Positions 1 through 64,000 of a stretch of 64,000 nucleotides of DNA are shown here, piece by piece; the first letter of the stretch is position 1, and every line of letters starts with the position of its first letter. Origin of the DNA: Deltaproteobacteria bacterium (GTDB lineage: Bacteria; Myxococcota; Kuafuiibacteriia; Kuafuiibacteriales; Kuafuiibacteriaceae); NCBI GenBank assembly GCA_040218735.1, contig JAVJQW010000061.1, forward strand, positions 96,001 to 160,000. The letters are read 5' to 3'. The position numbers were made by a program, and so were the translations under genes. Under the pieces are notes generated by a model. It was not told the origin of the DNA, ran no database searches, and was given only the letters and a program-made list of their open reading frames with translations.

Positions 1-362
1 GACGAACACTTCGACTTCTGCGCGAGCACCGGCAGCGCCAGGTGTGTCGGGTGGTCGAATCGACCGTCGAACTCTCCGTTGGTCTTCAACCCCCGCAACC
101 GTGAGTCGAGCGGACGTTCCGCAACGTGACACGCGCGGCACAACGTCGACTCACGCCGTTCGAACTCCGCGCCATGACACGCGCTGTTCGAGCACGGCTT
201 GTGGTCCGGAGCCGGATAGGAAAGGACGCCGGACGACGAGCTCTCGTGGCACGCCTCGCACGTCAGCGTGACGCCGAGCTTCTCGTGTTGACCGTGCCAA
301 TAGCGGACGTCCTCCGACGCCTGCCCTACCGTCGCGAGCGCGACCACCAACCACAAACTCAC
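1..362 (-). CDS. Multiheme cytochrome c (c3/c7-like), truncated by the window edge
   Basis: Not in ORF track; manual translation from GTG at 362 (GTGA overlap with stop of 359..1144): MSLWLVVALATVGQASEDVRYWHGQHEKLGVTLTCEACHE...DHKPCSNSACHG...LCRACHV...FDHPTHL...KCS. Signal peptide, CxxCH, CxxxxCH, CxxCH, and a probable fourth motif starting at the edge. Confidence 0.85.
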   Translation of the reverse strand, partial: MSLWLVVALATVGQASEDVRYWHGQHEKLGVTLTCEACHESSSSGVLSYPAPDHKPCSNSACHGAEFERRESTLCRACHVAERPLDSRLRGLKTNGEFDGRFDHPTHLALPVLAQKSKCS

Positions 363-1144
363 GGTTCACTCCCCGGACGAACGTGACAAGCGAAACACCG
401 CGTCGTGTACACGCCGAACGCCTTCTTCCCGTCCTGGTGACAGGTCTTGCAAGCCGGCTTGCGCGGCAGCCCGACGCGCTGCCCCTTCGACGCCGTGCTC
501 TGAGAATGACACGCCGTGCACGCGGTGCCCGCAGCGACGCGGTTGTGTGCGAGGTGCGAGAAGCTCCCGGCGCGGAACGGGTCGGACGACGTCGACGCCA
601 GCGGCGGCACCGGAGCGGCGACGGCGACGTGACAACCGATGCAGTCGGCCATCGGCGGCGACGTCGTCCCGCCGTGGCACGCCGCATCCCCGCACGCCGT
701 GTGCTTCGAGCGCACGCGCTCCTTCTTCTCGTAGCCCACGTGGCACGTGGCGCACGTCGCCTCGAGCTGGAGATGCTTCGTGTGGTGGAAGGTCATGAGC
801 CCGAACTGTCGACGGCCCGAGGCGTCGAGGCGTGCGTGCCGGAACTGCCCCTTCTTGGTGGTGTGGCAAGTCGCGCAGAAGCGCCCCTCCCCCCACCGAC
901 GGTTCTTCGCCCAGCGCATCAACCCCTCTTGAAGATCACGCGCGTGACACCCCTCGGCCGAACACACCGCGTGTGCCTCCGGCTTCGCACCCACGACGGC
1001 GGTGGGCGCAAAGCTCCGGGCGGCGTCGAGCTGGTGACACCGGTTGCACTCCGCGACGTGCCCCGCCACCGGTCGCTCCGCGGTGTCGAGTTGAAAGTGC
1101 TCGTACGGCTGGGCGACCAGCGCGAGGAGGAGGAGAGGCGGCAT
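359..1144 (-). CDS. Nonaheme cytochrome c, three tandem triheme c7-like modules
   Basis: Signal peptide MPPLLLLALVAQ; CNRCH, CSAEGCH, CATCH, CATCH, CGDAACH, CIGCH, CTACH, CKTCH, CFACH; FHHTKH and FSHLAH distal-His motifs. Confidence 0.9.
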   Translation of the reverse strand: MPPLLLLALVAQPYEHFQLDTAERPVAGHVAECNRCHQLDAARSFAPTAVVGAKPEAHAVCSAEGCHARDLQEGLMRWAKNRRWGEGRFCATCHTTKKGQFRHARLDASGRRQFGLMTFHHTKHLQLEATCATCHVGYEKKERVRSKHTACGDAACHGGTTSPPMADCIGCHVAVAAPVPPLASTSSDPFRAGSFSHLAHNRVAAGTACTACHSQSTASKGQRVGLPRKPACKTCHQDGKKAFGVYTTRCFACHVRPGSEP

Positions 1145-1148
1145 CGTG

Positions 1149-3977
1149 TCAGTCGACCCAGTGAAGGAAGTCGCGCAGCCGAACCTCGGTGGACGGCGCC
1201 GCGGTGGTCGACGGCATCTTCACGTCCTTCGACTCCAAGAAACGCGTGAGCTCCTCCCGGAGCGTGACGAGCTCCGAGTGCAGCTCGTCGCCAGCCGCCG
1301 ACACCATCGACGTCGGGAGCTGCGCTCTGAACGCCTGCACGCGCTCGGCATCGAGCTTGTACGCCTCGGTGTACAGCTCGGCGCGTCGCTCCAGCATCTT
1401 CTGGTCGACCTGACCGCTGCGGAACGTCGCGACGATCGCGTTGAGGAGCACTTCGATGCGCTTGTCCTTCGGCGGGTTGAGCTTCAGCGCAGCCTCGTAC
1501 CGCGCGAGGCCACCGGAGGGCTGCTTCTGAATCATGCGCATGTTGCCGACGTTGTTCTCGGCGCCCGCGGTCGGCTCCTTGCCGAGGCTCGCGTCGAACA
1601 TCGCCTGGGCCTCGTTCATCCGGCCGCGGCGCACCTCGAGGATGCCCGCGCGATTGAGCGACGCGGCGGTGTTCTGGGAGAGCGAAGCCTCGATGGTCTT
1701 CTTGACGCGCGCGTCGTGCGCGGCGCGGCCCTTCTTGATCTGCTGCTCCATGACCTTCGCCGTGACGAGCTTCGCCTTCGCGAGGTCGGCGGGCGTCAGG
1801 TCGATCGGCGGAAACGCCTTCCACGCTTCGGCGATGTGCACGACGTTCTTCTCCGTCACCGGCTTGCGCGCCTTCTTGGCGGCGCCGATCTCCTTCGCGC
1901 CGGCGGCCCAGGCCTCCTCGAATGACTTGCCGACCTTCGTGGTCTCCAGCGGGATCCAGTTGCTCCCGTAGAGGTTCACGTACCGATTCGGGTCGCGGAC
2001 CACCGCCGCCGCCGCGCTCTTCGGGAGGTTGGTCTTCACGCCGACGAACACGTGCCCCGGCGTGCGAATGAGGACCGCCGGGATCGACGCCGCCTGGAGC
2101 AACGAGGCGTAGACGACCGCGAGGTCATCACAGTCACCGTCACGGCCGGCGAGGGTCTCCGCCGGGAACAACACGTAGTCGAGGCCCTGCGTGTTCCACG
2201 GGTTCGCCGGATCGTGCCGGTAGTCGTGCTGCGACAGCGCTGCGAACAGCGCGATGGGCATCGCGAGCGCGTCGTCGCCGCCGGCCGCCTTCACCGCGGT
2301 GCGCGCCGACGCCACCACGTCGCGGATCTGCTGCGACTGGGGCGTCACGAAGGCCGCGATCGAGGTCGGCTTCTTCCAGTCCATGGCGTTGCGGTCCAGG
2401 ACGAGCACGCCGACCTTTCGTTGTCGGGCCGGGTACCGCTCGTCGTCGACGCGATACTTCACCTTCACCTCGAGCACCGACGTCGACGCCGCGTCCTGCG
2501 CGCTGAGTTTGGTGTGGTCGAGGTCGAGGAGGATCGGCACCGTCTTCGTCGCCTTCGGCGCCAACGTGATGGGCGCTTCGTTCTCGATCGCGGCACGCGA
2601 GAAACCGGTGAGGGACGCCGAAACGAAGACATCCTCGATCGCTTTTTGACCGCGGTTCACCAGCGTGACCGTACCGACGGCGCCGCCCACTTCGGCTGCG
2701 TTGCCCGCCTTCGCGTACGCCCCCACCCGCGCCGGATAGATCTCGTGCGCCGAGACGGTGAACGAGAGCGGGTCGTTCGGCGGCTCGACGATCACGGACT
2801 TCTCGAACGGGATCGCATCGCGGTGGCGCTGCACCGACTCCGTGAGCGCCGACTTGAGCGCCTCCGCGAGCTTGGTGGCGCACGTCCCCGCCTCGTCGAT
2901 CGGGCAAGACGTCGAGTGGGACGTGAGCACGCGTGCGCGATGCGTCGCCCGCACCTCACCGAACAGACGCAGCGTCTTCTTGTCCGCCGTGTAGGAACCG
3001 ACCAACGCGATCTTCCCGCGCTTGGCGGCCAGCGCCTTCTTCTTCGACACGAGGCCGGCGTCGGACGTGATGAAGTCGAGGTCACCGAGCGTGGCGCGCA
3101 CGACCTCGGGCACCTCGCGCGCCAGCCAGCCGTGTTTCTTCAGCCCGCCCTTCCGCGTGAACGCAGCCGCGGCGAGGGTGATGACACCGCGCGGACGATA
3201 CTCCGCGTGGACGAGGCGATCGGAGAACCGCGTGACGAAGAGCGGACAGGACGCCTCACCCGCGATCGCCTCGGCGATCGCAGGAGCATCCCGATCGTCG
3301 TAGACGTCGAGCCGAAGCTCGCGTCGGCCTTGAACGCCGCGTTCGACCTTCTCGGCCTTCGTCGCGTTGCGAACACACGCGATGACTTCGCTCCCGACGC
3401 GTACGTCGACGTCCGTCTGGTAGGTCACGCGGAGCTCGGTGCTGCGCGGCGAGCTCGTGCCCCGCCCGCGGAGGATCTCGTCGAGCTTCGGCACGATCTT
3501 CTGGGTGAGGTTCTTCGTCCCGTTCTGCCGCGCGCCGTGCGCGTCGAAGTGACGCCCGATCCCCTCGACGTTCACCGCGCCGTCGATCTTCGCGGACCCG
3601 GTGACGAGGACCTTGAGCCGAACGCCGCCGCGGTAGAGCGCGAGGCCCTTGATCGGTGAGTCCTGCGGGAGGAGCCGCACCTCGCCGATGACGAGTCGAT
3701 CGACGTCGATCGCGTCGACGAGGACCTTCCCGTCCGCCTGGAGCAGCGGCTTGTCTCCCGCCGCCGCACGCACGGCCGCGGCCTGCGTCGGGTCGACGAG
3801 CTCGATGCCCTCCACGGAGCGGAAGTGCTCGAGCAGCCGGAACTCGACGCTCGAAGTCGTCTCCTGCTTCCCGTCGATGTACTCGTCGATGACGATCGCG
3901 ACGCGCGTCTTGGCGGAGGCTTCGGTGACCCCCGCGATGGTGACCAGCCCGGTCAGGAGCGCAATCGAACCTCTCAT
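1149..3977 (-). CDS. Secreted protein with TolB_N/FlgO-like, Ig-like, transglutaminase-like and TPR domains
   Basis: Start moved to ATG 3977 (MRGSIALLTGLVTIAGVTEASA, signal peptide), coupled to the upstream stop. GDCDDLAVVYASLL...PGHVFVGV...WIPLETT gives a Cys-His-Glu transglutaminase-like triad. C-terminal TPR-like helices (LNRAGILE, AENNVGNM). Confidence 0.75.
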   Translation of the reverse strand: MRGSIALLTGLVTIAGVTEASAKTRVAIVIDEYIDGKQETTSSVEFRLLEHFRSVEGIELVDPTQAAAVRAAAGDKPLLQADGKVLVDAIDVDRLVIGEVRLLPQDSPIKGLALYRGGVRLKVLVTGSAKIDGAVNVEGIGRHFDAHGARQNGTKNLTQKIVPKLDEILRGRGTSSPRSTELRVTYQTDVDVRVGSEVIACVRNATKAEKVERGVQGRRELRLDVYDDRDAPAIAEAIAGEASCPLFVTRFSDRLVHAEYRPRGVITLAAAAFTRKGGLKKHGWLAREVPEVVRATLGDLDFITSDAGLVSKKKALAAKRGKIALVGSYTADKKTLRLFGEVRATHRARVLTSHSTSCPIDEAGTCATKLAEALKSALTESVQRHRDAIPFEKSVIVEPPNDPLSFTVSAHEIYPARVGAYAKAGNAAEVGGAVGTVTLVNRGQKAIEDVFVSASLTGFSRAAIENEAPITLAPKATKTVPILLDLDHTKLSAQDAASTSVLEVKVKYRVDDERYPARQRKVGVLVLDRNAMDWKKPTSIAAFVTPQSQQIRDVVASARTAVKAAGGDDALAMPIALFAALSQHDYRHDPANPWNTQGLDYVLFPAETLAGRDGDCDDLAVVYASLLQAASIPAVLIRTPGHVFVGVKTNLPKSAAAAVVRDPNRYVNLYGSNWIPLETTKVGKSFEEAWAAGAKEIGAAKKARKPVTEKNVVHIAEAWKAFPPIDLTPADLAKAKLVTAKVMEQQIKKGRAAHDARVKKTIEASLSQNTAASLNRAGILEVRRGRMNEAQAMFDASLGKEPTAGAENNVGNMRMIQKQPSGGLARYEAALKLNPPKDKRIEVLLNAIVATFRSGQVDQKMLERRAELYTEAYKLDAERVQAFRAQLPTSMVSAAGDELHSELVTLREELTRFLESKDVKMPSTTAAPSTEVRLRDFLHWVD

Positions 3978-4741
3978 CACTTCCCCCTTCGCAGCTCGAA
4001 ACGAATCGTGCTCTTCAACTCGGACGGGTCGGCGCTCGCCGTCGTGCTGAAGTCGATGTCGAACTGCTTCCCTCGCAGGTGACCTTCCCCGCACGCGATG
4101 AACGCGGCGTTCGGCTCCCCTTTCGTCACCCGCAGTGCGGTGAAGTTGCCGAATCGATCAGCGTCGAGCGCAAAAGCCATCGACTCCGAGAACCCAGGAC
4201 AATCCGCCAGCTTGGAAGCGGTCTGGGCGAGGTCGGATTGTGACTTCGATGCGAGCGTCCCGCCTTCGACCCGGAGGTCGCGCACGCGTGCGACGCGCGC
4301 GGGGACCTCGATCTTCGGCGTCTTGGGCGGAGGTGTGTTCGGCGGCGGTGAGACCGGCGGAGGCGGAGGCGCGATCTTCGTGGGCGGGGGCGGAGGGGTC
4401 TTGATGGCGATCGGCGGGACCACCGAGGCGGGCGCGCCGGGCTCGCCGCCTCTTAGGAGGAAGAAGGCGAGCGCGGCGGCGGCGGCGACTGCGAGTCCTC
4501 CGACGACGAATCGCGGCCAGACCGGCGGTCGAACAGGCCCGCCCGCGTGAAGCCGCCTCCGGAGGCGTTCGACGGCGTCGCGCTCGGCGGCCGGGAGTGA
4601 CTTGAGGAGCTCGGTGGCCTCCTCTTCGGCCCGGATCGAGGCGTTGACGCGGTTGCGTACGCGATTGATTCGCGCGCGGCTGGCTTGGGTGCCGTCCCGC
4701 AGGTCTTCGAAGGCGCGGTCGAGGCGGTCGTCGTCACTCAT
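3977..4741 (-). CDS. Anti-sigma-like bitopic membrane protein with Pro-rich linker and TonB-C/AgmX-like C-terminal domain
   Basis: ATGA overlap with the ECF sigma gene; single TM (FVVGGLAVAAAAALAFFLL); poly-Pro linker. Confidence 0.6.
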   Translation of the reverse strand: MSDDDRLDRAFEDLRDGTQASRARINRVRNRVNASIRAEEEATELLKSLPAAERDAVERLRRRLHAGGPVRPPVWPRFVVGGLAVAAAAALAFFLLRGGEPGAPASVVPPIAIKTPPPPPTKIAPPPPPVSPPPNTPPPKTPKIEVPARVARVRDLRVEGGTLASKSQSDLAQTASKLADCPGFSESMAFALDADRFGNFTALRVTKGEPNAAFIACGEGHLRGKQFDIDFSTTASADPSELKSTIRFELRRGK

Positions 4742-5337
4742 CGCACACTCCCCTTGGCAGGTCTGGGGTTGCGAGCACCGGGGGGGTCGATGCCTTCGGC
4801 CTCGAGGAGCTGCAGCAGCCGCTTCTTACCCAGCCGCAGGCGACCTCGGACGGTGCCCTCCGGGATGCCGAGCATCTCGGCGACCTCGGGGCCCGACCGC
4901 CCCTCCACGTGCACGAGGATCAGCACCTCGCGCTGCGCGGCGGGGACACGTTCCATGAGACGTCGGATCCGATCCGAAGATTCTTTGCGAATGACGTCCA
5001 TCGCGGGCCCCGGTGCATCGTCCGCCACGTCGATCTCCTCCTGGGCTCCGACCCACCTCTTGATCCAGGCGCGACGCCGATATTTGGCCACGGTCTTACG
5101 CGTGATGCCGTAGAGCCACGACTTGAACTTGGTCGGGTCCTTCAGTGAACCCAGCTTCGTGAGCGCGACGATGAAGACCTCGTGCGCGATATCCTCCGGG
5201 TCGAGCCGCGGTCCGCACAACCGCGTGGCCCAGGTGACCACCACTTCGAGGTACGGGTCCACCAGCTGGGACTGCGCGACCGCGTCCCCCTTGGCTGCCC
5301 GTTCGATCAGTTCGCGTGTCGGCGTGTCGATGACCAT
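4738..5337 (-). CDS. ECF RNA polymerase sigma factor
   Basis: Start moved to ATG 5337 with GGGAGGG RBS; region 2 DPEDIAHEVF...FKSWLYGIT; region 4 EVAEMLGIPEGTVRGRLRLG. Confidence 0.9.
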   Translation of the reverse strand: MVIDTPTRELIERAAKGDAVAQSQLVDPYLEVVVTWATRLCGPRLDPEDIAHEVFIVALTKLGSLKDPTKFKSWLYGITRKTVAKYRRRAWIKRWVGAQEEIDVADDAPGPAMDVIRKESSDRIRRLMERVPAAQREVLILVHVEGRSGPEVAEMLGIPEGTVRGRLRLGKKRLLQLLEAEGIDPPGARNPRPAKGSVR

Positions 5338-5371
5338 CCCCTCCCGACCGCGCCGTGCGCTCACATCGAAG

Positions 5372-5403
5372 AATCGATCAATTCGATTTTCGAGTGATCG
5401 ATT
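5372..5403. promoter_or_regulatory. Inverted repeat in the divergent promoter region, candidate operator
   Basis: AATCGATCA-N14-TGATCGATT with inner TCGA-ttt-TCGA, in the AT-richer gap between the two divergent operons. Confidence 0.4.
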
Positions 5404-5497
5404 GCAAGAACTCGATGCACGGTCAAGGCGGATGTCGGGGTTGCGTGCAATGTGGCACTGCGTTAGTCGCGACGTGGCTCGGGGAGGGGGGCGCTCG

Positions 5498-6052
5498 ATG
5501 CAACGCGCGGCGGTCGCACAAAGCTCGATCTTGTTGCTCACGGCGGCGCTGCTCAGCGTGGGTTACGCCTGCCGGTCGAACGGGGGTGAGTACCGCCGAT
5601 CCGAGCGCACGGCCGCGCGGTCGTTGGCGCTGGGCGAGGCCCCCGATGACCACACGATCTTCTTTCGAAAGAACCACGGCGGCGCCGCTTCCGCGCGCGA
5701 CGCCAAGTGTTCGTCGTGTCACCTCGGCGTCAGCGGGAGCCCGACGGACTCTTGCATGGACTGCCACGCCACGATGCGTCCGCGTGACCACACTTTGCGG
5801 TGGCGCGGGCCGGCGCACGGTCGCTCCTCGGCGATCGAACCCACCCGGTGCGCCACGTGCCACGAGGCCGACGTCTGCTCCTCCTGCCACGCAGTGCCGC
5901 CGCCGAGTCACTCGCCGCTGAGGACATTTCGGTTCCGGCACGCGCGGCCGGCCGCACGCAACCCACGGTCCTGCCTGACCTGCCATACGTTCGAATCCAC
6001 TTGCATCGATTGCCACGCGCTCGACGTCGCGCCGCCGGTGGGGCTGCGATGA
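5498..6052 (+). CDS. Hexaheme cytochrome c, probable lipoprotein
   Basis: Start moved to ATG 5498 after GGAGG; LLLTAALLSVGYA-C lipobox-like signal; CSSCH, CMDCH, CATCH, CSSCH, CLTCH, CIDCH in three diheme repeats. Confidence 0.88.
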   Translation: MQRAAVAQSSILLLTAALLSVGYACRSNGGEYRRSERTAARSLALGEAPDDHTIFFRKNHGGAASARDAKCSSCHLGVSGSPTDSCMDCHATMRPRDHTLRWRGPAHGRSSAIEPTRCATCHEADVCSSCHAVPPPSHSPLRTFRFRHARPAARNPRSCLTCHTFESTCIDCHALDVAPPVGLR

Positions 6053-7668
6053 GTTGGGTCGCCTCCGCCCTCCTCGCCCTCGTCGTCGCGCAAGCGCCGA
6101 CCGCCGAGGCCTCGCCCGAAGAGGACCAAACCGTCCGCGGCCTCGAGGAGCAACTCATCCTGCGCCTCGACGCGACGGCTGACTTCGCGCTGACGACCGC
6201 CGAAGGCACCAACGCGGCCGGCGTGGAGATTCCGCCGGACACACTCCGTGACTCGACCAACTTCGTCATCGGCGACCTGCGCATCGGCTCCCGCGGTCTG
6301 CTGTACCAACCGCTGAGCACCTACGCGATGGCCACCGGCGGGCTGAACCTCGCGGGCGCCCCCGCGACGGTCGCGCTCGAGGAAGTCATCGCCAACGACG
6401 CCGCGGTGCACCCGACGATCTACGACCCCTACGGCGGACAGCAAGTCTTCTTGCGCCTCGCCTACGCCGAGCTCGACGGACTCACGGAGCGTGGCGCGCT
6501 GTCGCAGATCTACGTGCGGGCGGGCCGCCAGTTCCACTGGGGTGTCGCGCCGGTGACCTTCGACGGCGCGACCCTCGCGTTCGACTCGGGCCTGCTCCGC
6601 GCGAGCGGTTGGTTCGGCCAGCGCGCGGGTGTCTTCGAAGCGTTCCAACCTTCGCCGGGCATCGTCGGCGGGGCGTCGGCGCACCTCGACTTCGACGACC
6701 TCGACGTCCCGCTCTTGATTCGCGCCGAGTACACGTTTGCGCGTCGCTCGATCGCGCTCGACCCACGCGACACTGCGAACCTCGGGCTGAACGATCTCAC
6801 CGCCACCTCTCACCTCGGCCGCGTGTCCGCGTTCTACGACGTCACCCGCGACCTCCTCCTGCAGGCGCGTGTCGACACCCTCGACCAGGACGTCACCCGC
6901 GCGCGGCTCGGCGTGCGTTATCTGAACGTGCTCGGTGCGCTGTCCGTCGACCTGGATCAGAAGATCGGTGAGGAAGCGATCTACGCGGTGAGTGGGATGC
7001 GGACGATTACGGTGCGTGATCAGCGAACTCAGCTCGCACGCCCCGCCGTCGTCGAGGCGTTCCGCCTGGGGATGACCGATCGCAGCGCCTATACCCACCT
7101 CGACGCGCGCTTTGCGATCGAGATCCTCCCATGGCTGGAGATCGAACCCACCGGCGTCGCGCACGTCGTGTACGGCGACCCGGACACCCTCACGCCGTGG
7201 GACGCGTCGTTCTACGGCGTCGGGTTGGGCGTCTACAGCCGCCACCGCCTCGACGATTCGGCCGGCCTGGAGGTGGACTTCCGCTACGACGGCCGGCTCT
7301 ACGATCGCGACGTCGACGGCCTCGGCCTGTACACGGACGCGGGCGCGGGCCCCGAGAAGCTCGCCAACGAATTCACGCTGGGTGTGAGTTATGCGCTCGC
7401 GACCCGAGCCATCGGAAAACGCATGCTCCAGCGGCGCTGGCTGAAGCTCGGCGTCGCCGGGACGGTGCTGCTCTACGATCTCGCAACCCCGCACGAGGAC
7501 GACATCGGTCAGGACACGATGTTCGGCGCGTCGGCCTCGGCGGAGTGGGTACCGAACGACTACGTGTCACTCGCGCTCCGCTACGAGATGGCGGTGGACT
7601 CGTCGTTGTTCCTCCCGGAGCTCGGCGCTATCCACGAGCTCTTCCTGCGGACGCGCTTCGTGTTCTGA
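6049..7668 (+). CDS. Outer-membrane beta-barrel protein, putative porin partner of the cytochrome
   Basis: ATG 6049 in ATGA overlap; signal peptide; alternating amphipathic strands (YVRAGRQF, LRLAYAEL); C-terminal RFVF ending in Phe. Confidence 0.75.
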   Translation: MSWVASALLALVVAQAPTAEASPEEDQTVRGLEEQLILRLDATADFALTTAEGTNAAGVEIPPDTLRDSTNFVIGDLRIGSRGLLYQPLSTYAMATGGLNLAGAPATVALEEVIANDAAVHPTIYDPYGGQQVFLRLAYAELDGLTERGALSQIYVRAGRQFHWGVAPVTFDGATLAFDSGLLRASGWFGQRAGVFEAFQPSPGIVGGASAHLDFDDLDVPLLIRAEYTFARRSIALDPRDTANLGLNDLTATSHLGRVSAFYDVTRDLLLQARVDTLDQDVTRARLGVRYLNVLGALSVDLDQKIGEEAIYAVSGMRTITVRDQRTQLARPAVVEAFRLGMTDRSAYTHLDARFAIEILPWLEIEPTGVAHVVYGDPDTLTPWDASFYGVGLGVYSRHRLDDSAGLEVDFRYDGRLYDRDVDGLGLYTDAGAGPEKLANEFTLGVSYALATRAIGKRMLQRRWLKLGVAGTVLLYDLATPHEDDIGQDTMFGASASAEWVPNDYVSLALRYEMAVDSSLFLPELGAIHELFLRTRFVF

Positions 7669-7678
7669 GGCCAGTGCG

Positions 7679-9859
7679 ATGGGCAACACGGTCTTCTACA
7701 CGATCCACGCGAGCAACAAGATCTCCGCGGACGAGATCGAAACGCGGCTCATGCCGCTCGCGTTCCTCCCGCCCAACGACAAGGAGCGGCGGCGACTCGC
7801 GTCCGGCGTGCTTCGGTCCTACTCGGCCGGCGAGAACATCTTTGCGCAAGGTGAGTACGGCACGTCGATGTTCGCGCTCATGCGCGGGCGCGTGAGCCTG
7901 CAGCTCGCCTCGGGGTTCGGTGCGGAGGCGCCGGGTTCGGAGGCGCAGAAGGGCATCGACATTCCGCTTCGGGTCCTCGACGCGGACGGTGATCAAAACT
8001 GGTTCGGTGAACGGGCCGTGCTCGGGCGAGGCCTGCGACCGTACACCGCGTGTGCGCTCACCGACGTGATGGTCCTGCAGATCGACAAGATCGACATCGA
8101 CCGCCTCGACGGCACGTACGGCGACGTCATCGCTCAGCTCGAACGCCTCTCCGAGCAGAACACGATCGAGACCTTCCTCCTCGGGCACCGCGCCTTTGCT
8201 TCGCTCACCTCGCGCGACCTACGACCCATCTGGTCGAACGGGCGACTCCGACAGTACGGACGCGGTGAAGTCATCGACCAACGTGGCGGATCCTCGGACA
8301 CCGTTCGGCTCGTGAAGGGCGGCGTGGCCAAACTCACCCGGGCGGGCGTCGGCGCCAACGCGCACGAGATCGTGCTCGCCTACTACGGCAGTGGGGATGT
8401 GGTCGGCACGGACGCCTCGCGGAGCCGGATGGGTTCGTTGCTCGCTATGAGTGTCACGGAGGTCGTGGAGGTTTCGAGGAACGCCTTCGACCAGGTCCGC
8501 GCGGTGGCCGAGGTGCAGCGCCCCGGTTGGTCCGAGCAGTTCGAGAAGGTCACCCTCGACGCCAACGATGCCCCCTCGCGCGTGAAGATCGGCGACGGCG
8601 CCTCTTCGCTCTTCCTCAACCAGCTCCTCGCCGACACCGCACAGGACGCGAAGTCACTGATGACCATCGATCTGGATCTCTGCATCCGGTGCGGCAACTG
8701 CGTGCGCTCCTGCGAGGCGCGCCACGGTTTCCCGAAGATGGTGAGGCGCGGAAACAAACTCGATCGCACGCCCGCGAACCCATCCGACCCCAAGCCGCTA
8801 CTCATCCCGACGTCGTGTCGTCACTGTGAGTCTCCGGAGTGCATGGTCGGGTGCCCGACCGGCGCCATTCACCTCAAACCCACCGGTGAGGTCGCGATTC
8901 GCAACGACTGCATCGGCTGTTCGAACTGCGCGCTGCGTTGCCCGTGGGACAACATCACGATGGTCGCGAGAGAGAAGGTCGAGCGGCCGGAGCTCGGGAT
9001 CGTCGTCGAGGAGATCGCGAGCAAGTGTGACCTCTGCTTCGGCTACTCGGAGGCCAACTGCGTCTACAACTGCCCGACGCAAGCCATCTTGCGCGTGGAC
9101 CCCGTGCAGTTCTTCCCGGAGGTCGCTGCGCAGCTGCCGGAGCGCAGGCACGCGCCGCAGGACGCGACGAAGCGCCGCACGGGTGCGGCCCGTGACCTCT
9201 CCCGGCTCGTCATCTGGTCCATCGCCGCGGTGCTGTTCGCGGTCCTCACGGCACTGTGGGCCACGGCGACTCCGTACAGCCCCGCGTCGGCGCGAGGCGG
9301 TGTCCTCGGTGGCGTCGCGCTGCTGTGTTTCGCGGGCGCCACCGCGCTCGCATGGCGAAGGCGGCGCAACGGGCTCGGGCGCCTGAAGGAGGAAGAACGA
9401 AACCGGCGCGCCGCCGACGCCAACGCACCATCCTCCGGGCGCGTGCAGTGGGGCCCGTTCTACCTGTGGGCGCGCGCGCACGTCGCGCTCGGCACGCTCG
9501 GGCTGGGCGCCGCGTTGCTGCACGCGGACTTCGCCGCGCGGAGCCTGCTGTCCGCGGGCCTCGTGTTGATGATGTTGTTCGCGATCGCGACCGGGCTGTT
9601 CGGCGTCTTCTGGGCGCGTTGGATGCCGAAGGCGATCACCCGCATCGAAGGGGACGCCCAGCTCGAAGAGGACCTGCGCGACGAGCTCGCGACGGGACTC
9701 GCCGACGAAGCCCGAGTCGCGCAGCTCGAAGCGGGGCTCCGCCTTCACGCCGTGCGACGTGTCTGGCTCGTCGCGCACATCTGCACCGCGGTCGGACTCC
9801 TCGCGCTCCTCGCGGTGCACGTGGTGGTGGGCCTTCGCATCCTGGGGGCGATGCTTTGA
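7679..9859 (+). CDS. Fusion: 2x cyclic-nucleotide-binding domain + DmsB/NrfC-like 4x[4Fe-4S] domain + ferric-reductase-like membrane domain
   Basis: cNMP motifs IFAQGE and FGERAVL...R; Cys motifs CIRCGNCVRSC, CRHCESPECMVGCP, CIGCSNCALRCP, CDLC...CVYNCP; about 5 TM helices with two H-x13-H pairs. Confidence 0.85.
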   Translation: MGNTVFYTIHASNKISADEIETRLMPLAFLPPNDKERRRLASGVLRSYSAGENIFAQGEYGTSMFALMRGRVSLQLASGFGAEAPGSEAQKGIDIPLRVLDADGDQNWFGERAVLGRGLRPYTACALTDVMVLQIDKIDIDRLDGTYGDVIAQLERLSEQNTIETFLLGHRAFASLTSRDLRPIWSNGRLRQYGRGEVIDQRGGSSDTVRLVKGGVAKLTRAGVGANAHEIVLAYYGSGDVVGTDASRSRMGSLLAMSVTEVVEVSRNAFDQVRAVAEVQRPGWSEQFEKVTLDANDAPSRVKIGDGASSLFLNQLLADTAQDAKSLMTIDLDLCIRCGNCVRSCEARHGFPKMVRRGNKLDRTPANPSDPKPLLIPTSCRHCESPECMVGCPTGAIHLKPTGEVAIRNDCIGCSNCALRCPWDNITMVAREKVERPELGIVVEEIASKCDLCFGYSEANCVYNCPTQAILRVDPVQFFPEVAAQLPERRHAPQDATKRRTGAARDLSRLVIWSIAAVLFAVLTALWATATPYSPASARGGVLGGVALLCFAGATALAWRRRRNGLGRLKEEERNRRAADANAPSSGRVQWGPFYLWARAHVALGTLGLGAALLHADFAARSLLSAGLVLMMLFAIATGLFGVFWARWMPKAITRIEGDAQLEEDLRDELATGLADEARVAQLEAGLRLHAVRRVWLVAHICTAVGLLALLAVHVVVGLRILGAML

Positions 9860-12800
9860 CGCAGGAACGGCACGTCGTCGTCGAGGACATCGACGCCGAA
9901 GGTACCGGCGAGCTGATCCTCGCGCGGTACGCGGACCGCGCCGCGCTGTCGTTCCTCTTCGGCCCGCACGAGGGGCGCCACGTCTTCATCGGCGACGGGC
10001 CGCTCACGTTCGGGAGCGGGAACACGTGTGATGTCGTCCTGGACGGCGACGGCGTCGCGCGGGTGCACGCGAAGATCGATCGCGACGGACCGAACTGGAT
10101 CCTGACGCGCCTCGACGCATCACTTCCGCTCGCGGTGGACGACCGCGCCGTCGCTTCGGCGTGTGTGTTGATCCACGGCGCCACGATCTCGGTCGGGCCG
10201 TCCCACGTCGTGTTCCTCACCGACGTCGTCGACCGCCGCGAAGGCACGCTCGCCGCGACGGTGCCCGCGTCGGCCGAGGCGGCGCGGTTCGTGTTGCCCG
10301 ATGGCCCCGCCAAGAAGCCGGGTGTGCTGCTCGGCTCGAGCCCGACCTGCGACGTGCCGCTCCTCCTGCGCAGCGTGCAGCGTCGACACGCGCGCATCGA
10401 CTACCGCGTTCGACCGACGGAGGGGGGCCCGCTCACCGGGGCCTTCGAGCTGTCGGATCTCAGCGGCGGTTCGACGTTCGTCAACGGCGACAAGGTTCAT
10501 AAGAAGTGGCTCGACACCGGGGACGTGATTCGCCTCGGCGGCTACGAGCTGCGCACGACGATCCGCGAGAACCGCTGTGAGATCACCGCGGCGGTCGTGG
10601 AACCGGACCGCGACATCCCGAGCTACGCGATCGACGTCCCCAGCGGACGAGCGGGCGCCACCGTGCTCCCGCGCCCGTCGGACGCACGCTCCGCCCAGGC
10701 CGCACCGCCGCGCTTCAGCCTGCAACCCAAGGACGGGAGTGTGTTCCGCACGCCGACCGAGATACTGCACAACGGCGCGACGATCCTCGCGCCGCAGGTC
10801 GCGCCGAAGGACAACCGCCTCGCGGTGAAGTGGAAGGAGCCGGACGACGTCCGCACGAGCACCCGGCTCCGCAACGCGGTCCTCGTCAGCGTCGCGCTGG
10901 GTGTCGTCACGGCCGGCGCGCTGATCTTCGCGGGCGGTGACGAGGTCTCCGCGCTCCCGCCCGTCCGCCACACCCAAGATGTCGCGTGCGCGAGCTGCCA
11001 CGTCGGAGGCGCGGCCGCCACGCCGACCGTCGAGGCCTGCACCAGCTGTCACGAACACGAGGGGTACGAGCATCGCGTCCGCCCTGCGCACGCGTTCGGC
11101 GAGGACATCACGAGCTGCGCCGACTGCCACGGCGAGCACCGTGAGGCGTCGGAGCCGAAGCAGGTCGCGAGCGCGCGATGCGCCGCGTGTCACGAGTCGC
11201 GGCATTCGAAGCTCGTCGTTCGCGGCGCCCCGCCCGAGATCGTCGAGGCGCCGGGGATCTTCGCGGACGTCGAGGAGACACCTCGACCGTATCGACTCCA
11301 GCTGCACCGCCTTCACGACGCGGTGCCGCACCGGTGCCGTGCGTGCCACGAAGCGGACGGTGCCGCGCGTTCGCCGGGCGCAGCCTGGAACGCGTGCGGG
11401 AGCTGCCACGTCCAGCTCGCCGAGGGCCTCGCGATTCAGTCGTGCGCGAGTTGCCACGTCGAACACCGCGACGAACGCGCCGCGCCGGCGGAGCGCACGT
11501 ACGCCGCGGCGAGCGCGTTGCCGTGGTCGGCGGGGATCGTGCTCGGGTTCTTGTTGTTGACGGCGCTGCTGCTGCGCGTCGTGCCGAGCCGCGCGCACGA
11601 GCGGGAACGCAAGGTCACGCACGAGGAGGTTCCGCCGCCGGGGCTCGGACGCAAGAAGGAGCTCGAGACACCGCCGACCGAGTGCCCCGGTGCGGAGCGT
11701 GGACAAGCGATCAAGCTGCCTCGGCTGTACCCGGAGAAGTGCGTCGGGAGTCGGACGTGTGTGGAGCGCTGCCCGTACAACGTGCTCGAGATGAAGGACG
11801 GCCTCCCCGAGCTGGTCGCGCCGCACAAGTGTCACGAGTGTGGGATCTGCGTGGAGGTTTGTAAGTTCAACGCGCTCGAGATGGTCGAGCCGAACAAGCC
11901 GGCCAAGACGGAGGAAGTGCCCGCGCTGTCCGCCGACTTCGAAACGGGGCTCACGCCCGAGCGGCGCGGCCTCTACGTGATCGGACACGCAGCGGGCGTG
12001 TCGAAGGTGAAAAACGCGGCCAACCTCGGGGTGTGGGTCGTGCAGCACATGATCGACGAGGGCGGTGTGAAGCCAGGGGCCGCGGCGCGACTTGGACTGT
12101 CCGCCGAGGTCATCATCCTCGGCGCCGGCCCCGGTGGGTTGGCGGCCGCCGTCAACGCGCGCGAGGAGGGGCTGACTTCGATCGTCTTCGACGTGGAGGA
12201 CGAAACACTCTCCACGATTCGTAAGTACGGCGCGACGAAGAAATACGAGGCGAACCCACCCCACGTCGAGAACAAGGGTCCGTTCGTGCTCGAGACCGGG
12301 CAGCAACCTGGCTTGCTCTCGGCGATCGAGAGCGTCGTCGTTCGCGCGGACCTCGACATCCGGTTGGGCGTGAAGCTCGCGAAGGAGAACAGCCTCACGC
12401 AGGACGGTGACGTGCTGACGCTCGACACGAATCAGGGCGCCTTCACGGCGCTTCGGTTGATCGTCGCGGTCGGGATGGGAGAGCCGCGCAAGCTCGGACC
12501 CGAGGTCCCGGTCGCGCCGGGTACGGACATTCGTTACTCGATCGTCGAGGGTGAGCCGCCGAAGGGTAAGGCGGTGATGGTGAACGGCGCCGGTAACATG
12601 GCGCTGGAGGTGGCCGCGCAGCTCGAGGCCCGCGGGAATCGGGTGACGATCATCTACCGCGGAGACAAGTTGAAGAGCGCGAGCCCCGGGAACGTCGAGA
12701 TGCTGGAGCAGCTCGTCGGAGCGGGGCGGCTGACACTCCTCATGGAGACGTCTCCGGTGGCGCTCGCGCCCGGCGCGGTGACCGTGCGCACGAAGGACGC

Positions 12801-12966
12801 CCCGTCCGACCAGCGCATCGACGCCGACGTGTTCTACTGCCTGATCGGCCAGATCGCGCCCACGAAGTGGCTCGATGGCCTCGGCGTCCCGGTCAAGGAC
12901 CGCCCGATGACGGAGCGTGTCCCCCGGACCGACCAGCCTCAGTTCTTGCTGCGCAAACAGGAGTGA
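9856..12966 (+). CDS. Fusion: FHA-FHA / TM / heptaheme c / TM / 2x Fe-S ferredoxin / TrxB-like FAD-NAD(P)H oxidoreductase
   Basis: Start moved to TTG 9856 (TTGA overlap). FHA motifs FGSGNTCDVVL..VARVHAKI and LGSSPTCDVPL..VQRRHARI..STFVNG. Seven CxxCH. CVGSRTCVERCP and CHECGICVEVC. IILGAGPGG and GAGNMALE..IIYR. Confidence 0.85.
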   Translation: MTQERHVVVEDIDAEGTGELILARYADRAALSFLFGPHEGRHVFIGDGPLTFGSGNTCDVVLDGDGVARVHAKIDRDGPNWILTRLDASLPLAVDDRAVASACVLIHGATISVGPSHVVFLTDVVDRREGTLAATVPASAEAARFVLPDGPAKKPGVLLGSSPTCDVPLLLRSVQRRHARIDYRVRPTEGGPLTGAFELSDLSGGSTFVNGDKVHKKWLDTGDVIRLGGYELRTTIRENRCEITAAVVEPDRDIPSYAIDVPSGRAGATVLPRPSDARSAQAAPPRFSLQPKDGSVFRTPTEILHNGATILAPQVAPKDNRLAVKWKEPDDVRTSTRLRNAVLVSVALGVVTAGALIFAGGDEVSALPPVRHTQDVACASCHVGGAAATPTVEACTSCHEHEGYEHRVRPAHAFGEDITSCADCHGEHREASEPKQVASARCAACHESRHSKLVVRGAPPEIVEAPGIFADVEETPRPYRLQLHRLHDAVPHRCRACHEADGAARSPGAAWNACGSCHVQLAEGLAIQSCASCHVEHRDERAAPAERTYAAASALPWSAGIVLGFLLLTALLLRVVPSRAHERERKVTHEEVPPPGLGRKKELETPPTECPGAERGQAIKLPRLYPEKCVGSRTCVERCPYNVLEMKDGLPELVAPHKCHECGICVEVCKFNALEMVEPNKPAKTEEVPALSADFETGLTPERRGLYVIGHAAGVSKVKNAANLGVWVVQHMIDEGGVKPGAAARLGLSAEVIILGAGPGGLAAAVNAREEGLTSIVFDVEDETLSTIRKYGATKKYEANPPHVENKGPFVLETGQQPGLLSAIESVVVRADLDIRLGVKLAKENSLTQDGDVLTLDTNQGAFTALRLIVAVGMGEPRKLGPEVPVAPGTDIRYSIVEGEPPKGKAVMVNGAGNMALEVAAQLEARGNRVTIIYRGDKLKSASPGNVEMLEQLVGAGRLTLLMETSPVALAPGAVTVRTKDAPSDQRIDADVFYCLIGQIAPTKWLDGLGVPVKDRPMTERVPRTDQPQFLLRKQE

Positions 12967-12996
12967 TCGTTTCGCGCGGGTCGCCGCACGACGGAG

Positions 12997-13944
12997 GTGA
13001 TGCTGCTGAAGAACGCCCGCCGCCTCGTGATCCTCTGCACCGCCGTCCTCCTCACGAACCCGCTCACGGTCTGTGTCGTGGGCCGAATCAACCGCCTCCT
13101 CGGCCGCCCGCTATGCACGATGTTCGTAGGTTACGCCGCGAGCCGGGAGTACAGCCAGGCCTACGCCTTCTCGTTCATGCTTCCCTGGATTCGCTACACG
13201 CCGATGATCGTCGGACTGTTCATCCAGAACGGGCGACTCGGAATCATCGCGATGACGAGCTCGGTCGAGCCCGACTTCCTGTCGCCGGTGCACCTCGACC
13301 GGCTCCACGAAGGCTGCCACCGAATCGCGGAGCGCCTCGGCATCGAGGAGGTGAACTTCTCGGGCATCCTCCCCACGGTGTTTCGGCGCGCGGGGCTGAT
13401 GACCGAGCTGCATCATCAGTCGCGCTGTCGTGTCGTGGGTCGCGTCGTGACGGACGCGGCCATTCGCACCGCGGAGGCACACGACATCGACGCGTACCTC
13501 CCGATCGTCCTGTTGGGCGGGCGCGGCAGCGTCGGTCGAGCGGTCTCGGCGGAGCTGGGACGACGTGGACGCACGTGTTTCATCGTGGACCTGAACGATC
13601 GATGGCCGGAGCACCTCCGCGGCGAGCGCATCCTCCTCGTCGACGTTTCCAAACGCGGCGCGCTCGAACGCCGCGCGTCGCAGCTGTGGGAAGGCGTCGT
13701 GGTCCTCAACGAGGCCTACCCCGAGCCCGACCCCGGCACGGTCCGCGCGCTGCGCGCCCGCGGGATCGCGGTGCACCACGTGTGCGGCGTCGCGGCGACG
13801 TCCTTGCCGCCCTTCCCGGGCGCGTACGCCGGCGGCGTCCCGTGCTGCGCAGCGCGAGAAGATCCGGGACTTCGGGCCGTGGTCAAGACGCTGAGTGGCG
13901 TCCCGCGACGAAGCGCGGCGAACAAGACACGTCGCGCCGCCTGA
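12997..13944 (+). CDS. Rossmann-fold protein, possibly related to acyl-ACP reductase / COG5322 dehydrogenase
   Basis: GGAGGT RBS; IVLLGGRGSVGRAV nucleotide-binding motif; VNFSGILP; last gene before a terminator. Confidence 0.55.
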   Translation: MMLLKNARRLVILCTAVLLTNPLTVCVVGRINRLLGRPLCTMFVGYAASREYSQAYAFSFMLPWIRYTPMIVGLFIQNGRLGIIAMTSSVEPDFLSPVHLDRLHEGCHRIAERLGIEEVNFSGILPTVFRRAGLMTELHHQSRCRVVGRVVTDAAIRTAEAHDIDAYLPIVLLGGRGSVGRAVSAELGRRGRTCFIVDLNDRWPEHLRGERILLVDVSKRGALERRASQLWEGVVVLNEAYPEPDPGTVRALRARGIAVHHVCGVAATSLPPFPGAYAGGVPCCAAREDPGLRAVVKTLSGVPRRSAANKTRRAA

Positions 13945-13971
13945 ACCTCTCGATCGAATCGAACTTCGAAG

Positions 13972-14015
13972 AGACCCGCTCGCAATTTCGCGAGCGGGTC
14001 TTTTTTCGTTTTTTT
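13972..14015 (+). terminator. Rho-independent terminator
   Basis: 12-bp perfect stem AGACCCGCTCGC/GCGAGCGGGTCT, 6-nt loop, followed by T-rich tract TTTTTCGTTTTTTT. Confidence 0.9.
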
Positions 14016-14062
14016 CTCGCGGCGGTGATCGAACCCGAGACCTCTCTTCACGGAGAGGTCAA

Positions 14063-15010
14063 ATGGAGATCATCAACATGAACACCGCCCTCACCCGCAT
14101 CGTCGCTTCGTTCGCCTGTGCTTCCTTCGTCGCCTGCGGCGGCGTCGCGCCGACCGACACCACGGCCGCGAACGCGTCCACGCTCGAGGTGCAGGTGGAG
14201 CCGTCGATCGTCGACTCCATCGCGACCATGGGGAAGGACTCGCGCTACTTCCGTGACCTCATGAAGCAGGCCAGCATCCTCGACCTCTTCGACAACCCAC
14301 GCTTCCAGGTCACCGTCTTCGTGCCGCACCGTAGCGCGCTCGAGGCGTACATGGAGCGTCGCCCGTGGCTCGCGAAGCCGGGCAACGAAGACGAGCTCGC
14401 GGAGCTCCTGCTCGGGCACTTCGTCCCGGGTCGCATCGAGCAGAGCGCGCTCCGCGGCGCCGACCTCGCAACGCTGGTCGACGACGTCGGCCTCGCGATC
14501 GTCGACCCGCAGGTGCGGCTCGGCTCGCGCACCGGGCGTACCGCGAACATCCACGGCCTTGCTGCGAGCGCCTTCTCGGGGAACGTCTTCACGATCGACG
14601 ACGTTCTCCCCCCGCACGCCGACCTGACGACCGCGCTGCGGGCTCGCCGCCCCCTCTTCGCCGCCGCCTTCGAAGTCGCGTACCCCCGCGGCCTGCCCCG
14701 CGAGCTCACCGTCCTGATGCCCGACGACCAGGCCCTCCTCGACGCCCGCCTCGACCTCGCCGCGATCCAGTCGGGCCGCGTCGACCGGCAGGTCGTGGAC
14801 TTCGTCCGCCGCCACACCATCGACGGCCGCATCACGCTCGACGACCTCGAGAGCCGCAAGCTGTTCACCCTCGCCGGCGCCCCGGTGCGGGCCGAGGCGA
14901 CGAAGCACGGCCCGATGCTCCGCGTGGGTCGCGACGCCAAGGTGCGCCTGCTCGACACCGACATGCACCGCGACGATGGCGCCATCCACGAGCTCGACGG
15001 GGCGCTCTGA
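14063..15010 (+). CDS. Lipoprotein with two fasciclin (FAS1) domains
   Basis: Start ATG 14063 or 14078; FVA-C lipobox; VTVFVP..LLLGHFVPG..VFTIDDVL and LTVLMPDD..RHTIDG..GAIHELDGAL. Confidence 0.8.
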   Translation: MEIINMNTALTRIVASFACASFVACGGVAPTDTTAANASTLEVQVEPSIVDSIATMGKDSRYFRDLMKQASILDLFDNPRFQVTVFVPHRSALEAYMERRPWLAKPGNEDELAELLLGHFVPGRIEQSALRGADLATLVDDVGLAIVDPQVRLGSRTGRTANIHGLAASAFSGNVFTIDDVLPPHADLTTALRARRPLFAAAFEVAYPRGLPRELTVLMPDDQALLDARLDLAAIQSGRVDRQVVDFVRRHTIDGRITLDDLESRKLFTLAGAPVRAEATKHGPMLRVGRDAKVRLLDTDMHRDDGAIHELDGAL

Positions 15011-15014
15011 GTTG

Positions 15015-17543
15015 TCAGTCGAACCGCGCGAACGCGGACAGGAACAACGGATACGCCAACTCTGACTGGTCGAAGTTCCACACCGCCCCGCCCTCGCCGC
15101 GCACCCCGAGGATCAACCTGCCGATCGGGAAACTCGCGGACGCCGTCACCCCGCCCCCCGCCGCGTACGCATACTTCGGCTCGTCCGTGAAACGCACCGA
15201 CACCGTACGTTCGTAGACCGCACCGTGTCCGAACACTCCGACGTCCCAGTATCGCGCTCCGATGAACAGGACACGGAGGTTCGCGTAGCCGGCGGTCGGC
15301 TTCGCGAAGCCAACACCGACCTGAACCCACCGGAAGAAGTCGACGAAGATCTCACCACCGAAGCCCACACCGTCGGTGGCTTGGCGTCGCGTCGTCCAGG
15401 CACCGGCGGCGACACCCAAGGAGATCGGGTTGGGGATGCGGACGAGGTTCACCGCATACTCAAAAGGCTCGCGCCCACCGGCGATGTAGTCACCGAGCGC
15501 GAAGAGACGAAGCTCTTCGAACGGGTAGTAGCCGTCTTCCTCGATGCGGACGCGCACGTGCCCACCGAGGATGTCATCGACGGTCACCTCGCCGGAGCCG
15601 ACCTCGCGGCCGTTGAGCCGAATCGCGGCGGTCGTGGGCGTGACGGTCACGTGGAGCGTGACGTGAAGGGCGGCGAGCTCCGCCTCCTTCTTCTCGGCCT
15701 GGTCCTTCTTGCGCTTCTCCTCCTTCGCGTCACGGCGACGGAGGTGTTGACGCTCGAGCTCCTCGCGCGCGCGCTTCTCGAGCTCGGACCGACTCAGCTT
15801 CCGCCCGACGAGCTCACCCATCACCTCCTCCGAGAGTGAGTGGTTCGCGCTCCGCGCGATGCCCTCGGAGAGCGAAGTGAGCACGTTCATCAGGTCGTCC
15901 TTCTTCCCGGTGACGGTGGCCGAGAAGAGGATCTCACCCGACTTCACTTCGACCATGCGCGCGTCGATCCGCAGGAGCCCCTCGCGATCCAACACGGCCC
16001 CGAGCACCACGAAGTCCGCCCGCAGCCGGTTCGCAATCTCGCGACCTTCCTGGAGGTCATCGGTCGTCGTCGAAGTGCCGGTGAAGTATTCCTTCAGGAC
16101 CTGGTCGATCTGCGCGCGCTCCACGATCCGAAACCCGAGCGTCGGCAGGTCGGTCTGCAGCGACTCTTGAATCGCCTCCACGAGCCAGGCGTCCTGGGAG
16201 GTCTCGTCGAGGTTGACGAACGGGAGAATCGCAACGCGCGCCGACTCCTCCGGGAACTCTTGTTTGAGCTCTTCGAAAAGCGCGGCGTACGTCGGGTCGG
16301 AACGAAGCGCCTTGGCGTAGAGGCGACGCGCCTCTGCCTCTTCCGTCGACAGCAACTTCCGTGCGTTGACCAGGTCGCGGATGACGGTCCGTTCGGGCAC
16401 GCGCGCCGTTCTCAGCTCTGTCACCGCGATCGCGTCGACCCAGCCGATGCTCTCCAGCAGCCCGATCAGGACCTCGCGTGCCTTGGAGAACAGATCATCC
16501 TCCGGAGCCGCGCCTGTACCGACCGCGAGGATGATCCCCGTCGAGAGATCCACGAGCCGGATGTTGAGCTCGACGGTCCCTTCCGACGCGCGACGAAACG
16601 AGCCCACCAGGAGGGAGCCCGCTCCGAGGAGCGATTCGATCTTTTCGAGCTGGTCGTTCTCACCGTCGAGAACGTACTGGAGCTGGTATTCACCGATGAC
16701 TTTCTCGAGCTGGGATCGTTCGACGATCGAGAGATCAGTGAAACGAACGAGGTCAGACGAGAGGACCTCCATCATTCCGCGCTCGACCCACTCCAACGAC
16801 GCGTCCTGCCCGACATTTTCGAAGGGCATGACACCAATCGAGCTGAGCCGGACTCCGCTGAGACGACGGAGTCGCTTCTCCTCTGGCGAGAGATCCGGCT
16901 CGTCGACGAGATCGCGGAGCGCGCGGAGATCGGGATCCGAGTCGATTCGCTCGAACCACTTCACGGCGTCATCGTCCCGACCCATTCGAAACGACGCGGA
17001 ACCCATCATGTAGAAGTACTCTCGCAGGAGCTGAAGTCGATACTTGGGCTCTCCCTGTCGTCTTAGACCCAGGTCGCGCACGGTGCGAATCGAGATTCGT
17101 TCGCCGTAGGCCAGCACGAGCTCGTACTCACCTTTTGCGATGTTCTGAACCATGTTGAGGAGCCCGACGAGGTTGTCGTAGACGCGGTAGAGCTCCGTCG
17201 CCCCCGGCTGCTCGAATGGCGCTCCCTTCCTGAAGGCGGGGGTCTGCGCATCGATGGCCTGAAGAACGGGTAGGTACGCGCGAGCGCGCTTCACCTCCTG
17301 AGCGAACACCTCGGCCGTGATGCCCTCGGGGAGTTTTCGGCGCGCGTGAAGTCGTTGAACGCGAAGAAAATAGGAGCGGTCGTAGTCGAGTTTCGTGAGA
17401 ATGGCGTCGCGAATCGCAGCGGGGGTTCGCACCCCACGAACCGCAGGCAGCGTGTCCGCGTTCTCGGTTTCGGTGGTGCTCCCCGATGTCGACGTCTGGA
17501 CGAGCGCCACGGCGAAGACCAGCGCTTGGATACTCATGGACAT
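15015..17543 (-). CDS. Secreted TPR + 2x CsgG/FlgO(TolB_N)-like + PEGA-like protein
   Basis: Signal peptide; two repeats IGVMPFEN..IVERSQLEKV and VAILPFVN..IVERAQIDQV; coiled coil; VTPTTAAIRLNG PEGA-like segment; beta-rich C-terminus. Confidence 0.7.
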   Translation of the reverse strand: MSMSIQALVFAVALVQTSTSGSTTETENADTLPAVRGVRTPAAIRDAILTKLDYDRSYFLRVQRLHARRKLPEGITAEVFAQEVKRARAYLPVLQAIDAQTPAFRKGAPFEQPGATELYRVYDNLVGLLNMVQNIAKGEYELVLAYGERISIRTVRDLGLRRQGEPKYRLQLLREYFYMMGSASFRMGRDDDAVKWFERIDSDPDLRALRDLVDEPDLSPEEKRLRRLSGVRLSSIGVMPFENVGQDASLEWVERGMMEVLSSDLVRFTDLSIVERSQLEKVIGEYQLQYVLDGENDQLEKIESLLGAGSLLVGSFRRASEGTVELNIRLVDLSTGIILAVGTGAAPEDDLFSKAREVLIGLLESIGWVDAIAVTELRTARVPERTVIRDLVNARKLLSTEEAEARRLYAKALRSDPTYAALFEELKQEFPEESARVAILPFVNLDETSQDAWLVEAIQESLQTDLPTLGFRIVERAQIDQVLKEYFTGTSTTTDDLQEGREIANRLRADFVVLGAVLDREGLLRIDARMVEVKSGEILFSATVTGKKDDLMNVLTSLSEGIARSANHSLSEEVMGELVGRKLSRSELEKRAREELERQHLRRRDAKEEKRKKDQAEKKEAELAALHVTLHVTVTPTTAAIRLNGREVGSGEVTVDDILGGHVRVRIEEDGYYPFEELRLFALGDYIAGGREPFEYAVNLVRIPNPISLGVAAGAWTTRRQATDGVGFGGEIFVDFFRWVQVGVGFAKPTAGYANLRVLFIGARYWDVGVFGHGAVYERTVSVRFTDEPKYAYAAGGGVTASASFPIGRLILGVRGEGGAVWNFDQSELAYPLFLSAFARFD

Positions 17544-17584
17544 CGTCCGAACCCCGTCGCTACCATCGCTCGGCGGTGAGTGTC

Positions 17585-20008
17585 ATGCGTCGATATGCAG
17601 TCGTGTTCTGGGTATTCGGACTCACCGGCTGCTTGGAATACTCCGCCTACGACACCAACACCTGCGTGGACGGTGTGATCGAAGTGACCGACGGGGTCCT
17701 CAACCTGGGGATCGACGAGGTGCCACGCGGGTGCTCCGAGATCGATGGCTCCGTGCTCGCAGCCGGTCGAGCGACCACGCTGGAAGCGCTGCGAGGCATC
17801 TCCATCATTCGAGGTGATCTTTCGATCATTCAGTCGGGCGTGGTCGACACCGAGCCCCTCGATTCCCTCCAACGTGTCGGCGGCAACGTCCTGGTTCGTG
17901 GAAACACGTCACTCCGGGACGTCCGATTTCAGCGACTCACCGAGGTCGGCGGAGATCTCCTCTTCCAGGACAATATCCGAGTCGCGACGATCGACGTCCC
18001 CGTCGTCGCGTCCAGCGCTACGCAGACCAGCGAGCTCGAGGTGTCCGGCAACCCCTCGTTGCGATCCCTCCGAGGGTTCGACCTCGCTCGACGCCTCGGA
18101 CGCATCGAGATCTCCGACAACGACTCCCTACTCGACGTACCCGCCTTTGCCGCGCTCGAAGAGGTCGAAGGTGGCCTCATGCTCACTGCCAACACCGCTC
18201 TGCCCGACCTCTCCGCGTTCAACGGCGTCGAGGCGATCGCCGGCGCGGTCGTCCTGACTACGATGCCCGAGTTGCGGTCCCTCGACGTCCTGGCGATGGG
18301 ACCGTCGGGCGTCGCCTTCCTGGAGATCCATGGGCTCGGCGTGCGCGCCTGTGAGACGCTCGCGCTCGAAGCACGGCTCGGACTCGTGCCGGGTGCCGTC
18401 AACCGCGACGGCGAGCGGTGTTTCGCAGAGTTCGACGAGAGCAACCCGGAGGTCGTCGCCACCCGAGCCAACTTCGATCTCACGTGGACCCTCGAAGGCG
18501 TCCCGGAGTCCTTCACGCAGCATCTCGAGTGGGGCCCGGACGATGACTTCGACAACGCGGACCTCCTGTCCGTGCCGAGCGACGTTCGGGTCGCCTCGTT
18601 CGTCGCACCTCCGGTCGACACGGACCTTCGTTTCGAGCTCGAGGTGGTCTGGAGCGGCGGGGCGCGCACGGCCGTCTGGCACCTGCGTTCCGACGAGGAC
18701 CTGGCCAGCCTCCCGCCGACGATCACCGGTCCTCGCAACCTCGTCGTCGCGGCGGGCTTCGATCCGCACTTCGAGCTCGTCGCCATGGACCCGGACGGAC
18801 CGAGCCCGGGGCCGGTGACGGTGATCGACGCACCGCTGGGCAACGTCCAGCGGGTGAGCGAAACCGGATGGGTCTACGAGGCACCGCGCGGCTTCAGGGG
18901 CCTGGACACCGCGCGCTTCGAGGTCGTGGCCGGCGATCGGTCGGCGACGCACACGCTCACGTTCGACGTCCGTGACGCCGCGCTCATCGTGTCCGACGTC
19001 GATGGGCCCGGCGTGGAGCTCTCCGACGACGCGACCTACGGCGTGTACATTCGAGGCAACGAGGTCGTCCGACGCAACATCGTGCGAGGCTCGGAGAACG
19101 TCGTCAGTGATTCGCTTCGCTTCGTCGACCCGGTTTTTCCGAGGATCGATCCGACGGCTGAGTGGGTGGTGTTCTCCGGGGACGGCGGAACGAACCGGCA
19201 GATCTTCAAGGCCAACCTGAACGGCGGAGGACCCGTCCGACTCACGCTCGCGCAGAAAGGTGAGCCCGCACCTCACGAGAGCGGCGCGGACATTCGGCTC
19301 GCACAAGAGGGAGGATCGGAGCTCGGCGTCGTGTCCCACCTCAGCCCGGACGACGGCGAGATGCAGGTCTTCAGGTTTCCCGGCGGGACGAAACGCACCC
19401 GCGGGGGCCCCTGCACCGGCGGCGCCATGCTGACCGAGACGGGGGTCCTGGTCGTCGCGTGTGCGTCCACCGCGACCTTCCTCGACGGCTCGGGCGGCAT
19501 CGCCTGGATCGGGAACGACTACTTCCGCGTCGACCAGCCCGAGTACACGTCCGTTCCGCCGCCGACGCCCGGACTCTATCCCAGCACTTCGGCCTCGGGA
19601 GATCGCATCGCGTTCGGATCGCGCTCCAACCTTCGAGTCGCGAACGACCCCGACCGACGCATGCGTGTCTACGTCAACGAGGCGGGCACGCTACTGCACC
19701 GCGAGGACGCCGGCCCGCATCTCCTCTTCGCCGACCTCGAGCACCCGCGCGACCTCGACATCTCATCCGACGGCAGCCGCCTCGGCATCCGCACGACAAC
19801 GGCCCTGACAAATGCTGACGAAGACACCACCCACGACCTCTACCTGCTGAACCTCGACAACCTCGACGCCGGCCCCGTCCTCCTCACGACCGGCACGAGC
19901 ACGAGCGTGGACCGCCCCTCCGGCGTGGACGCCTTCGCGCTCGACGCGACCGGCGAGCGCGTCCTCGTCTCCGACGGCGGCCGCCTCTTCGCGATCTCGA
20001 TCCGGTGA
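17585..20008 (+). CDS. Lipoprotein with receptor-L-like leucine-rich repeats, Ig-like region and TolB-like beta-propeller
   Basis: Start moved to ATG 17585 (MRRYAVVFWVFGLTG-C); repeats LQRVGGNVLVRGNTSL, LTEVGGDL, LEEVEGGL; ISSDGSRL and SASGDRIAF. Confidence 0.7.
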   Translation: MRRYAVVFWVFGLTGCLEYSAYDTNTCVDGVIEVTDGVLNLGIDEVPRGCSEIDGSVLAAGRATTLEALRGISIIRGDLSIIQSGVVDTEPLDSLQRVGGNVLVRGNTSLRDVRFQRLTEVGGDLLFQDNIRVATIDVPVVASSATQTSELEVSGNPSLRSLRGFDLARRLGRIEISDNDSLLDVPAFAALEEVEGGLMLTANTALPDLSAFNGVEAIAGAVVLTTMPELRSLDVLAMGPSGVAFLEIHGLGVRACETLALEARLGLVPGAVNRDGERCFAEFDESNPEVVATRANFDLTWTLEGVPESFTQHLEWGPDDDFDNADLLSVPSDVRVASFVAPPVDTDLRFELEVVWSGGARTAVWHLRSDEDLASLPPTITGPRNLVVAAGFDPHFELVAMDPDGPSPGPVTVIDAPLGNVQRVSETGWVYEAPRGFRGLDTARFEVVAGDRSATHTLTFDVRDAALIVSDVDGPGVELSDDATYGVYIRGNEVVRRNIVRGSENVVSDSLRFVDPVFPRIDPTAEWVVFSGDGGTNRQIFKANLNGGGPVRLTLAQKGEPAPHESGADIRLAQEGGSELGVVSHLSPDDGEMQVFRFPGGTKRTRGGPCTGGAMLTETGVLVVACASTATFLDGSGGIAWIGNDYFRVDQPEYTSVPPPTPGLYPSTSASGDRIAFGSRSNLRVANDPDRRMRVYVNEAGTLLHREDAGPHLLFADLEHPRDLDISSDGSRLGIRTTTALTNADEDTTHDLYLLNLDNLDAGPVLLTTGTSTSVDRPSGVDAFALDATGERVLVSDGGRLFAISIR

Positions 20009-20047
20009 CCCTTGCGCCAAGGCGCCGCCTTCGGCTTCCCTCGTAGC

Positions 20048-21787
20048 GTGCGGTCCCTGCTCCTCCTCCCCGCGCTCGCGCTCGTCGCGTGCAGCGGCGA
20101 CGACGCCCCCGACGGTCAACCGCTCCCGTACCAACTCAGCTCCCGGCCGGTGCTGCCCTTCCCCTCCGACGACGCAACGCGCTCCGCCGACACCGCGACC
20201 GGTCTGCATCTGAACATCCGCGCGCGGGGTGAGACGCTCGGCGACGTCGACGAGGCGATCTACCTGTTCGGCGACAACTTCACCGACGAGCTCGGCGCGC
20301 TCGACGGGTGGTCGACGCTCGGGCCTTCGTTTGTCTCCCTCGGCGTACCGCCGGATCCGGCGACGCTCGACGAGCACCTGTTCCTCGTCGACCTCGAACG
20401 CCGACAGAAGATCCCGCTCCGCATCCGCGCGATCACCGGGGAGACCGACTACGGCCGCGTCGTGCACTGGGCGCAGCTGAGGCCGCTCGTGCCGCTCGCC
20501 GAGGCGACGCCGCACGCGATCGTCGCAACCCGCGGGCTCGCCACCGAAGACGGCACCCCCTTCGCGCGCCCCGCGATCTTCGACGCCGTGTGGTCCGGCG
20601 ACAGCGACACCGAAGGCGAAGCCGACCGCGTCACGAACGCCGTCGCGCGACTCGACGGCGTGGACGACGCGCTCGCGGCCGTGGGGATCGAACCCGACGA
20701 CGTGCTCGTCGCCGAGCGCTACACCACCCTCTCCATCCAGGCGCACGCCGATGCGCTCATCGACGCGATGGCCCAACACCCGCCGACGTTCACCGTCACC
20801 AGCACCGCGTCCGGGGCCTCACCGATCCGCGCGCGTATCACCGCCGACTTCGACATCCCCGCGTTCCGCGAAGAGCCGGACGCACCGATCGACCTGACGA
20901 TCGAACCCCGCTTCGAGACCGTCGAGGTCCTCGTCCTCGTGCCGGAAGGCGAAGGTCCCTTCCCGGTGCTCGTCTTCCACCACGGGCTCGGCGGTGAGAA
21001 GGAGAAGATCGTCGAGTTCGCGCAAGACATCTTGCCGAATGGCGTCGCGGTCGTCGCGATCGACGCACCGCTGCACGGCGCACGCACAGAGCGCCCCGGC
21101 AACGCCGGCACGCGGTTCCTCAACGTCGTCGCGCCGACCGTCGTCGCCGACAACATGCGGCAGGCGCAGGTCGACCAGGTCTACTTCGCGGCGCACCTCG
21201 ATCGACTCGCCACGACGGACCTCCTGAAGAACGGCGAGACCGTCCTCGACGCGAGCCGGGTCATGTACCTCGGCGAGTCACTCGGTTCGATCGTCGGTGC
21301 GGCGGTCGTCGGTCTGTCGGAGCCGATCGACACCGCCGTCCTCATGGTCGGGGGCGGCACGCTGCTCGAGTTCTTCGACCAGGTGCTGTCGGGGTTCGAG
21401 TTCGATGGGTTCCCGACGCAGATGTTCACGACCGTCGCGCAGTCCGTGTTGGACCGCGGCGACCCGTCGAACTTCGCGGCGCGCTCGCTCGAGGAGGACG
21501 TGTTCCTCCTCCAGGGCATGACGGACACGGTGGTGCCGCCGGGTGCCACGGAGTCACTCGCGCGTGCGATGGGGTTGCCGATCGTCGCGCCCGCCGCGGA
21601 CGCGCCGGAGGGGATCGAAGTCATCGACGGGCCGGTCGCGGGACGCGGCTGGACGCAGTTCCCCGGTGTCGGTCACAACCTCTTCTACGAGCGGGACAAA
21701 CCCACTTGGGAACAGGCGCACGGACAGCTGAGCCACTACGTCGCGACGTGGGCCGCGACCGGTGTCGGTGAAATCAAAACGCGCTGA
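20048..21787 (+). CDS. Lipoprotein alpha/beta hydrolase (Pla-1/VolA extracellular lipase-like)
   Basis: LALVA-C lipobox; LPFPSD and DGWST N-terminal motifs; VFHHGLGG, AIDAPLHGAR, GESLG nucleophile elbow, DTVVP, GH. Confidence 0.75.
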   Translation: MRSLLLLPALALVACSGDDAPDGQPLPYQLSSRPVLPFPSDDATRSADTATGLHLNIRARGETLGDVDEAIYLFGDNFTDELGALDGWSTLGPSFVSLGVPPDPATLDEHLFLVDLERRQKIPLRIRAITGETDYGRVVHWAQLRPLVPLAEATPHAIVATRGLATEDGTPFARPAIFDAVWSGDSDTEGEADRVTNAVARLDGVDDALAAVGIEPDDVLVAERYTTLSIQAHADALIDAMAQHPPTFTVTSTASGASPIRARITADFDIPAFREEPDAPIDLTIEPRFETVEVLVLVPEGEGPFPVLVFHHGLGGEKEKIVEFAQDILPNGVAVVAIDAPLHGARTERPGNAGTRFLNVVAPTVVADNMRQAQVDQVYFAAHLDRLATTDLLKNGETVLDASRVMYLGESLGSIVGAAVVGLSEPIDTAVLMVGGGTLLEFFDQVLSGFEFDGFPTQMFTTVAQSVLDRGDPSNFAARSLEEDVFLLQGMTDTVVPPGATESLARAMGLPIVAPAADAPEGIEVIDGPVAGRGWTQFPGVGHNLFYERDKPTWEQAHGQLSHYVATWAATGVGEIKTR

Positions 21788-21794
21788 GGGTCAT

Positions 21795-21971
21795 CTACTC
21801 CTGCAGATCGTCGACGGCCTCGTCGACCGCGTCACTGACGTCCTCTGCAGCTTCGTCGACCTTCTCACCCGCCTTCTCCATCGGACCATCTCGGTCCGGG
21901 CAACCCGCCAGCGGGAGCGCGAGCGCCAGGATGAACGCCGAAGCGATCTTCTGAATGGACTTGGTCATCAT
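21795..21971 (-). CDS. Small stress-type lipoprotein
   Basis: LPLAG-C lipobox; GPMEKAGEKVDEAAED motif. Confidence 0.75.
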   Translation of the reverse strand: MMTKSIQKIASAFILALALPLAGCPDRDGPMEKAGEKVDEAAEDVSDAVDEAVDDLQE

Positions 21972-22014
21972 GCCCCCTGCTTTTGCAAGCAGGGGGCCGA
22001 CGACCAACGCGACA

Positions 22015-22602
22015 TCAAACGAGCTTCGTGTCGACCAAGTTGTCTCGGTCCGCGCGCTCCTGCCTCAGTCGCTTGCGGTACACGCCCGGCGTGACGCCCG
22101 TCCAACGCTTGAAGGCGCGACGGAAGGCACGCGGGTCGGCGTAGGCGAGGGCCTCCGCGACCGCCGGGATCGACTGCGAGCCGGCGAGGAGTTTCCGCGC
22201 GAGCTCCGCGCGGGCGTCCTGCATCAGCGACTGGAACGTCACGTTCTCGTTCTGCAGGCGCTCCTGCAGCGTACGCGGACGGATGCCGAACATCTTCGCC
22301 GTCTCGACCAGCGTCAGCGCGCGACCTTCGTCGAGCGCGGCGACCAGCTTGCTACGCACCTGGTCGGCCGACGACCGCGTGTCCGCGGTCTCGGGCTGGC
22401 GCGTCGGGATGGCCTGGATCGGCTGCGTCTGCGGCGTCGTGGTCTGCAGTGTCGACTGCGCGTGGTCCGGCTGGGCGTACGGCCCGCTCGGAAGGCTCGG
22501 CGCGACGCCGGGGGCCGCGGGGGTGACCGGCGACGAGGTCTTCTCGTCACGGTCGAGATCGGTGTGCTCCTTGTTCAGGTGCTCGAGTTCGAGGCTATTC
22601 AT
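22015..22602 (-). CDS. AraC-family HTH protein with low-complexity N-terminus
   Basis: ATG 22602 after AAGGAGAG; AKMFGIRPRTLQERL..VAEALAYADPRAFRRAFKRWTGVTPGVYR. Confidence 0.8.
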   Translation of the reverse strand: MNSLELEHLNKEHTDLDRDEKTSSPVTPAAPGVAPSLPSGPYAQPDHAQSTLQTTTPQTQPIQAIPTRQPETADTRSSADQVRSKLVAALDEGRALTLVETAKMFGIRPRTLQERLQNENVTFQSLMQDARAELARKLLAGSQSIPAVAEALAYADPRAFRRAFKRWTGVTPGVYRKRLRQERADRDNLVDTKLV

Positions 22603-22921
22603 ATCGTTGCTCTCCTTAGTGCTTGGGGGGACCTTGTAGGTGGGGCTTCTTCTTTGGCGCGCTGCACCATGGCGTGCACTCGGCTCAACCAAGGGGGACG
22701 CATTGCGATTCCAGCGATCATCGCCGTGGGTCTTGAAAGCATATGGGATGCCAGTCCGGAACCGGGCCGTAAGGGCCCGTTCATGCGGCAAACCGCGTCA
22801 GCTGTGGCCATTTGCCACGCCTCATTTTTTCTCCGAGCGCCTGTCCGCGGGGGTCACGGCCGCTTTGGCCACGCTCGGGGCATACCGCCACGCGAGGCGC
22901 CGCTGAGCGCCCCGACGCCGG

Positions 22922-22938
22922 TTGGCACGCCGCCTGCG
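22922..22938 (+). promoter_or_regulatory. Candidate sigma54 (-24/-12) promoter
   Basis: TTGGCACgccgcCTGC with GG-N10-GC spacing, just upstream of ATG 22952; the leader would be very short. Confidence 0.4.
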
Positions 22939-22951
22939 TTGGCGGGGAAGC

Positions 22952-23314
22952 ATGAATCGAATCACGTCCTGGGGGCTCGCGGCAGCGACCGTACTGTTGG
23001 GCGCGGCCTGCGCGTCCACGTCCGCCCCGAAACAACTGAAGGTCGACACGGCCGCCACCATCCGTTCCGCCGAAGCGCTCGACGCCGGTGAACAACCCGA
23101 AGCCGCGCTCCACCTCGAGCTCGCGCGCCGCGGTTACGACGACGCGCAGAAGCTGATGGAGGACGGCGACCACGCGGCCGCCACGAAGCAGCTGGAACGC
23201 GCCGAGGCCGACGCCGAGCTCGCCGTCGCGCTCGCGAAGGCCAACACCGCACGTACCGAAGCGACCCGCGAGCTCGAGCGGGTCCGTGAGCTGAAGGAGG
23301 AGATGGAGCAATGA
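22952..23314 (+). CDS. DUF4398-like lipoprotein
   Basis: LLGAA-C lipobox; AALHLELA..ERAEADAELAVALA; ATGA-coupled to the OmpA gene. Confidence 0.8.
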   Translation: MNRITSWGLAAATVLLGAACASTSAPKQLKVDTAATIRSAEALDAGEQPEAALHLELARRGYDDAQKLMEDGDHAAATKQLERAEADAELAVALAKANTARTEATRELERVRELKEEMEQ

Positions 23315-24351
23315 AAGTCCTGAAGAAGACCCTGATGGTCGGCGGCATCGCCGTCGCCGCGACCGCCTGCGCGACCGCGCACCCTTCGGTGGAGCTCACC
23401 GAAGCGCGTCGCGTCTACGACGAAGCCGAGAAGTCCCACGCGCCCGAGCTCGCGCCGGACAAGATGTTGGACGCCCGCCAGCTGATGGTGCGCGCCGAGA
23501 AGGCCCACGACGACGACCCGGGTGGCGCGAAGGAGCGGCAGCTCGCGTACCTCGCCAACCGCAAGGCAAAGGTCGCGATGGCGCACGGTGAGCGCCTCGA
23601 CGCCGAGCGCGACCGCGCGCAGGCGAAGGACATGTACGTCGACACGCAGTCGAAGATCATTCGCGACACGCGGCAGACGAATCGTCAGCTGCGCGAAGCG
23701 CACGCGGCGACGACCGAGTCGTTGATGCAAACCGAGTCGGAGCTGGCGGAGATCGATCGCGAGCTCGCGGAGAAGGACACGCTGATGAAGGCGCGGGTCG
23801 ACGAGCTCGAAGCGCGCGCCGACGAGCTGCGCTCCGAGAAGGAGACGCTGACCGAGAAGCGCGCCGACCTCGAGGCGTCACTCGCCGCGAAGGATCAGGC
23901 GCTCGAGTCCGAGCGCGAGGCCCGCGTGAACGCGGAGCAGCGCGCCGCCGATGCGTTGAAGAGCCTCGAAGAGATCGCGAAGGTGAAGTCGGAGCTCGAG
24001 GAGACCGTCATCACCCTGTCCGGTTCGGTGGTGTTCGAGTTCGGCACGGCGAAGCTGTTGCCGATCGCGAAGACGAAGCTGAAGGAGGTCGCCGCGGCGC
24101 TCGTCGCGCAGGGCGAGCACAAACGCATCGTCGTCGAGGGGCACACGGACTCGAAGGGTCCGTCCGCCTTCAACGATCGCCTCTCGCAGGACCGCGCCGC
24201 CGCGGTCCGAACGTTCCTCGTCGCCGAGGGTGTCCCGTCCAACCGGGTGGTCGCCATCGGTCGCGGTGAGTCGGAGCCGATCGCTACCAACGACACCGCC
24301 GAGGGGCGCGCCAACAATCGCCGCGTCGAGATCGTGCTGCGCGACAGCTGA
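23311..24351 (+). CDS. OmpA-family peptidoglycan-binding lipoprotein with coiled coil
   Basis: [44 protein letters not shown]. Confidence 0.92.
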
Positions 24352-24401
24352 TCTGCGAACGCATCCCATTCACCCCTGACATAAGAGAAAGGAGAGCTCT
24401 C

Positions 24402-24581
24402 ATGCTCCGCTTTGCACTTGCCTTCTTCATCCTGGCCATCATCGCCGCCCTCTTCGGGTTCGGTGGAATCGCGGCGGGCGCCGCCGGCATCGCCAAGCTC
24501 CTGTTCTGGGGCTTCGTGATCATCGCCGCCGTCTCGCTCGTCGCGGGTTTGTTCACGGGACGAACGCCCAAGTTGTTGTGA
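24402..24581 (+). CDS. DUF1328 (YtjA-like) small membrane protein
   Basis: Not in ORF track (59 aa): [41 protein letters not shown]...; AAAGGAGAG RBS. Confidence 0.92.
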
Positions 24582-24638
24582 CCCCGTGACGAACGACGGC
24601 TGGCGCACCGCCTACCGGCCCCCTATATTCCGGGGCCG

Positions 24639-25424
24639 GTGGGCGTCGGTTCCACAGCGCTGCTGATCGCGACGATGGCCACCGCCGCGGGTGACCTCGA
24701 AGACGGGATCACGCTGTACCAGAACAAGGATTACCGCGGCGCCCTCGCGGCCTTCGGACGGGCCGGTGCTCAAAACCAGAGCCCCCGTCGCCGCGCCCTG
24801 ATTCACGCCTACATCGGCATTCTCCAGTACCGGTTCGGCCTCACCGACGACGCCAAGAGCTCGTTCGAGGAGAGCCTGAGCCACGCGTCCATCGCGTTCC
24901 CCGACCCCTCGCAGGGCGGCGCGAAGCGCCTCTACGAGTCCCTCCTCCCCGACCCCGAGCCCGCGTCGGAGCCGAAGGTGAAGAAGAAGCGACGCAAGCG
25001 CCGGCGTCGCAAGCGGCGACCGCGGGATCCCGGAGAGGGACCCTTCCCCGAGGAGCCGGACGACGAAGACGAGGACGAGGCGTCGGGGGCGATCGGCCCC
25101 GTCGCGACGATCGCGCCGCCGCCGCCGCCGATCGACACGCGCCTGACTTCGCCGCCCACGGTTGGGACCACGCCGGATCCCGACGACACTTCGGTCCTGC
25201 CCTGGGTCGTCGCGGGCGGCGCGGGGGTCGCGGCGGTCTTCGGGACCGTGATGATCGCGGTCGGGCGCAGCAACGGCAGCGCCGCGCAAGACCCCATGAC
25301 CGACGCCCTCGAAGCCGAGCGGCTCTACGGCACACACCGCACCCAAGTGGGCGCGGGGATCGCCGGGCTGGTCGTCGCAGGCGTCGCGGGTACCGTCGCC
25401 GCGGTGCTCTTCGCCACGGAATGA
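24639..25424 (+). CDS. TPR-containing exported/membrane protein with basic, acidic and Pro-rich linker
   Basis: GITLYQNKDYRGALAAF TPR; KVKKKRRKRRRRKRR; hydrophobic C-terminal segments. Confidence 0.65.
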   Translation: MGVGSTALLIATMATAAGDLEDGITLYQNKDYRGALAAFGRAGAQNQSPRRRALIHAYIGILQYRFGLTDDAKSSFEESLSHASIAFPDPSQGGAKRLYESLLPDPEPASEPKVKKKRRKRRRRKRRPRDPGEGPFPEEPDDEDEDEASGAIGPVATIAPPPPPIDTRLTSPPTVGTTPDPDDTSVLPWVVAGGAGVAAVFGTVMIAVGRSNGSAAQDPMTDALEAERLYGTHRTQVGAGIAGLVVAGVAGTVAAVLFATE

Positions 25425-25557
25425 CGCTTACTTTCGGTCCCTACCGGCCGCTGGTATCTCGAGGAACCGGTGCCCGGGTGCAGCCCCGGGCGCCGTGTCC
25501 GCAGTTATGCCCTCGGGGGCGCGACAGCGCACCCGAAATTTGGGTAAGCTCCCGGCC

Positions 25558-26463
25558 GTGGCGACCCTCAAGTCGCTGAAGGACGACACGAGCCTTCCTG
25601 TGACCGCTCGACTCCTGGTCGGGCGCTCGCCGTCGTGCGGCCTGCGCGTGTCGGACCCACACGCCTCGGGTGAGCACGCGACCGTCACCTGGACGGGCTG
25701 GCACTGGGAGATCAAGGACCTCGGCAGCCGCAACGGGACGTACGTCGACGGGACGAAGCTCGACGCCGGCGTCGCCGTGAAGCTCACGACCGGGAGCCGC
25801 ATCGCGTTCGGCGATCCCGAGCGCGCCTGGGAGATGGAGTCGGACGACGCGCCGAACGTCATGGCGATCCACCTCGTCACCAACGAGATCCGCGACGCCG
25901 ACGCCGGCCTGCTCGTCCTCCCGAGCGACGACGAGCCCGAGCTTTCGTTCTTCCAGAACAGCACGGGTGAGTGGGTCGAGGAGGACCTCGACGGGCAGCG
26001 GCGCAACGTCGAGGACCAGTCCGTCGTCCAGACGTCGAAGGGCGCGTGGCAGATCCAGCTGCCGTACATCAACGAAGGTACGCCGTTGATGCAGCTCGAG
26101 CTCGCGCTCGAGACGATCAGCCTGCAGTTCGCCGTGAGCCGCGACGAGGAGCGCGTCGAGATGACGATCCTCCACCGCGGGATGGAGATCCCCCTCGAAC
26201 CGCGCGAGCACGGCTACGTCTTGCTCACGCTCGCGCGCGCCCGCGCGGAGGACGAAGCCGTCCCCCTCGAACAACGCGGCTGGCGGGACCGCGACCGACT
26301 GGAGAAGATGCTCGCGATGGATTCGAACGCCCTGAACGTGGCGATCCATCGCGCGCGACAGCAGCTCTCGAGCGCCGGGGTCGCCGGCGCCGCCAACATC
26401 GTCGAGGTCCGACGCAAACAGCGACGCCTCGGGACCGATCGCTTCCGGATCGTCTCGCTGTAG
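25558..26463 (+). CDS. FHA-domain protein with possible C-terminal winged helix
   Basis: VGRSPSC..ASGEHA..DLGSRNGTYVDG; start uncertain (25495 or 25558); C-terminal LNVAIHRARQQL. Confidence 0.8.
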   Translation: MATLKSLKDDTSLPVTARLLVGRSPSCGLRVSDPHASGEHATVTWTGWHWEIKDLGSRNGTYVDGTKLDAGVAVKLTTGSRIAFGDPERAWEMESDDAPNVMAIHLVTNEIRDADAGLLVLPSDDEPELSFFQNSTGEWVEEDLDGQRRNVEDQSVVQTSKGAWQIQLPYINEGTPLMQLELALETISLQFAVSRDEERVEMTILHRGMEIPLEPREHGYVLLTLARARAEDEAVPLEQRGWRDRDRLEKMLAMDSNALNVAIHRARQQLSSAGVAGAANIVEVRRKQRRLGTDRFRIVSL

Positions 26464-26472
26464 GCGCTGCCC

Positions 26473-28329
26473 ATGGCAGACAACAAGCTCCGGCCGGGCA
26501 CGCTGATCGACGATCGTTTCCTCCTCGGAAAGCGGCTCGGCTCGGGCTCCACCGGCGTGGTGTGGCGCGCGCTCGATCAGGAGAGCGGGCAGGACGTCGC
26601 GCTGAAGATCCTGCACCCGAAGATGAGCCACGACGCGATGCTCGTCGCACAGCTCGCGCGCGAAGCCGACGTCCTGCAGCAGCTCGATCACCCGCACATC
26701 GCGACGTCCTTCGCATTCCAGCCGGACGGGCCGTTTGTTTACCTCGCGATGGAGTTCATCGACGGGCGCCCGCTGCACGAGGTCATCGGCGCCCACACGC
26801 GCGACAAGAGGTACTTCGAGCACCGTGAGGTGATGAACATCCTCTCGCAGCTCGCCGACGCCGTCGGGCACGCGCACGCGAAGTACATCGTGCACCGCGA
26901 CCTCAAGCCGCAGAACGTCATCGTCATCGGCGACGGCCCCGACGCGACGGTGAAGGTGCTCGACTTCGGGATCGCGCGGCTCCTCGAGGGGAGCATCTTC
27001 GACGCCACCACGCTCGGGCGTCAGCTCGGCTCGCTGTTCTACATGTCGCCGGAGCAGACACGCGGAGAGCCGGCCGACGCACGCAGTGACGTCTTCGCGC
27101 TCGGCGCGATCCTCTTCGAGCTGATCACGTTGCGCCGCGCGTGGGCCTGGGACGAACAGGGCATGCCGGTCCCCGCGTTCGAGCGACCGGTGCCGGCCGG
27201 CGAGGCCAACGCGCTCGCCGCGGTGTTCACGCGGCTGACCTCCGGGCCCCGCCCTCGCGTGAGCGATGCACGCCTGGAGATGCCGCCTTCGTTCGACGCG
27301 GTCATCACCCGTGCGCTCGCGGTGAAGCGCGAGGATCGTTACGCGTCGGTGCAGGAGTTCGCGAAGGAGGCGCTCGGGGCGCTGGAGCGGATCACCGGGT
27401 CGGTCGAGGCGGCGACGGTGCTCGCTTCGGCGGTCGGTGAAGTGCCGTGGTCGGCGGAGGGCCACGGGCACGGCGTCGCGAACGTGGCGGCGGCGCAGTC
27501 CGGCGAGTACGCGGAGACGGCGCTCCTCGCGGCGGCGGACCACGCGGTGCTGGGGACGACCACGGTGGTCGACTCGGAGGACGAAGCGATCGAGACCGAC
27601 GATCAGCTCTCGCAGAACGAGCTGATCGACACGATGGAGGGTTCGATCGAGGAGACGGCGGCGGAGGCTTCGATCACGGCGCCGCCGGTCCCGCCCGAGC
27701 ACTCCGGTCGCAGCAAACGCGACTATCCGGAGACGGTGGAGTTCGTCGGCCCGAGCGACGAAGCGGGGCGGCGCTCCGGCGGTGCGCAAAAGAGCGATCC
27801 GCGCTCCGCGGAGGCGCGCTCGCCGCGGACCCGGACGCGCCCCGTCGGTGAGCACGAGCGACCGCCGCTGGCCGTCGAGGTCTCGGCGCCCACCCCGAAC
27901 CTCCCCCGCTTCGACGACGTCCCCCCGCCGGTCACGGCGCTGTCCGCGACGCGCGAGACGCCGCAGGCGCAGGAAGAGGGCATTCGGTTGCTGCCGATCG
28001 TCGCCGTCGCGATCGTCTCGATGCTCGCGGCGATCCTCGTCGGCCTGGTGATCTTCGATCCCGAGCCCGCGGTGGAGTCGGTCGAGATCCCGCCCGAGGC
28101 GACTCGGCCGCACGCCGCGCTGTGGCAGCAGCTCGCGACGGTCGAGCAGCGCCCGAAGGACAAGGTCGCGATGCAGGCCCTCAGCGACGGCATCGTGAAG
28201 GCCGCGGGGGTCATCGAGGACGACGAGACCTCCGAGACGATCGTCGCGTGCGCGAAGGGCAACGCGTTGCTCGCGAACCCGAAGGGGATGCGGAACTGCT
28301 TGGAGCGCCTGACGAAGGCGACGCAGTAG
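26473..28329 (+). CDS. Membrane Ser/Thr protein kinase
   Basis: GSGSTGVV, VALK, HRDLKPQN, DFG, YMSPEQ; TM near C-terminus. Confidence 0.93.
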   Translation: MADNKLRPGTLIDDRFLLGKRLGSGSTGVVWRALDQESGQDVALKILHPKMSHDAMLVAQLAREADVLQQLDHPHIATSFAFQPDGPFVYLAMEFIDGRPLHEVIGAHTRDKRYFEHREVMNILSQLADAVGHAHAKYIVHRDLKPQNVIVIGDGPDATVKVLDFGIARLLEGSIFDATTLGRQLGSLFYMSPEQTRGEPADARSDVFALGAILFELITLRRAWAWDEQGMPVPAFERPVPAGEANALAAVFTRLTSGPRPRVSDARLEMPPSFDAVITRALAVKREDRYASVQEFAKEALGALERITGSVEAATVLASAVGEVPWSAEGHGHGVANVAAAQSGEYAETALLAAADHAVLGTTTVVDSEDEAIETDDQLSQNELIDTMEGSIEETAAEASITAPPVPPEHSGRSKRDYPETVEFVGPSDEAGRRSGGAQKSDPRSAEARSPRTRTRPVGEHERPPLAVEVSAPTPNLPRFDDVPPPVTALSATRETPQAQEEGIRLLPIVAVAIVSMLAAILVGLVIFDPEPAVESVEIPPEATRPHAALWQQLATVEQRPKDKVAMQALSDGIVKAAGVIEDDETSETIVACAKGNALLANPKGMRNCLERLTKATQ

Positions 28330-28335
28330 GCCGAA

Positions 28336-28372
28336 TCTCCAGAACTTCTCCAGAGGTCCTCCAAGTCTCCAC
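28336..28372 (+). promoter_or_regulatory. Phased CTCCA direct repeats upstream of the mddA-like gene
   Basis: CTCCA at 28337, 28348, 28359, 28367 (spacing 11, 11, 8). Confidence 0.5.
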
Positions 28373-28436
28373 GGGGCGGGTCCTGAGAGTGTCCCCATCG
28401 CGGGTCGTCGACACGGCCACGAAGAAAGGACCTCCC

Positions 28437-29228
28437 ATGTTCAAGCGAATCTCCACCTTCCTCTACGGCGTCGTGTCCTACGGCGTCGGTGTTGCGGCCC
28501 TGGTGGCCCTCATCCTCATCACGCTCGGCGTGCTCGGCTTCACGGGCGGACCGGTGTCCATCGAATCGTTCGCCGGGGCGCTCGTGTTCAACGTCGCCCT
28601 GCTCCTCGCCTTCGGCATCCAGCACAGCGTCATGGCCCGCAAGTGGTTCAAGGAGCGCTGGACGAAGATCATCCCCGAGGCCGCGGAGCGGTCGACGTTC
28701 GTGCTCGCGACCGCCCTCGTCCTCGGGCCGGCGCTGTACCTCTGGCAGCCGATGCCCGAGGTCATCTGGGACGTCTCGAACCCGATCGCGCGTGTCGCGC
28801 TGACCGCCGCTTGTGTCGCGGGCTGGGGTTACCTGTTCGTGTCGACGTTCGCGATCGACCACTTCGAGCTGTTCGGACTGCGGCAGGTCTGGGACGCGAT
28901 GCGGGGCAACAAGACGGAGCGCACGTCGTTCCAGGAGAAGTGGATGTACCGCTTCGACCGTCACCCGATCATGACCGGCGCGATCCTCGGCATCTGGATG
29001 ACGCCGACGATGACCGCCGACCACCTCCTCCTCGCCGTGATGTCGACGCTCTACGTGATGGTCGGCGTGCACTTCGAGGAGCGCGCGCTGCGTCGCGAGT
29101 GGGGCGAGCGCTACGCGGAGTACGCGAGCCGCGTGGGGACGATCGTCCCGCGCCTCCCGCTCGGGAAACGCGCGCCTACGACGTCAGAGGAGCGACGAAC
29201 CGGTAGCCGACCCTATGCAGCGTCTTGA
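28437..29228 (+). CDS. mddA: Methanethiol S-methyltransferase MddA-like (ICMT/NnrU membrane methyltransferase)
   Basis: ATG 28437 after AAAGGA; FLYGVVSY, FGIQHSVMAR, ERSTFVL, STFAIDHFELFGLRQVW, RHPI, TPTMTADHLL, EERAL. Confidence 0.7.
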   Translation: MFKRISTFLYGVVSYGVGVAALVALILITLGVLGFTGGPVSIESFAGALVFNVALLLAFGIQHSVMARKWFKERWTKIIPEAAERSTFVLATALVLGPALYLWQPMPEVIWDVSNPIARVALTAACVAGWGYLFVSTFAIDHFELFGLRQVWDAMRGNKTERTSFQEKWMYRFDRHPIMTGAILGIWMTPTMTADHLLLAVMSTLYVMVGVHFEERALRREWGERYAEYASRVGTIVPRLPLGKRAPTTSEERRTGSRPYAAS

Positions 29229-30687
29229 TGACGCGCTGTGACCGTCCGTCGTCGCCCACGGCCTGGCGGGCCGCCTTCAGGCGGCTCGTCAACGCCGACT
29301 CGGAGACGAACCGATCCCCCCACACCTCGGCGAGGAGCTCCTCCTTCGTCACGACGCGGTGGCGCTGCTCGGCCAGGAACCTCAGCACCTGGAACACCTG
29401 CGGCTCCATCGCGACGACCTCGCCGCCGCGGCGCAGCTCGTGCGCCTCTCGGTCCAGCTCGCAGTCGAAGAAGCTCAGTACGTCGGACGAGGGCGGAGGC
29501 GGAGGCGCCGGCGGGCCGCCTGTCACGTGCGCGGGCAGGTGCTCGGCGGCGATCGCCTGCCCCTCGGCGCGCGCGATCCCCAGCGCGACGGCCTGCTCCA
29601 TCTCACGGATGTTGAGCGGCCAAGCGTACGCGAGGAGCGCGCGCGTCGCGCGACGCGACAAACGCAAGTCCTCCGGATGATCCGAAGCGCGCCGCAAGAT
29701 GGCTTGCAGCATGAGGCCGATGTCCTGCTTGCGCTCTTGGACCGTAGGGAGGTCGATGCGCACGCCCGAGAGGCGCGCCATCAGATCGGATCGGAAGCGC
29801 CCGGCATCCACCGCCGCCTGCATGTCCTCGCGCGCGGCGCTGACCAGCTTGAAGTCCACGGGGACCGGCTCCGTCGCACCGACGGGGAGGACCTCGCGCT
29901 CCTGGAGGACACGCAGCAGCGTCGACTGGCTCTCGAGGGGGAGGTCGAGGACCTCGTCGAGGAACAGCGTGCCGCGATCGGCGGCGCGGATCAGCCCGAG
30001 GTCGCCGTCGACGTGACCGAAGAGCTGACGCTCGAGCTCGGCCTGGGCGAGCGCGCCGCAGCTCACGCCCACGAACGAACCGCCGCGCTCGGTGCGGGCG
30101 TGGACGGCGCGGGCGACGAGCTCCTTGCCGGTGCCGCTCGGTCCCTGCACGAGGATACCGCTGGCGTGCGGCGCGAGGTCGAGCGCCGTGCGGTAGGCCT
30201 CGGCGAGCGTGGCGTCGAAGGTCGTCAGCGCGTCGGAGCCGAAGCTCCGCGGGGCGACCTCGTGCTCGGACCAGGTCGACGCCGCGGCGCGGAACACGAG
30301 GAAGGTGTGCCCGACCTCGACGACGTCGCCGTCGGCGAGCGTGAGCTCCGCGGTGACCCGCTCGTCGTTGACGCGCGTGCCGTTCTTGGAGCCGAGATCC
30401 TTCAGCCGGACGCTGCCGCCCTGCACCGCGAGCGCGACGTGCCGCTGCGAGAGCCCACGGTCCGGGATGTCGATGCGGAGCGTGCCGCCGTCGCGGCGTC
30501 GGCTGACGTCGTCACTCGGGCTGCGGCCGAGCTCCGCCTCCTCGACCCCACCGAGCGAGAACCGCGCGCACGGGAGGAGCGGATGATCTGCGCGCAGGAC
30601 GAGCACGAGCTGCGGCGCGTGCGCGGTCGGCGCAATCCCCGCGGCGGTCTCGTCGACCAGCGACATCGTGTGGGTCTCGCCGGGCAC
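29176..30687 (-). CDS. FHA + enhancer-binding-type AAA+ (GAFTGA deleted) + OmpR/CadC-type winged helix regulator
   Basis: FHA LSQRH..DLGSKNGT; GPSGTGKE, TLFLDEV, FRSDLMARL, WPLNIREM; C-terminal MEPQVFQVL..VTKEELLAEVW..IKTLHRVGYRF. Confidence 0.85.
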   Translation of the reverse strand: MPGETHTMSLVDETAAGIAPTAHAPQLVLVLRADHPLLPCARFSLGGVEEAELGRSPSDDVSRRRDGGTLRIDIPDRGLSQRHVALAVQGGSVRLKDLGSKNGTRVNDERVTAELTLADGDVVEVGHTFLVFRAAASTWSEHEVAPRSFGSDALTTFDATLAEAYRTALDLAPHASGILVQGPSGTGKELVARAVHARTERGGSFVGVSCGALAQAELERQLFGHVDGDLGLIRAADRGTLFLDEVLDLPLESQSTLLRVLQEREVLPVGATEPVPVDFKLVSAAREDMQAAVDAGRFRSDLMARLSGVRIDLPTVQERKQDIGLMLQAILRRASDHPEDLRLSRRATRALLAYAWPLNIREMEQAVALGIARAEGQAIAAEHLPAHVTGGPPAPPPPPSSDVLSFFDCELDREAHELRRGGEVVAMEPQVFQVLRFLAEQRHRVVTKEELLAEVWGDRFVSESALTSRLKAARQAVGDDGRSQRVIKTLHRVGYRFVAPLTS

Positions 30688-30698
30688 CGCACCTCGAA

Positions 30699-35714
<5,016 letters not shown>

Positions 35715-35751
35715 CCCGCCCCGGAAGCTACCACCCCTGGTTCCTCGACGG

Positions 35752-37545
35752 TCAGCGCAGGACCAGGCTCAGGTCGTACGTGTTGCCGGGATCGGATCCG
35801 GCGTCGGCGTAGAGGTACACGCGGAGGACGTAGGTGCCGCCGACTTGTGTGGAGAAGAGGATCGTCTCGTCGTCGTCGCCGGACGTCGCGCTGCTGAGGA
35901 GCGTGCCGGAGAGCGTGGACAGCTCGGCGTCGATGTCGCCTTCGGCGTGCAGGAAGGACAGGTCGATGTCGACGCCCTGCCCTTGCGCGAGATCGAACCG
36001 GTAGTAGTCGGCGTCGGCTTCACACATCGTGAGGCCGGCGTGTGCGCCGAACGCGACCGGCGCGGCGGCGGCGACCGCGTCGTTCGGCTCGAACGTGTCG
36101 GGCGCGCAGCCGCTGGTCGCGAGCTGGAGTGTGTAGTCGTTGCCCGGGGCGTTGCCGTCGTCGGATGCGAGCTGCACGCGCAGGACGTAGGCGCCGGTGC
36201 TGGTGACGACGAGGGTCTCGTCGTCGTCCTGACTGGCGGCGAGCGCGACGGAGGTGCCGTTCGGGTCGAAGAGTTCGAGGTCGACGTCGCCCTCGGCGTG
36301 GGTGAACGCGGCTTGGATCGTGAGGGGCGTCGCCGTGGTGAAGGCGTAGTAGTCCGATTCGCCGCACGCGGTCGCGGTGTAGGGCGTGTCGAGCGTGGCG
36401 GGGGCGGCGGTGAGGAGCGTGTCGTTCGGCTCCATCGCGTCGGCGACGCACCGCAGCGGTTCGGTGCGGGTGACCTGCAGGCCGTACGGAGCGCCGGCGC
36501 GACGCCCCCCGTCATCGACGAGGTGAACGCGCAGCGTGTGGTCGCCCGGCGTGGTGACGACGTGAGTGAGCTGCTCGTCGTCCGTGGACGAGTCGGCGAT
36601 GGCAACGGAGGCACCGCTGGGATCGAACAGCTCCAGCGCGAGGTCGGCCTCGGCGTGTTCGAAGTCGATCGTGAGCTGGAGGGTGTCGTCGACGTCGGCC
36701 GCGACGACGAACCAGTCGTCGTTGCCTTCACACTGCGCGAGGTCCGAGTACCGGCCCGGCTCGACGCGCGTGGCCTCGGCGGTGGAGTCGTTCGGCTCTT
36801 CGGCGTCGTCGGCGCACGCGCCCCACGCGACCTCCGTGAGCAAGTTGTATTGCGCACCCGGGGCGACGCCGAGGTCCTCCTCCAGCACGACGCGGATCGC
36901 GAAGCTGTCGTCGCGCGGCGCGACGAACGTGAAGGAGGCGAGCCCGGGTTCGGTCGTGACGTTCACGGACTCGCCGGCGAGCGTGAGCCCGACGCGCCCC
37001 TCCGAAGCGGTGTAGTCGATCTGCACGCTGGCTTCGTCGCCGGCTGCGAGGTCGAGGCGGAAGAAGTCGGCGTCGTCGCACGCGCGTAGGCCGGCTTCGA
37101 GGTCGCCGATCACCGCGGCGGCGTCGGAGGCGTCGTTGGGTTCGAAGCGATCCGTCGGGCACTCGCCGCGCGGGACACACCGCCGCGATCCGTCGCACAC
37201 GAAGCCGACCTCACACGGCGCGACGTTGCAGTCGTCGACGCAGGTGGAGGCCTCGCAGATCTGCGTAGGAGCGCACTCCGCATCGGTGGCGCACACGTCG
37301 GAGCGCTCGGCTTCGACACACGTGCCGAGATCGCACCGCTCGCCGCGCGCGCAGTCGCTGTCGTCACGGCAGCCGGTCGGCGGCGGGGGATCGACGGGGT
37401 CGCGCGAGACCGGCGGATCGGTGCACGCCTGCTGCACGCAGATCCGTTCGTAGGCGCAGTCCGCATCGACGACGCAGGGGGGCGCCTCGCGGATGCCGAA
37501 GCAGCTCGTGAGCAGGACGAGCGCGAGCGGGGTGGGCCTTCGCAC
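35752..37545 (-). CDS. Lipoprotein with Cys-rich repeats and four PPC (pre-peptidase C-terminal) domains
   Basis: Start moved to GTG 37545 (LVLLTS-C); CxxDxDC repeats; four EPND repeats with D-Y/F/W motifs and DLEL. Confidence 0.8.
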   Translation of the reverse strand: MRRPTPLALVLLTSCFGIREAPPCVVDADCAYERICVQQACTDPPVSRDPVDPPPPTGCRDDSDCARGERCDLGTCVEAERSDVCATDAECAPTQICEASTCVDDCNVAPCEVGFVCDGSRRCVPRGECPTDRFEPNDASDAAAVIGDLEAGLRACDDADFFRLDLAAGDEASVQIDYTASEGRVGLTLAGESVNVTTEPGLASFTFVAPRDDSFAIRVVLEEDLGVAPGAQYNLLTEVAWGACADDAEEPNDSTAEATRVEPGRYSDLAQCEGNDDWFVVAADVDDTLQLTIDFEHAEADLALELFDPSGASVAIADSSTDDEQLTHVVTTPGDHTLRVHLVDDGGRRAGAPYGLQVTRTEPLRCVADAMEPNDTLLTAAPATLDTPYTATACGESDYYAFTTATPLTIQAAFTHAEGDVDLELFDPNGTSVALAASQDDDETLVVTSTGAYVLRVQLASDDGNAPGNDYTLQLATSGCAPDTFEPNDAVAAAAPVAFGAHAGLTMCEADADYYRFDLAQGQGVDIDLSFLHAEGDIDAELSTLSGTLLSSATSGDDDETILFSTQVGGTYVLRVYLYADAGSDPGNTYDLSLVLR

Positions 37546-37624
37546 CGGGCCCAGTGTTTCGAACCTCGCGCGCCTTGGGATCGGTCGACCTCGGTACGTG
37601 GTGCCAGGTGACGGGGACCGAGGG

Positions 37625-38140
37625 TCAGGCGGCGGCGGGCGCACGCACCCACGCGGGCGCTGCGGCGACGAACACGCCGAGCGCGAGACCGAGGAATGCA
37701 CCCACGCCGACGATCGCGCAGCCGAGCGCTCCGACGAGCACGATGTGGAACGCGGCCACCGCGAACACACGTTTGAGGGGGACCTGCTGCCGCACGCCCC
37801 AGACCGCGAGCAGCGCGCCGGCGAGGACTCCGCCCAACCCGCACGTCGCGACCAGGGCTTCGTCGCGCACGCCCGCGTACGCCGCGCAGAGCGGCGCGAG
37901 GAACGCGATGCAGCCTCCGACGGTAGCCGGTGCGATCGCCCGCTCGTACCAACCGCCCCGCCAGCCCAAGAACAACGTCGTGAGCGCCAACGCCGCGACC
38001 ACGCCGTAGCTGACCGCCGTGCATCCGCACGCTTGCTCGGCGCACACGACGAGGAGCGCGGGCAGCCACATGCGGCGGGCCGCGTACTTCAGGCGCCCCC
38101 ACTCGTAGGCGCGTCGTGCTCTGCGTTCGTCAGGCGCCAT
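37625..38140 (-). CDS. Multi-pass membrane protein, putative anti-sigma partner
   Basis: Overlaps the ECF sigma stop; several hydrophobic segments; CAEQACGC motif. Confidence 0.6.
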   Translation of the reverse strand: MAPDERRARRAYEWGRLKYAARRMWLPALLVVCAEQACGCTAVSYGVVAALALTTLFLGWRGGWYERAIAPATVGGCIAFLAPLCAAYAGVRDEALVATCGLGGVLAGALLAVWGVRQQVPLKRVFAVAAFHIVLVGALGCAIVGVGAFLGLALGVFVAAAPAWVRAPAAA

Positions 38141-38663
38141 GGCGTGCTCCCCACATTCTCTTGAAGCGAACGAGCGCGCGCTCCAGTCTCTTTCGGTACG
38201 TCGCGCCGCCGACGTCCGGGCGCTCGACGAGGCCCGCGGAGGCGAGGATCGCCTCGGCGTCGTGTGAGGACATCTCGCCGAGGATCACCTTGGCCGCGCG
38301 CAACAGATCGGCGCGCTCGGCGACGGCGGCCGGATCCGGTTCGTCACAGGCCGGCTCGTGTTCGGGTGGATCGGACCAGCGACGGCGCTGACGTTTCTTC
38401 TCGATCGTGCGGCACTTGTACGCCGTGATGCCGAGGACCCAGGACAGCGCGTCCCGCGACGGGTCGTACTGGTGGGCGTTCTCGAACACGTCGATCAGCG
38501 CGAGCTGCGCGGCGTCGTCGACCGCCTCGGCGGCGACGAGCCTACGCGCGAGTGCGAGGATCGCGGGACGGACGGAGGCATAGACCGCGGGGAACGCAGA
38601 GCGATCCCCGTCTCTCAAACGTGCCATCGCGGCCGAGAGCCGCCGCCGGTCGTCGGCCTCCAT
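38130..38663 (-). CDS. ECF RNA polymerase sigma factor
   Basis: RLRDGDRSAF, VDDAAQLAL, YDPSRDALSWVLGITAY, TYRKRLERAL. Confidence 0.85.
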   Translation of the reverse strand: MEADDRRRLSAAMARLRDGDRSAFPAVYASVRPAILALARRLVAAEAVDDAAQLALIDVFENAHQYDPSRDALSWVLGITAYKCRTIEKKRQRRRWSDPPEHEPACDEPDPAAVAERADLLRAAKVILGEMSSHDAEAILASAGLVERPDVGGATYRKRLERALVRFKRMWGARHGA

Positions 38664-38687
38664 CCGCCTCGCTTCTTCTCGCGGTCC

Positions 38688-38804
38688 TCAGCAGAACGGG
38701 CAGCAGCCCGTGACGCCGACCTTCGTCGCCGCCCACGCCACGGTGGGCGCGCCGAGCACGACGGCCAACGTCATCCAGGGGAACCACTTCTTCATCGCTT
38801 TCAT
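38688..38804 (-). CDS. 38-aa secreted Cys-rich peptide ending CCPFC
   Basis: Not in ORF track; AGGAGG RBS; MKAMKKWFPWMTLAVVLGAPTVAWAATKVGVTGCCPFC. Confidence 0.7.
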   Translation of the reverse strand: MKAMKKWFPWMTLAVVLGAPTVAWAATKVGVTGCCPFC

Positions 38805-38856
38805 TTCGCCTCCTGCTTCGAGTAGGCGGCTGGCGGCAAAAGCGTGACCGACTTTC

Positions 38857-39648
38857 TCAGCGACGCGGGACGACGTCGATGATCGCGACCTCGGGGCGGC
38901 AGAAGAGGCGCACGTCGTAGATCGACGTGCCCACCCCGCGGGTGACGAAGACCCGCGTCGCGCCCCGCTCGTACCAGCCGGCGTCGTAGTCGCCGGAGCC
39001 CGGCGGCGTCACGAGCGCGCCATAGAACGGGACGCGAACCTGCCCACCGTGGGTGTGGGCGGCGAGCACGAGATCGACCTTGCCGACGAGCGGGCCGATC
39101 CCCCCGGGGGAGTGCAACAGGCCGATCGTGAATCCCGGCGCGTCTGCGCGGGTCGGGACGAAGCGGGGGTCGGGGCGGCCGCCGGTGAAGTCGTCGAGGC
39201 CGACGATCGTCACGTCGTCGCGCACCGTCGTCGCGGTGTTGACGAGCCAGCGCCCGGGGTCGGGGCGATAGAACCGCTCGACGCTCGTGCCGAGCGCCCA
39301 GTACTCCCAGTTGCCGGTCACGAGGTAGATCCCGAGCGGCGCCGATGGGAGCGCTGCGATGAATCGCTCGACGGGTTCACGATCCCCGCGCGCGTGGACG
39401 AGGTCACCGCCGAGGAGCACGAGGTCCGGCTTCGCCGCGACGACGGCGGCGGCGGCGGCCTCCGTGATGCCGTCGAACTTGGACGCGTGGAGGTCACCGA
39501 CGAACGCGATGCGCAAGGGGCGCGTGATGTCGCCCTCGATCGTGTACGTCTCGACCGCGAGCCACGCCGGCTCGATCCAACGTGCGTACGCCGCGACCAA
39601 CGCGGGGAGCACCACGAGGAACAGGAGGATGCGAACGGGGCGCTTCAC
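38857..39648 (-). CDS. Metallophosphoesterase (YkuE/YaeI-like)
   Basis: GDLH, GGDLV, GNWE, LLHSP, AHTHGGQV, VTRGVG. Confidence 0.9.
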   Translation of the reverse strand: MKRPVRILLFLVVLPALVAAYARWIEPAWLAVETYTIEGDITRPLRIAFVGDLHASKFDGITEAAAAAVVAAKPDLVLLGGDLVHARGDREPVERFIAALPSAPLGIYLVTGNWEYWALGTSVERFYRPDPGRWLVNTATTVRDDVTIVGLDDFTGGRPDPRFVPTRADAPGFTIGLLHSPGGIGPLVGKVDLVLAAHTHGGQVRVPFYGALVTPPGSGDYDAGWYERGATRVFVTRGVGTSIYDVRLFCRPEVAIIDVVPRR

Positions 39649-40790
39649 GGTTCACTCAGCGCGCCGGTCTCGGCGGGCGCGACGGACAGCTCGCCGTCCT
39701 GGCTCTCATCGCCGGCGATCGACAGCAAACCCGGCGCCGCGTGTTCGTTGCGCGCGGTGATGCGTTCGATCGCGTCGCGGATCTCGCTCTGCACGCGGGC
39801 GTCTCTACGAAATCCACTCGCGTACGGACGAAGCCGACCGATGATCGCCGGCGTGCCGAGCATGCCGATCGCCCGGACGACGCTGATCGGGACGTTTGCG
39901 CTCCGGTTCTCGATCAACGCACACAGCCCCTCGACCGCGAGCGGGTGTCCGACCCTCAGGCGGCGTGCGGCGGTGAGGCGCATTTCCTCCGTGGATTCGG
40001 GGTCTACGACGAACTCGACGAGGGTGTCCTCGGCGCAGTCGCCGAGCAGCAACGCCGCGCGGAGGCGCACGGACGGCGCTTCGTCACGCAGCGCGCTCAG
40101 GAGCACTTCTTCGGTGCGAGGATCGTCGGCGAGCTCACGGTGCAGCGTGAGCAGATTTCTTTCGCGAACCGATGCGACCGGATCACGCCGTGTGTTGCGG
40201 ATCAGCGACGACGGGACGTCGAGCGGAGCGTCGCGCATCCGGATCGCGAACTGGGTGAGCTGTCGAATCAGCCGCGTCAGGAACGTGGGCGCGCGGGTGC
40301 CGCGCCACACGAGGGCTTCGGCGTCGAGGTCGAAGCGTCCGGCGAGGCCGAGGATCAGATCGCGGGTCGAGACGTCGAGGAGCGCGAGGACGAGGGTCGG
40401 ATCCCCGCGCGCGACGTACTCGTCATCGAAGCGTTGGTCCCCCGTGAATGCACGCGCCTTCTTCTCGAAGCGCGGCACCAGCGAGACCTCGCCCGGGAAG
40501 CCGAGCGCCGCCTCGATCGTCACTTCGATCTTGTGCCGGTCCAACCCCAGCCGACGCGCCGAGGTCACGGTCGCGCAGACCGTCATGCCGTCGACCTCGC
40601 CCGAGATCGTCTGTCCCTCCATCACGAGACCGAACGTCGACGCCGCGCGGGCGAGGCTCTGGGCGGCGTCCTGCCCCGGCGGGTGCACGCGGCCGGCCGT
40701 CCGCGAAGGGAGGCGCAGCCAGGGCGAGCGGTCCGTGAAGAGCCACAGGCTCAGCACGACGCCGGTCGCGAAGAGGGCCCAGTCCAGCAC
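39645..40790 (-). CDS. Hypothetical membrane-anchored HEAT-repeat protein
   Basis: Start moved to GTG 40790; N-terminal TM; ALRDEAPSVRLRAALLLG. Confidence 0.6.
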   Translation of the reverse strand: MLDWALFATGVVLSLWLFTDRSPWLRLPSRTAGRVHPPGQDAAQSLARAASTFGLVMEGQTISGEVDGMTVCATVTSARRLGLDRHKIEVTIEAALGFPGEVSLVPRFEKKARAFTGDQRFDDEYVARGDPTLVLALLDVSTRDLILGLAGRFDLDAEALVWRGTRAPTFLTRLIRQLTQFAIRMRDAPLDVPSSLIRNTRRDPVASVRERNLLTLHRELADDPRTEEVLLSALRDEAPSVRLRAALLLGDCAEDTLVEFVVDPESTEEMRLTAARRLRVGHPLAVEGLCALIENRSANVPISVVRAIGMLGTPAIIGRLRPYASGFRRDARVQSEIRDAIERITARNEHAAPGLLSIAGDESQDGELSVAPAETGALSEP

Positions 40791-40828
40791 CCTCGACAAT
40801 CTGGCAGGTGCACCCGGGGTCCGCCAAG

Positions 40829-41539
40829 TCAGGGATCGCGCCGGTCCACGAGGCCGGCGCGGAGGAGTGCGTCGGCGAGCGGCGTGTCCCGGGCGACGAA
40901 CACCCGGGTGAGGCCGCGGGCGCCGAGCTCGGCGACGGCTAACCGGAGCTCGTCGGCGGCGCGCGCCGGGTGCTCGATCCGCCACGGGGCTTCGGTCTCG
41001 CGGACGACGTCCACCACGAGGCCGCCGTCGTCCGCACAGACGAGCGCGTCGGGGGCCCAGGCGTCCGGCTCGCGGCCCACGACCACCAGCGGGCGACCGT
41101 GCTGCACACGTTTGAAGAACCCGGCGTTCATCTCGCGGGCCTCCTGCGCGCGCACCCCCACGACGACCTGGATGCCGGCCGCCTCCAGGGCGCGGATGCC
41201 GGCGCCGTCGACCCGCGGATCGGGATCCTCGAGCGCGACGATGGCGCGCGCGATCTGCGCGTCGATCAGGGCCTCGGTGCAGGGCGGCGTCTGGCCGTAG
41301 TGGCAGCAGGGCTCCAGCGAGACGACGGCGGTCGCGCCCTTGGCTTCGCCGCGCGCCTCTGCGAGCGCGACGACCTCGGCGTGCGGGCGCCCGCCGCGCT
41401 GGGTCGAGCCGCGCCCGACGACCGCGCTCCCGCGCACGATCAGGCACCCCACGGAGGGGTTCGGCCAGACGGACCCGAGCCCCGCGCGTGCGAGCGCGAG
41501 CGCCTCGTCCATCCACCGCGCGTGCGCGTCGAAAGACAC
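40829..41539 (-). CDS. ribD: Riboflavin biosynthesis deaminase RibD, reductase domain largely missing
   Basis: WPNPSVGC, PHAE, SLEPCCHYGQTPPC, DPDPRV; only 236 aa. Confidence 0.8.
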   Translation of the reverse strand: MSFDAHARWMDEALALARAGLGSVWPNPSVGCLIVRGSAVVGRGSTQRGGRPHAEVVALAEARGEAKGATAVVSLEPCCHYGQTPPCTEALIDAQIARAIVALEDPDPRVDGAGIRALEAAGIQVVVGVRAQEAREMNAGFFKRVQHGRPLVVVGREPDAWAPDALVCADDGGLVVDVVRETEAPWRIEHPARAADELRLAVAELGARGLTRVFVARDTPLADALLRAGLVDRRDP

Positions 41540-41604
41540 CGACGCCGTGAATCCAACATTGTGCGGCGGCGGGCAACCGCTGAGCGCGGTATGGTCGGCC
41601 CTCG

Positions 41605-42474
41605 ATGCAGCACGTCGTCACTTCCCCGCATGCCCCGTTCGACTCCGCGTCGGGCGCGCTCGAGTGCCACCAGGTGCTCGCCTGGCAGGACAACCTCGTG
41701 TGGCTGATCGTGGACAAGGCCTCCCGCCGCGCCGCGGCCGTGGACGGGCCCGAGGCGAAGGGGGTGCTCGAGCACTGCGAGGCCCACGGCCTGAACCTCA
41801 CGACGATCCTCAACACGCACACGCACCCCGACCACATCGGGATCAACCAGGACCTCGACGACCGCGGTCTGCTCGCGTCGATGCGCGTCGTCGGCTCGAA
41901 GAACCCCGCGCTCCCGATCCCCGGCCAGACGGAGAAGGTCGGCGACACCGACACGTTCGAGCTGTTCGGCCAGACGGTGCAGGTGTTCCTCACCGAGGGG
42001 CACCAAAACGGGCACGTCAGCTACCTCGTGGACGGCCTGCTGTTCTGCGGCGACACGATGTTCGGCGCGGGGTGCGGCTACCTCTTCGACGGCCCCGCCG
42101 AGAAGATGTACGCGAGCCTCGAACGCCTCGCCGCGCTGCCCCCCGAGACGAAGGTCTGCTGCGCACACGAGTACACGCAAGACAACTTGCGCTTTGCGTT
42201 CTCCGTCGATGGAGACAACCCCGCGCTCGCCGAACGAATCCGACGCGACTGGGCGACGCGCGACGCCGGCGGCTGCACGATCCCCTCCACCATCGGGCTC
42301 GAGCGCGAGACGAACCCGTTCCTCCGCACATCGTCCGAGCAGATCCTCGCCAGCGTGCGGGCGGCCCAGCCGGAACGCGACTTCTCGAACGCCGCCCAGG
42401 TCTTCGCAGCGACGCGCGCGCTCAAGGACGCGAAGGGATACAAGACGATCGAGGACACAACGCTCCTCGGCTGA
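41605..42474 (+). CDS. gloB: Hydroxyacylglutathione hydrolase (glyoxalase II)
   Basis: DNLVW, THTHPDHIG, GH..GH, FCGDTMFGAGCG, CAHEYT, IPSTIGLERETNPFLR. Confidence 0.88.
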   Translation: MQHVVTSPHAPFDSASGALECHQVLAWQDNLVWLIVDKASRRAAAVDGPEAKGVLEHCEAHGLNLTTILNTHTHPDHIGINQDLDDRGLLASMRVVGSKNPALPIPGQTEKVGDTDTFELFGQTVQVFLTEGHQNGHVSYLVDGLLFCGDTMFGAGCGYLFDGPAEKMYASLERLAALPPETKVCCAHEYTQDNLRFAFSVDGDNPALAERIRRDWATRDAGGCTIPSTIGLERETNPFLRTSSEQILASVRAAQPERDFSNAAQVFAATRALKDAKGYKTIEDTTLLG

Positions 42475-42562
42475 CCGGGCGCCACGAGATCGTCATGAGT
42501 CGCGCGCCGCTTCGACACCGAACACGAATCACTCGGCCCTTGCGCTGTACGAGGCTACCCCC

Positions 42563-42967
42563 ATGAAGAACATCATCCGCGTCGTCGTCGCCCTCGCCCT
42601 CCTCGCCGGCCTGTACTGGGCCTTCTTCTCCGGTCGCCCGCCCGCCGATCCGGGCGATGTCGAGACCATCGCGAACCGCATCAACGAGACCACGCCGAAG
42701 ACGATGGCGGGGGTCCGCCTGGATCGTGCGTCGGTGAGTGCGCCGGACACGCTGCGGATGCACTTCACGGCGCTTCAGGCCAAAGCGGCGGACGTCCCGG
42801 CCGGGACGATGCGCACCGAGGTCCTCAAGGGCATCGCGACGCTCTGCACGGGCGGCGGCGTGTCGGACATCCTCGCCGCGAACCGGACGGTGGAGATGGC
42901 CTACGTCGATGCGGACGGCGTCGAGATCGAAGTCGTGACGATCACAAAGGCCGACTGCCCGAAGTAA
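42563..42967 (+). CDS. Hypothetical membrane-anchored protein
   Basis: ATG 42563; N-terminal TM; two Cys. Confidence 0.65.
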   Translation: MKNIIRVVVALALLAGLYWAFFSGRPPADPGDVETIANRINETTPKTMAGVRLDRASVSAPDTLRMHFTALQAKAADVPAGTMRTEVLKGIATLCTGGGVSDILAANRTVEMAYVDADGVEIEVVTITKADCPK

Positions 42968-44432
42968 CACGACGCACGGCGAACCCGAGCAGGAGCAGCA
43001 GCGCCCACGGCGAGCTCGAACGCTCCGTCGCCGAACACCCGCACCCACCGCCGATCTTCTTGCCGGCCGCGCGCACCTCGATCTCGGGCGTGCCCTCTTC
43101 GAGCGGCGGCTCCGGCTGCGGCTCGAACGGCTGCTCGGGCTCCACCGGCTCCTCCGGCTCGCCGGGCTCCTCGGGGGTGACCGTCGCCGTGACGACCCGC
43201 GCCGTCATCTCGAGGAGCGGACCGAAGCGCGCACCGTTGCGGGTCATCTGCCACGCGGCGCCGTAGGTGCCCTCCGCGACGGTCGCGGTGAGCACGAGGC
43301 GCCAGGCCTTCTCGTCCCCGGGAGCGATCCGGTCCGTCGAGTCGAGCGGGACCCCTTCGTGCGCGCCGAGGTCGTCCCCCGAATCGAACGCCAGCACGAC
43401 CTCGCCGTTCGCCCACGTGGTGGTGCCGGTGTTCTCGACCACGAAGACGACCTCGAACGTCTCCTCGGGCTCGACCTCGATCAACATCGGGCCCTCCACG
43501 AGGATCGCGTCGTCGCGCTCCGGCGGCGCGCCGCTCTCGGGGACCAGCCCCAGCGACGCCCAGCGCGTCTCGCCCGCCGCGACGGTCAACCGCTGCTCCG
43601 CCGTCACGTAACCGGGCGCGGAGTACGTGAGGACGTGCTCGCCGACCGGGACCGTGAACTCCCAGTACGCATCGACGGGGCGCGCGGCGAGGTTCGTCGT
43701 GCCGTCGAGCGTCACCACCGTGCCCGGGATACGCTGGTTGCCCGCGGCCGAGGGGGAGTCGGTGACCGAGCGATCCCAAACGACGCCCTTCACGACCGCG
43801 GTGTCGGGCGGCGGCGGCGGCGTGCCGTTCATACACGTCGTCGCCGGGAGCGCGTTGTAGTTGCCCTGCGCGACCCAGAAGGAGATCGGTCCGCCGCACT
43901 GTCCACTGAATGGATCGTCGGAGACGTTGTTCGAGTACCGCGGCTCGAAGTGAAGGTGCGGCCCCGTCGAGTTGCCCGACGATCCGACCTTGCCGAGGCG
44001 CTGCCCGCACACGATTCGGTCGCCGACGGAGACCTGCACCGAGCCCTGCATGAGGTGCCCGTAGAACGTCGACTTCCCGTCGGCGTGCGTGACCTTCACG
44101 TAGTTCCCGAAGCCGCCGCCGCAGTTGCATTGCCCCGACGTGCAGCGGTCGAAGCAGCCCTCCACCGCGAACGTGACCTCACCCTCCGCCGCCGCGACCA
44201 CCCACTTGCTCCCGGCGTCCATCGCCGCGAAGCCGCCGATGCCGATGTCCGTCCCGCGGTGCCCGTTGTACGCGTTGGTGCCGCAGTTCCAATCCTGGAT
44301 CCCGCCGCCGGACGAGAGGTCGCGGTAGGCCGTGATGTACGGCGCGTTGCCGCCGGCCTCGATCGGGAAGCGGTACTCCTGCGCCTGCGCGGGGAGCGCG
44401 AACAGCACGGCGACGAGCGGCGCGTACTTCAC
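42942..44432 (-). CDS. M23 peptidase with carboxypeptidase-regulatory-like and Ig-like domains and MYXO-CTERM
   Basis: GTG 44432 (GTGA overlap); HRGTD, FYGHL, GNSTGPHLHFE; C-terminal GGGCGCS..WALLLLLGFAVRR. Confidence 0.88.
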   Translation of the reverse strand: MKYAPLVAVLFALPAQAQEYRFPIEAGGNAPYITAYRDLSSGGGIQDWNCGTNAYNGHRGTDIGIGGFAAMDAGSKWVVAAAEGEVTFAVEGCFDRCTSGQCNCGGGFGNYVKVTHADGKSTFYGHLMQGSVQVSVGDRIVCGQRLGKVGSSGNSTGPHLHFEPRYSNNVSDDPFSGQCGGPISFWVAQGNYNALPATTCMNGTPPPPPDTAVVKGVVWDRSVTDSPSAAGNQRIPGTVVTLDGTTNLAARPVDAYWEFTVPVGEHVLTYSAPGYVTAEQRLTVAAGETRWASLGLVPESGAPPERDDAILVEGPMLIEVEPEETFEVVFVVENTGTTTWANGEVVLAFDSGDDLGAHEGVPLDSTDRIAPGDEKAWRLVLTATVAEGTYGAAWQMTRNGARFGPLLEMTARVVTATVTPEEPGEPEEPVEPEQPFEPQPEPPLEEGTPEIEVRAAGKKIGGGCGCSATERSSSPWALLLLLGFAVRRVTSGSRPL

Positions 44433-45085
44433 GGCAGTCGCCTCGCTGCGCCGGTGTCGGGGTCGAGGTGATAGTGCACGCCGCCGGCGTCGTAGGTGAG
44501 CCCGTCCTTGTACACGAAGCGCTCCGCCGGGGTCGGGACGAAGCCGTCGAGCCCGCGCCCCGCGACCAGACCGACGTTCGTGAGCTGCCGCGCCTCTTCG
44601 AGCTGAGCGTCGAGGATCCACACCGACGCGACGGTGGTGCGCGTGGACACGAAGACCACGCGCGCGTCCGGGAGCACGAACGGCATGCTGTCGCCGGGGC
44701 CGGTGGTGAGCGCACGAGGCTCGGCGGCGAGGAGCCAGAGCGTCGCATCGCCGGGGGCCTGTCCCTCGCGCACGACGATCGGCCCGGCGGGGTGCTCGAC
44801 CGGGAGCCCGAGCACGTGATCGAGGACGCGGCGTTTCGTGCCGTCCGTCACGCGCCACAGCACACCGTCGTGATCCACGACCCACCGCGCGTCGGCGGCG
44901 CGGACGTCTTCGAAGGCGACGTGGTCGTCGATCACCAAGTCGTGCTGCGGGCCACGCTCGGTCTCGGGGATCGCTTCGGTGACCTCGACGGTCACCGCGC
45001 CGGCCGGCGCGAGGCCGGAGCCGGTCTGGGCGGGCGGATCGACGCAGGCGGGGAGGAGGAGGACCGCGAGGAGCCAGCGCCGCAC
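44429..45085 (-). CDS. Lipoprotein, TolB-like fragment
   Basis: GTG 45085; LLLLPA-C; PDARVVFVSTR, RQLTN. Confidence 0.6.
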   Translation of the reverse strand: MRRWLLAVLLLPACVDPPAQTGSGLAPAGAVTVEVTEAIPETERGPQHDLVIDDHVAFEDVRAADARWVVDHDGVLWRVTDGTKRRVLDHVLGLPVEHPAGPIVVREGQAPGDATLWLLAAEPRALTTGPGDSMPFVLPDARVVFVSTRTTVASVWILDAQLEEARQLTNVGLVAGRGLDGFVPTPAERFVYKDGLTYDAGGVHYHLDPDTGAARRLP

Positions 45086-45214
45086 GATCCTCAGGGTGCA
45101 CGAGATGGCCCGGCGTTTCGTTCGGCGACCCTGCGGATGTGAAGTCGAGTCCACACCGAGCACCCGGGCGCCTTTTTCTAGATCCTCGCCGGATTCCGTT
45201 CGTTCATCCCCTCC

Positions 45215-46477
45215 ATGAAGCCCACATTCGTCCTCGCCGCCGCCCTCACCCTCACCTCGCTCCCCGCCTTCGCCGGCGACTGGGGCATCACCGGCGGCAA
45301 CTACCAGGCCACCATCGACCGCGTCGTCCAGATGCCGCACGACCAGCGGCTGCGCCGACGCGCCCACGGGATGGGGCTCGACGTCATCAACCTCACCTGG
45401 GAGGACACCGGCCGCCACTCCGGCTCCTCGGTCGGTCCGAACATCAGCGACCTCACGCTCCAGGTCCGCCAGACGATCAACGGCCGTACGCAGACGAACC
45501 TACTGCCGGTCATCCGCCACCCGAACTTCTCTGACAAAACCGGCGACATCGCCGCCGACAAGATCTGGGTGCGCGTGGGCAACCACGCCAAGGGCGGCGA
45601 GCTCGTCGCGGTGCCGCTCACCGAGGTGCTCTCGAACCTCCGCGAATACCTGAGCACGCCCGGTAGCCTCCGCGGGAGCGACAACCTCCTCGCCGAGCGC
45701 GACTCCCACTTCCTCGTCAGCGCGCAGCACGTGTTCGTGCCGATCCCCAAGCGCGGCAAGGCCGAGTTCAACCCGGTGCTCTTCAACTACCAGTCGTCCG
45801 CGCAGAACCCGGCCGTGCTCACGCTGCTCGTCACGCGTCAGGGCACCAGCGCGACGATCATCGACAACAGCGGCGGCGACCAGAGCTACCAGGGTTGGGG
45901 CCAGCAGCTCTTCTTCAACAACGCCGGCCAGAAGACGGTCTTCACCGCCGAGCGCAAGAGCGACGTGAAGCAGCGCATCGAGTCGGGCCGCGCGCAGGGC
46001 CAGGACGTCGGCGCGCTGGAGGAAGGCGCGAACATGATGATGATCGTGCAGGTCCCCCTCAAGCACCGCGCGGCGCGTCGCGGCTACGGCAGCATGATGG
46101 ACGAAGGTCTGGCGCCGAGCGCTCCGATGGCCTCGGGCGGCGCGCCGATGAAGAAGTCGCGCCGTCGCAGCCGCAGCATGGAGCGCAGCGACGTCGAAGA
46201 AGCGGTGCTCGGCCACGGCAAGGACCTCGGCCCGTTCCGCGAGATGGCGGGGATGAAGCTCGAGCGCGACGACCGCTTCCCGGTCCGCATCACCGTGCAG
46301 TTCTACCAGGCGACCAGCAACGGCGTCGTGTCGCAGCAGGACCTCGTCAACGTGCGTGACTCGATCAACAAGGTCTACGCGAGCGCCGACTACGTCGGTT
46401 CCCTCGTCGTCCCGAACGGCCCGCGCCACCGCCCCACCGACTGGCACCGCCGCCTGGAAGCCGTCAGCTGGCGGTAG
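45215..46477 (+). CDS. Secreted hypothetical protein
   Basis: Signal peptide MKPTFVLAAALTLTSLPAFA; strong codon bias; no recognised domain. Confidence 0.7.
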   Translation: MKPTFVLAAALTLTSLPAFAGDWGITGGNYQATIDRVVQMPHDQRLRRRAHGMGLDVINLTWEDTGRHSGSSVGPNISDLTLQVRQTINGRTQTNLLPVIRHPNFSDKTGDIAADKIWVRVGNHAKGGELVAVPLTEVLSNLREYLSTPGSLRGSDNLLAERDSHFLVSAQHVFVPIPKRGKAEFNPVLFNYQSSAQNPAVLTLLVTRQGTSATIIDNSGGDQSYQGWGQQLFFNNAGQKTVFTAERKSDVKQRIESGRAQGQDVGALEEGANMMMIVQVPLKHRAARRGYGSMMDEGLAPSAPMASGGAPMKKSRRRSRSMERSDVEEAVLGHGKDLGPFREMAGMKLERDDRFPVRITVQFYQATSNGVVSQQDLVNVRDSINKVYASADYVGSLVVPNGPRHRPTDWHRRLEAVSWR

Positions 46478-46486
46478 GTTGCAAGC

Positions 46487-47821
46487 TCACTTGCACACGT
46501 CGGTGACGTCGATCGTCACGTCGAAGATCTCGGCCCGCGCGCCGCAATCGGCCGCCACCGAGAGCCCCACCTGATACTGCCCGACCCGCAGCGGCAGGAA
46601 CGTCGCCGCCCCGTCTTCACCCTCGACGACCTGCGGTCGACCCGGGCCCAAGAGCAGCCAATCGAAGTGCCCGAGCTCGCCGCGCGTCTGCGGCTGCAGC
46701 TGCACCGGCTGGCCCGCGCAGATCTCCCCCTCGGTGCCCGCGACGACGATGTCCTCGACGGTCGGCGCGACACACGGGCGCGTGCTGCCGGAGATCGGCA
46801 TGTCGAGCGCGTTCGTCGGATCCGCGGCGCGGGACAACCGGATGTTCGCGAAGTCCGCGACGGAGTCGGACGACGGCTCGTAGATCACGGTGATCGATTG
46901 CGGCCCCGAGTACGTGCACGGGTTGCCGCACGCGCCGAGCCGGAAGGCGTCCGTGCTCACCTCCGCGACGATCTCTCCGAGCTCGCCGCAGCCGTCGTTG
47001 GTGATCGTGAAGTCGGCGACGTCGATGGCCTCGGTGAATGTCATCGAGCGCGGGTTCAACGCGATCCTCGGGACCGCGCCGTGGATCTTCACGAGGGTGT
47101 ACGGCTTGTCGGGATCGTCGGTGAGCAGGAGGACGTGCGCGAGCTCGAACGCCGCGTCGAAGTCGACCTCGATCGAGCGCGACGCCCCCGCGGGGATCTT
47201 CATGTCGGTGTCCATGACGACCTGGCCGTCGCCGTCGAGGAGGCTCGCTTCGTAGATCGCGAGGTCACCGTCGCCGACGTTTTCGAGGTCGATGGTCGCG
47301 GTGAGGCTGTCGCAGACCTTGATCGGCGCGACGGACGCGAGCGCGCCCGCGGTGTCTTCGGGGTCCTCCGTCGGATCTTCGGTCGGATCCTCGGTGGGGT
47401 CTTCGACCGCCTCCGGGAAGGCCGGGCCGTCGTTGGTCCAGTGCGCTTCGGCGACGCGGTTTCCGCCGCACCGTTCGGGGTCGCGGAGGGGGGCCTTGGG
47501 ATCGCGGTTGGGATCCAGGCGCGGGTCGTCGTGTTTGATCTCCACGTGCACGAACGCGTCGGCGGCGTACCGCGGCACCGCGATCTGCACGACGTCGTTC
47601 GACGTGAGGCCGTGGCAGACCTTCGTCTCCTCGTCCGCCCCGAGCGCGGCGTTCGACGCCGAGAATGAAACGAACGCCGTCCCGGCGCGGTAGTCGCTGG
47701 TCGCTTGGAACCGCGCGGTGAGGAGCCGCGTCGCCGGATCGAAGTCGACGGTCAGGTCACCCTCGAGCGGCGAAGCGCAGCCGAGCAGCGAGAGGACGGG
47801 CACATAGAAGCGCATCTTCAT
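46487..47821 (-). CDS. Lipoprotein with Ig-like (ASH/choice-of-anchor D-like) domains
   Basis: ATG 47821, LSLLG-C; ENVGDGDL, TDDPDKP, ITNDGCGEL; (EDPT)3 linker. Confidence 0.65.
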   Translation of the reverse strand: MKMRFYVPVLSLLGCASPLEGDLTVDFDPATRLLTARFQATSDYRAGTAFVSFSASNAALGADEETKVCHGLTSNDVVQIAVPRYAADAFVHVEIKHDDPRLDPNRDPKAPLRDPERCGGNRVAEAHWTNDGPAFPEAVEDPTEDPTEDPTEDPEDTAGALASVAPIKVCDSLTATIDLENVGDGDLAIYEASLLDGDGQVVMDTDMKIPAGASRSIEVDFDAAFELAHVLLLTDDPDKPYTLVKIHGAVPRIALNPRSMTFTEAIDVADFTITNDGCGELGEIVAEVSTDAFRLGACGNPCTYSGPQSITVIYEPSSDSVADFANIRLSRAADPTNALDMPISGSTRPCVAPTVEDIVVAGTEGEICAGQPVQLQPQTRGELGHFDWLLLGPGRPQVVEGEDGAATFLPLRVGQYQVGLSVAADCGARAEIFDVTIDVTDVCK

Positions 47822-47930
47822 GCCCTCGTTCTTCGGCCCGCCGTGCCCCGTTTCGAGGCACCACCGACGGCTCCCCGACGGTCTTCGCACGAGTGTTCCG
47901 TTTCGAGTCACGACCCGCGCTGCGGATCGC

Positions 47931-48842
47931 TCAGGGGTGTCCAGATCCCGACAGTCGGGCGTCGAGCGCCTCGCGGTCGACGGTGCCACGCTCCGCGATG
48001 AACGCGAGCGCGGTGCGCGGCGCGTCGGTGTCGCCGAGTGTCTTCACCCACAGCCGACGCCCGACCACCTGCACCACGATGTCCTTGTTCGGGCGCTCCT
48101 CGAGGTTGAGCGTCCCCTTCACGCGGTAGATCGTCCGCGGCAGATCCTTCAGCACCGGGAGGATGTGGCGGAACGAAACCGGATCGTCCCGCACGTAGCT
48201 CCACGACTCGAAGCGCGACGCGTCGATCCCGTGCACATGCCCGAGCTTGCGCATCTGATCCGCGCGCGCCCCGAGGAGGATCGGCACCGGCACGTTGCCG
48301 TAGGAGGCCGGTACCACGCGCGCGTGCGGCGCCGCTTCGCGCACCGCTGCCTCGACCTCTTCGCGGCGAGCGTCGTCGACCGTGTCGATCTTGTTGAGGA
48401 CCACGAGGTCCGCGGCTTGGACCTGCGCGCGGGCGAGGCGATCCGTCGGATCGAAGCGCCCCGCGTCGGCGACGCCGATCAGTGCATCGAGCCGCACGGT
48501 CCCCACGCGCTCCGCGTCGATGAACAGGTCGGCGAGCGAACGTGGATCCGAGACACCGCTCGCTTCGACGACGAGGTGCTCCGGCGGGTCCTCGCGTTCG
48601 AGCACCTGGTAGACCGTGCTCATCACGCCGTCGCGCATCGCGCAGCAGATACAACCGTTCGACAGCGCGACCACGTCGTCATCGGCGGCGACGATCAGGC
48701 GTTGGTCGATCGCGAGCTCACCGAAGTCGTTCACCAGCACGCCGACGCGGCGGTCGATGGCGGGGATCAGACGGTTGACCAGCGTGGTCTTGCCGGCGCC
48801 GAGGAACCCCCCGACGACGGTGACCGGGACGTCGGTCGGCAA
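47931..48842 (-). CDS. CobW/COG0523 metallochaperone GTPase
   Basis: GGFLGAGKTT, VNDFGE, SNGCICC, VEASG, LNKID, IYRVKG. Confidence 0.92.
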   Translation of the reverse strand: MPTDVPVTVVGGFLGAGKTTLVNRLIPAIDRRVGVLVNDFGELAIDQRLIVAADDDVVALSNGCICCAMRDGVMSTVYQVLEREDPPEHLVVEASGVSDPRSLADLFIDAERVGTVRLDALIGVADAGRFDPTDRLARAQVQAADLVVLNKIDTVDDARREEVEAAVREAAPHARVVPASYGNVPVPILLGARADQMRKLGHVHGIDASRFESWSYVRDDPVSFRHILPVLKDLPRTIYRVKGTLNLEERPNKDIVVQVVGRRLWVKTLGDTDAPRTALAFIAERGTVDREALDARLSGSGHP

Positions 48843-49544
48843 TCAGCACCCCGACGGGAGCGGCACACACGCGCTGCTCGTCTCGGAGCCCATGAGCTTG
48901 ATGAACGTGTCGCCGATGTTGCCGCCGTCGTCGATCTGCACGAAGTCGGAGGTGAAGCCGGTCGACGTCAGCGTGAACGCGACGAGCGGGAAGTCCTGAT
49001 CCTGATCGCGCGACTGCGGCATGTCCTTGGGCAGGCCGATCAACTCGCAGAAGAACTCGTCGGCGACACAGGTGACGGACCCGCGCGCGTGGTGGTCGGC
49101 GAGGTTCGAGCTCCAGGCGAGCGTGCTGCCGGTGACCATGCCCGTCGACAAGCCGCACTCGTCGGGGCCGGCGTAGGTCTCGATGTCGGTGACGACGCCG
49201 CTCTCCTCGAAGTCGAGGACGAGCTCGTGCGCGAGGATCGTCGCGGGGCCTTCGGCGCGCGCTTCACCTTCGACGGAGTAGGCGATGGTCATCATACCTG
49301 GGCCGATGTCCTGCGTGCGGTTGCCACCGGGGACGCCGCGCACCTCGAGCTGACTACCCGCGAGGTCGTAGAACACGACGAAGCGCTCGCAGGCGCCGCC
49401 CTCGACGATGCCGCTGTCGCGCACGACGCCGCCGTCGCGGGTCGTGCCGGTGTCGTCGTCGGTGGTGGAGTCACCGCTGCAGGACGCCACGAGGAGGAAG
49501 AGGGCCACGAGGAGGGGGTCGCGCACGCGCATCGGGCGGAGCAT
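48843..49544 (-). CDS. Hypothetical lipoprotein
   Basis: FLLVAS-C lipobox; Cys-containing beta-rich domain; start may be 49532. Confidence 0.6.
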   Translation of the reverse strand: MLRPMRVRDPLLVALFLLVASCSGDSTTDDDTGTTRDGGVVRDSGIVEGGACERFVVFYDLAGSQLEVRGVPGGNRTQDIGPGMMTIAYSVEGEARAEGPATILAHELVLDFEESGVVTDIETYAGPDECGLSTGMVTGSTLAWSSNLADHHARGSVTCVADEFFCELIGLPKDMPQSRDQDQDFPLVAFTLTSTGFTSDFVQIDDGGNIGDTFIKLMGSETSSACVPLPSGC

Positions 49545-49570
49545 ATCCCGACGCTGGCGCGTGTACTACG

Positions 49571-50896
49571 ATGCGGTCGTTGGACGCGAAGCCCATCCTC
49601 TGCGCGGTGCTCCTCACCGCGTGTGCGCCGCCCGAGTCGCCGATGCGCTGGCTCGGGTTCCCCGGCGACGGGACGGCGAAGACGGCGATCATCGCCTCGC
49701 GGAGCCCGACGCTCGAGCTGGAGGTCGTGGACCTCGAAGACCCCACGTTCACCGAGCTCGACCTCGGTGACCGCCCCCCGTACCGCGCCGCGCACGTGCT
49801 GCTGTACGCCGACACCCCTCGGCAGCTCGGCTACGAACCGGGGAAGCTGATCGCGGGTACGTCCGACGCCGACAGCATCCCGCTCGTGTCACCGAACCGG
49901 GGCGTGTACGCGACGTCGATCGACGAGGACTCGCTGGAGGTCAGCTGGCTGCAGAACACCAACGTGCCGGACGACATCGCCGACTTCCGCGTGCGGGTCT
50001 CGGACGAGTGTGCGTTGTTCGGCGCGGCGACGGTGCAGGAGTCGGTGGAGGGCATCGTCTACTTCCGCATCCCGATCGACGACGAGCACGTGCTGGTGCG
50101 CTCCACGCGCGACGTGTTGATCGTGTCGCGCGACGGCGTCGTGAACCTGAACGGGATGAGCGAGCTCGACCGGATGTGGAGCGCGTACCTCGCGCCGAAC
50201 GGCGACCTCTACCTCGGTGACTTCATCGGCGGGATCTGGCGCGGTCGGGTGTCGGCCGAGACCGGCGTCACGAACGCGGTGCTGCTGCGCGACACGGACC
50301 TCGGGCAGATCGTGTCGATGGACGGCAACGTCGACGCGGACGGCAACGTGGAGCTGGTGATGCTCGATCGGAACGCGCGGGCGGGCTGGTTGAGCGGCGA
50401 CGACTTCACGGACCTCGGCCCGGTCGATCCGCCGCGTGTCCCGGTGGTGTGGGCGGAGCAGGGCGTCGGGTACATCGCGGCGGAGGGGATCGACAAGGTG
50501 CTGCGGCTGTCGCCTTCGGGTGTGACGACCGAGAACATCGGCGCGGGGAGTCAGGTCTGGCACCTGTCGGGGCACGACCAGCTCGGCGTCGTCGCGGGCA
50601 CCGCGGAGGGGCACTTCTTCGCGCTGAACGCGCCGCGGCGCCGTTGGGGACAGCTCGAGGGCGCGGACTTCGGTTGGTGGGGCGTGGGCTCGGCGCCGTA
50701 CGAAGACGGCTTTGCGTTCATGCTCGCGTCCGGGTTCATCGGCACCTACAAGCCGGCGCGCGGGTTCTGCGAGGCGATGCCGTTCCTGAGGATCATCGAA
50801 GCCGGAGGGTTGGCGGCGGCGGGCGAGGATCTGGTGGTGACGGCGGTGCCGGACGACGAGGAGACGACTTCGATCCTCTACATCCCGCGGCTCTGA
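49571..50896 (+). CDS. Hypothetical lipoprotein with beta-propeller-like C-terminus
   Basis: LLTA-C lipobox; repeated short beta-strand motifs. Confidence 0.6.
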   Translation: MRSLDAKPILCAVLLTACAPPESPMRWLGFPGDGTAKTAIIASRSPTLELEVVDLEDPTFTELDLGDRPPYRAAHVLLYADTPRQLGYEPGKLIAGTSDADSIPLVSPNRGVYATSIDEDSLEVSWLQNTNVPDDIADFRVRVSDECALFGAATVQESVEGIVYFRIPIDDEHVLVRSTRDVLIVSRDGVVNLNGMSELDRMWSAYLAPNGDLYLGDFIGGIWRGRVSAETGVTNAVLLRDTDLGQIVSMDGNVDADGNVELVMLDRNARAGWLSGDDFTDLGPVDPPRVPVVWAEQGVGYIAAEGIDKVLRLSPSGVTTENIGAGSQVWHLSGHDQLGVVAGTAEGHFFALNAPRRRWGQLEGADFGWWGVGSAPYEDGFAFMLASGFIGTYKPARGFCEAMPFLRIIEAGGLAAAGEDLVVTAVPDDEETTSILYIPRL

Positions 50897-51714
50897 GCTC
50901 CGTAGAAACGCGTCATCTCTTCGCCCCGTTCGTACGCTTCGAACCAGGTGCTCGCCCAACGCGGGAGCGAGGCGCGATCCGGATCGTGCCACGGCGTCTG
51001 CGACAGCAGGATGCGGCTGGACGCGACCCACTTGTCGCGGCGCGGGACTTCGCCGAACGCACGTTGGCCGTGGGTTCGTGTCTCCTCCTCCGGGACGTGT
51101 TTGCGGAACTCGGCGCGCATCGCGCGGAGGAAGTCCGAGATGCGTCGGCGGAGCGTGGGGAACCGTCGTAGGCGCGCGAAGCGATCGCCGTAGAGGTGGT
51201 GATACACCGCGAGCGCAGAGCTGCGGTGCTCGATCTCCTCGCAGAAGTGCCACAGGAGCAGCGAAGCGACGCGGGCGTCGCCGTCGCCCATCAAGACGCG
51301 GCGGTTGTCGATGACGAGCTTGAAGGAGGGTGTGAACGTCGCCTCCAGCGCGGCGATCGCGCAGAGGCTCTCCTCGACGCTGTCGAACTTCCACGTCCGT
51401 TCGAAGTAGGACGTTGCAAGTTGTCTTGCGTCGGCGAGACCGGGGTAGCGCTCGATGAGCGCTTTGACGTGTTTGTTGTGCGCGGCGGCGTGGACGGCTT
51501 CCTGCTCGGTGAACTGCAGGGCCTCCTCGCGGATCGCTTCGTCGCGGATCTCGGGGATGACCTGGCGCATGACGCGCACGAGCCACGCTTCGAAGCCGAT
51601 CGCGCCGAAGGAGATCGAGTTGCCCCACATCGAGAAGCCGGGGTTGTTCGGGTTCCAGAGGAATCGAACGCCGTCGAACTCGAACGGCAGGCGGCGCACC
51701 ACCAGGTCAGACAT
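50878..51714 (-). CDS. Predicted metal-dependent hydrolase (COG3687, ferritin-like)
   Basis: QEAVHAAAH, AALE, LLWHFCEEIEHRSSA. Confidence 0.85.
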   Translation of the reverse strand: MSDLVVRRLPFEFDGVRFLWNPNNPGFSMWGNSISFGAIGFEAWLVRVMRQVIPEIRDEAIREEALQFTEQEAVHAAAHNKHVKALIERYPGLADARQLATSYFERTWKFDSVEESLCAIAALEATFTPSFKLVIDNRRVLMGDGDARVASLLLWHFCEEIEHRSSALAVYHHLYGDRFARLRRFPTLRRRISDFLRAMRAEFRKHVPEEETRTHGQRAFGEVPRRDKWVASSRILLSQTPWHDPDRASLPRWASTWFEAYERGEEMTRFYGAQSRGM

Positions 51715-52824
51715 CGGTCACCTCGTCCACCGCGAGCGCGAAGGCGCGCAGCTGTTCGGCGAATCGAGCGGGCTGCTCGAGCGCGGCGAAGTGGCCGCCC
51801 GCTTCGGAGTGGGCGTAGGACACGAGGTTCGAAAAACGCGAGGCCGCCCACCGGCGCGACGGCCTCGAGATCTCGCCCGGGAAGATCGTGCACCCCACCG
51901 GGCCTTCGACGGGTGCGAGGTCCGGCTTCGCGTAGCTCTCCCAGTACAGCCGCGCCGCCGAAGCCGCCGACCGCGTGACCCACCACAGCGTCAGGTTGTC
52001 GAGGAGGCGGTCGACGCTCACGCCGCCGAAGTCCGGGCCGTCGGTCCACGCCGCGAACTTGTCGAGGATCCAGGCCGCGAGCGCGATCGGCGAGTCCACC
52101 AGCCCGTAGCCGATCGTCTGCGGACGCGTGGACTGGATCGCCGCGTAACCGGCGCCGGCGCGCGCGTGGTTCTTCGCGTCAGCGAGCGCGATGCGCTCCT
52201 CCTCGGTCGGCGCGCTCACGACCTCGGGCGGGGGCTTCGCGAGGACGAGGTTGAGGTGCGCCGCGCGGCAGGCGTCGGGGTGCCGGTCGAGGAGCGCGGT
52301 GGAGATCATGGCGCCCCAGTCGCCGCCCTGCGCGAGGTACCGCGGGTAGCCGAGCGCGCCCATGAGGGTGTGCCACGCGTCGGCGATCCTCTCGACGTTC
52401 CACCCCGGGACCCTCGGCGCCGAAGAGAACCCGTACCCGGGGAGGCTCGGGACGACGACGTGGAACGCGGGCCCCGCGTCGGGTTCCAGGAGGAGCGGCA
52501 GCACGTCGAGGAACTCGATCACCGAGCCCGGCCAGCCGTGAGTGAGGACGAGCGGGCGGGCGTCGGGCCGTGGGGAGCGCGCGTGGAGGAAGTGGATGTC
52601 GACGTCGTCGATCGTCAGGAGCGACGAGCCCCGTTCGACGAGCTCGCGCTCGCAGCGACGCCAGTCGTAGCCGTGGATCCAGCGCTCGACGATCGGGCGC
52701 AGGACGTCCGCGCCGATCCCCTGCGAGGGGTGCGTCGATTCGTCCGGCCACCGGGTCCGAGTCAGCCGGGCCGCGAGGTCCGAGAGCTCTTCGTCGGGGA
52801 CGTTGGGTTGGAAGCGTCGGACGT

Positions 52825-52828
<4 letters not shown>
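51707..52828 (-). CDS. Epoxide hydrolase
   Basis: ATG 52828 (ATGA overlap); LTHGWPGS, PSLPGYGFS, QGGDWG, GGHFAALEQP. Confidence 0.92.
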
Positions 52829-54519
<1,691 letters not shown>

Positions 54520-54605
54520 GCGTGGGGCCACGGTAAGCCGAATCAGCGCGGAGCGACTGTCTCGATTTCGCACTTGATGCGTGCGTCTGTGCTACTGATT
54601 GCGGC

Positions 54606-55490
54606 GTGGACGATCGACGGGTCTTCGTCGCGGTCGCCAACGCCGGGAGCTACCAGGCGGCGGCCCATCGGCTCCAGCTCGCGCGGACGACGGTGATGCG
54701 CCGCGTGGAGGCGCTGGAGGCCGAGGTCGGGTTGGAGCTCGTGCAGCGGTCCGGGCGGACCATCGCGCTGACCGAGGCGGGTCGTCAGCTCGCGGACGGG
54801 CTTCGCGGTCTCTACTCGCGCCAGGACAAACTCGAAGCCCACCTGCGCGCGGCCGCGGGGGAGGCGGCGGGGACGATCCGGCTCGTCGGGCCCGAGCTGG
54901 GGACCGGGTACGGGCTGGTGGATCCGATCGCCGCGTTCGTCGAAGCGCACCCGAGCATCACGGTGCACCTCGAGCTCGGCCGCGACATGCGGGCGCTGCG
55001 GCCTGGTGAGTTCGACGTCGCGCTGCAGCTCGGGCACCGCATCAACCCGGACCTCCTCGCGTGTGTCCTCTTCCAGGAGCGCATGATCCTCGCGGCGAGC
55101 CCGCGTTACCTCGAAGCGTTCGGCGTTCCGGAGCGTGTGGAGGATCTCGCGGAGCACCGGATCGTCGAGGAGCGCGACGCGCGCGGACGCGTCGTCCCGT
55201 GGCGCCTCGCGGACGGCACCAAGATCTCGCCGCCGGCGGGCGCGGTCGCCGCGAACGGCATCGGGGTGGTGATGGGTTTGGCGCTCGAGGGCGTCGGGGT
55301 GGCGCGGCTCCCGCGATCGTTGATCGGCCACGCGTTGGTGGACGGCGCGCTCGAGACGGTGCTCCCCGAGATCTACAGTGAGGACCCGGTGAGCTTCGTG
55401 TACTTTCCGGGTCCGTCGGCGGCGACGCGTGCGTTCCTCGACTTCATGACGAAGTGGGATCACCGGCGGCGTTGGGAAGGTGAAGGATGA
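54606..55490 (+). CDS. LysR-family transcriptional regulator
   Basis: FVAVANAGSYQAAAHRL..LEAEVGLELVQRS..LTEAG; divergent from the hydrolase operon. Confidence 0.9.
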   Translation: MDDRRVFVAVANAGSYQAAAHRLQLARTTVMRRVEALEAEVGLELVQRSGRTIALTEAGRQLADGLRGLYSRQDKLEAHLRAAAGEAAGTIRLVGPELGTGYGLVDPIAAFVEAHPSITVHLELGRDMRALRPGEFDVALQLGHRINPDLLACVLFQERMILAASPRYLEAFGVPERVEDLAEHRIVEERDARGRVVPWRLADGTKISPPAGAVAANGIGVVMGLALEGVGVARLPRSLIGHALVDGALETVLPEIYSEDPVSFVYFPGPSAATRAFLDFMTKWDHRRRWEGEG

Positions 55491-55849
55491 CCGAAGAACG
55501 AGACGTGCCCATCAAGCTCCCCAAGCGGGCGACGATGGCCGACTTTCAGCGCTACGTGCACGACCTCGAGGCGATGCACGGGTGGCTCGACGTGGACCTC
55601 GTGCACAACTGCTTCCTCATGGGCGAGGAGGTCGGCGAGCTGTTCAAGGCGGTGCGTCGGTACGGGAAGATGTTCGAGCAGGGCGGCGCGAAGGCGCTCG
55701 CGAACGACGAGGCGAAGACCCACGTCGCGGAGGAGCTCGTGGACGTCTTCAACTACCTCGCGGCCCTCGCGAACCGGCTGGACATCGATCTCGAAGCGGC
55801 GTTCGTCGCGAAGAACGAGAAGAACCAGCGGCGGACCTGGAGCGACTGA
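55487..55849 (+). CDS. MazG-like nucleotide pyrophosphohydrolase
   Basis: EEVGELFKAVR..EELVDVFNYL..KNEKN. Confidence 0.88.
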   Translation: MTEERDVPIKLPKRATMADFQRYVHDLEAMHGWLDVDLVHNCFLMGEEVGELFKAVRRYGKMFEQGGAKALANDEAKTHVAEELVDVFNYLAALANRLDIDLEAAFVAKNEKNQRRTWSD

Positions 55850-56166
55850 TGTACGTGATCGTGTTGAAGTACGTGAAGCCGCTGCCCGAAGTCGACAAAC
55901 ACATGCGCGCGCACGTCGCCTACCTGAAGGCGCAGTACCGCGACGGCGTGTTCATCGCCTCGGGCCGCCGCAACCCACGCACCGGCGGCGTGATCCTCGC
56001 GCGCGCGATGAGCCCGGAGGCGCTCGCCGAGATCCTCGCGAAGGACCCCTTCTTCGTGCACGGCCTCGCGGAGTTCGACATCATCGACTTCGCGACGAGC
56101 ATGTACGCCGAAGCGTTCGAGCCCTTCGCGGACGATGACAAGGTGCCGCGAGGACGCGTGGGGTGA
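55849..56166 (+). CDS. YciI-family protein
   Basis: TGATG coupling; HVAYL, ASGRRNPRTGGVILA, DPF. Confidence 0.88.
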   Translation: MYVIVLKYVKPLPEVDKHMRAHVAYLKAQYRDGVFIASGRRNPRTGGVILARAMSPEALAEILAKDPFFVHGLAEFDIIDFATSMYAEAFEPFADDDKVPRGRVG

Positions 56167-56192
56167 GATCGGATTCGGGGGGTGAGGAGAGT

Positions 56193-56268
56193 TGGTGCCC
56201 AGTCCCGGACTCGAACCAGGGACACGCGGATTTTCAATCCACTGCTCTACCAACTGAGCTAACTGGGC
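56193..56268 (-). tRNA. tRNA-Phe(GAA)
   Basis: GCCCAGTTAGCTCAGTTGGTAGAGCAGTGGATTGAAAATCCGCGTGTCCCTGGTTCGAGTCCGGGACTGGGCACCA; 76 nt, encoded CCA. Confidence 0.97.
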
Positions 56269-56283
56269 ACCGAGAAGGCGCAC

Positions 56284-56312
56284 GTCATACCCGCGTGACG
56301 GGAGGATGCCAA
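56284..56312 (-). promoter_or_regulatory. Candidate sigma70-type promoter of tRNA-Phe
   Basis: TTGGCA-N17-TATGAC on the minus strand, 15 nt upstream of the tRNA. Confidence 0.5.
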
Positions 56313-56341
56313 GCCCCAAAATGCGATAGGGTCCGACCCCG

Positions 56342-58150
56342 GTGGGCATCGGCCTGATCGCGCTTCAGCTCGTGGTGATGTCCTCCACGGTGACCGCTTC
56401 CGCCGCGGACGCTGCGTCGAGCACCGTCGCCGACGCGCTCGGGCTCGACGATCTGCCGCTGTCCGAGGAGGACCTCGCGCTGCTCGAGGCCCTCGACACC
56501 GAGACCCCCACCGTCGCCGAGCACCCGCCGTGGTGGCCTCCGCCCGACGGCGCCGTGCGCCGCGTCGCGCGCGTTCGACTGATCGAACCCGTCGCGCGCT
56601 CCATCGCCGAGAGCTTCGAGGCCCTCCCCACTCGCGTAGGCACCGTTCGGTCCGGCCGCCGCGTCTCCGTGCTCGTCGACGGCGTACGGATCGATCCGAT
56701 CCTCCCCGACGCCGGGCGCCTCTGGCTCTCCCGCGACGCGCGCCTCACCTCGAGCGTGGGCCTCTCTGCCTCCGCCGACCTCGCGCGCGATCCGCGAACC
56801 CACGTCGGCGCGATGGACGTCCAGATGTGGCGCCCGTCCAACACCGGCGTCGAAGCGTCGGCGTTCGCGCGGACCGCGGATCGCTCCGCCGGTGCGTTCG
56901 CCGCGGGGGGCGTCGCCGGGGACGCCGGCTACGCGGGGATCGCCGTCTACGGCGCGCGGCAAGGTAGCTTGCGCATTCAGACGATCACCGCGTCCGCCGA
57001 GCTCCCCGCCGCGCAGCAACGCTTCGGCGCCACGGCCCGCGCCGCGCACGCAATCACCGACTGGGCGGCCGTCTCCGCCGGCCTCGACTTCGAGACCGCG
57101 GATCCCGACGGACCACGCGGATACCAGCTCCTCGGGTTCGTCCGCGGCGCCCTCCAGGGCCAACGCGGCGAAGCCGAAGTGCGCTACGCCTACGTCCGCT
57201 ACGACAGCGACGTAGTCCTCCGGAGCGCACGCGTGGATCGCGTGGACGCATCGGGAGCGTTCTTCGTGACGGACCACCTCACCGCGATCGGCGGCGGCGC
57301 GTTGGCGTTCGGGCGCGTGGATCTCTCCTCGCTCCGCCAAGACCAGCTCGAAGGGTTCGTCGGCCTGCGCCTCGACACCGACGCGATCGACGGCGAGCTC
57401 GTCGCGCGCTGGGTCGACGCGACGTCGACCGAGCTCGACGGACGCGAGGTCACCACGTCGGTGCCCCTCTTCGGCGGCCACGTCACCTGGCAGATCGCGG
57501 AGCCGCTCGCGCTGCGCGTGAAGGCGTCGCAGGGCTCGAGTGTGTTGCCGCCCGCCTACGTCGCCGCCGGGTTCGACGACCACGAACGCAGCTTCACCGC
57601 CGAAGTCGGCCCGCTCCTCACGCTCGACAGTCTCTGGCTGTCGGCGCACCTCTTCTCGACCTGGCTCACCGACACCACCGCATTCGATCGCGACGCGGGC
57701 ACCCTCGTCTCACGCGACGGCAGCTGGTACGGCGCCGAAGCCACGGGCGCCTGGTCGATCACCGACGCCCTCTCGATCGCCGGGCTCGTCGCCCTGACCC
57801 GACCCGTCACCGACGGGGACGTTCGCATCGACGGCGTCCCGAGCGTGCGCTGGTTCGGCAGCGTCCGCTACGACATCTGGGCGCACGACCTCTTCTTCTC
57901 CGCCTTCGCCCGCGGCGTGACGACGCCGCTCTTCGACGAGGCCCCCCGCGCGATCATCGACCCGACCCGACTCAACGGTCCTCTCGGCGGCGGGCAACGC
58001 TTCGGTGCGTCCGCCGGCCTCGGCGTCGGCTACGGGCTCACGGTGCGCGCCACGGTGGAGAACGCGCTCGACGAAGTCGTCGTCCACCACGACCGCGTTG
58101 CGCCGGGCTCAGGCGTGGACCTCCGCGTCGCGTTGGACTGGAGCTACTGA
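56342..58150 (+). CDS. TonB-dependent-receptor-like outer-membrane barrel, short and divergent
   Basis: Signal peptide; VSVLVDGVRI plug-like motif; ERSFTAEVG, TVENALD; aromatic C-terminus LDWSY. Confidence 0.55.
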   Translation: MGIGLIALQLVVMSSTVTASAADAASSTVADALGLDDLPLSEEDLALLEALDTETPTVAEHPPWWPPPDGAVRRVARVRLIEPVARSIAESFEALPTRVGTVRSGRRVSVLVDGVRIDPILPDAGRLWLSRDARLTSSVGLSASADLARDPRTHVGAMDVQMWRPSNTGVEASAFARTADRSAGAFAAGGVAGDAGYAGIAVYGARQGSLRIQTITASAELPAAQQRFGATARAAHAITDWAAVSAGLDFETADPDGPRGYQLLGFVRGALQGQRGEAEVRYAYVRYDSDVVLRSARVDRVDASGAFFVTDHLTAIGGGALAFGRVDLSSLRQDQLEGFVGLRLDTDAIDGELVARWVDATSTELDGREVTTSVPLFGGHVTWQIAEPLALRVKASQGSSVLPPAYVAAGFDDHERSFTAEVGPLLTLDSLWLSAHLFSTWLTDTTAFDRDAGTLVSRDGSWYGAEATGAWSITDALSIAGLVALTRPVTDGDVRIDGVPSVRWFGSVRYDIWAHDLFFSAFARGVTTPLFDEAPRAIIDPTRLNGPLGGGQRFGASAGLGVGYGLTVRATVENALDEVVVHHDRVAPGSGVDLRVALDWSY

Positions 58151-58152
58151 CG

Positions 58153-60348
58153 TCACTGCGGCGTCAGCACGAACATCTTCATCGAACGCGGACCGAGCGC
58201 GATCCAATGCGAGAGAGATGCCCCGCTCGTGTGCATCGCCACCACCCCCGCCGTCGACATCTCCGCCACTGAATATACTAAAGCGACCGGGATCTCGAAG
58301 CGATCGAGCTCCATCTGGAGCGTGACGTTCCGCGGGACGTCACTCAGGTTCACCACCAACACGCCGAGCTGCCCACCGGTCGACCAAGCGCGCGCGCGCA
58401 CCACGGGGACGTCCATGCGGAGCGTCAGCGTCGACGTCTGCCGGTAAATCGCGGAGGTCGTGGGGATCGCGCCCGTGAGCGTCACGTCGCGCTGCATTCG
58501 ACCGAGCACGACGAAGTCCGCGAACGCGCGCCGGTACGCAATCGCGTCCGTGAGGAACGCGATCCGGGCCGGATCGGTCTGCGGATTCCACCAGCGCGAG
58601 TTCACGGGCAGCCGACCGATCGCCGAGCCACGCAGCAGGTCGGAGACGAGCGCCGCTTCGAATGTGAAGTCCGTCGGATCGATCGGCGGGTTCGTCGTGC
58701 GTCCGAAGGACGGCAGGTAGTCGCCGTAGATCACCCCCCACAGCGGCACCTCGCCGGGCCACAGGTTGTAGTGGTTGAGACGCACGTCCACGAGGTCCAC
58801 GAACGTCTCCGCGATGGCCTCGCCCGCGAGCGCGGCGTTCGGGTCGACGGCCGCGATCCCCGAACGCATCTGCGCGAGCATGCTGCGCACGTGATCCGCC
58901 GCGTAGGTGCCGCCGCCGGTGGGGTGACCGTGCGTCGAGTCGTGGCACGGCCGGTCGACCTGCCCGCCGAGCTGGTCGAGATACACCCCCGCCGAGTTGC
59001 CTTCGTCCACGAGCGCGACGGCCTGGTTCACGAGCTGCGCCGTCAACGCCGCCGACGTCGCACAGACCTCCACCGACGTCGCCGTGATCGTGTAGTCGGT
59101 CGGGTGCGTCGCATCGCTCTGCAGGTGGACGGTCTCGGTCTGGGTGTACGGCGTTCCGTCCCAGCGCTTCAACGCGAAGCTCTCGATCTGTGGCGTGAAC
59201 GACGGCGCCGCGCGATCCCACGCGATCGTGTTGAGGTACGGGAACGGCTCGGCGTCGACGTTGCGCATGGCCTGCGCGTCCCCCGCGAGCGTGGTCGGGA
59301 TCGGGCGGCCGGGGTCGGTCCACGAGCCCTCTTCGAACCAGTTGTAGTGCTGCACGGCCGAGCGCGTCAGCGGGATCTCGGCGTGCATCGTGGGCAGGTG
59401 CGCCTCCTCCTGCTGCTGCGCCCAGTGGGAATCGAGCCGCACCCACGCGTCCGTCTCGAGCAACCACGCGGGGTAGTCGGTGCGCGTCGCGAGGGGCCCC
59501 TTCGACGTCCACACCTGCTGCACCGCCCACGCACGATAGAGCTGGGCGGCGTCCCACCAGTCGCCGTCGAACGTCTGCAGCACGACCGGGTACGGCTGGA
59601 TGTAGTCGTTGCCGGCGGCGACGGTGTTCTCGGGGACGTGCTGGATGAACGTGCTCACGAACGGGTCCGCGGTGCTGAGGCTCGGGACGTAGAAGAAGCG
59701 TTTGTGGCGCGCGTCGCGATCGTGTGTCGCGAAGTAGAGCCCGCGTCCGGCGTCGTCGATCATCGCGCCGAACTGCATCGGCCCCGGCGCTTCGAGGCCG
59801 GCGTGGGCGCCGAAACCGTAGCCGAGCGGACCTGCGAAGGGGTTGCGTTGGCTGCGCCCGAACGCACGCGACATGACGAGGGTGTGCGCGTCGGCCGGCG
59901 CGCTGCCCGTGGGTCGCAGGCGAACGATCGGGAACCGCACCGCGGTGAGGCTGAGCGTGGTGTCGTTGTCGACTTCGATCCATCCGTGGAGCGCGTCGCC
60001 GACGGTCTGCCAGCGCACCTTCACATCGATGCGACCCTTCACGCCGACCGGCACGCCGCGCCACTCGATCGCGTCGCGCCAGAACCTCGGTGTCACGCCG
60101 GCGTGGGTGCTCGCGACGGTGACCGCGCCGTCGTCGAGCTCGAGCTCCCACAGCGGCGCCGGTCCGGGCTCGTCGACGAACCACGCCATGCGGTTCGAAC
60201 GCACCTGGAGGAGGCCGCCGTTGGCGTCGTGGAGCGTCGTCGTTCGGCCGCGACCGAACGAGGTCCCGAGGACGGCGCTCGTCGTCGAGGACGATGGCGC
60301 GGCGGCGGTGCAGGCGGTGAGGAGCAGGAGCGAAGCAGCGGCGCGCAT
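58153..60348 (-). CDS. DUF6259-like putative glycoside hydrolase, probable lipoprotein
   Basis: LLLLTA-C; FDGDWWDAAQLYRAWA, GVYLDQ, CHDSTHGHPTGGG, E..AE, VPLWGVIY. Confidence 0.65.
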   Translation of the reverse strand: MRAAASLLLLTACTAAAPSSSTTSAVLGTSFGRGRTTTLHDANGGLLQVRSNRMAWFVDEPGPAPLWELELDDGAVTVASTHAGVTPRFWRDAIEWRGVPVGVKGRIDVKVRWQTVGDALHGWIEVDNDTTLSLTAVRFPIVRLRPTGSAPADAHTLVMSRAFGRSQRNPFAGPLGYGFGAHAGLEAPGPMQFGAMIDDAGRGLYFATHDRDARHKRFFYVPSLSTADPFVSTFIQHVPENTVAAGNDYIQPYPVVLQTFDGDWWDAAQLYRAWAVQQVWTSKGPLATRTDYPAWLLETDAWVRLDSHWAQQQEEAHLPTMHAEIPLTRSAVQHYNWFEEGSWTDPGRPIPTTLAGDAQAMRNVDAEPFPYLNTIAWDRAAPSFTPQIESFALKRWDGTPYTQTETVHLQSDATHPTDYTITATSVEVCATSAALTAQLVNQAVALVDEGNSAGVYLDQLGGQVDRPCHDSTHGHPTGGGTYAADHVRSMLAQMRSGIAAVDPNAALAGEAIAETFVDLVDVRLNHYNLWPGEVPLWGVIYGDYLPSFGRTTNPPIDPTDFTFEAALVSDLLRGSAIGRLPVNSRWWNPQTDPARIAFLTDAIAYRRAFADFVVLGRMQRDVTLTGAIPTTSAIYRQTSTLTLRMDVPVVRARAWSTGGQLGVLVVNLSDVPRNVTLQMELDRFEIPVALVYSVAEMSTAGVVAMHTSGASLSHWIALGPRSMKMFVLTPQ

Positions 60349-60444
60349 GAGCGGCGCATTTCGCAAGCGGTGTGCCGCGCGTGATGGAAGCGAAGGCGCG
60401 CGACGACGACGTCTCGCGTCCGTGCGCGCACGTGCGGGGTGTGC

Positions 60445-63400
60445 TCAGTTCGAGAGGCGGACGTTGTATTCGATCTTGCGACCGGGCGGCGCGTCGAAGC
60501 GCTCGGACCACGACGCGTTGTCGTGTCGCACGCGGAGCAGGTAGCTCCCCTCGTAGATCTCGAGGGCGTCCATCGGCGCCGTGCCGACCTTCTTGCCGTT
60601 GAGCATGATCGTCGCGCCGTCGGGGGCGTTCACGACGAGCGAGCTCGTGCCGAAGGTGATGCGATCCTTGTGCTCGCCGCCCGCGCGGATGCGGTAGCGG
60701 CGGTACACGTTGATGCCCGTGCGTTTGTCCGTGAACCGGAGCTTGTGACGACCGGTCGGCAGCTGCGTCGTGAGCGGCGTGCGACCCAGCGAGTGGGTGT
60801 CGACGAACACGTAGACCCGCGGCTCGGATTCGAGCGTGAGCGTGCCGGTGCGGAGCTTCGGCGGGGCCTCGACGGGCTCGCCGTTTTCGTCGACCGCCTC
60901 CGGGTCCGTCTCGGCCATCGCCGGGGTCTCCGGATCGGCCGGCTCGTCGTCCTCGGGATCGGGGGCAGCGCCTTCCTTGCCCGCGTTTTCGATCGCCGCC
61001 CGCACGAGCTCCTTGGGGAGCTTGTGGCGCTCGGGCGCTTCGTCGAGGCCCTTCGGCGGCTCCTTCGGGAACGCGAAGATGAAGACGAGGATCGCGGCCG
61101 CGACCGCGACGATGATGAACAGCAGGCTGCGCGAGCCGTCGCCCTCGCGTTTGCTGAAGTTGGTGATCGACGAGTCGTCGCGGATCGGCGCCTTCGGCGT
61201 CGCCGCGGGCGCGGGACGAGGCAAGGACGCCGACCCGTTCGCGGAACGACCGACGAAGCTCCCGGGCACGCCGGGCTGCGGCGGCCCTTGCGCCGGCCGC
61301 GGCACGTCGGCCGTCGCGATCATGTGCTGCGGGGTCTGCGACGAGTACACCGGGGGGACCTCGTGCGGCGCCTGCGCGCCCGGCGCGCTGCCCGGCTGGC
61401 CCCACTGCGGCGCGCCCGGTTGGCCCGGGTGCGTGCCCGGCTGGCCCCACTGCGGCGCGCCCGGCTGACCGGGGTGCGTGCCCGGCTGGCCCCACTGCGG
61501 AGCGCCCGGCTGACCGGGGTGGGTCCCCGGCTGCCCCCACTGCGGCGCCACGCCCGGCGCGCTGCCCGGCTGGCCCCACTGCGGCGCGCCCGGCTGAGGC
61601 TGCGGCGCCTGGGGGTGGACGCCCGGCTGCGTGCCCGGCTGGCCCCACTGCGGCCCGGCCCACTGCGGCGCGCCCGGCTGCGCCTGAGGCGGAACGACCT
61701 GCGGTGCGACCGGCACCCCGGGGGCGCTCGACGGCGCCTGCGGATGCGCGGGCATCGGCGCCGGCGACGGAACGCCGGGAGAAGGCGCCTGCGCCTGCGC
61801 CGCGGCGGGCGCCGGCGGACCGGCCACGGGGGTCGCGGCCGTCGGCACCGGACCGGCCATCGGCGGGGAAGTCGGTGCCACCGGCGCTTGGCCGGCCATC
61901 GGCGCGTGTGCGGAGCTCGGCGAGGACGTCGGCGCCTGCGCGGTGCCGGCCATCGGGACCTGCCCGGCCGGCGCCTGGCCATCCAGCGGCGAGCTCGGCG
62001 AAGTCGTCGGCGCCTGCGCGGAGTCGGCCAGCGGCGACTGCGCGGCGATCGGCGAGGACGTCGGGGCCTGCCCGGCGGGCGCCTGGCCAGCCGGCGGCGA
62101 GCTCGACGAGGACGGATCGACCGGGATCGCGGCGCTCGGCGTCTGCACCGTCGGCGCCGCGAGCTCGGCGGGATCCGCCGCGACGTGGGTGTCGGTCGGC
62201 GCGCGGTCCGGCGCGCCCGGGGCCGCGAGATCCGCGGCGGCGTCGATCGCTTCGCGCACGCCCTTCGACACCACGGCCGGCGACGGCAGCGCGTCGGGCG
62301 ACTCGGTCACCTGCGTGTCCCAGCCCTGCGCCTCCCCGCCCGGGAAGGCCGGCAGCGCGGCCGGCGCGGAGAACGCCGCGGGGTCGAGCGGCGCTGAAGG
62401 ATCCGGATCGACCTCGAGGTCCCCCGTCGGCGCGGCCTGCGCCTGCGTGGGCTCGTCTTCGTCCATGCCCACCGGCACCGGGCTCGGCGCGAGGCGCGAA
62501 GCGACGGCGGCCGGATCCTCGACCACCGTGACCTCTTCGCGCGGAAGCGGCTCGCGCAGCCCACCGGTCACGGGGCCGGGTCGCGACGCCTCGAACAGGT
62601 CGGCGTCCACGCCCTCGGGCGCTTCGTCCGGGCGCGACAGCACGGTCACGGTGTCCGGATCGTCGGCGGAGTCGAGCAGCTCGCGTCGGCTCTTTCGTTC
62701 GGGCGCGGACGGCGGAATCAGGCCGCCCACCAGCGAGGCGACGTCCTCGTGCGACGGCATCTCCACGCCGTCGTCCGCGAGCGCCTTCTCGATCGCCTCG
62801 CGCATGATGTCGACGGTGTCGAAGCGGTCGACGCCGCGCTTCGCCATGGCGGTCGCGGCGATGTTCCCGAGCCGGCCCGCGAGCCCCGTGGCCTCCAGCA
62901 GCGGCGGATCTCCGGTGAGCACCGCGCGCTCGACGTCGCTCGCACCCGCGTAGGGCGCGTGGCCCGCGACCAGCTCGTAGAGCACGGCGCCGATCGCGTA
63001 CACGTCACTCGCCGGGCTCGCGGTGGCCTTGCCCCCGATGATCTGCTCCGGCGCGAAGTACACGAACTTGTCCGCCGCGGGTGTGCCGTGCTGCGTCGGC
63101 GCGAGCACCGAGGCACCGTAGCCGGTGACCATCGCCTCGCCCCTGAACGTGATGAGGATGGTGTCGGGCCGGACGCCCCCGTGCACGATCGGCCGCCCCG
63201 CGTAGCGCGACTGCCCCTCCTCGTGCGCGTGGTGCACGCCCTGGCAGATGTCGACGATGATGCGCGCCGCGATCCGCGGATCGATCGGCCTAAACTCCTC
63301 GCGCGCCCGGGAGAGCACCTTCGCGAGCGGCTCCGCGTCGGCGAAGTCGACGATGCGCGCCCAGCCTTCGTCGAAACACTCCAACCCGTGGACCCGGATG

Positions 63401-63615
63401 ATGTTCGGATGCCGAAGCTGGGTGACGAACGCGGTCTCGCGCTGGAGACGCGCGACGGCTTTGGGGTCGCTGGTGACGTCGTCCGGCAACCAGACGACCA
63501 CGACCGGACGGTCCCGCCGCGGCACGCCCGCCACGACCTCACATCCGAGGAAGGCGCGGGACTGGGCACCGGAGAGGAGCGGCCCGAAGACCGCGTATTG
63601 CCTGGCTTCCGGCAT
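60445..63615 (-). CDS. Ser/Thr pseudokinase with Pro/Gln-rich repeats, TM and PEGA domains
   Basis: Kinase fold (LRHPNII, YFAPEQ, SDVYAIG) but VVVVW, HGGVRPD and TGYG replace VAIK, HRD and DFG; PEGA SLGRTPL and KVGTAPM. Confidence 0.82.
61391..61680 (-). repeat. Intragenic tandem repeat, 45-nt core unit encoding [15 protein letters not shown]
   Basis: cccggctggccccactgcgg-like units at about 61391, 61436, 61481, 61526, 61565, 61634. Confidence 0.85.
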
Positions 63616-63737
63616 TACTCTGACTTGCTTATCCGAGATACGGCACAAAACGGCAAGATTTTGGGCGGATCCCCATGCGCGCGCGCACGCAGGACAGCCT
63701 CGCCAAGTTGTGCGGTAGAGTCCCGTCCAACGTGACG

Positions 63738-64000
63738 ATGGAGAACGCCCACCGAATCAGCCTCACGCTCCTGCTCGCCGGCCTGACGGTCGCCTGCGGG
63801 GGATCCGCGAAACAAGCACCGCCGCCTCCACCGCCGGCCGCCGCACGCCCGGCGCCGCCGAGCGGGCCGACGCGGACCGACTTCAAGACCATCGCGAAGC
63901 TGCTGATGAAGCGCTGTGTCGCGGGCGGGTGGATCAACGAGTGGCGCTCCGAGCAGCCCGACATCGACACACCTCGGCCGAAGATCCACGTCCGCGACTT
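63738..64000 (+). CDS. Lipoprotein, possibly LpoB-like, truncated by the window edge
   Basis: Not in ORF track; [32 protein letters not shown]...[14 protein letters not shown]...RPKIHVRD, open to the end of the window. Confidence 0.6.

Follow-up and report, generated by a model that had tools for sequence, protein, structure and literature searches.

Domain organization of gene C

The third gene of a four-gene cluster from a member of the Myxococcota raises the question of where a single protein that combines cyclic-nucleotide-binding (cNMP) domains, iron–sulfur clusters and a membrane domain with paired histidines would send its electrons. The gene, here called gene C, lies within the 64 000-nucleotide stretch of DNA that was analysed as a whole (the window). 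Its ATG is positioned 10 nt downstream of a GAGG sequence, and the reading frame is closed by a TGA stop codon. The features of gene C and its neighbours are collected in Table 1.

Table 1. Features of the gene C operon (positions are those of the window)
Feature	Position	Strand	Evidence or remarks
Gene A, 184-aa hexaheme cytochrome c with signal peptide (inferred start)	5498..6052	+	Six CxxCH motifs; GGAGG, RBS-like; Cytochrom_CIII, 26 bits
Gene B, 539-aa outer-membrane beta-barrel with signal peptide, ending ...RFVF	6049..7668	+	AlphaFold2, Foldseek
Gene C, 726 aa: two cNMP domains, four [4Fe-4S] clusters, predicted five-TM two-heme-b domain	7679..9859	+	ORF, translation, Pfam, relatives
C, cNMP-binding domain 1, residues 46-143	7814..8107	+	Best PF00027 stretch; phosphate-binding cassette retained (FGE...R..T)
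C, cNMP-binding domain 2, about residues 188-280	8240..8518	+	Second PF00027 stretch, range from NCBIfam; degenerate cassette
C, four-cluster ferredoxin of DmsB/NrfC/ArrB type, residues 328-470, 16 Cys	8660..9088	+	Fer4_11, other Fer4 models
C, membrane domain, residues 500-726, five TM helices, N-terminus in, C-terminus out	9176..9856	+	AlphaFold2, K+R distribution
C, helix 3 motif W597-x3-H601-x13-H615, WARAHVALGTLGLGAALLH, residues 597-615	9467..9523	+	Invariant in 72/72 rows
C, helix 5 motif W696-x3-H700-x13-H714, WLVAHICTAVGLLALLAVH, residues 696-714	9764..9820	+	H700 and H714 invariant in 72/72 rows; W696 nearly invariant
Gene D, 1036 aa: two FHA domains, TM, seven CxxCH, TM, two [4Fe-4S], FAD/NAD(P) flavoprotein	9856..12966	+	TTG start
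D, heptaheme c domain, residues 378-534, predicted periplasmic	10987..11457	+	Seven CxxCH; flanked by TM 338-360 and TM 555-576
D, cytoplasmic two [4Fe-4S] (624-676) and Pyr_redox_2 flavoprotein (751-1017)	11725..12906	+	Pfam; no CxxC redox disulfide

The public names given to this protein family reach only as far as 'cyclic nucleotide-binding domain-containing protein' or 'Fe-S-cluster-containing dehydrogenase component', and leave the heme domain unannotated. Past residue ~480, gene C gave no Pfam match. The Protein Atlas placed the membrane domain in unnamed clusters alone (score 0.87–0.90), and the clusters of 10 short relatives of this domain were all called 'hypothetical protein' or carried no name. 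On the evidence presented below, gene C appears to encode the inner-membrane centre of a conserved, putative pathway for the export of electrons.

The cNMP_binding model (PF00027) matched gene C over two stretches with 65.3 bits, against a cut-off of 27.5. Within the cassette of the first domain, G110 was conserved in 21/21 rows of the alignment and E111 and R120 each in 19/21; in the second domain the Arg is missing and the cassette is degenerate; an initial annotation made from the DNA letters had likewise read the first domain as retaining FGE...R and the second as degenerate. Downstream, Fer4_11 (PF13247) matched residues 375–470 with 30.3 bits (cut-off 26.2), and further Fer4 models matched from residue 328. 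The ferredoxin Cys form four Cys4 groups and, across 23 full-length rows, 15 of them are invariant and one is nearly so. The best solved relative of this domain was 6cz7_B (E 3.4e-15), and its sequence matches included ArrB, HycB, PsrB, FdnH (1kqf_B) and NarH (1q16_B). Pfam and the conservation of Cys bear out the earlier proposal of a DmsB-like four-cluster domain and two cNMP domains ahead of the membrane part, and the fusion of the cNMP domains to an Fe–S relay and a membrane domain in one protein is likewise supported.

The membrane domain is a predicted two-heme-b cytochrome

The AlphaFold2 model of the membrane domain consisted of five helices (pLDDT 92.5, pTM 0.84), in agreement with hydropathy. 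The domain contains only five His in total, and four of these make up two H-x13-H pairs. That the pairs lie within transmembrane helices had been noticed from the DNA letters, and both hydropathy and the model place them on helices 3 and 5. The membrane region, previously drawn from nt 9200, begins somewhat earlier, near nt 9176 (residue 500).

A word-index search with residues 490–726 yielded just one orthologue, 94% identical, and an exhaustive phmmer search gave 83 matches. Both H-x13-H helices were present in 71 of the 83, the remaining 12 being short and apparently truncated. Conservation of the His in homologues had been proposed as a check in the initial annotation: all four His, together with W597, were kept in every aligned relative (H601, H615, H700 and H714; 72/72 rows of alignment A1) and in 23/23 full-length relatives. 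Invariance of these residues in an alignment of 72 rows with a mean column identity of 14% is far beyond chance. The retention of four His and one Trp in all 72 relatives points to a two-heme-b transmembrane cytochrome, an assignment that is well supported, with heme b binding predicted from the sequence. Lys and Arg residues were concentrated on the loop before TM1 and on the TM2–TM3 and TM4–TM5 loops; these positive charges place the Fe–S domain in the cytoplasm and make helices 3 and 5 parallel, running from the inside to the outside.

Proteins with four such His are known. In the part of the study available to us, DUF4405 and FezC proteins of this kind were shown to bind heme b (mSystems 2024, PMC11334425). 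Four central His, two heme b sites and extracytosolic electron transfer, as described there for DUF4405, PepSY-like, MsrQ-like and FezC proteins, are features that the membrane domain of gene C would share; those systems, as far as the available part of the paper describes them, go with ApbE flavinylation or ferrosomes, whereas gene C goes with Fe–S, cNMP and multiheme c partners (PMC11334425). DUF4405 was also the Pfam model touched by the largest number of family members (36/72, sub-threshold matches at E≤1), the PF14358 model being an unspecific one, with over-cut-off matches among the genome's relatives that fall on bc-type cytochrome b. At the same threshold, Ferric_reduct was touched by 17 of the 72 members, Ni_hydr_CYTB by 15 and PepSY_TM by 3. 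FoxB/PepSY-type chains were absent from the structural matches shown in the two VIA lists for the model.

Partners of gene C and their conservation

The four genes are tightly packed: A and B overlap at an ATGA, 10 nt separate B from C, and C and D overlap at a TTGA. An ECF sigma factor gene lies divergently, just upstream of the operon.

The AlphaFold2 model of gene B had about 26 strands (pLDDT 58). Foldseek returned 41 matches to it at E≤1e-3, of which those listed were membrane beta-barrels, mostly bacterial outer-membrane proteins, and the leading hit of the Protein Atlas was BBP2_2. The heptaheme domain of gene D weakly matched cytochrome c7 and 6r2q_A (E 2.4e-4); the latter carries a different label in the output of the tool, and is a chain that we take to be the decaheme MtrA. 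The best solved relatives of the D flavoprotein were ferredoxin-NADP reductases of the thioredoxin reductase (TrxR) type (5ygq_A, E 1.9e-10) and YpdA.

In a collection of 185 579 species, each represented by a single genome, no fewer than 406 related stretches could be confirmed, and the family was present in 47/301 sampled Myxococcota genomes. A D-like gene followed directly downstream of C in 38 of the 48 related loci that had at least 6 kb of downstream sequence. Five of the 10 remaining loci were examined: in four of them a gene with FHA domains and seven CxxCH motifs was found downstream, and in the fifth C was split in two and then followed by an FHA gene. The order of the genes around C is kept across two phyla. 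A-like and B-like genes adjoined C relatives in a minority of loci (16/80 and 9/80, respectively). A paralogue of C in the same genome (contig C67) and several Acidobacteriota loci consist of just C and the FHA-heptaheme gene, with no flavoprotein, which indicates that NAD(P)H is not an obligatory donor for C.

A proposed route for electrons across the cell envelope

We propose, with a probability of roughly 0.6, that the product of gene C forms the inner-membrane centre of an electron conduit made up of several proteins, leading from NAD(P)H to c-type hemes and on to a porin-cytochrome exit. Electrons would enter the two b-type hemes from the cytoplasmic four-cluster [4Fe-4S] relay of C. The heme near the cytoplasmic face would be held by H601 and H700, and the heme near the periplasmic face by H615 and H714, so that together the two could carry electrons over the inner membrane. 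The likely donor is NAD(P)H, by way of the C-terminal TrxR-type flavoprotein and two [4Fe-4S] clusters of D, and the likely acceptor is the periplasmic heptaheme c domain of the same protein. From there, electrons could pass to A, the hexaheme cytochrome, and to the barrel B in the outer membrane, an exit of the porin-cytochrome type. Regulatory signals probably enter through the cNMP domains of C and the FHA domains of D.

The outer end of this route resembles MtrCAB and the Geobacter Pcc systems, in which an outer-membrane barrel gene likewise adjoins those of small multiheme c cytochromes. It differs from them in that B (539 aa) and A (six hemes, 184 aa) are smaller and the inner-membrane feeder is entirely different; gene B gave no sequence-level match to MtrB. 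In the Tmc and Hmc complexes of sulfate reducers, too, an Fe–S protein on the cytoplasmic side cooperates with a cytochrome b in the membrane and a multiheme cytochrome c in the periplasm. If the proposal is correct, the family would represent a widespread, quinone-pool-free route by which electrons of NAD(P)H in the cytoplasm cross the inner membrane, with signalling domains built within the wire.

Alternative readings of the locus

A four-cluster ferredoxin together with a di-heme b subunit is also the composition of the FdnHI, NarHI and HybA-type complexes, and leads to the alternative that gene C is a quinone-coupled module like FdnH–FdnI or NarH–NarI, which reduces or oxidizes menaquinone at one membrane face, so that the quinone pool would stand between C and a separate heptaheme quinol dehydrogenase. 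The presence of FdnH (1kqf_B) and NarH (1q16_B) among the sequence matches of the Fe–S domain is consistent with this idea, as are FdnI and HyaC among the fold matches of the membrane domain (Z 7.6–7.8). However, hhalign gave the family just 0.6% probability against a Ni_hydr_CYTB pair, and a direct complex of C and D is favoured by their translational coupling and by the near-universal adjacency of C to an FHA-heptaheme gene. A comparison with FdnH–FdnI, NarH–NarI, PsrB, ArrB and Tmc/Hmc/DsrMKJOP leads in the same two directions: an Fe–S relay coupled to a membrane cytochrome b is common to all, but in gene C the Fe–S domain lies in the cytoplasm and shares one polypeptide chain with the cytochrome b, the operon is without a molybdopterin or CCG-type catalytic subunit, and cNMP and FHA domains have been added. 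We consider coupling to the quinone pool unlikely.

The initial annotation had offered a different interpretation, in which the membrane domain is NOX/ferric-reductase-like and, with the adjacent flavoprotein, resembles a split NADPH-oxidase-like module; in a strict form of this reading, the domain would be a true member of that family whose outer heme reduces O2 to superoxide, or Fe(III), directly, and would form a split NADPH oxidase with the flavoprotein. The pairing of His stands. Ferric-reductase proteins are marked by bis-His heme ligands on helices 3 and 5 with a spacing of about 13 residues, and the x13 spacing of H601/H615 and H700/H714 is that of NOX. Two bis-His sites on parallel helices 3 and 5, and the transmembrane passage of electrons supplied by a reductant in the cytoplasm, would link gene C to the superfamily that includes NOX/DUOX, STEAP and MsrQ/YedZ, to which it also shows its best, though weak, similarity in profile and fold. 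In the MsrQ-like set drawn from the relatives, helix 3 carries one His and helix 5 an H-x12-H pair, as against x13 on both helices of C.

Membership of the family itself was not borne out. Gene C gave no match to PF01794, either as the whole protein at E≤0.1 or over residues 500–726 at E≤1, and the model was reached in 17/72 relatives at sub-threshold level, with one relative only (P0033) above the cut-off (31 versus 28 bits). The domain has five helices rather than the six of the ferric-reductase domain. Alignment A1 matched a set of eight ferric-reductase proteins in hhalign with a probability of 19.5% (E 1.2e-3, 59 columns), which was the best of three reference sets (19.5% versus 3.7% and 0.6%). 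A DUF4405 reference set assembled from the relatives was dropped when its PF14358 matches proved to be bc-type cytochrome b, and was reused as a cytochrome-b6-like control. The profile of the membrane family found nothing significant in the PDB (best E 0.022, an unrelated helical protein).

The structural comparisons lead to a similar conclusion. Foldseek, which had been suggested as a check on the NOX assignment, found no match to the membrane model in the PDB at E≤1e-3. The best natural matches listed by fold comparison were two-heme or heme membrane proteins: STEAP4 (Z 9.2 over 156 aligned residues), CybB (9.0), cytochrome b561 (8.5–8.7), b6 (8.4), NOX5 (8.2, 150 residues aligned), HyaC (7.8) and FdnI (7.6), and a designed two-heme bundle reached Z 10.0; it should be noted that values of 8–10 are commonplace for helical bundles by the tool's own warning, and that unrelated bundles score equally against the C model. 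STEAP4 and NOX5 had the widest coverage and the highest identity (18–20%) among the structural matches listed, but their Z scores are tied with those of other cytochrome b families. The ferric-reductase proteins lead the profile and fold comparisons only weakly and narrowly, on a par with further cytochromes of the two-heme kind.

The idea of a split oxidase fared in the same way: the next gene does encode a flavoprotein of the NAD(P)H type, and the logic is NOX-like, but the flavoprotein is of the TrxR rather than the FNR type. Gene C has no fused FNR-type FAD/NADPH domain, and would instead be fed through Fe–S clusters, with heme c as its probable acceptor. Its near-universal partner, a heptaheme cytochrome c anchored in the membrane, could readily accept electrons on the outer side, and the periplasmic heptaheme of D, the barrel and the hexaheme cytochrome make c-type hemes a likelier destination than O2. 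Superoxide production in the manner of NOX is accordingly less likely than electron export to c-hemes. The description of PtdF as 'ferric reductase-like' in the part of the preprint available to us (bioRxiv 10.1101/2023.11.21.568154) favours the family assignment, yet direct reduction of O2 or Fe(III) by a true ferric reductase appears to us very improbable.

Highly unlikely, too, is an inward-running or sensor system that takes up periplasmic or extracellular electrons through the c-hemes and hemes b for a cytoplasmic acceptor, or that uses the cNMP and FHA domains to tell signalling partners how reduced the chain is: flavoprotein-less loci, in which C can do without an NAD(P)H donor, two kinds of built-in signalling domain and the divergent ECF sigma factor gene are in keeping with it, but electrons moving inward would oppose the membrane potential, six Fe–S clusters, FAD, two hemes b, 13 hemes c and an outer-membrane barrel would make a costly sensor, and cNMP and FHA domains are usually ligand-binding inputs rather than outputs.

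Possible control by second messengers

The domain architecture of the proposed electron conduit leads us to speculate on a second-messenger-gated electron valve, in which cAMP or cGMP on C and phosphothreonine partners on the FHA domains of D would open or close the path from NAD(P)H to the outside. We regard gating of this kind as a tentative and rather doubtful extension of the main proposal. Such a valve would be a bacterial counterpart of the calcium-gated NOX5 and DUOX, with a multiheme wire as its output. It could serve soil and marine Myxococcota and Acidobacteriota in extracellular reduction (of metals or humics) or in the use of reactive oxygen against prey. With the sensor, Fe–S relay and hemes in one polypeptide, gene C represents a convenient first target for the study of second-messenger control of electron flow, and the fused form could aid in learning what these non-model phyla reduce extracellularly.

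Relationship to the ptd operon and to split forms

The closest described arrangement is the ptdABCDEFG operon, for which the available part of a 2024 preprint gives an in-silico description and proposes a porin-cytochrome complex (bioRxiv 10.1101/2023.11.21.568154). As listed there, the operon encodes multiheme cytochromes and a porin, together with a cNMP protein that carries 4Fe-4S clusters, a membrane protein called 'ferric reductase-like' and an oxidoreductase of the FAD/NAD(P) type (bioRxiv 10.1101/2023.11.21.568154). The four-gene operon of the window matches this cast, except that PtdE and PtdF are joined and that FHA domains occur in addition, the likeness being one of architecture alone and drawn to the operon as it appears in that part of the preprint. 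Residues 1–480 of C, with two PF00027 domains and four Cys4 motifs, have the composition by which PtdE is defined in the available text, and the PtdF-like, His-bearing membrane part is present as the fused C-terminal domain of C. A FAD/NAD(P) oxidoreductase (D, Pyr_redox_2) and a porin (the B barrel) also belong to the cluster.

Several differences from the operon described in the available text stand beside these parallels. The PtdE-like and PtdF-like parts are a single polypeptide in C, and D likewise unites the flavoprotein with the multiheme protein. FHA domains are present here, and the word 'FHA' is absent from the preprint text available to us. The cytochromes carry six (A) and seven (D) hemes, compared with the penta-, tetra- and deca-heme proteins (5, 4 and 10) given for ptd, and the hosts are Myxococcota and Acidobacteriota, compared with the marine Proteobacteria, Nitrospirales and Planctomycetes named in the preprint. 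Our literature searches did not find the fused PtdE-like/PtdF-like form or the FHA-heptaheme-flavoprotein partner in print.

Among the relatives of C, a split form was seen as separate genes in one locus (L030), and one family of Myxococcota shows it in short open frames. When metagenome contigs were scanned with a single protein, one locus was recovered, in which the apparently 'short' membrane protein was the final part of a fused 741-aa gene whose neighbours are a multiheme cytochrome and an FHA gene.

A predicted two-heme membrane domain joined to Fe-S and cNMP modules

The reading frame of gene C contains both membrane motifs quoted in the initial annotation, each with an H-x13-H, and its TGA stop codon overlaps the TTG start codon of gene D (TTGA). 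Pfam matched two stretches of the protein to cNMP_binding (65.3 bits; cut-off 27.5) and others to models of the Fer4 family, among them Fer4_11 (30.3 bits; cut-off 26.2); beyond approximately residue 480 there was no Pfam match. NCBIfam grouped the Fe-S part with AegA, DsrO, ArrB, HydN and DmsB-type four-cluster proteins, with no score reaching an equivalog cut-off, and the closest solved chain was 6cz7_B (E 3.4e-15), followed by HycB, PsrB ('NrfC'), ActB and FdnH. In 23 full-length relatives, 15 cysteines of the four clusters were invariant and the sixteenth nearly so. Relatives of C have generic public names, and the membrane domain carries no annotation.

The membrane domain (P0002) was searched exhaustively with phmmer against a set of 1.84 billion representative proteins, of which 83 matched at E<=1e-3, 22 at E<=1e-10 and one at E<=1e-30. 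Both H-x13-H helices were present in 71 of the 83; the remaining 12 were short and apparently truncated. A family alignment of 72 rows was built from 70 of the matches, P0002 and the paralogue from the same genome, omitting 13 proteins as truncated (P0015, P0018-21, P0025, P0026, P0034, P0048, P0055, P0056, P0077 and P0079). Mean column identity was 14%, and the sole invariant columns were W597, H601, H615, H700 and H714, which were also invariant, together with R560, P650 and E657, in the 23 full-length relatives. The domain has five histidines in total, four of them those of the motifs, whose conservation in homologues the initial annotation had proposed as a check. Its observation is confirmed, and the prediction of a membrane domain for two hemes b, in one chain with the Fe-S and cNMP domains, is well supported.

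AlphaFold2 modelling on the family alignment (pLDDT 92.5, pTM 0.84) gave five long membrane helices, and its cytoplasmic loops contain short amphipathic ones. Lysine and arginine were dense ahead of TM1, around the TM2-TM3 loop (RRRR and six more) and in the TM4-TM5 loop, with 0-1 in the other loops. Gene C encodes no signal peptide, placing the cNMP and Fe-S domains in the cytoplasm, so that helices 3 and 5 would each cross the membrane outwards from the cytoplasmic side. With this topology, the H601-H700 pair would lie near the inner face and the H615-H714 pair near the outer face, as one would expect if two hemes b were stacked there. The TM4-TM5 cytoplasmic loop (residues 649-691) is far shorter in C and its 96% orthologue than in other full-length relatives, where a helical insert accounts for ~100 more residues; the loop still begins with the conserved P650-x6-E657 and E664-D665 motif.

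Affinity of the membrane domain to known cytochromes b

A sequence profile of the membrane domain found no significant match in the PDB. Foldseek, proposed earlier for comparison with NOX, MsrQ and FRE domains, returned no match to the model at E<=1e-3. Matches from an exhaustive structural aligner included the designed two-heme bundle 7ah0 (Z 10.0), STEAP4 (9.2; 156 residues aligned, 18% identity), CybB (9.0), cytochrome b561 (8.5), cytochrome b6 (8.4), human NOX5 (8.2; 150 aligned, 20% identity), Dcytb (8.2), HyaC (7.8) and FdnI (7.6), all in the range below ~13 that the tool warns is not decisive for helical folds, where unrelated helical bundles reach the same scores.

Pfam places DUF4405, Ferric_reduct, Ni_hydr_CYTB and PepSY_TM together in a clan of two-heme cytochromes. 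At E<=1, these models matched 36, 17, 15 and three of the 72 family members, respectively, and none matched P0002 itself; in the genomes of Myxococcota relatives (L091-L109), helix B of bc/b6-type cytochrome b also exceeded the gathering cut-off of DUF4405 (PF14358), so labels from that model alone are unreliable. With hhalign, the family alignment matched eight MsrQ/NOX-like proteins from relatives with 19.5% probability (E 1.2e-3, 59 columns), placing the second histidine of helix 3 in register, compared to 3.7% for nine b6-like proteins and 0.6% for two Ni_hydr_CYTB proteins. On these profile and structural comparisons, the ferric-reductase family is the closest by a thin margin. The earlier term 'NOX/ferric-reductase-like' is apt as an analogy, and it also describes a weak similarity that is the best among several, but membership of the family is not established. 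Two defining features of ferric reductases, the Pfam match and six helices, are absent from the domain. In PMC11334425, DUF4405 and FezC proteins are shown to bind heme b, and DUF4405, FezC, PepSY-like and MsrQ-like proteins, with four central histidines, are proposed as transmembrane electron carriers.

Operon partners

The four genes A-D are tightly packed on one strand.

Features of the gene C operon and its surroundings
Feature	Position (nt)	Strand	Description
Secreted protein, 981 aa	1149-4094	-	No Pfam match
Pro-rich single-TM protein	3977-4741	-	Follows ECF sigma factor gene
ECF sigma factor gene	4738-5541	-	Sigma70_r2/r4, Sigma70_ECF; divergent from operon
Gene A, 184 aa	5498-6052	+	Signal peptide, 6 CxxCH
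Gene B, 539 aa	6049-7668	+	Signal peptide, ends ...RFVF, no Pfam match
Gene C, 726 aa	7679-9859	+	ORF real; ATG 10 nt past GAGG
P0002, final 227 residues of C	9176-9856	+	Holds both H-x13-H motifs
Gene D, 1036 aa	9856-12966	+	FHA x2, TM, 7 CxxCH, TM, 2x[4Fe-4S], flavoprotein
Fasciclin-domain protein	13895-15010	+	
FlgO/CsgG/PEGA-domain protein	15015-17543	-	

In protein D, two FHA-type domains precede a TM segment (338-360), the CxxCH motifs (378-534) and a second TM segment (555-576); the C-terminal end is the 2x[4Fe-4S] module followed by a Pyr_redox_2 flavoprotein without the CxxC disulfide. The closest solved relatives of the flavoprotein were thioredoxin-reductase-type ferredoxin-NADP reductases and YpdA (5ygq_A, 1.9e-10; 7a7b_A, 2zbw_A and 3ab1_A). 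The heme stretch weakly matched cytochrome c7 and 6r2q chain A (2.4e-4), which we take to be the decaheme MtrA of the MtrCAB complex; the search label on 6r2q_A (333 aa), 'Cystathionine beta-synthase', looks wrong. The model of protein B has ~26 beta strands at low overall confidence (pLDDT 58) and 41 Foldseek matches at E<=1e-3; those listed are membrane beta-barrels with low TM-scores, mostly bacterial outer-membrane proteins such as OprO/P, OprD, LptD and AlgE. The secreted, fasciclin-domain and FlgO/CsgG/PEGA-domain proteins are of cell-envelope type, with no evident tie to the operon.

Conservation of the module

A scan in which each species was represented by a single genome confirmed at least 406 related stretches. 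The 80 top-scoring loci were from Myxococcota (Kofleriaceae, Haliangiales, Polyangiaceae) and Acidobacteriota (Pyrinomonadaceae, Blastocatellia, Bryobacteraceae), and their neighbouring genes were scored by tblastn with the window's proteins. Among the 48 loci whose sequence continues for at least 6 kb past the C-like gene, 38 had a D-like gene immediately downstream on the same strand; A-like and B-like genes were found in 16 and nine of the best 80. Five of the ten loci with no tblastn match to D were inspected; four encode a ~480-aa protein with an FHA-like N-terminus and seven CxxCH, and the fifth, L030, has a split C. A second copy of the module in the genome that holds the window (contig C67, L112 7765-12980) consists of genes for a 9-heme cytochrome c (- strand), for a C paralogue of 780 aa that keeps both H-x13-H helices and for a 595-aa FHA and 7-CxxCH protein; neither flavoprotein nor barrel was detected at that locus. 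From this survey, including the flavoprotein-less loci, the invariant core of the module is C plus an FHA-anchored heptaheme cytochrome.

Other arrangements of the parts were also found. In an Acidobacteriota MAG (L030, 8512-11757), two genes stand in for C, one of 521 aa with the cNMP/Fe-S part and one of 298 aa with the four-His membrane part. The membrane gene matches P0002 at 3e-08 with both His helices in the alignment, and a 241-aa FHA gene comes next; C is thus a fusion of two units that also occur separately. In Pyrinomonadaceae, the Fe-S flavoprotein is its own TM-anchored gene of ~520 aa. Two proteins of a Stenotrophobium (gammaproteobacterial) MAG, P0193 and P0213 (798 aa), fuse a Pyr_redox_2 flavoprotein to cNMP and four-cluster Fe-S domains, so that these components are combined in yet a third arrangement.

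The membrane domain was present in 47 of 301 sampled Myxococcota genomes (36 of 255 high-quality ones), and its distribution across families is patchy, with 12/19 in the family to which the window belongs and 16/40, 8/11 and 3/115 in others. At least half of the sampled 31-mers of the operon (5498-12966) occurred in contigs of six more runs, which belong to three other studies and carry the labels sponge, aquaculture and biofloc metagenome; the 31-mer matches only hint at a saline aquatic habitat.

A predicted electron conduit

The best-supported reading of the operon is a predicted hard-wired electron conduit from NAD(P)H to the outside. NAD(P)H would reduce the FAD of D, from which electrons would pass through the two Fe-S clusters of D to the four clusters of C, and on to the inner and then the outer heme b. 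The seven periplasmic c-hemes of D would accept them, and cytochrome A and barrel B would form the exit. The membrane potential would aid outward flow. Three less probable rivals are inward flow, or sensing, through the same system, direct reduction of O2 or Fe(III), as in NOX/Fre, and a quinone-coupled FdnHI-like loop.

The conduit reading has a counterpart in the ptdABCDEFG operon (bioRxiv 10.1101/2023.11.21.568154). That preprint describes PtdA as a pentaheme cytochrome, PtdB as a porin, PtdC as an FAD/NAD(P) oxidoreductase, PtdD as a tetraheme cytochrome, PtdF as a 'transmembrane ferric reductase-like protein' and PtdG as a decaheme cytochrome, in marine Proteobacteria, Nitrospirales and Planctomycetes; its authors term the function 'completely unknown', and 'FHA' is absent from its text. 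By these descriptions, the cast of proteins matches. C fuses the parts of PtdE (a cNMP/4Fe-4S protein) and PtdF, and D fuses the flavoprotein to a multiheme protein. On that footing, the window encodes a version of the previously named Ptd-type conduit in which parts are fused and FHA domains are present.

The FHA domains are kept everywhere and the cNMP cassette of domain 1 is unbroken across the C family, making it plausible that a second messenger and phosphothreonine partners are putative regulators of the conduit. The annotated start of the ECF sigma factor gene is probably over-extended. This locus may serve specifically to control the conduit, and the Pro-rich single-TM protein next to the sigma factor could be the corresponding anti-sigma factor.
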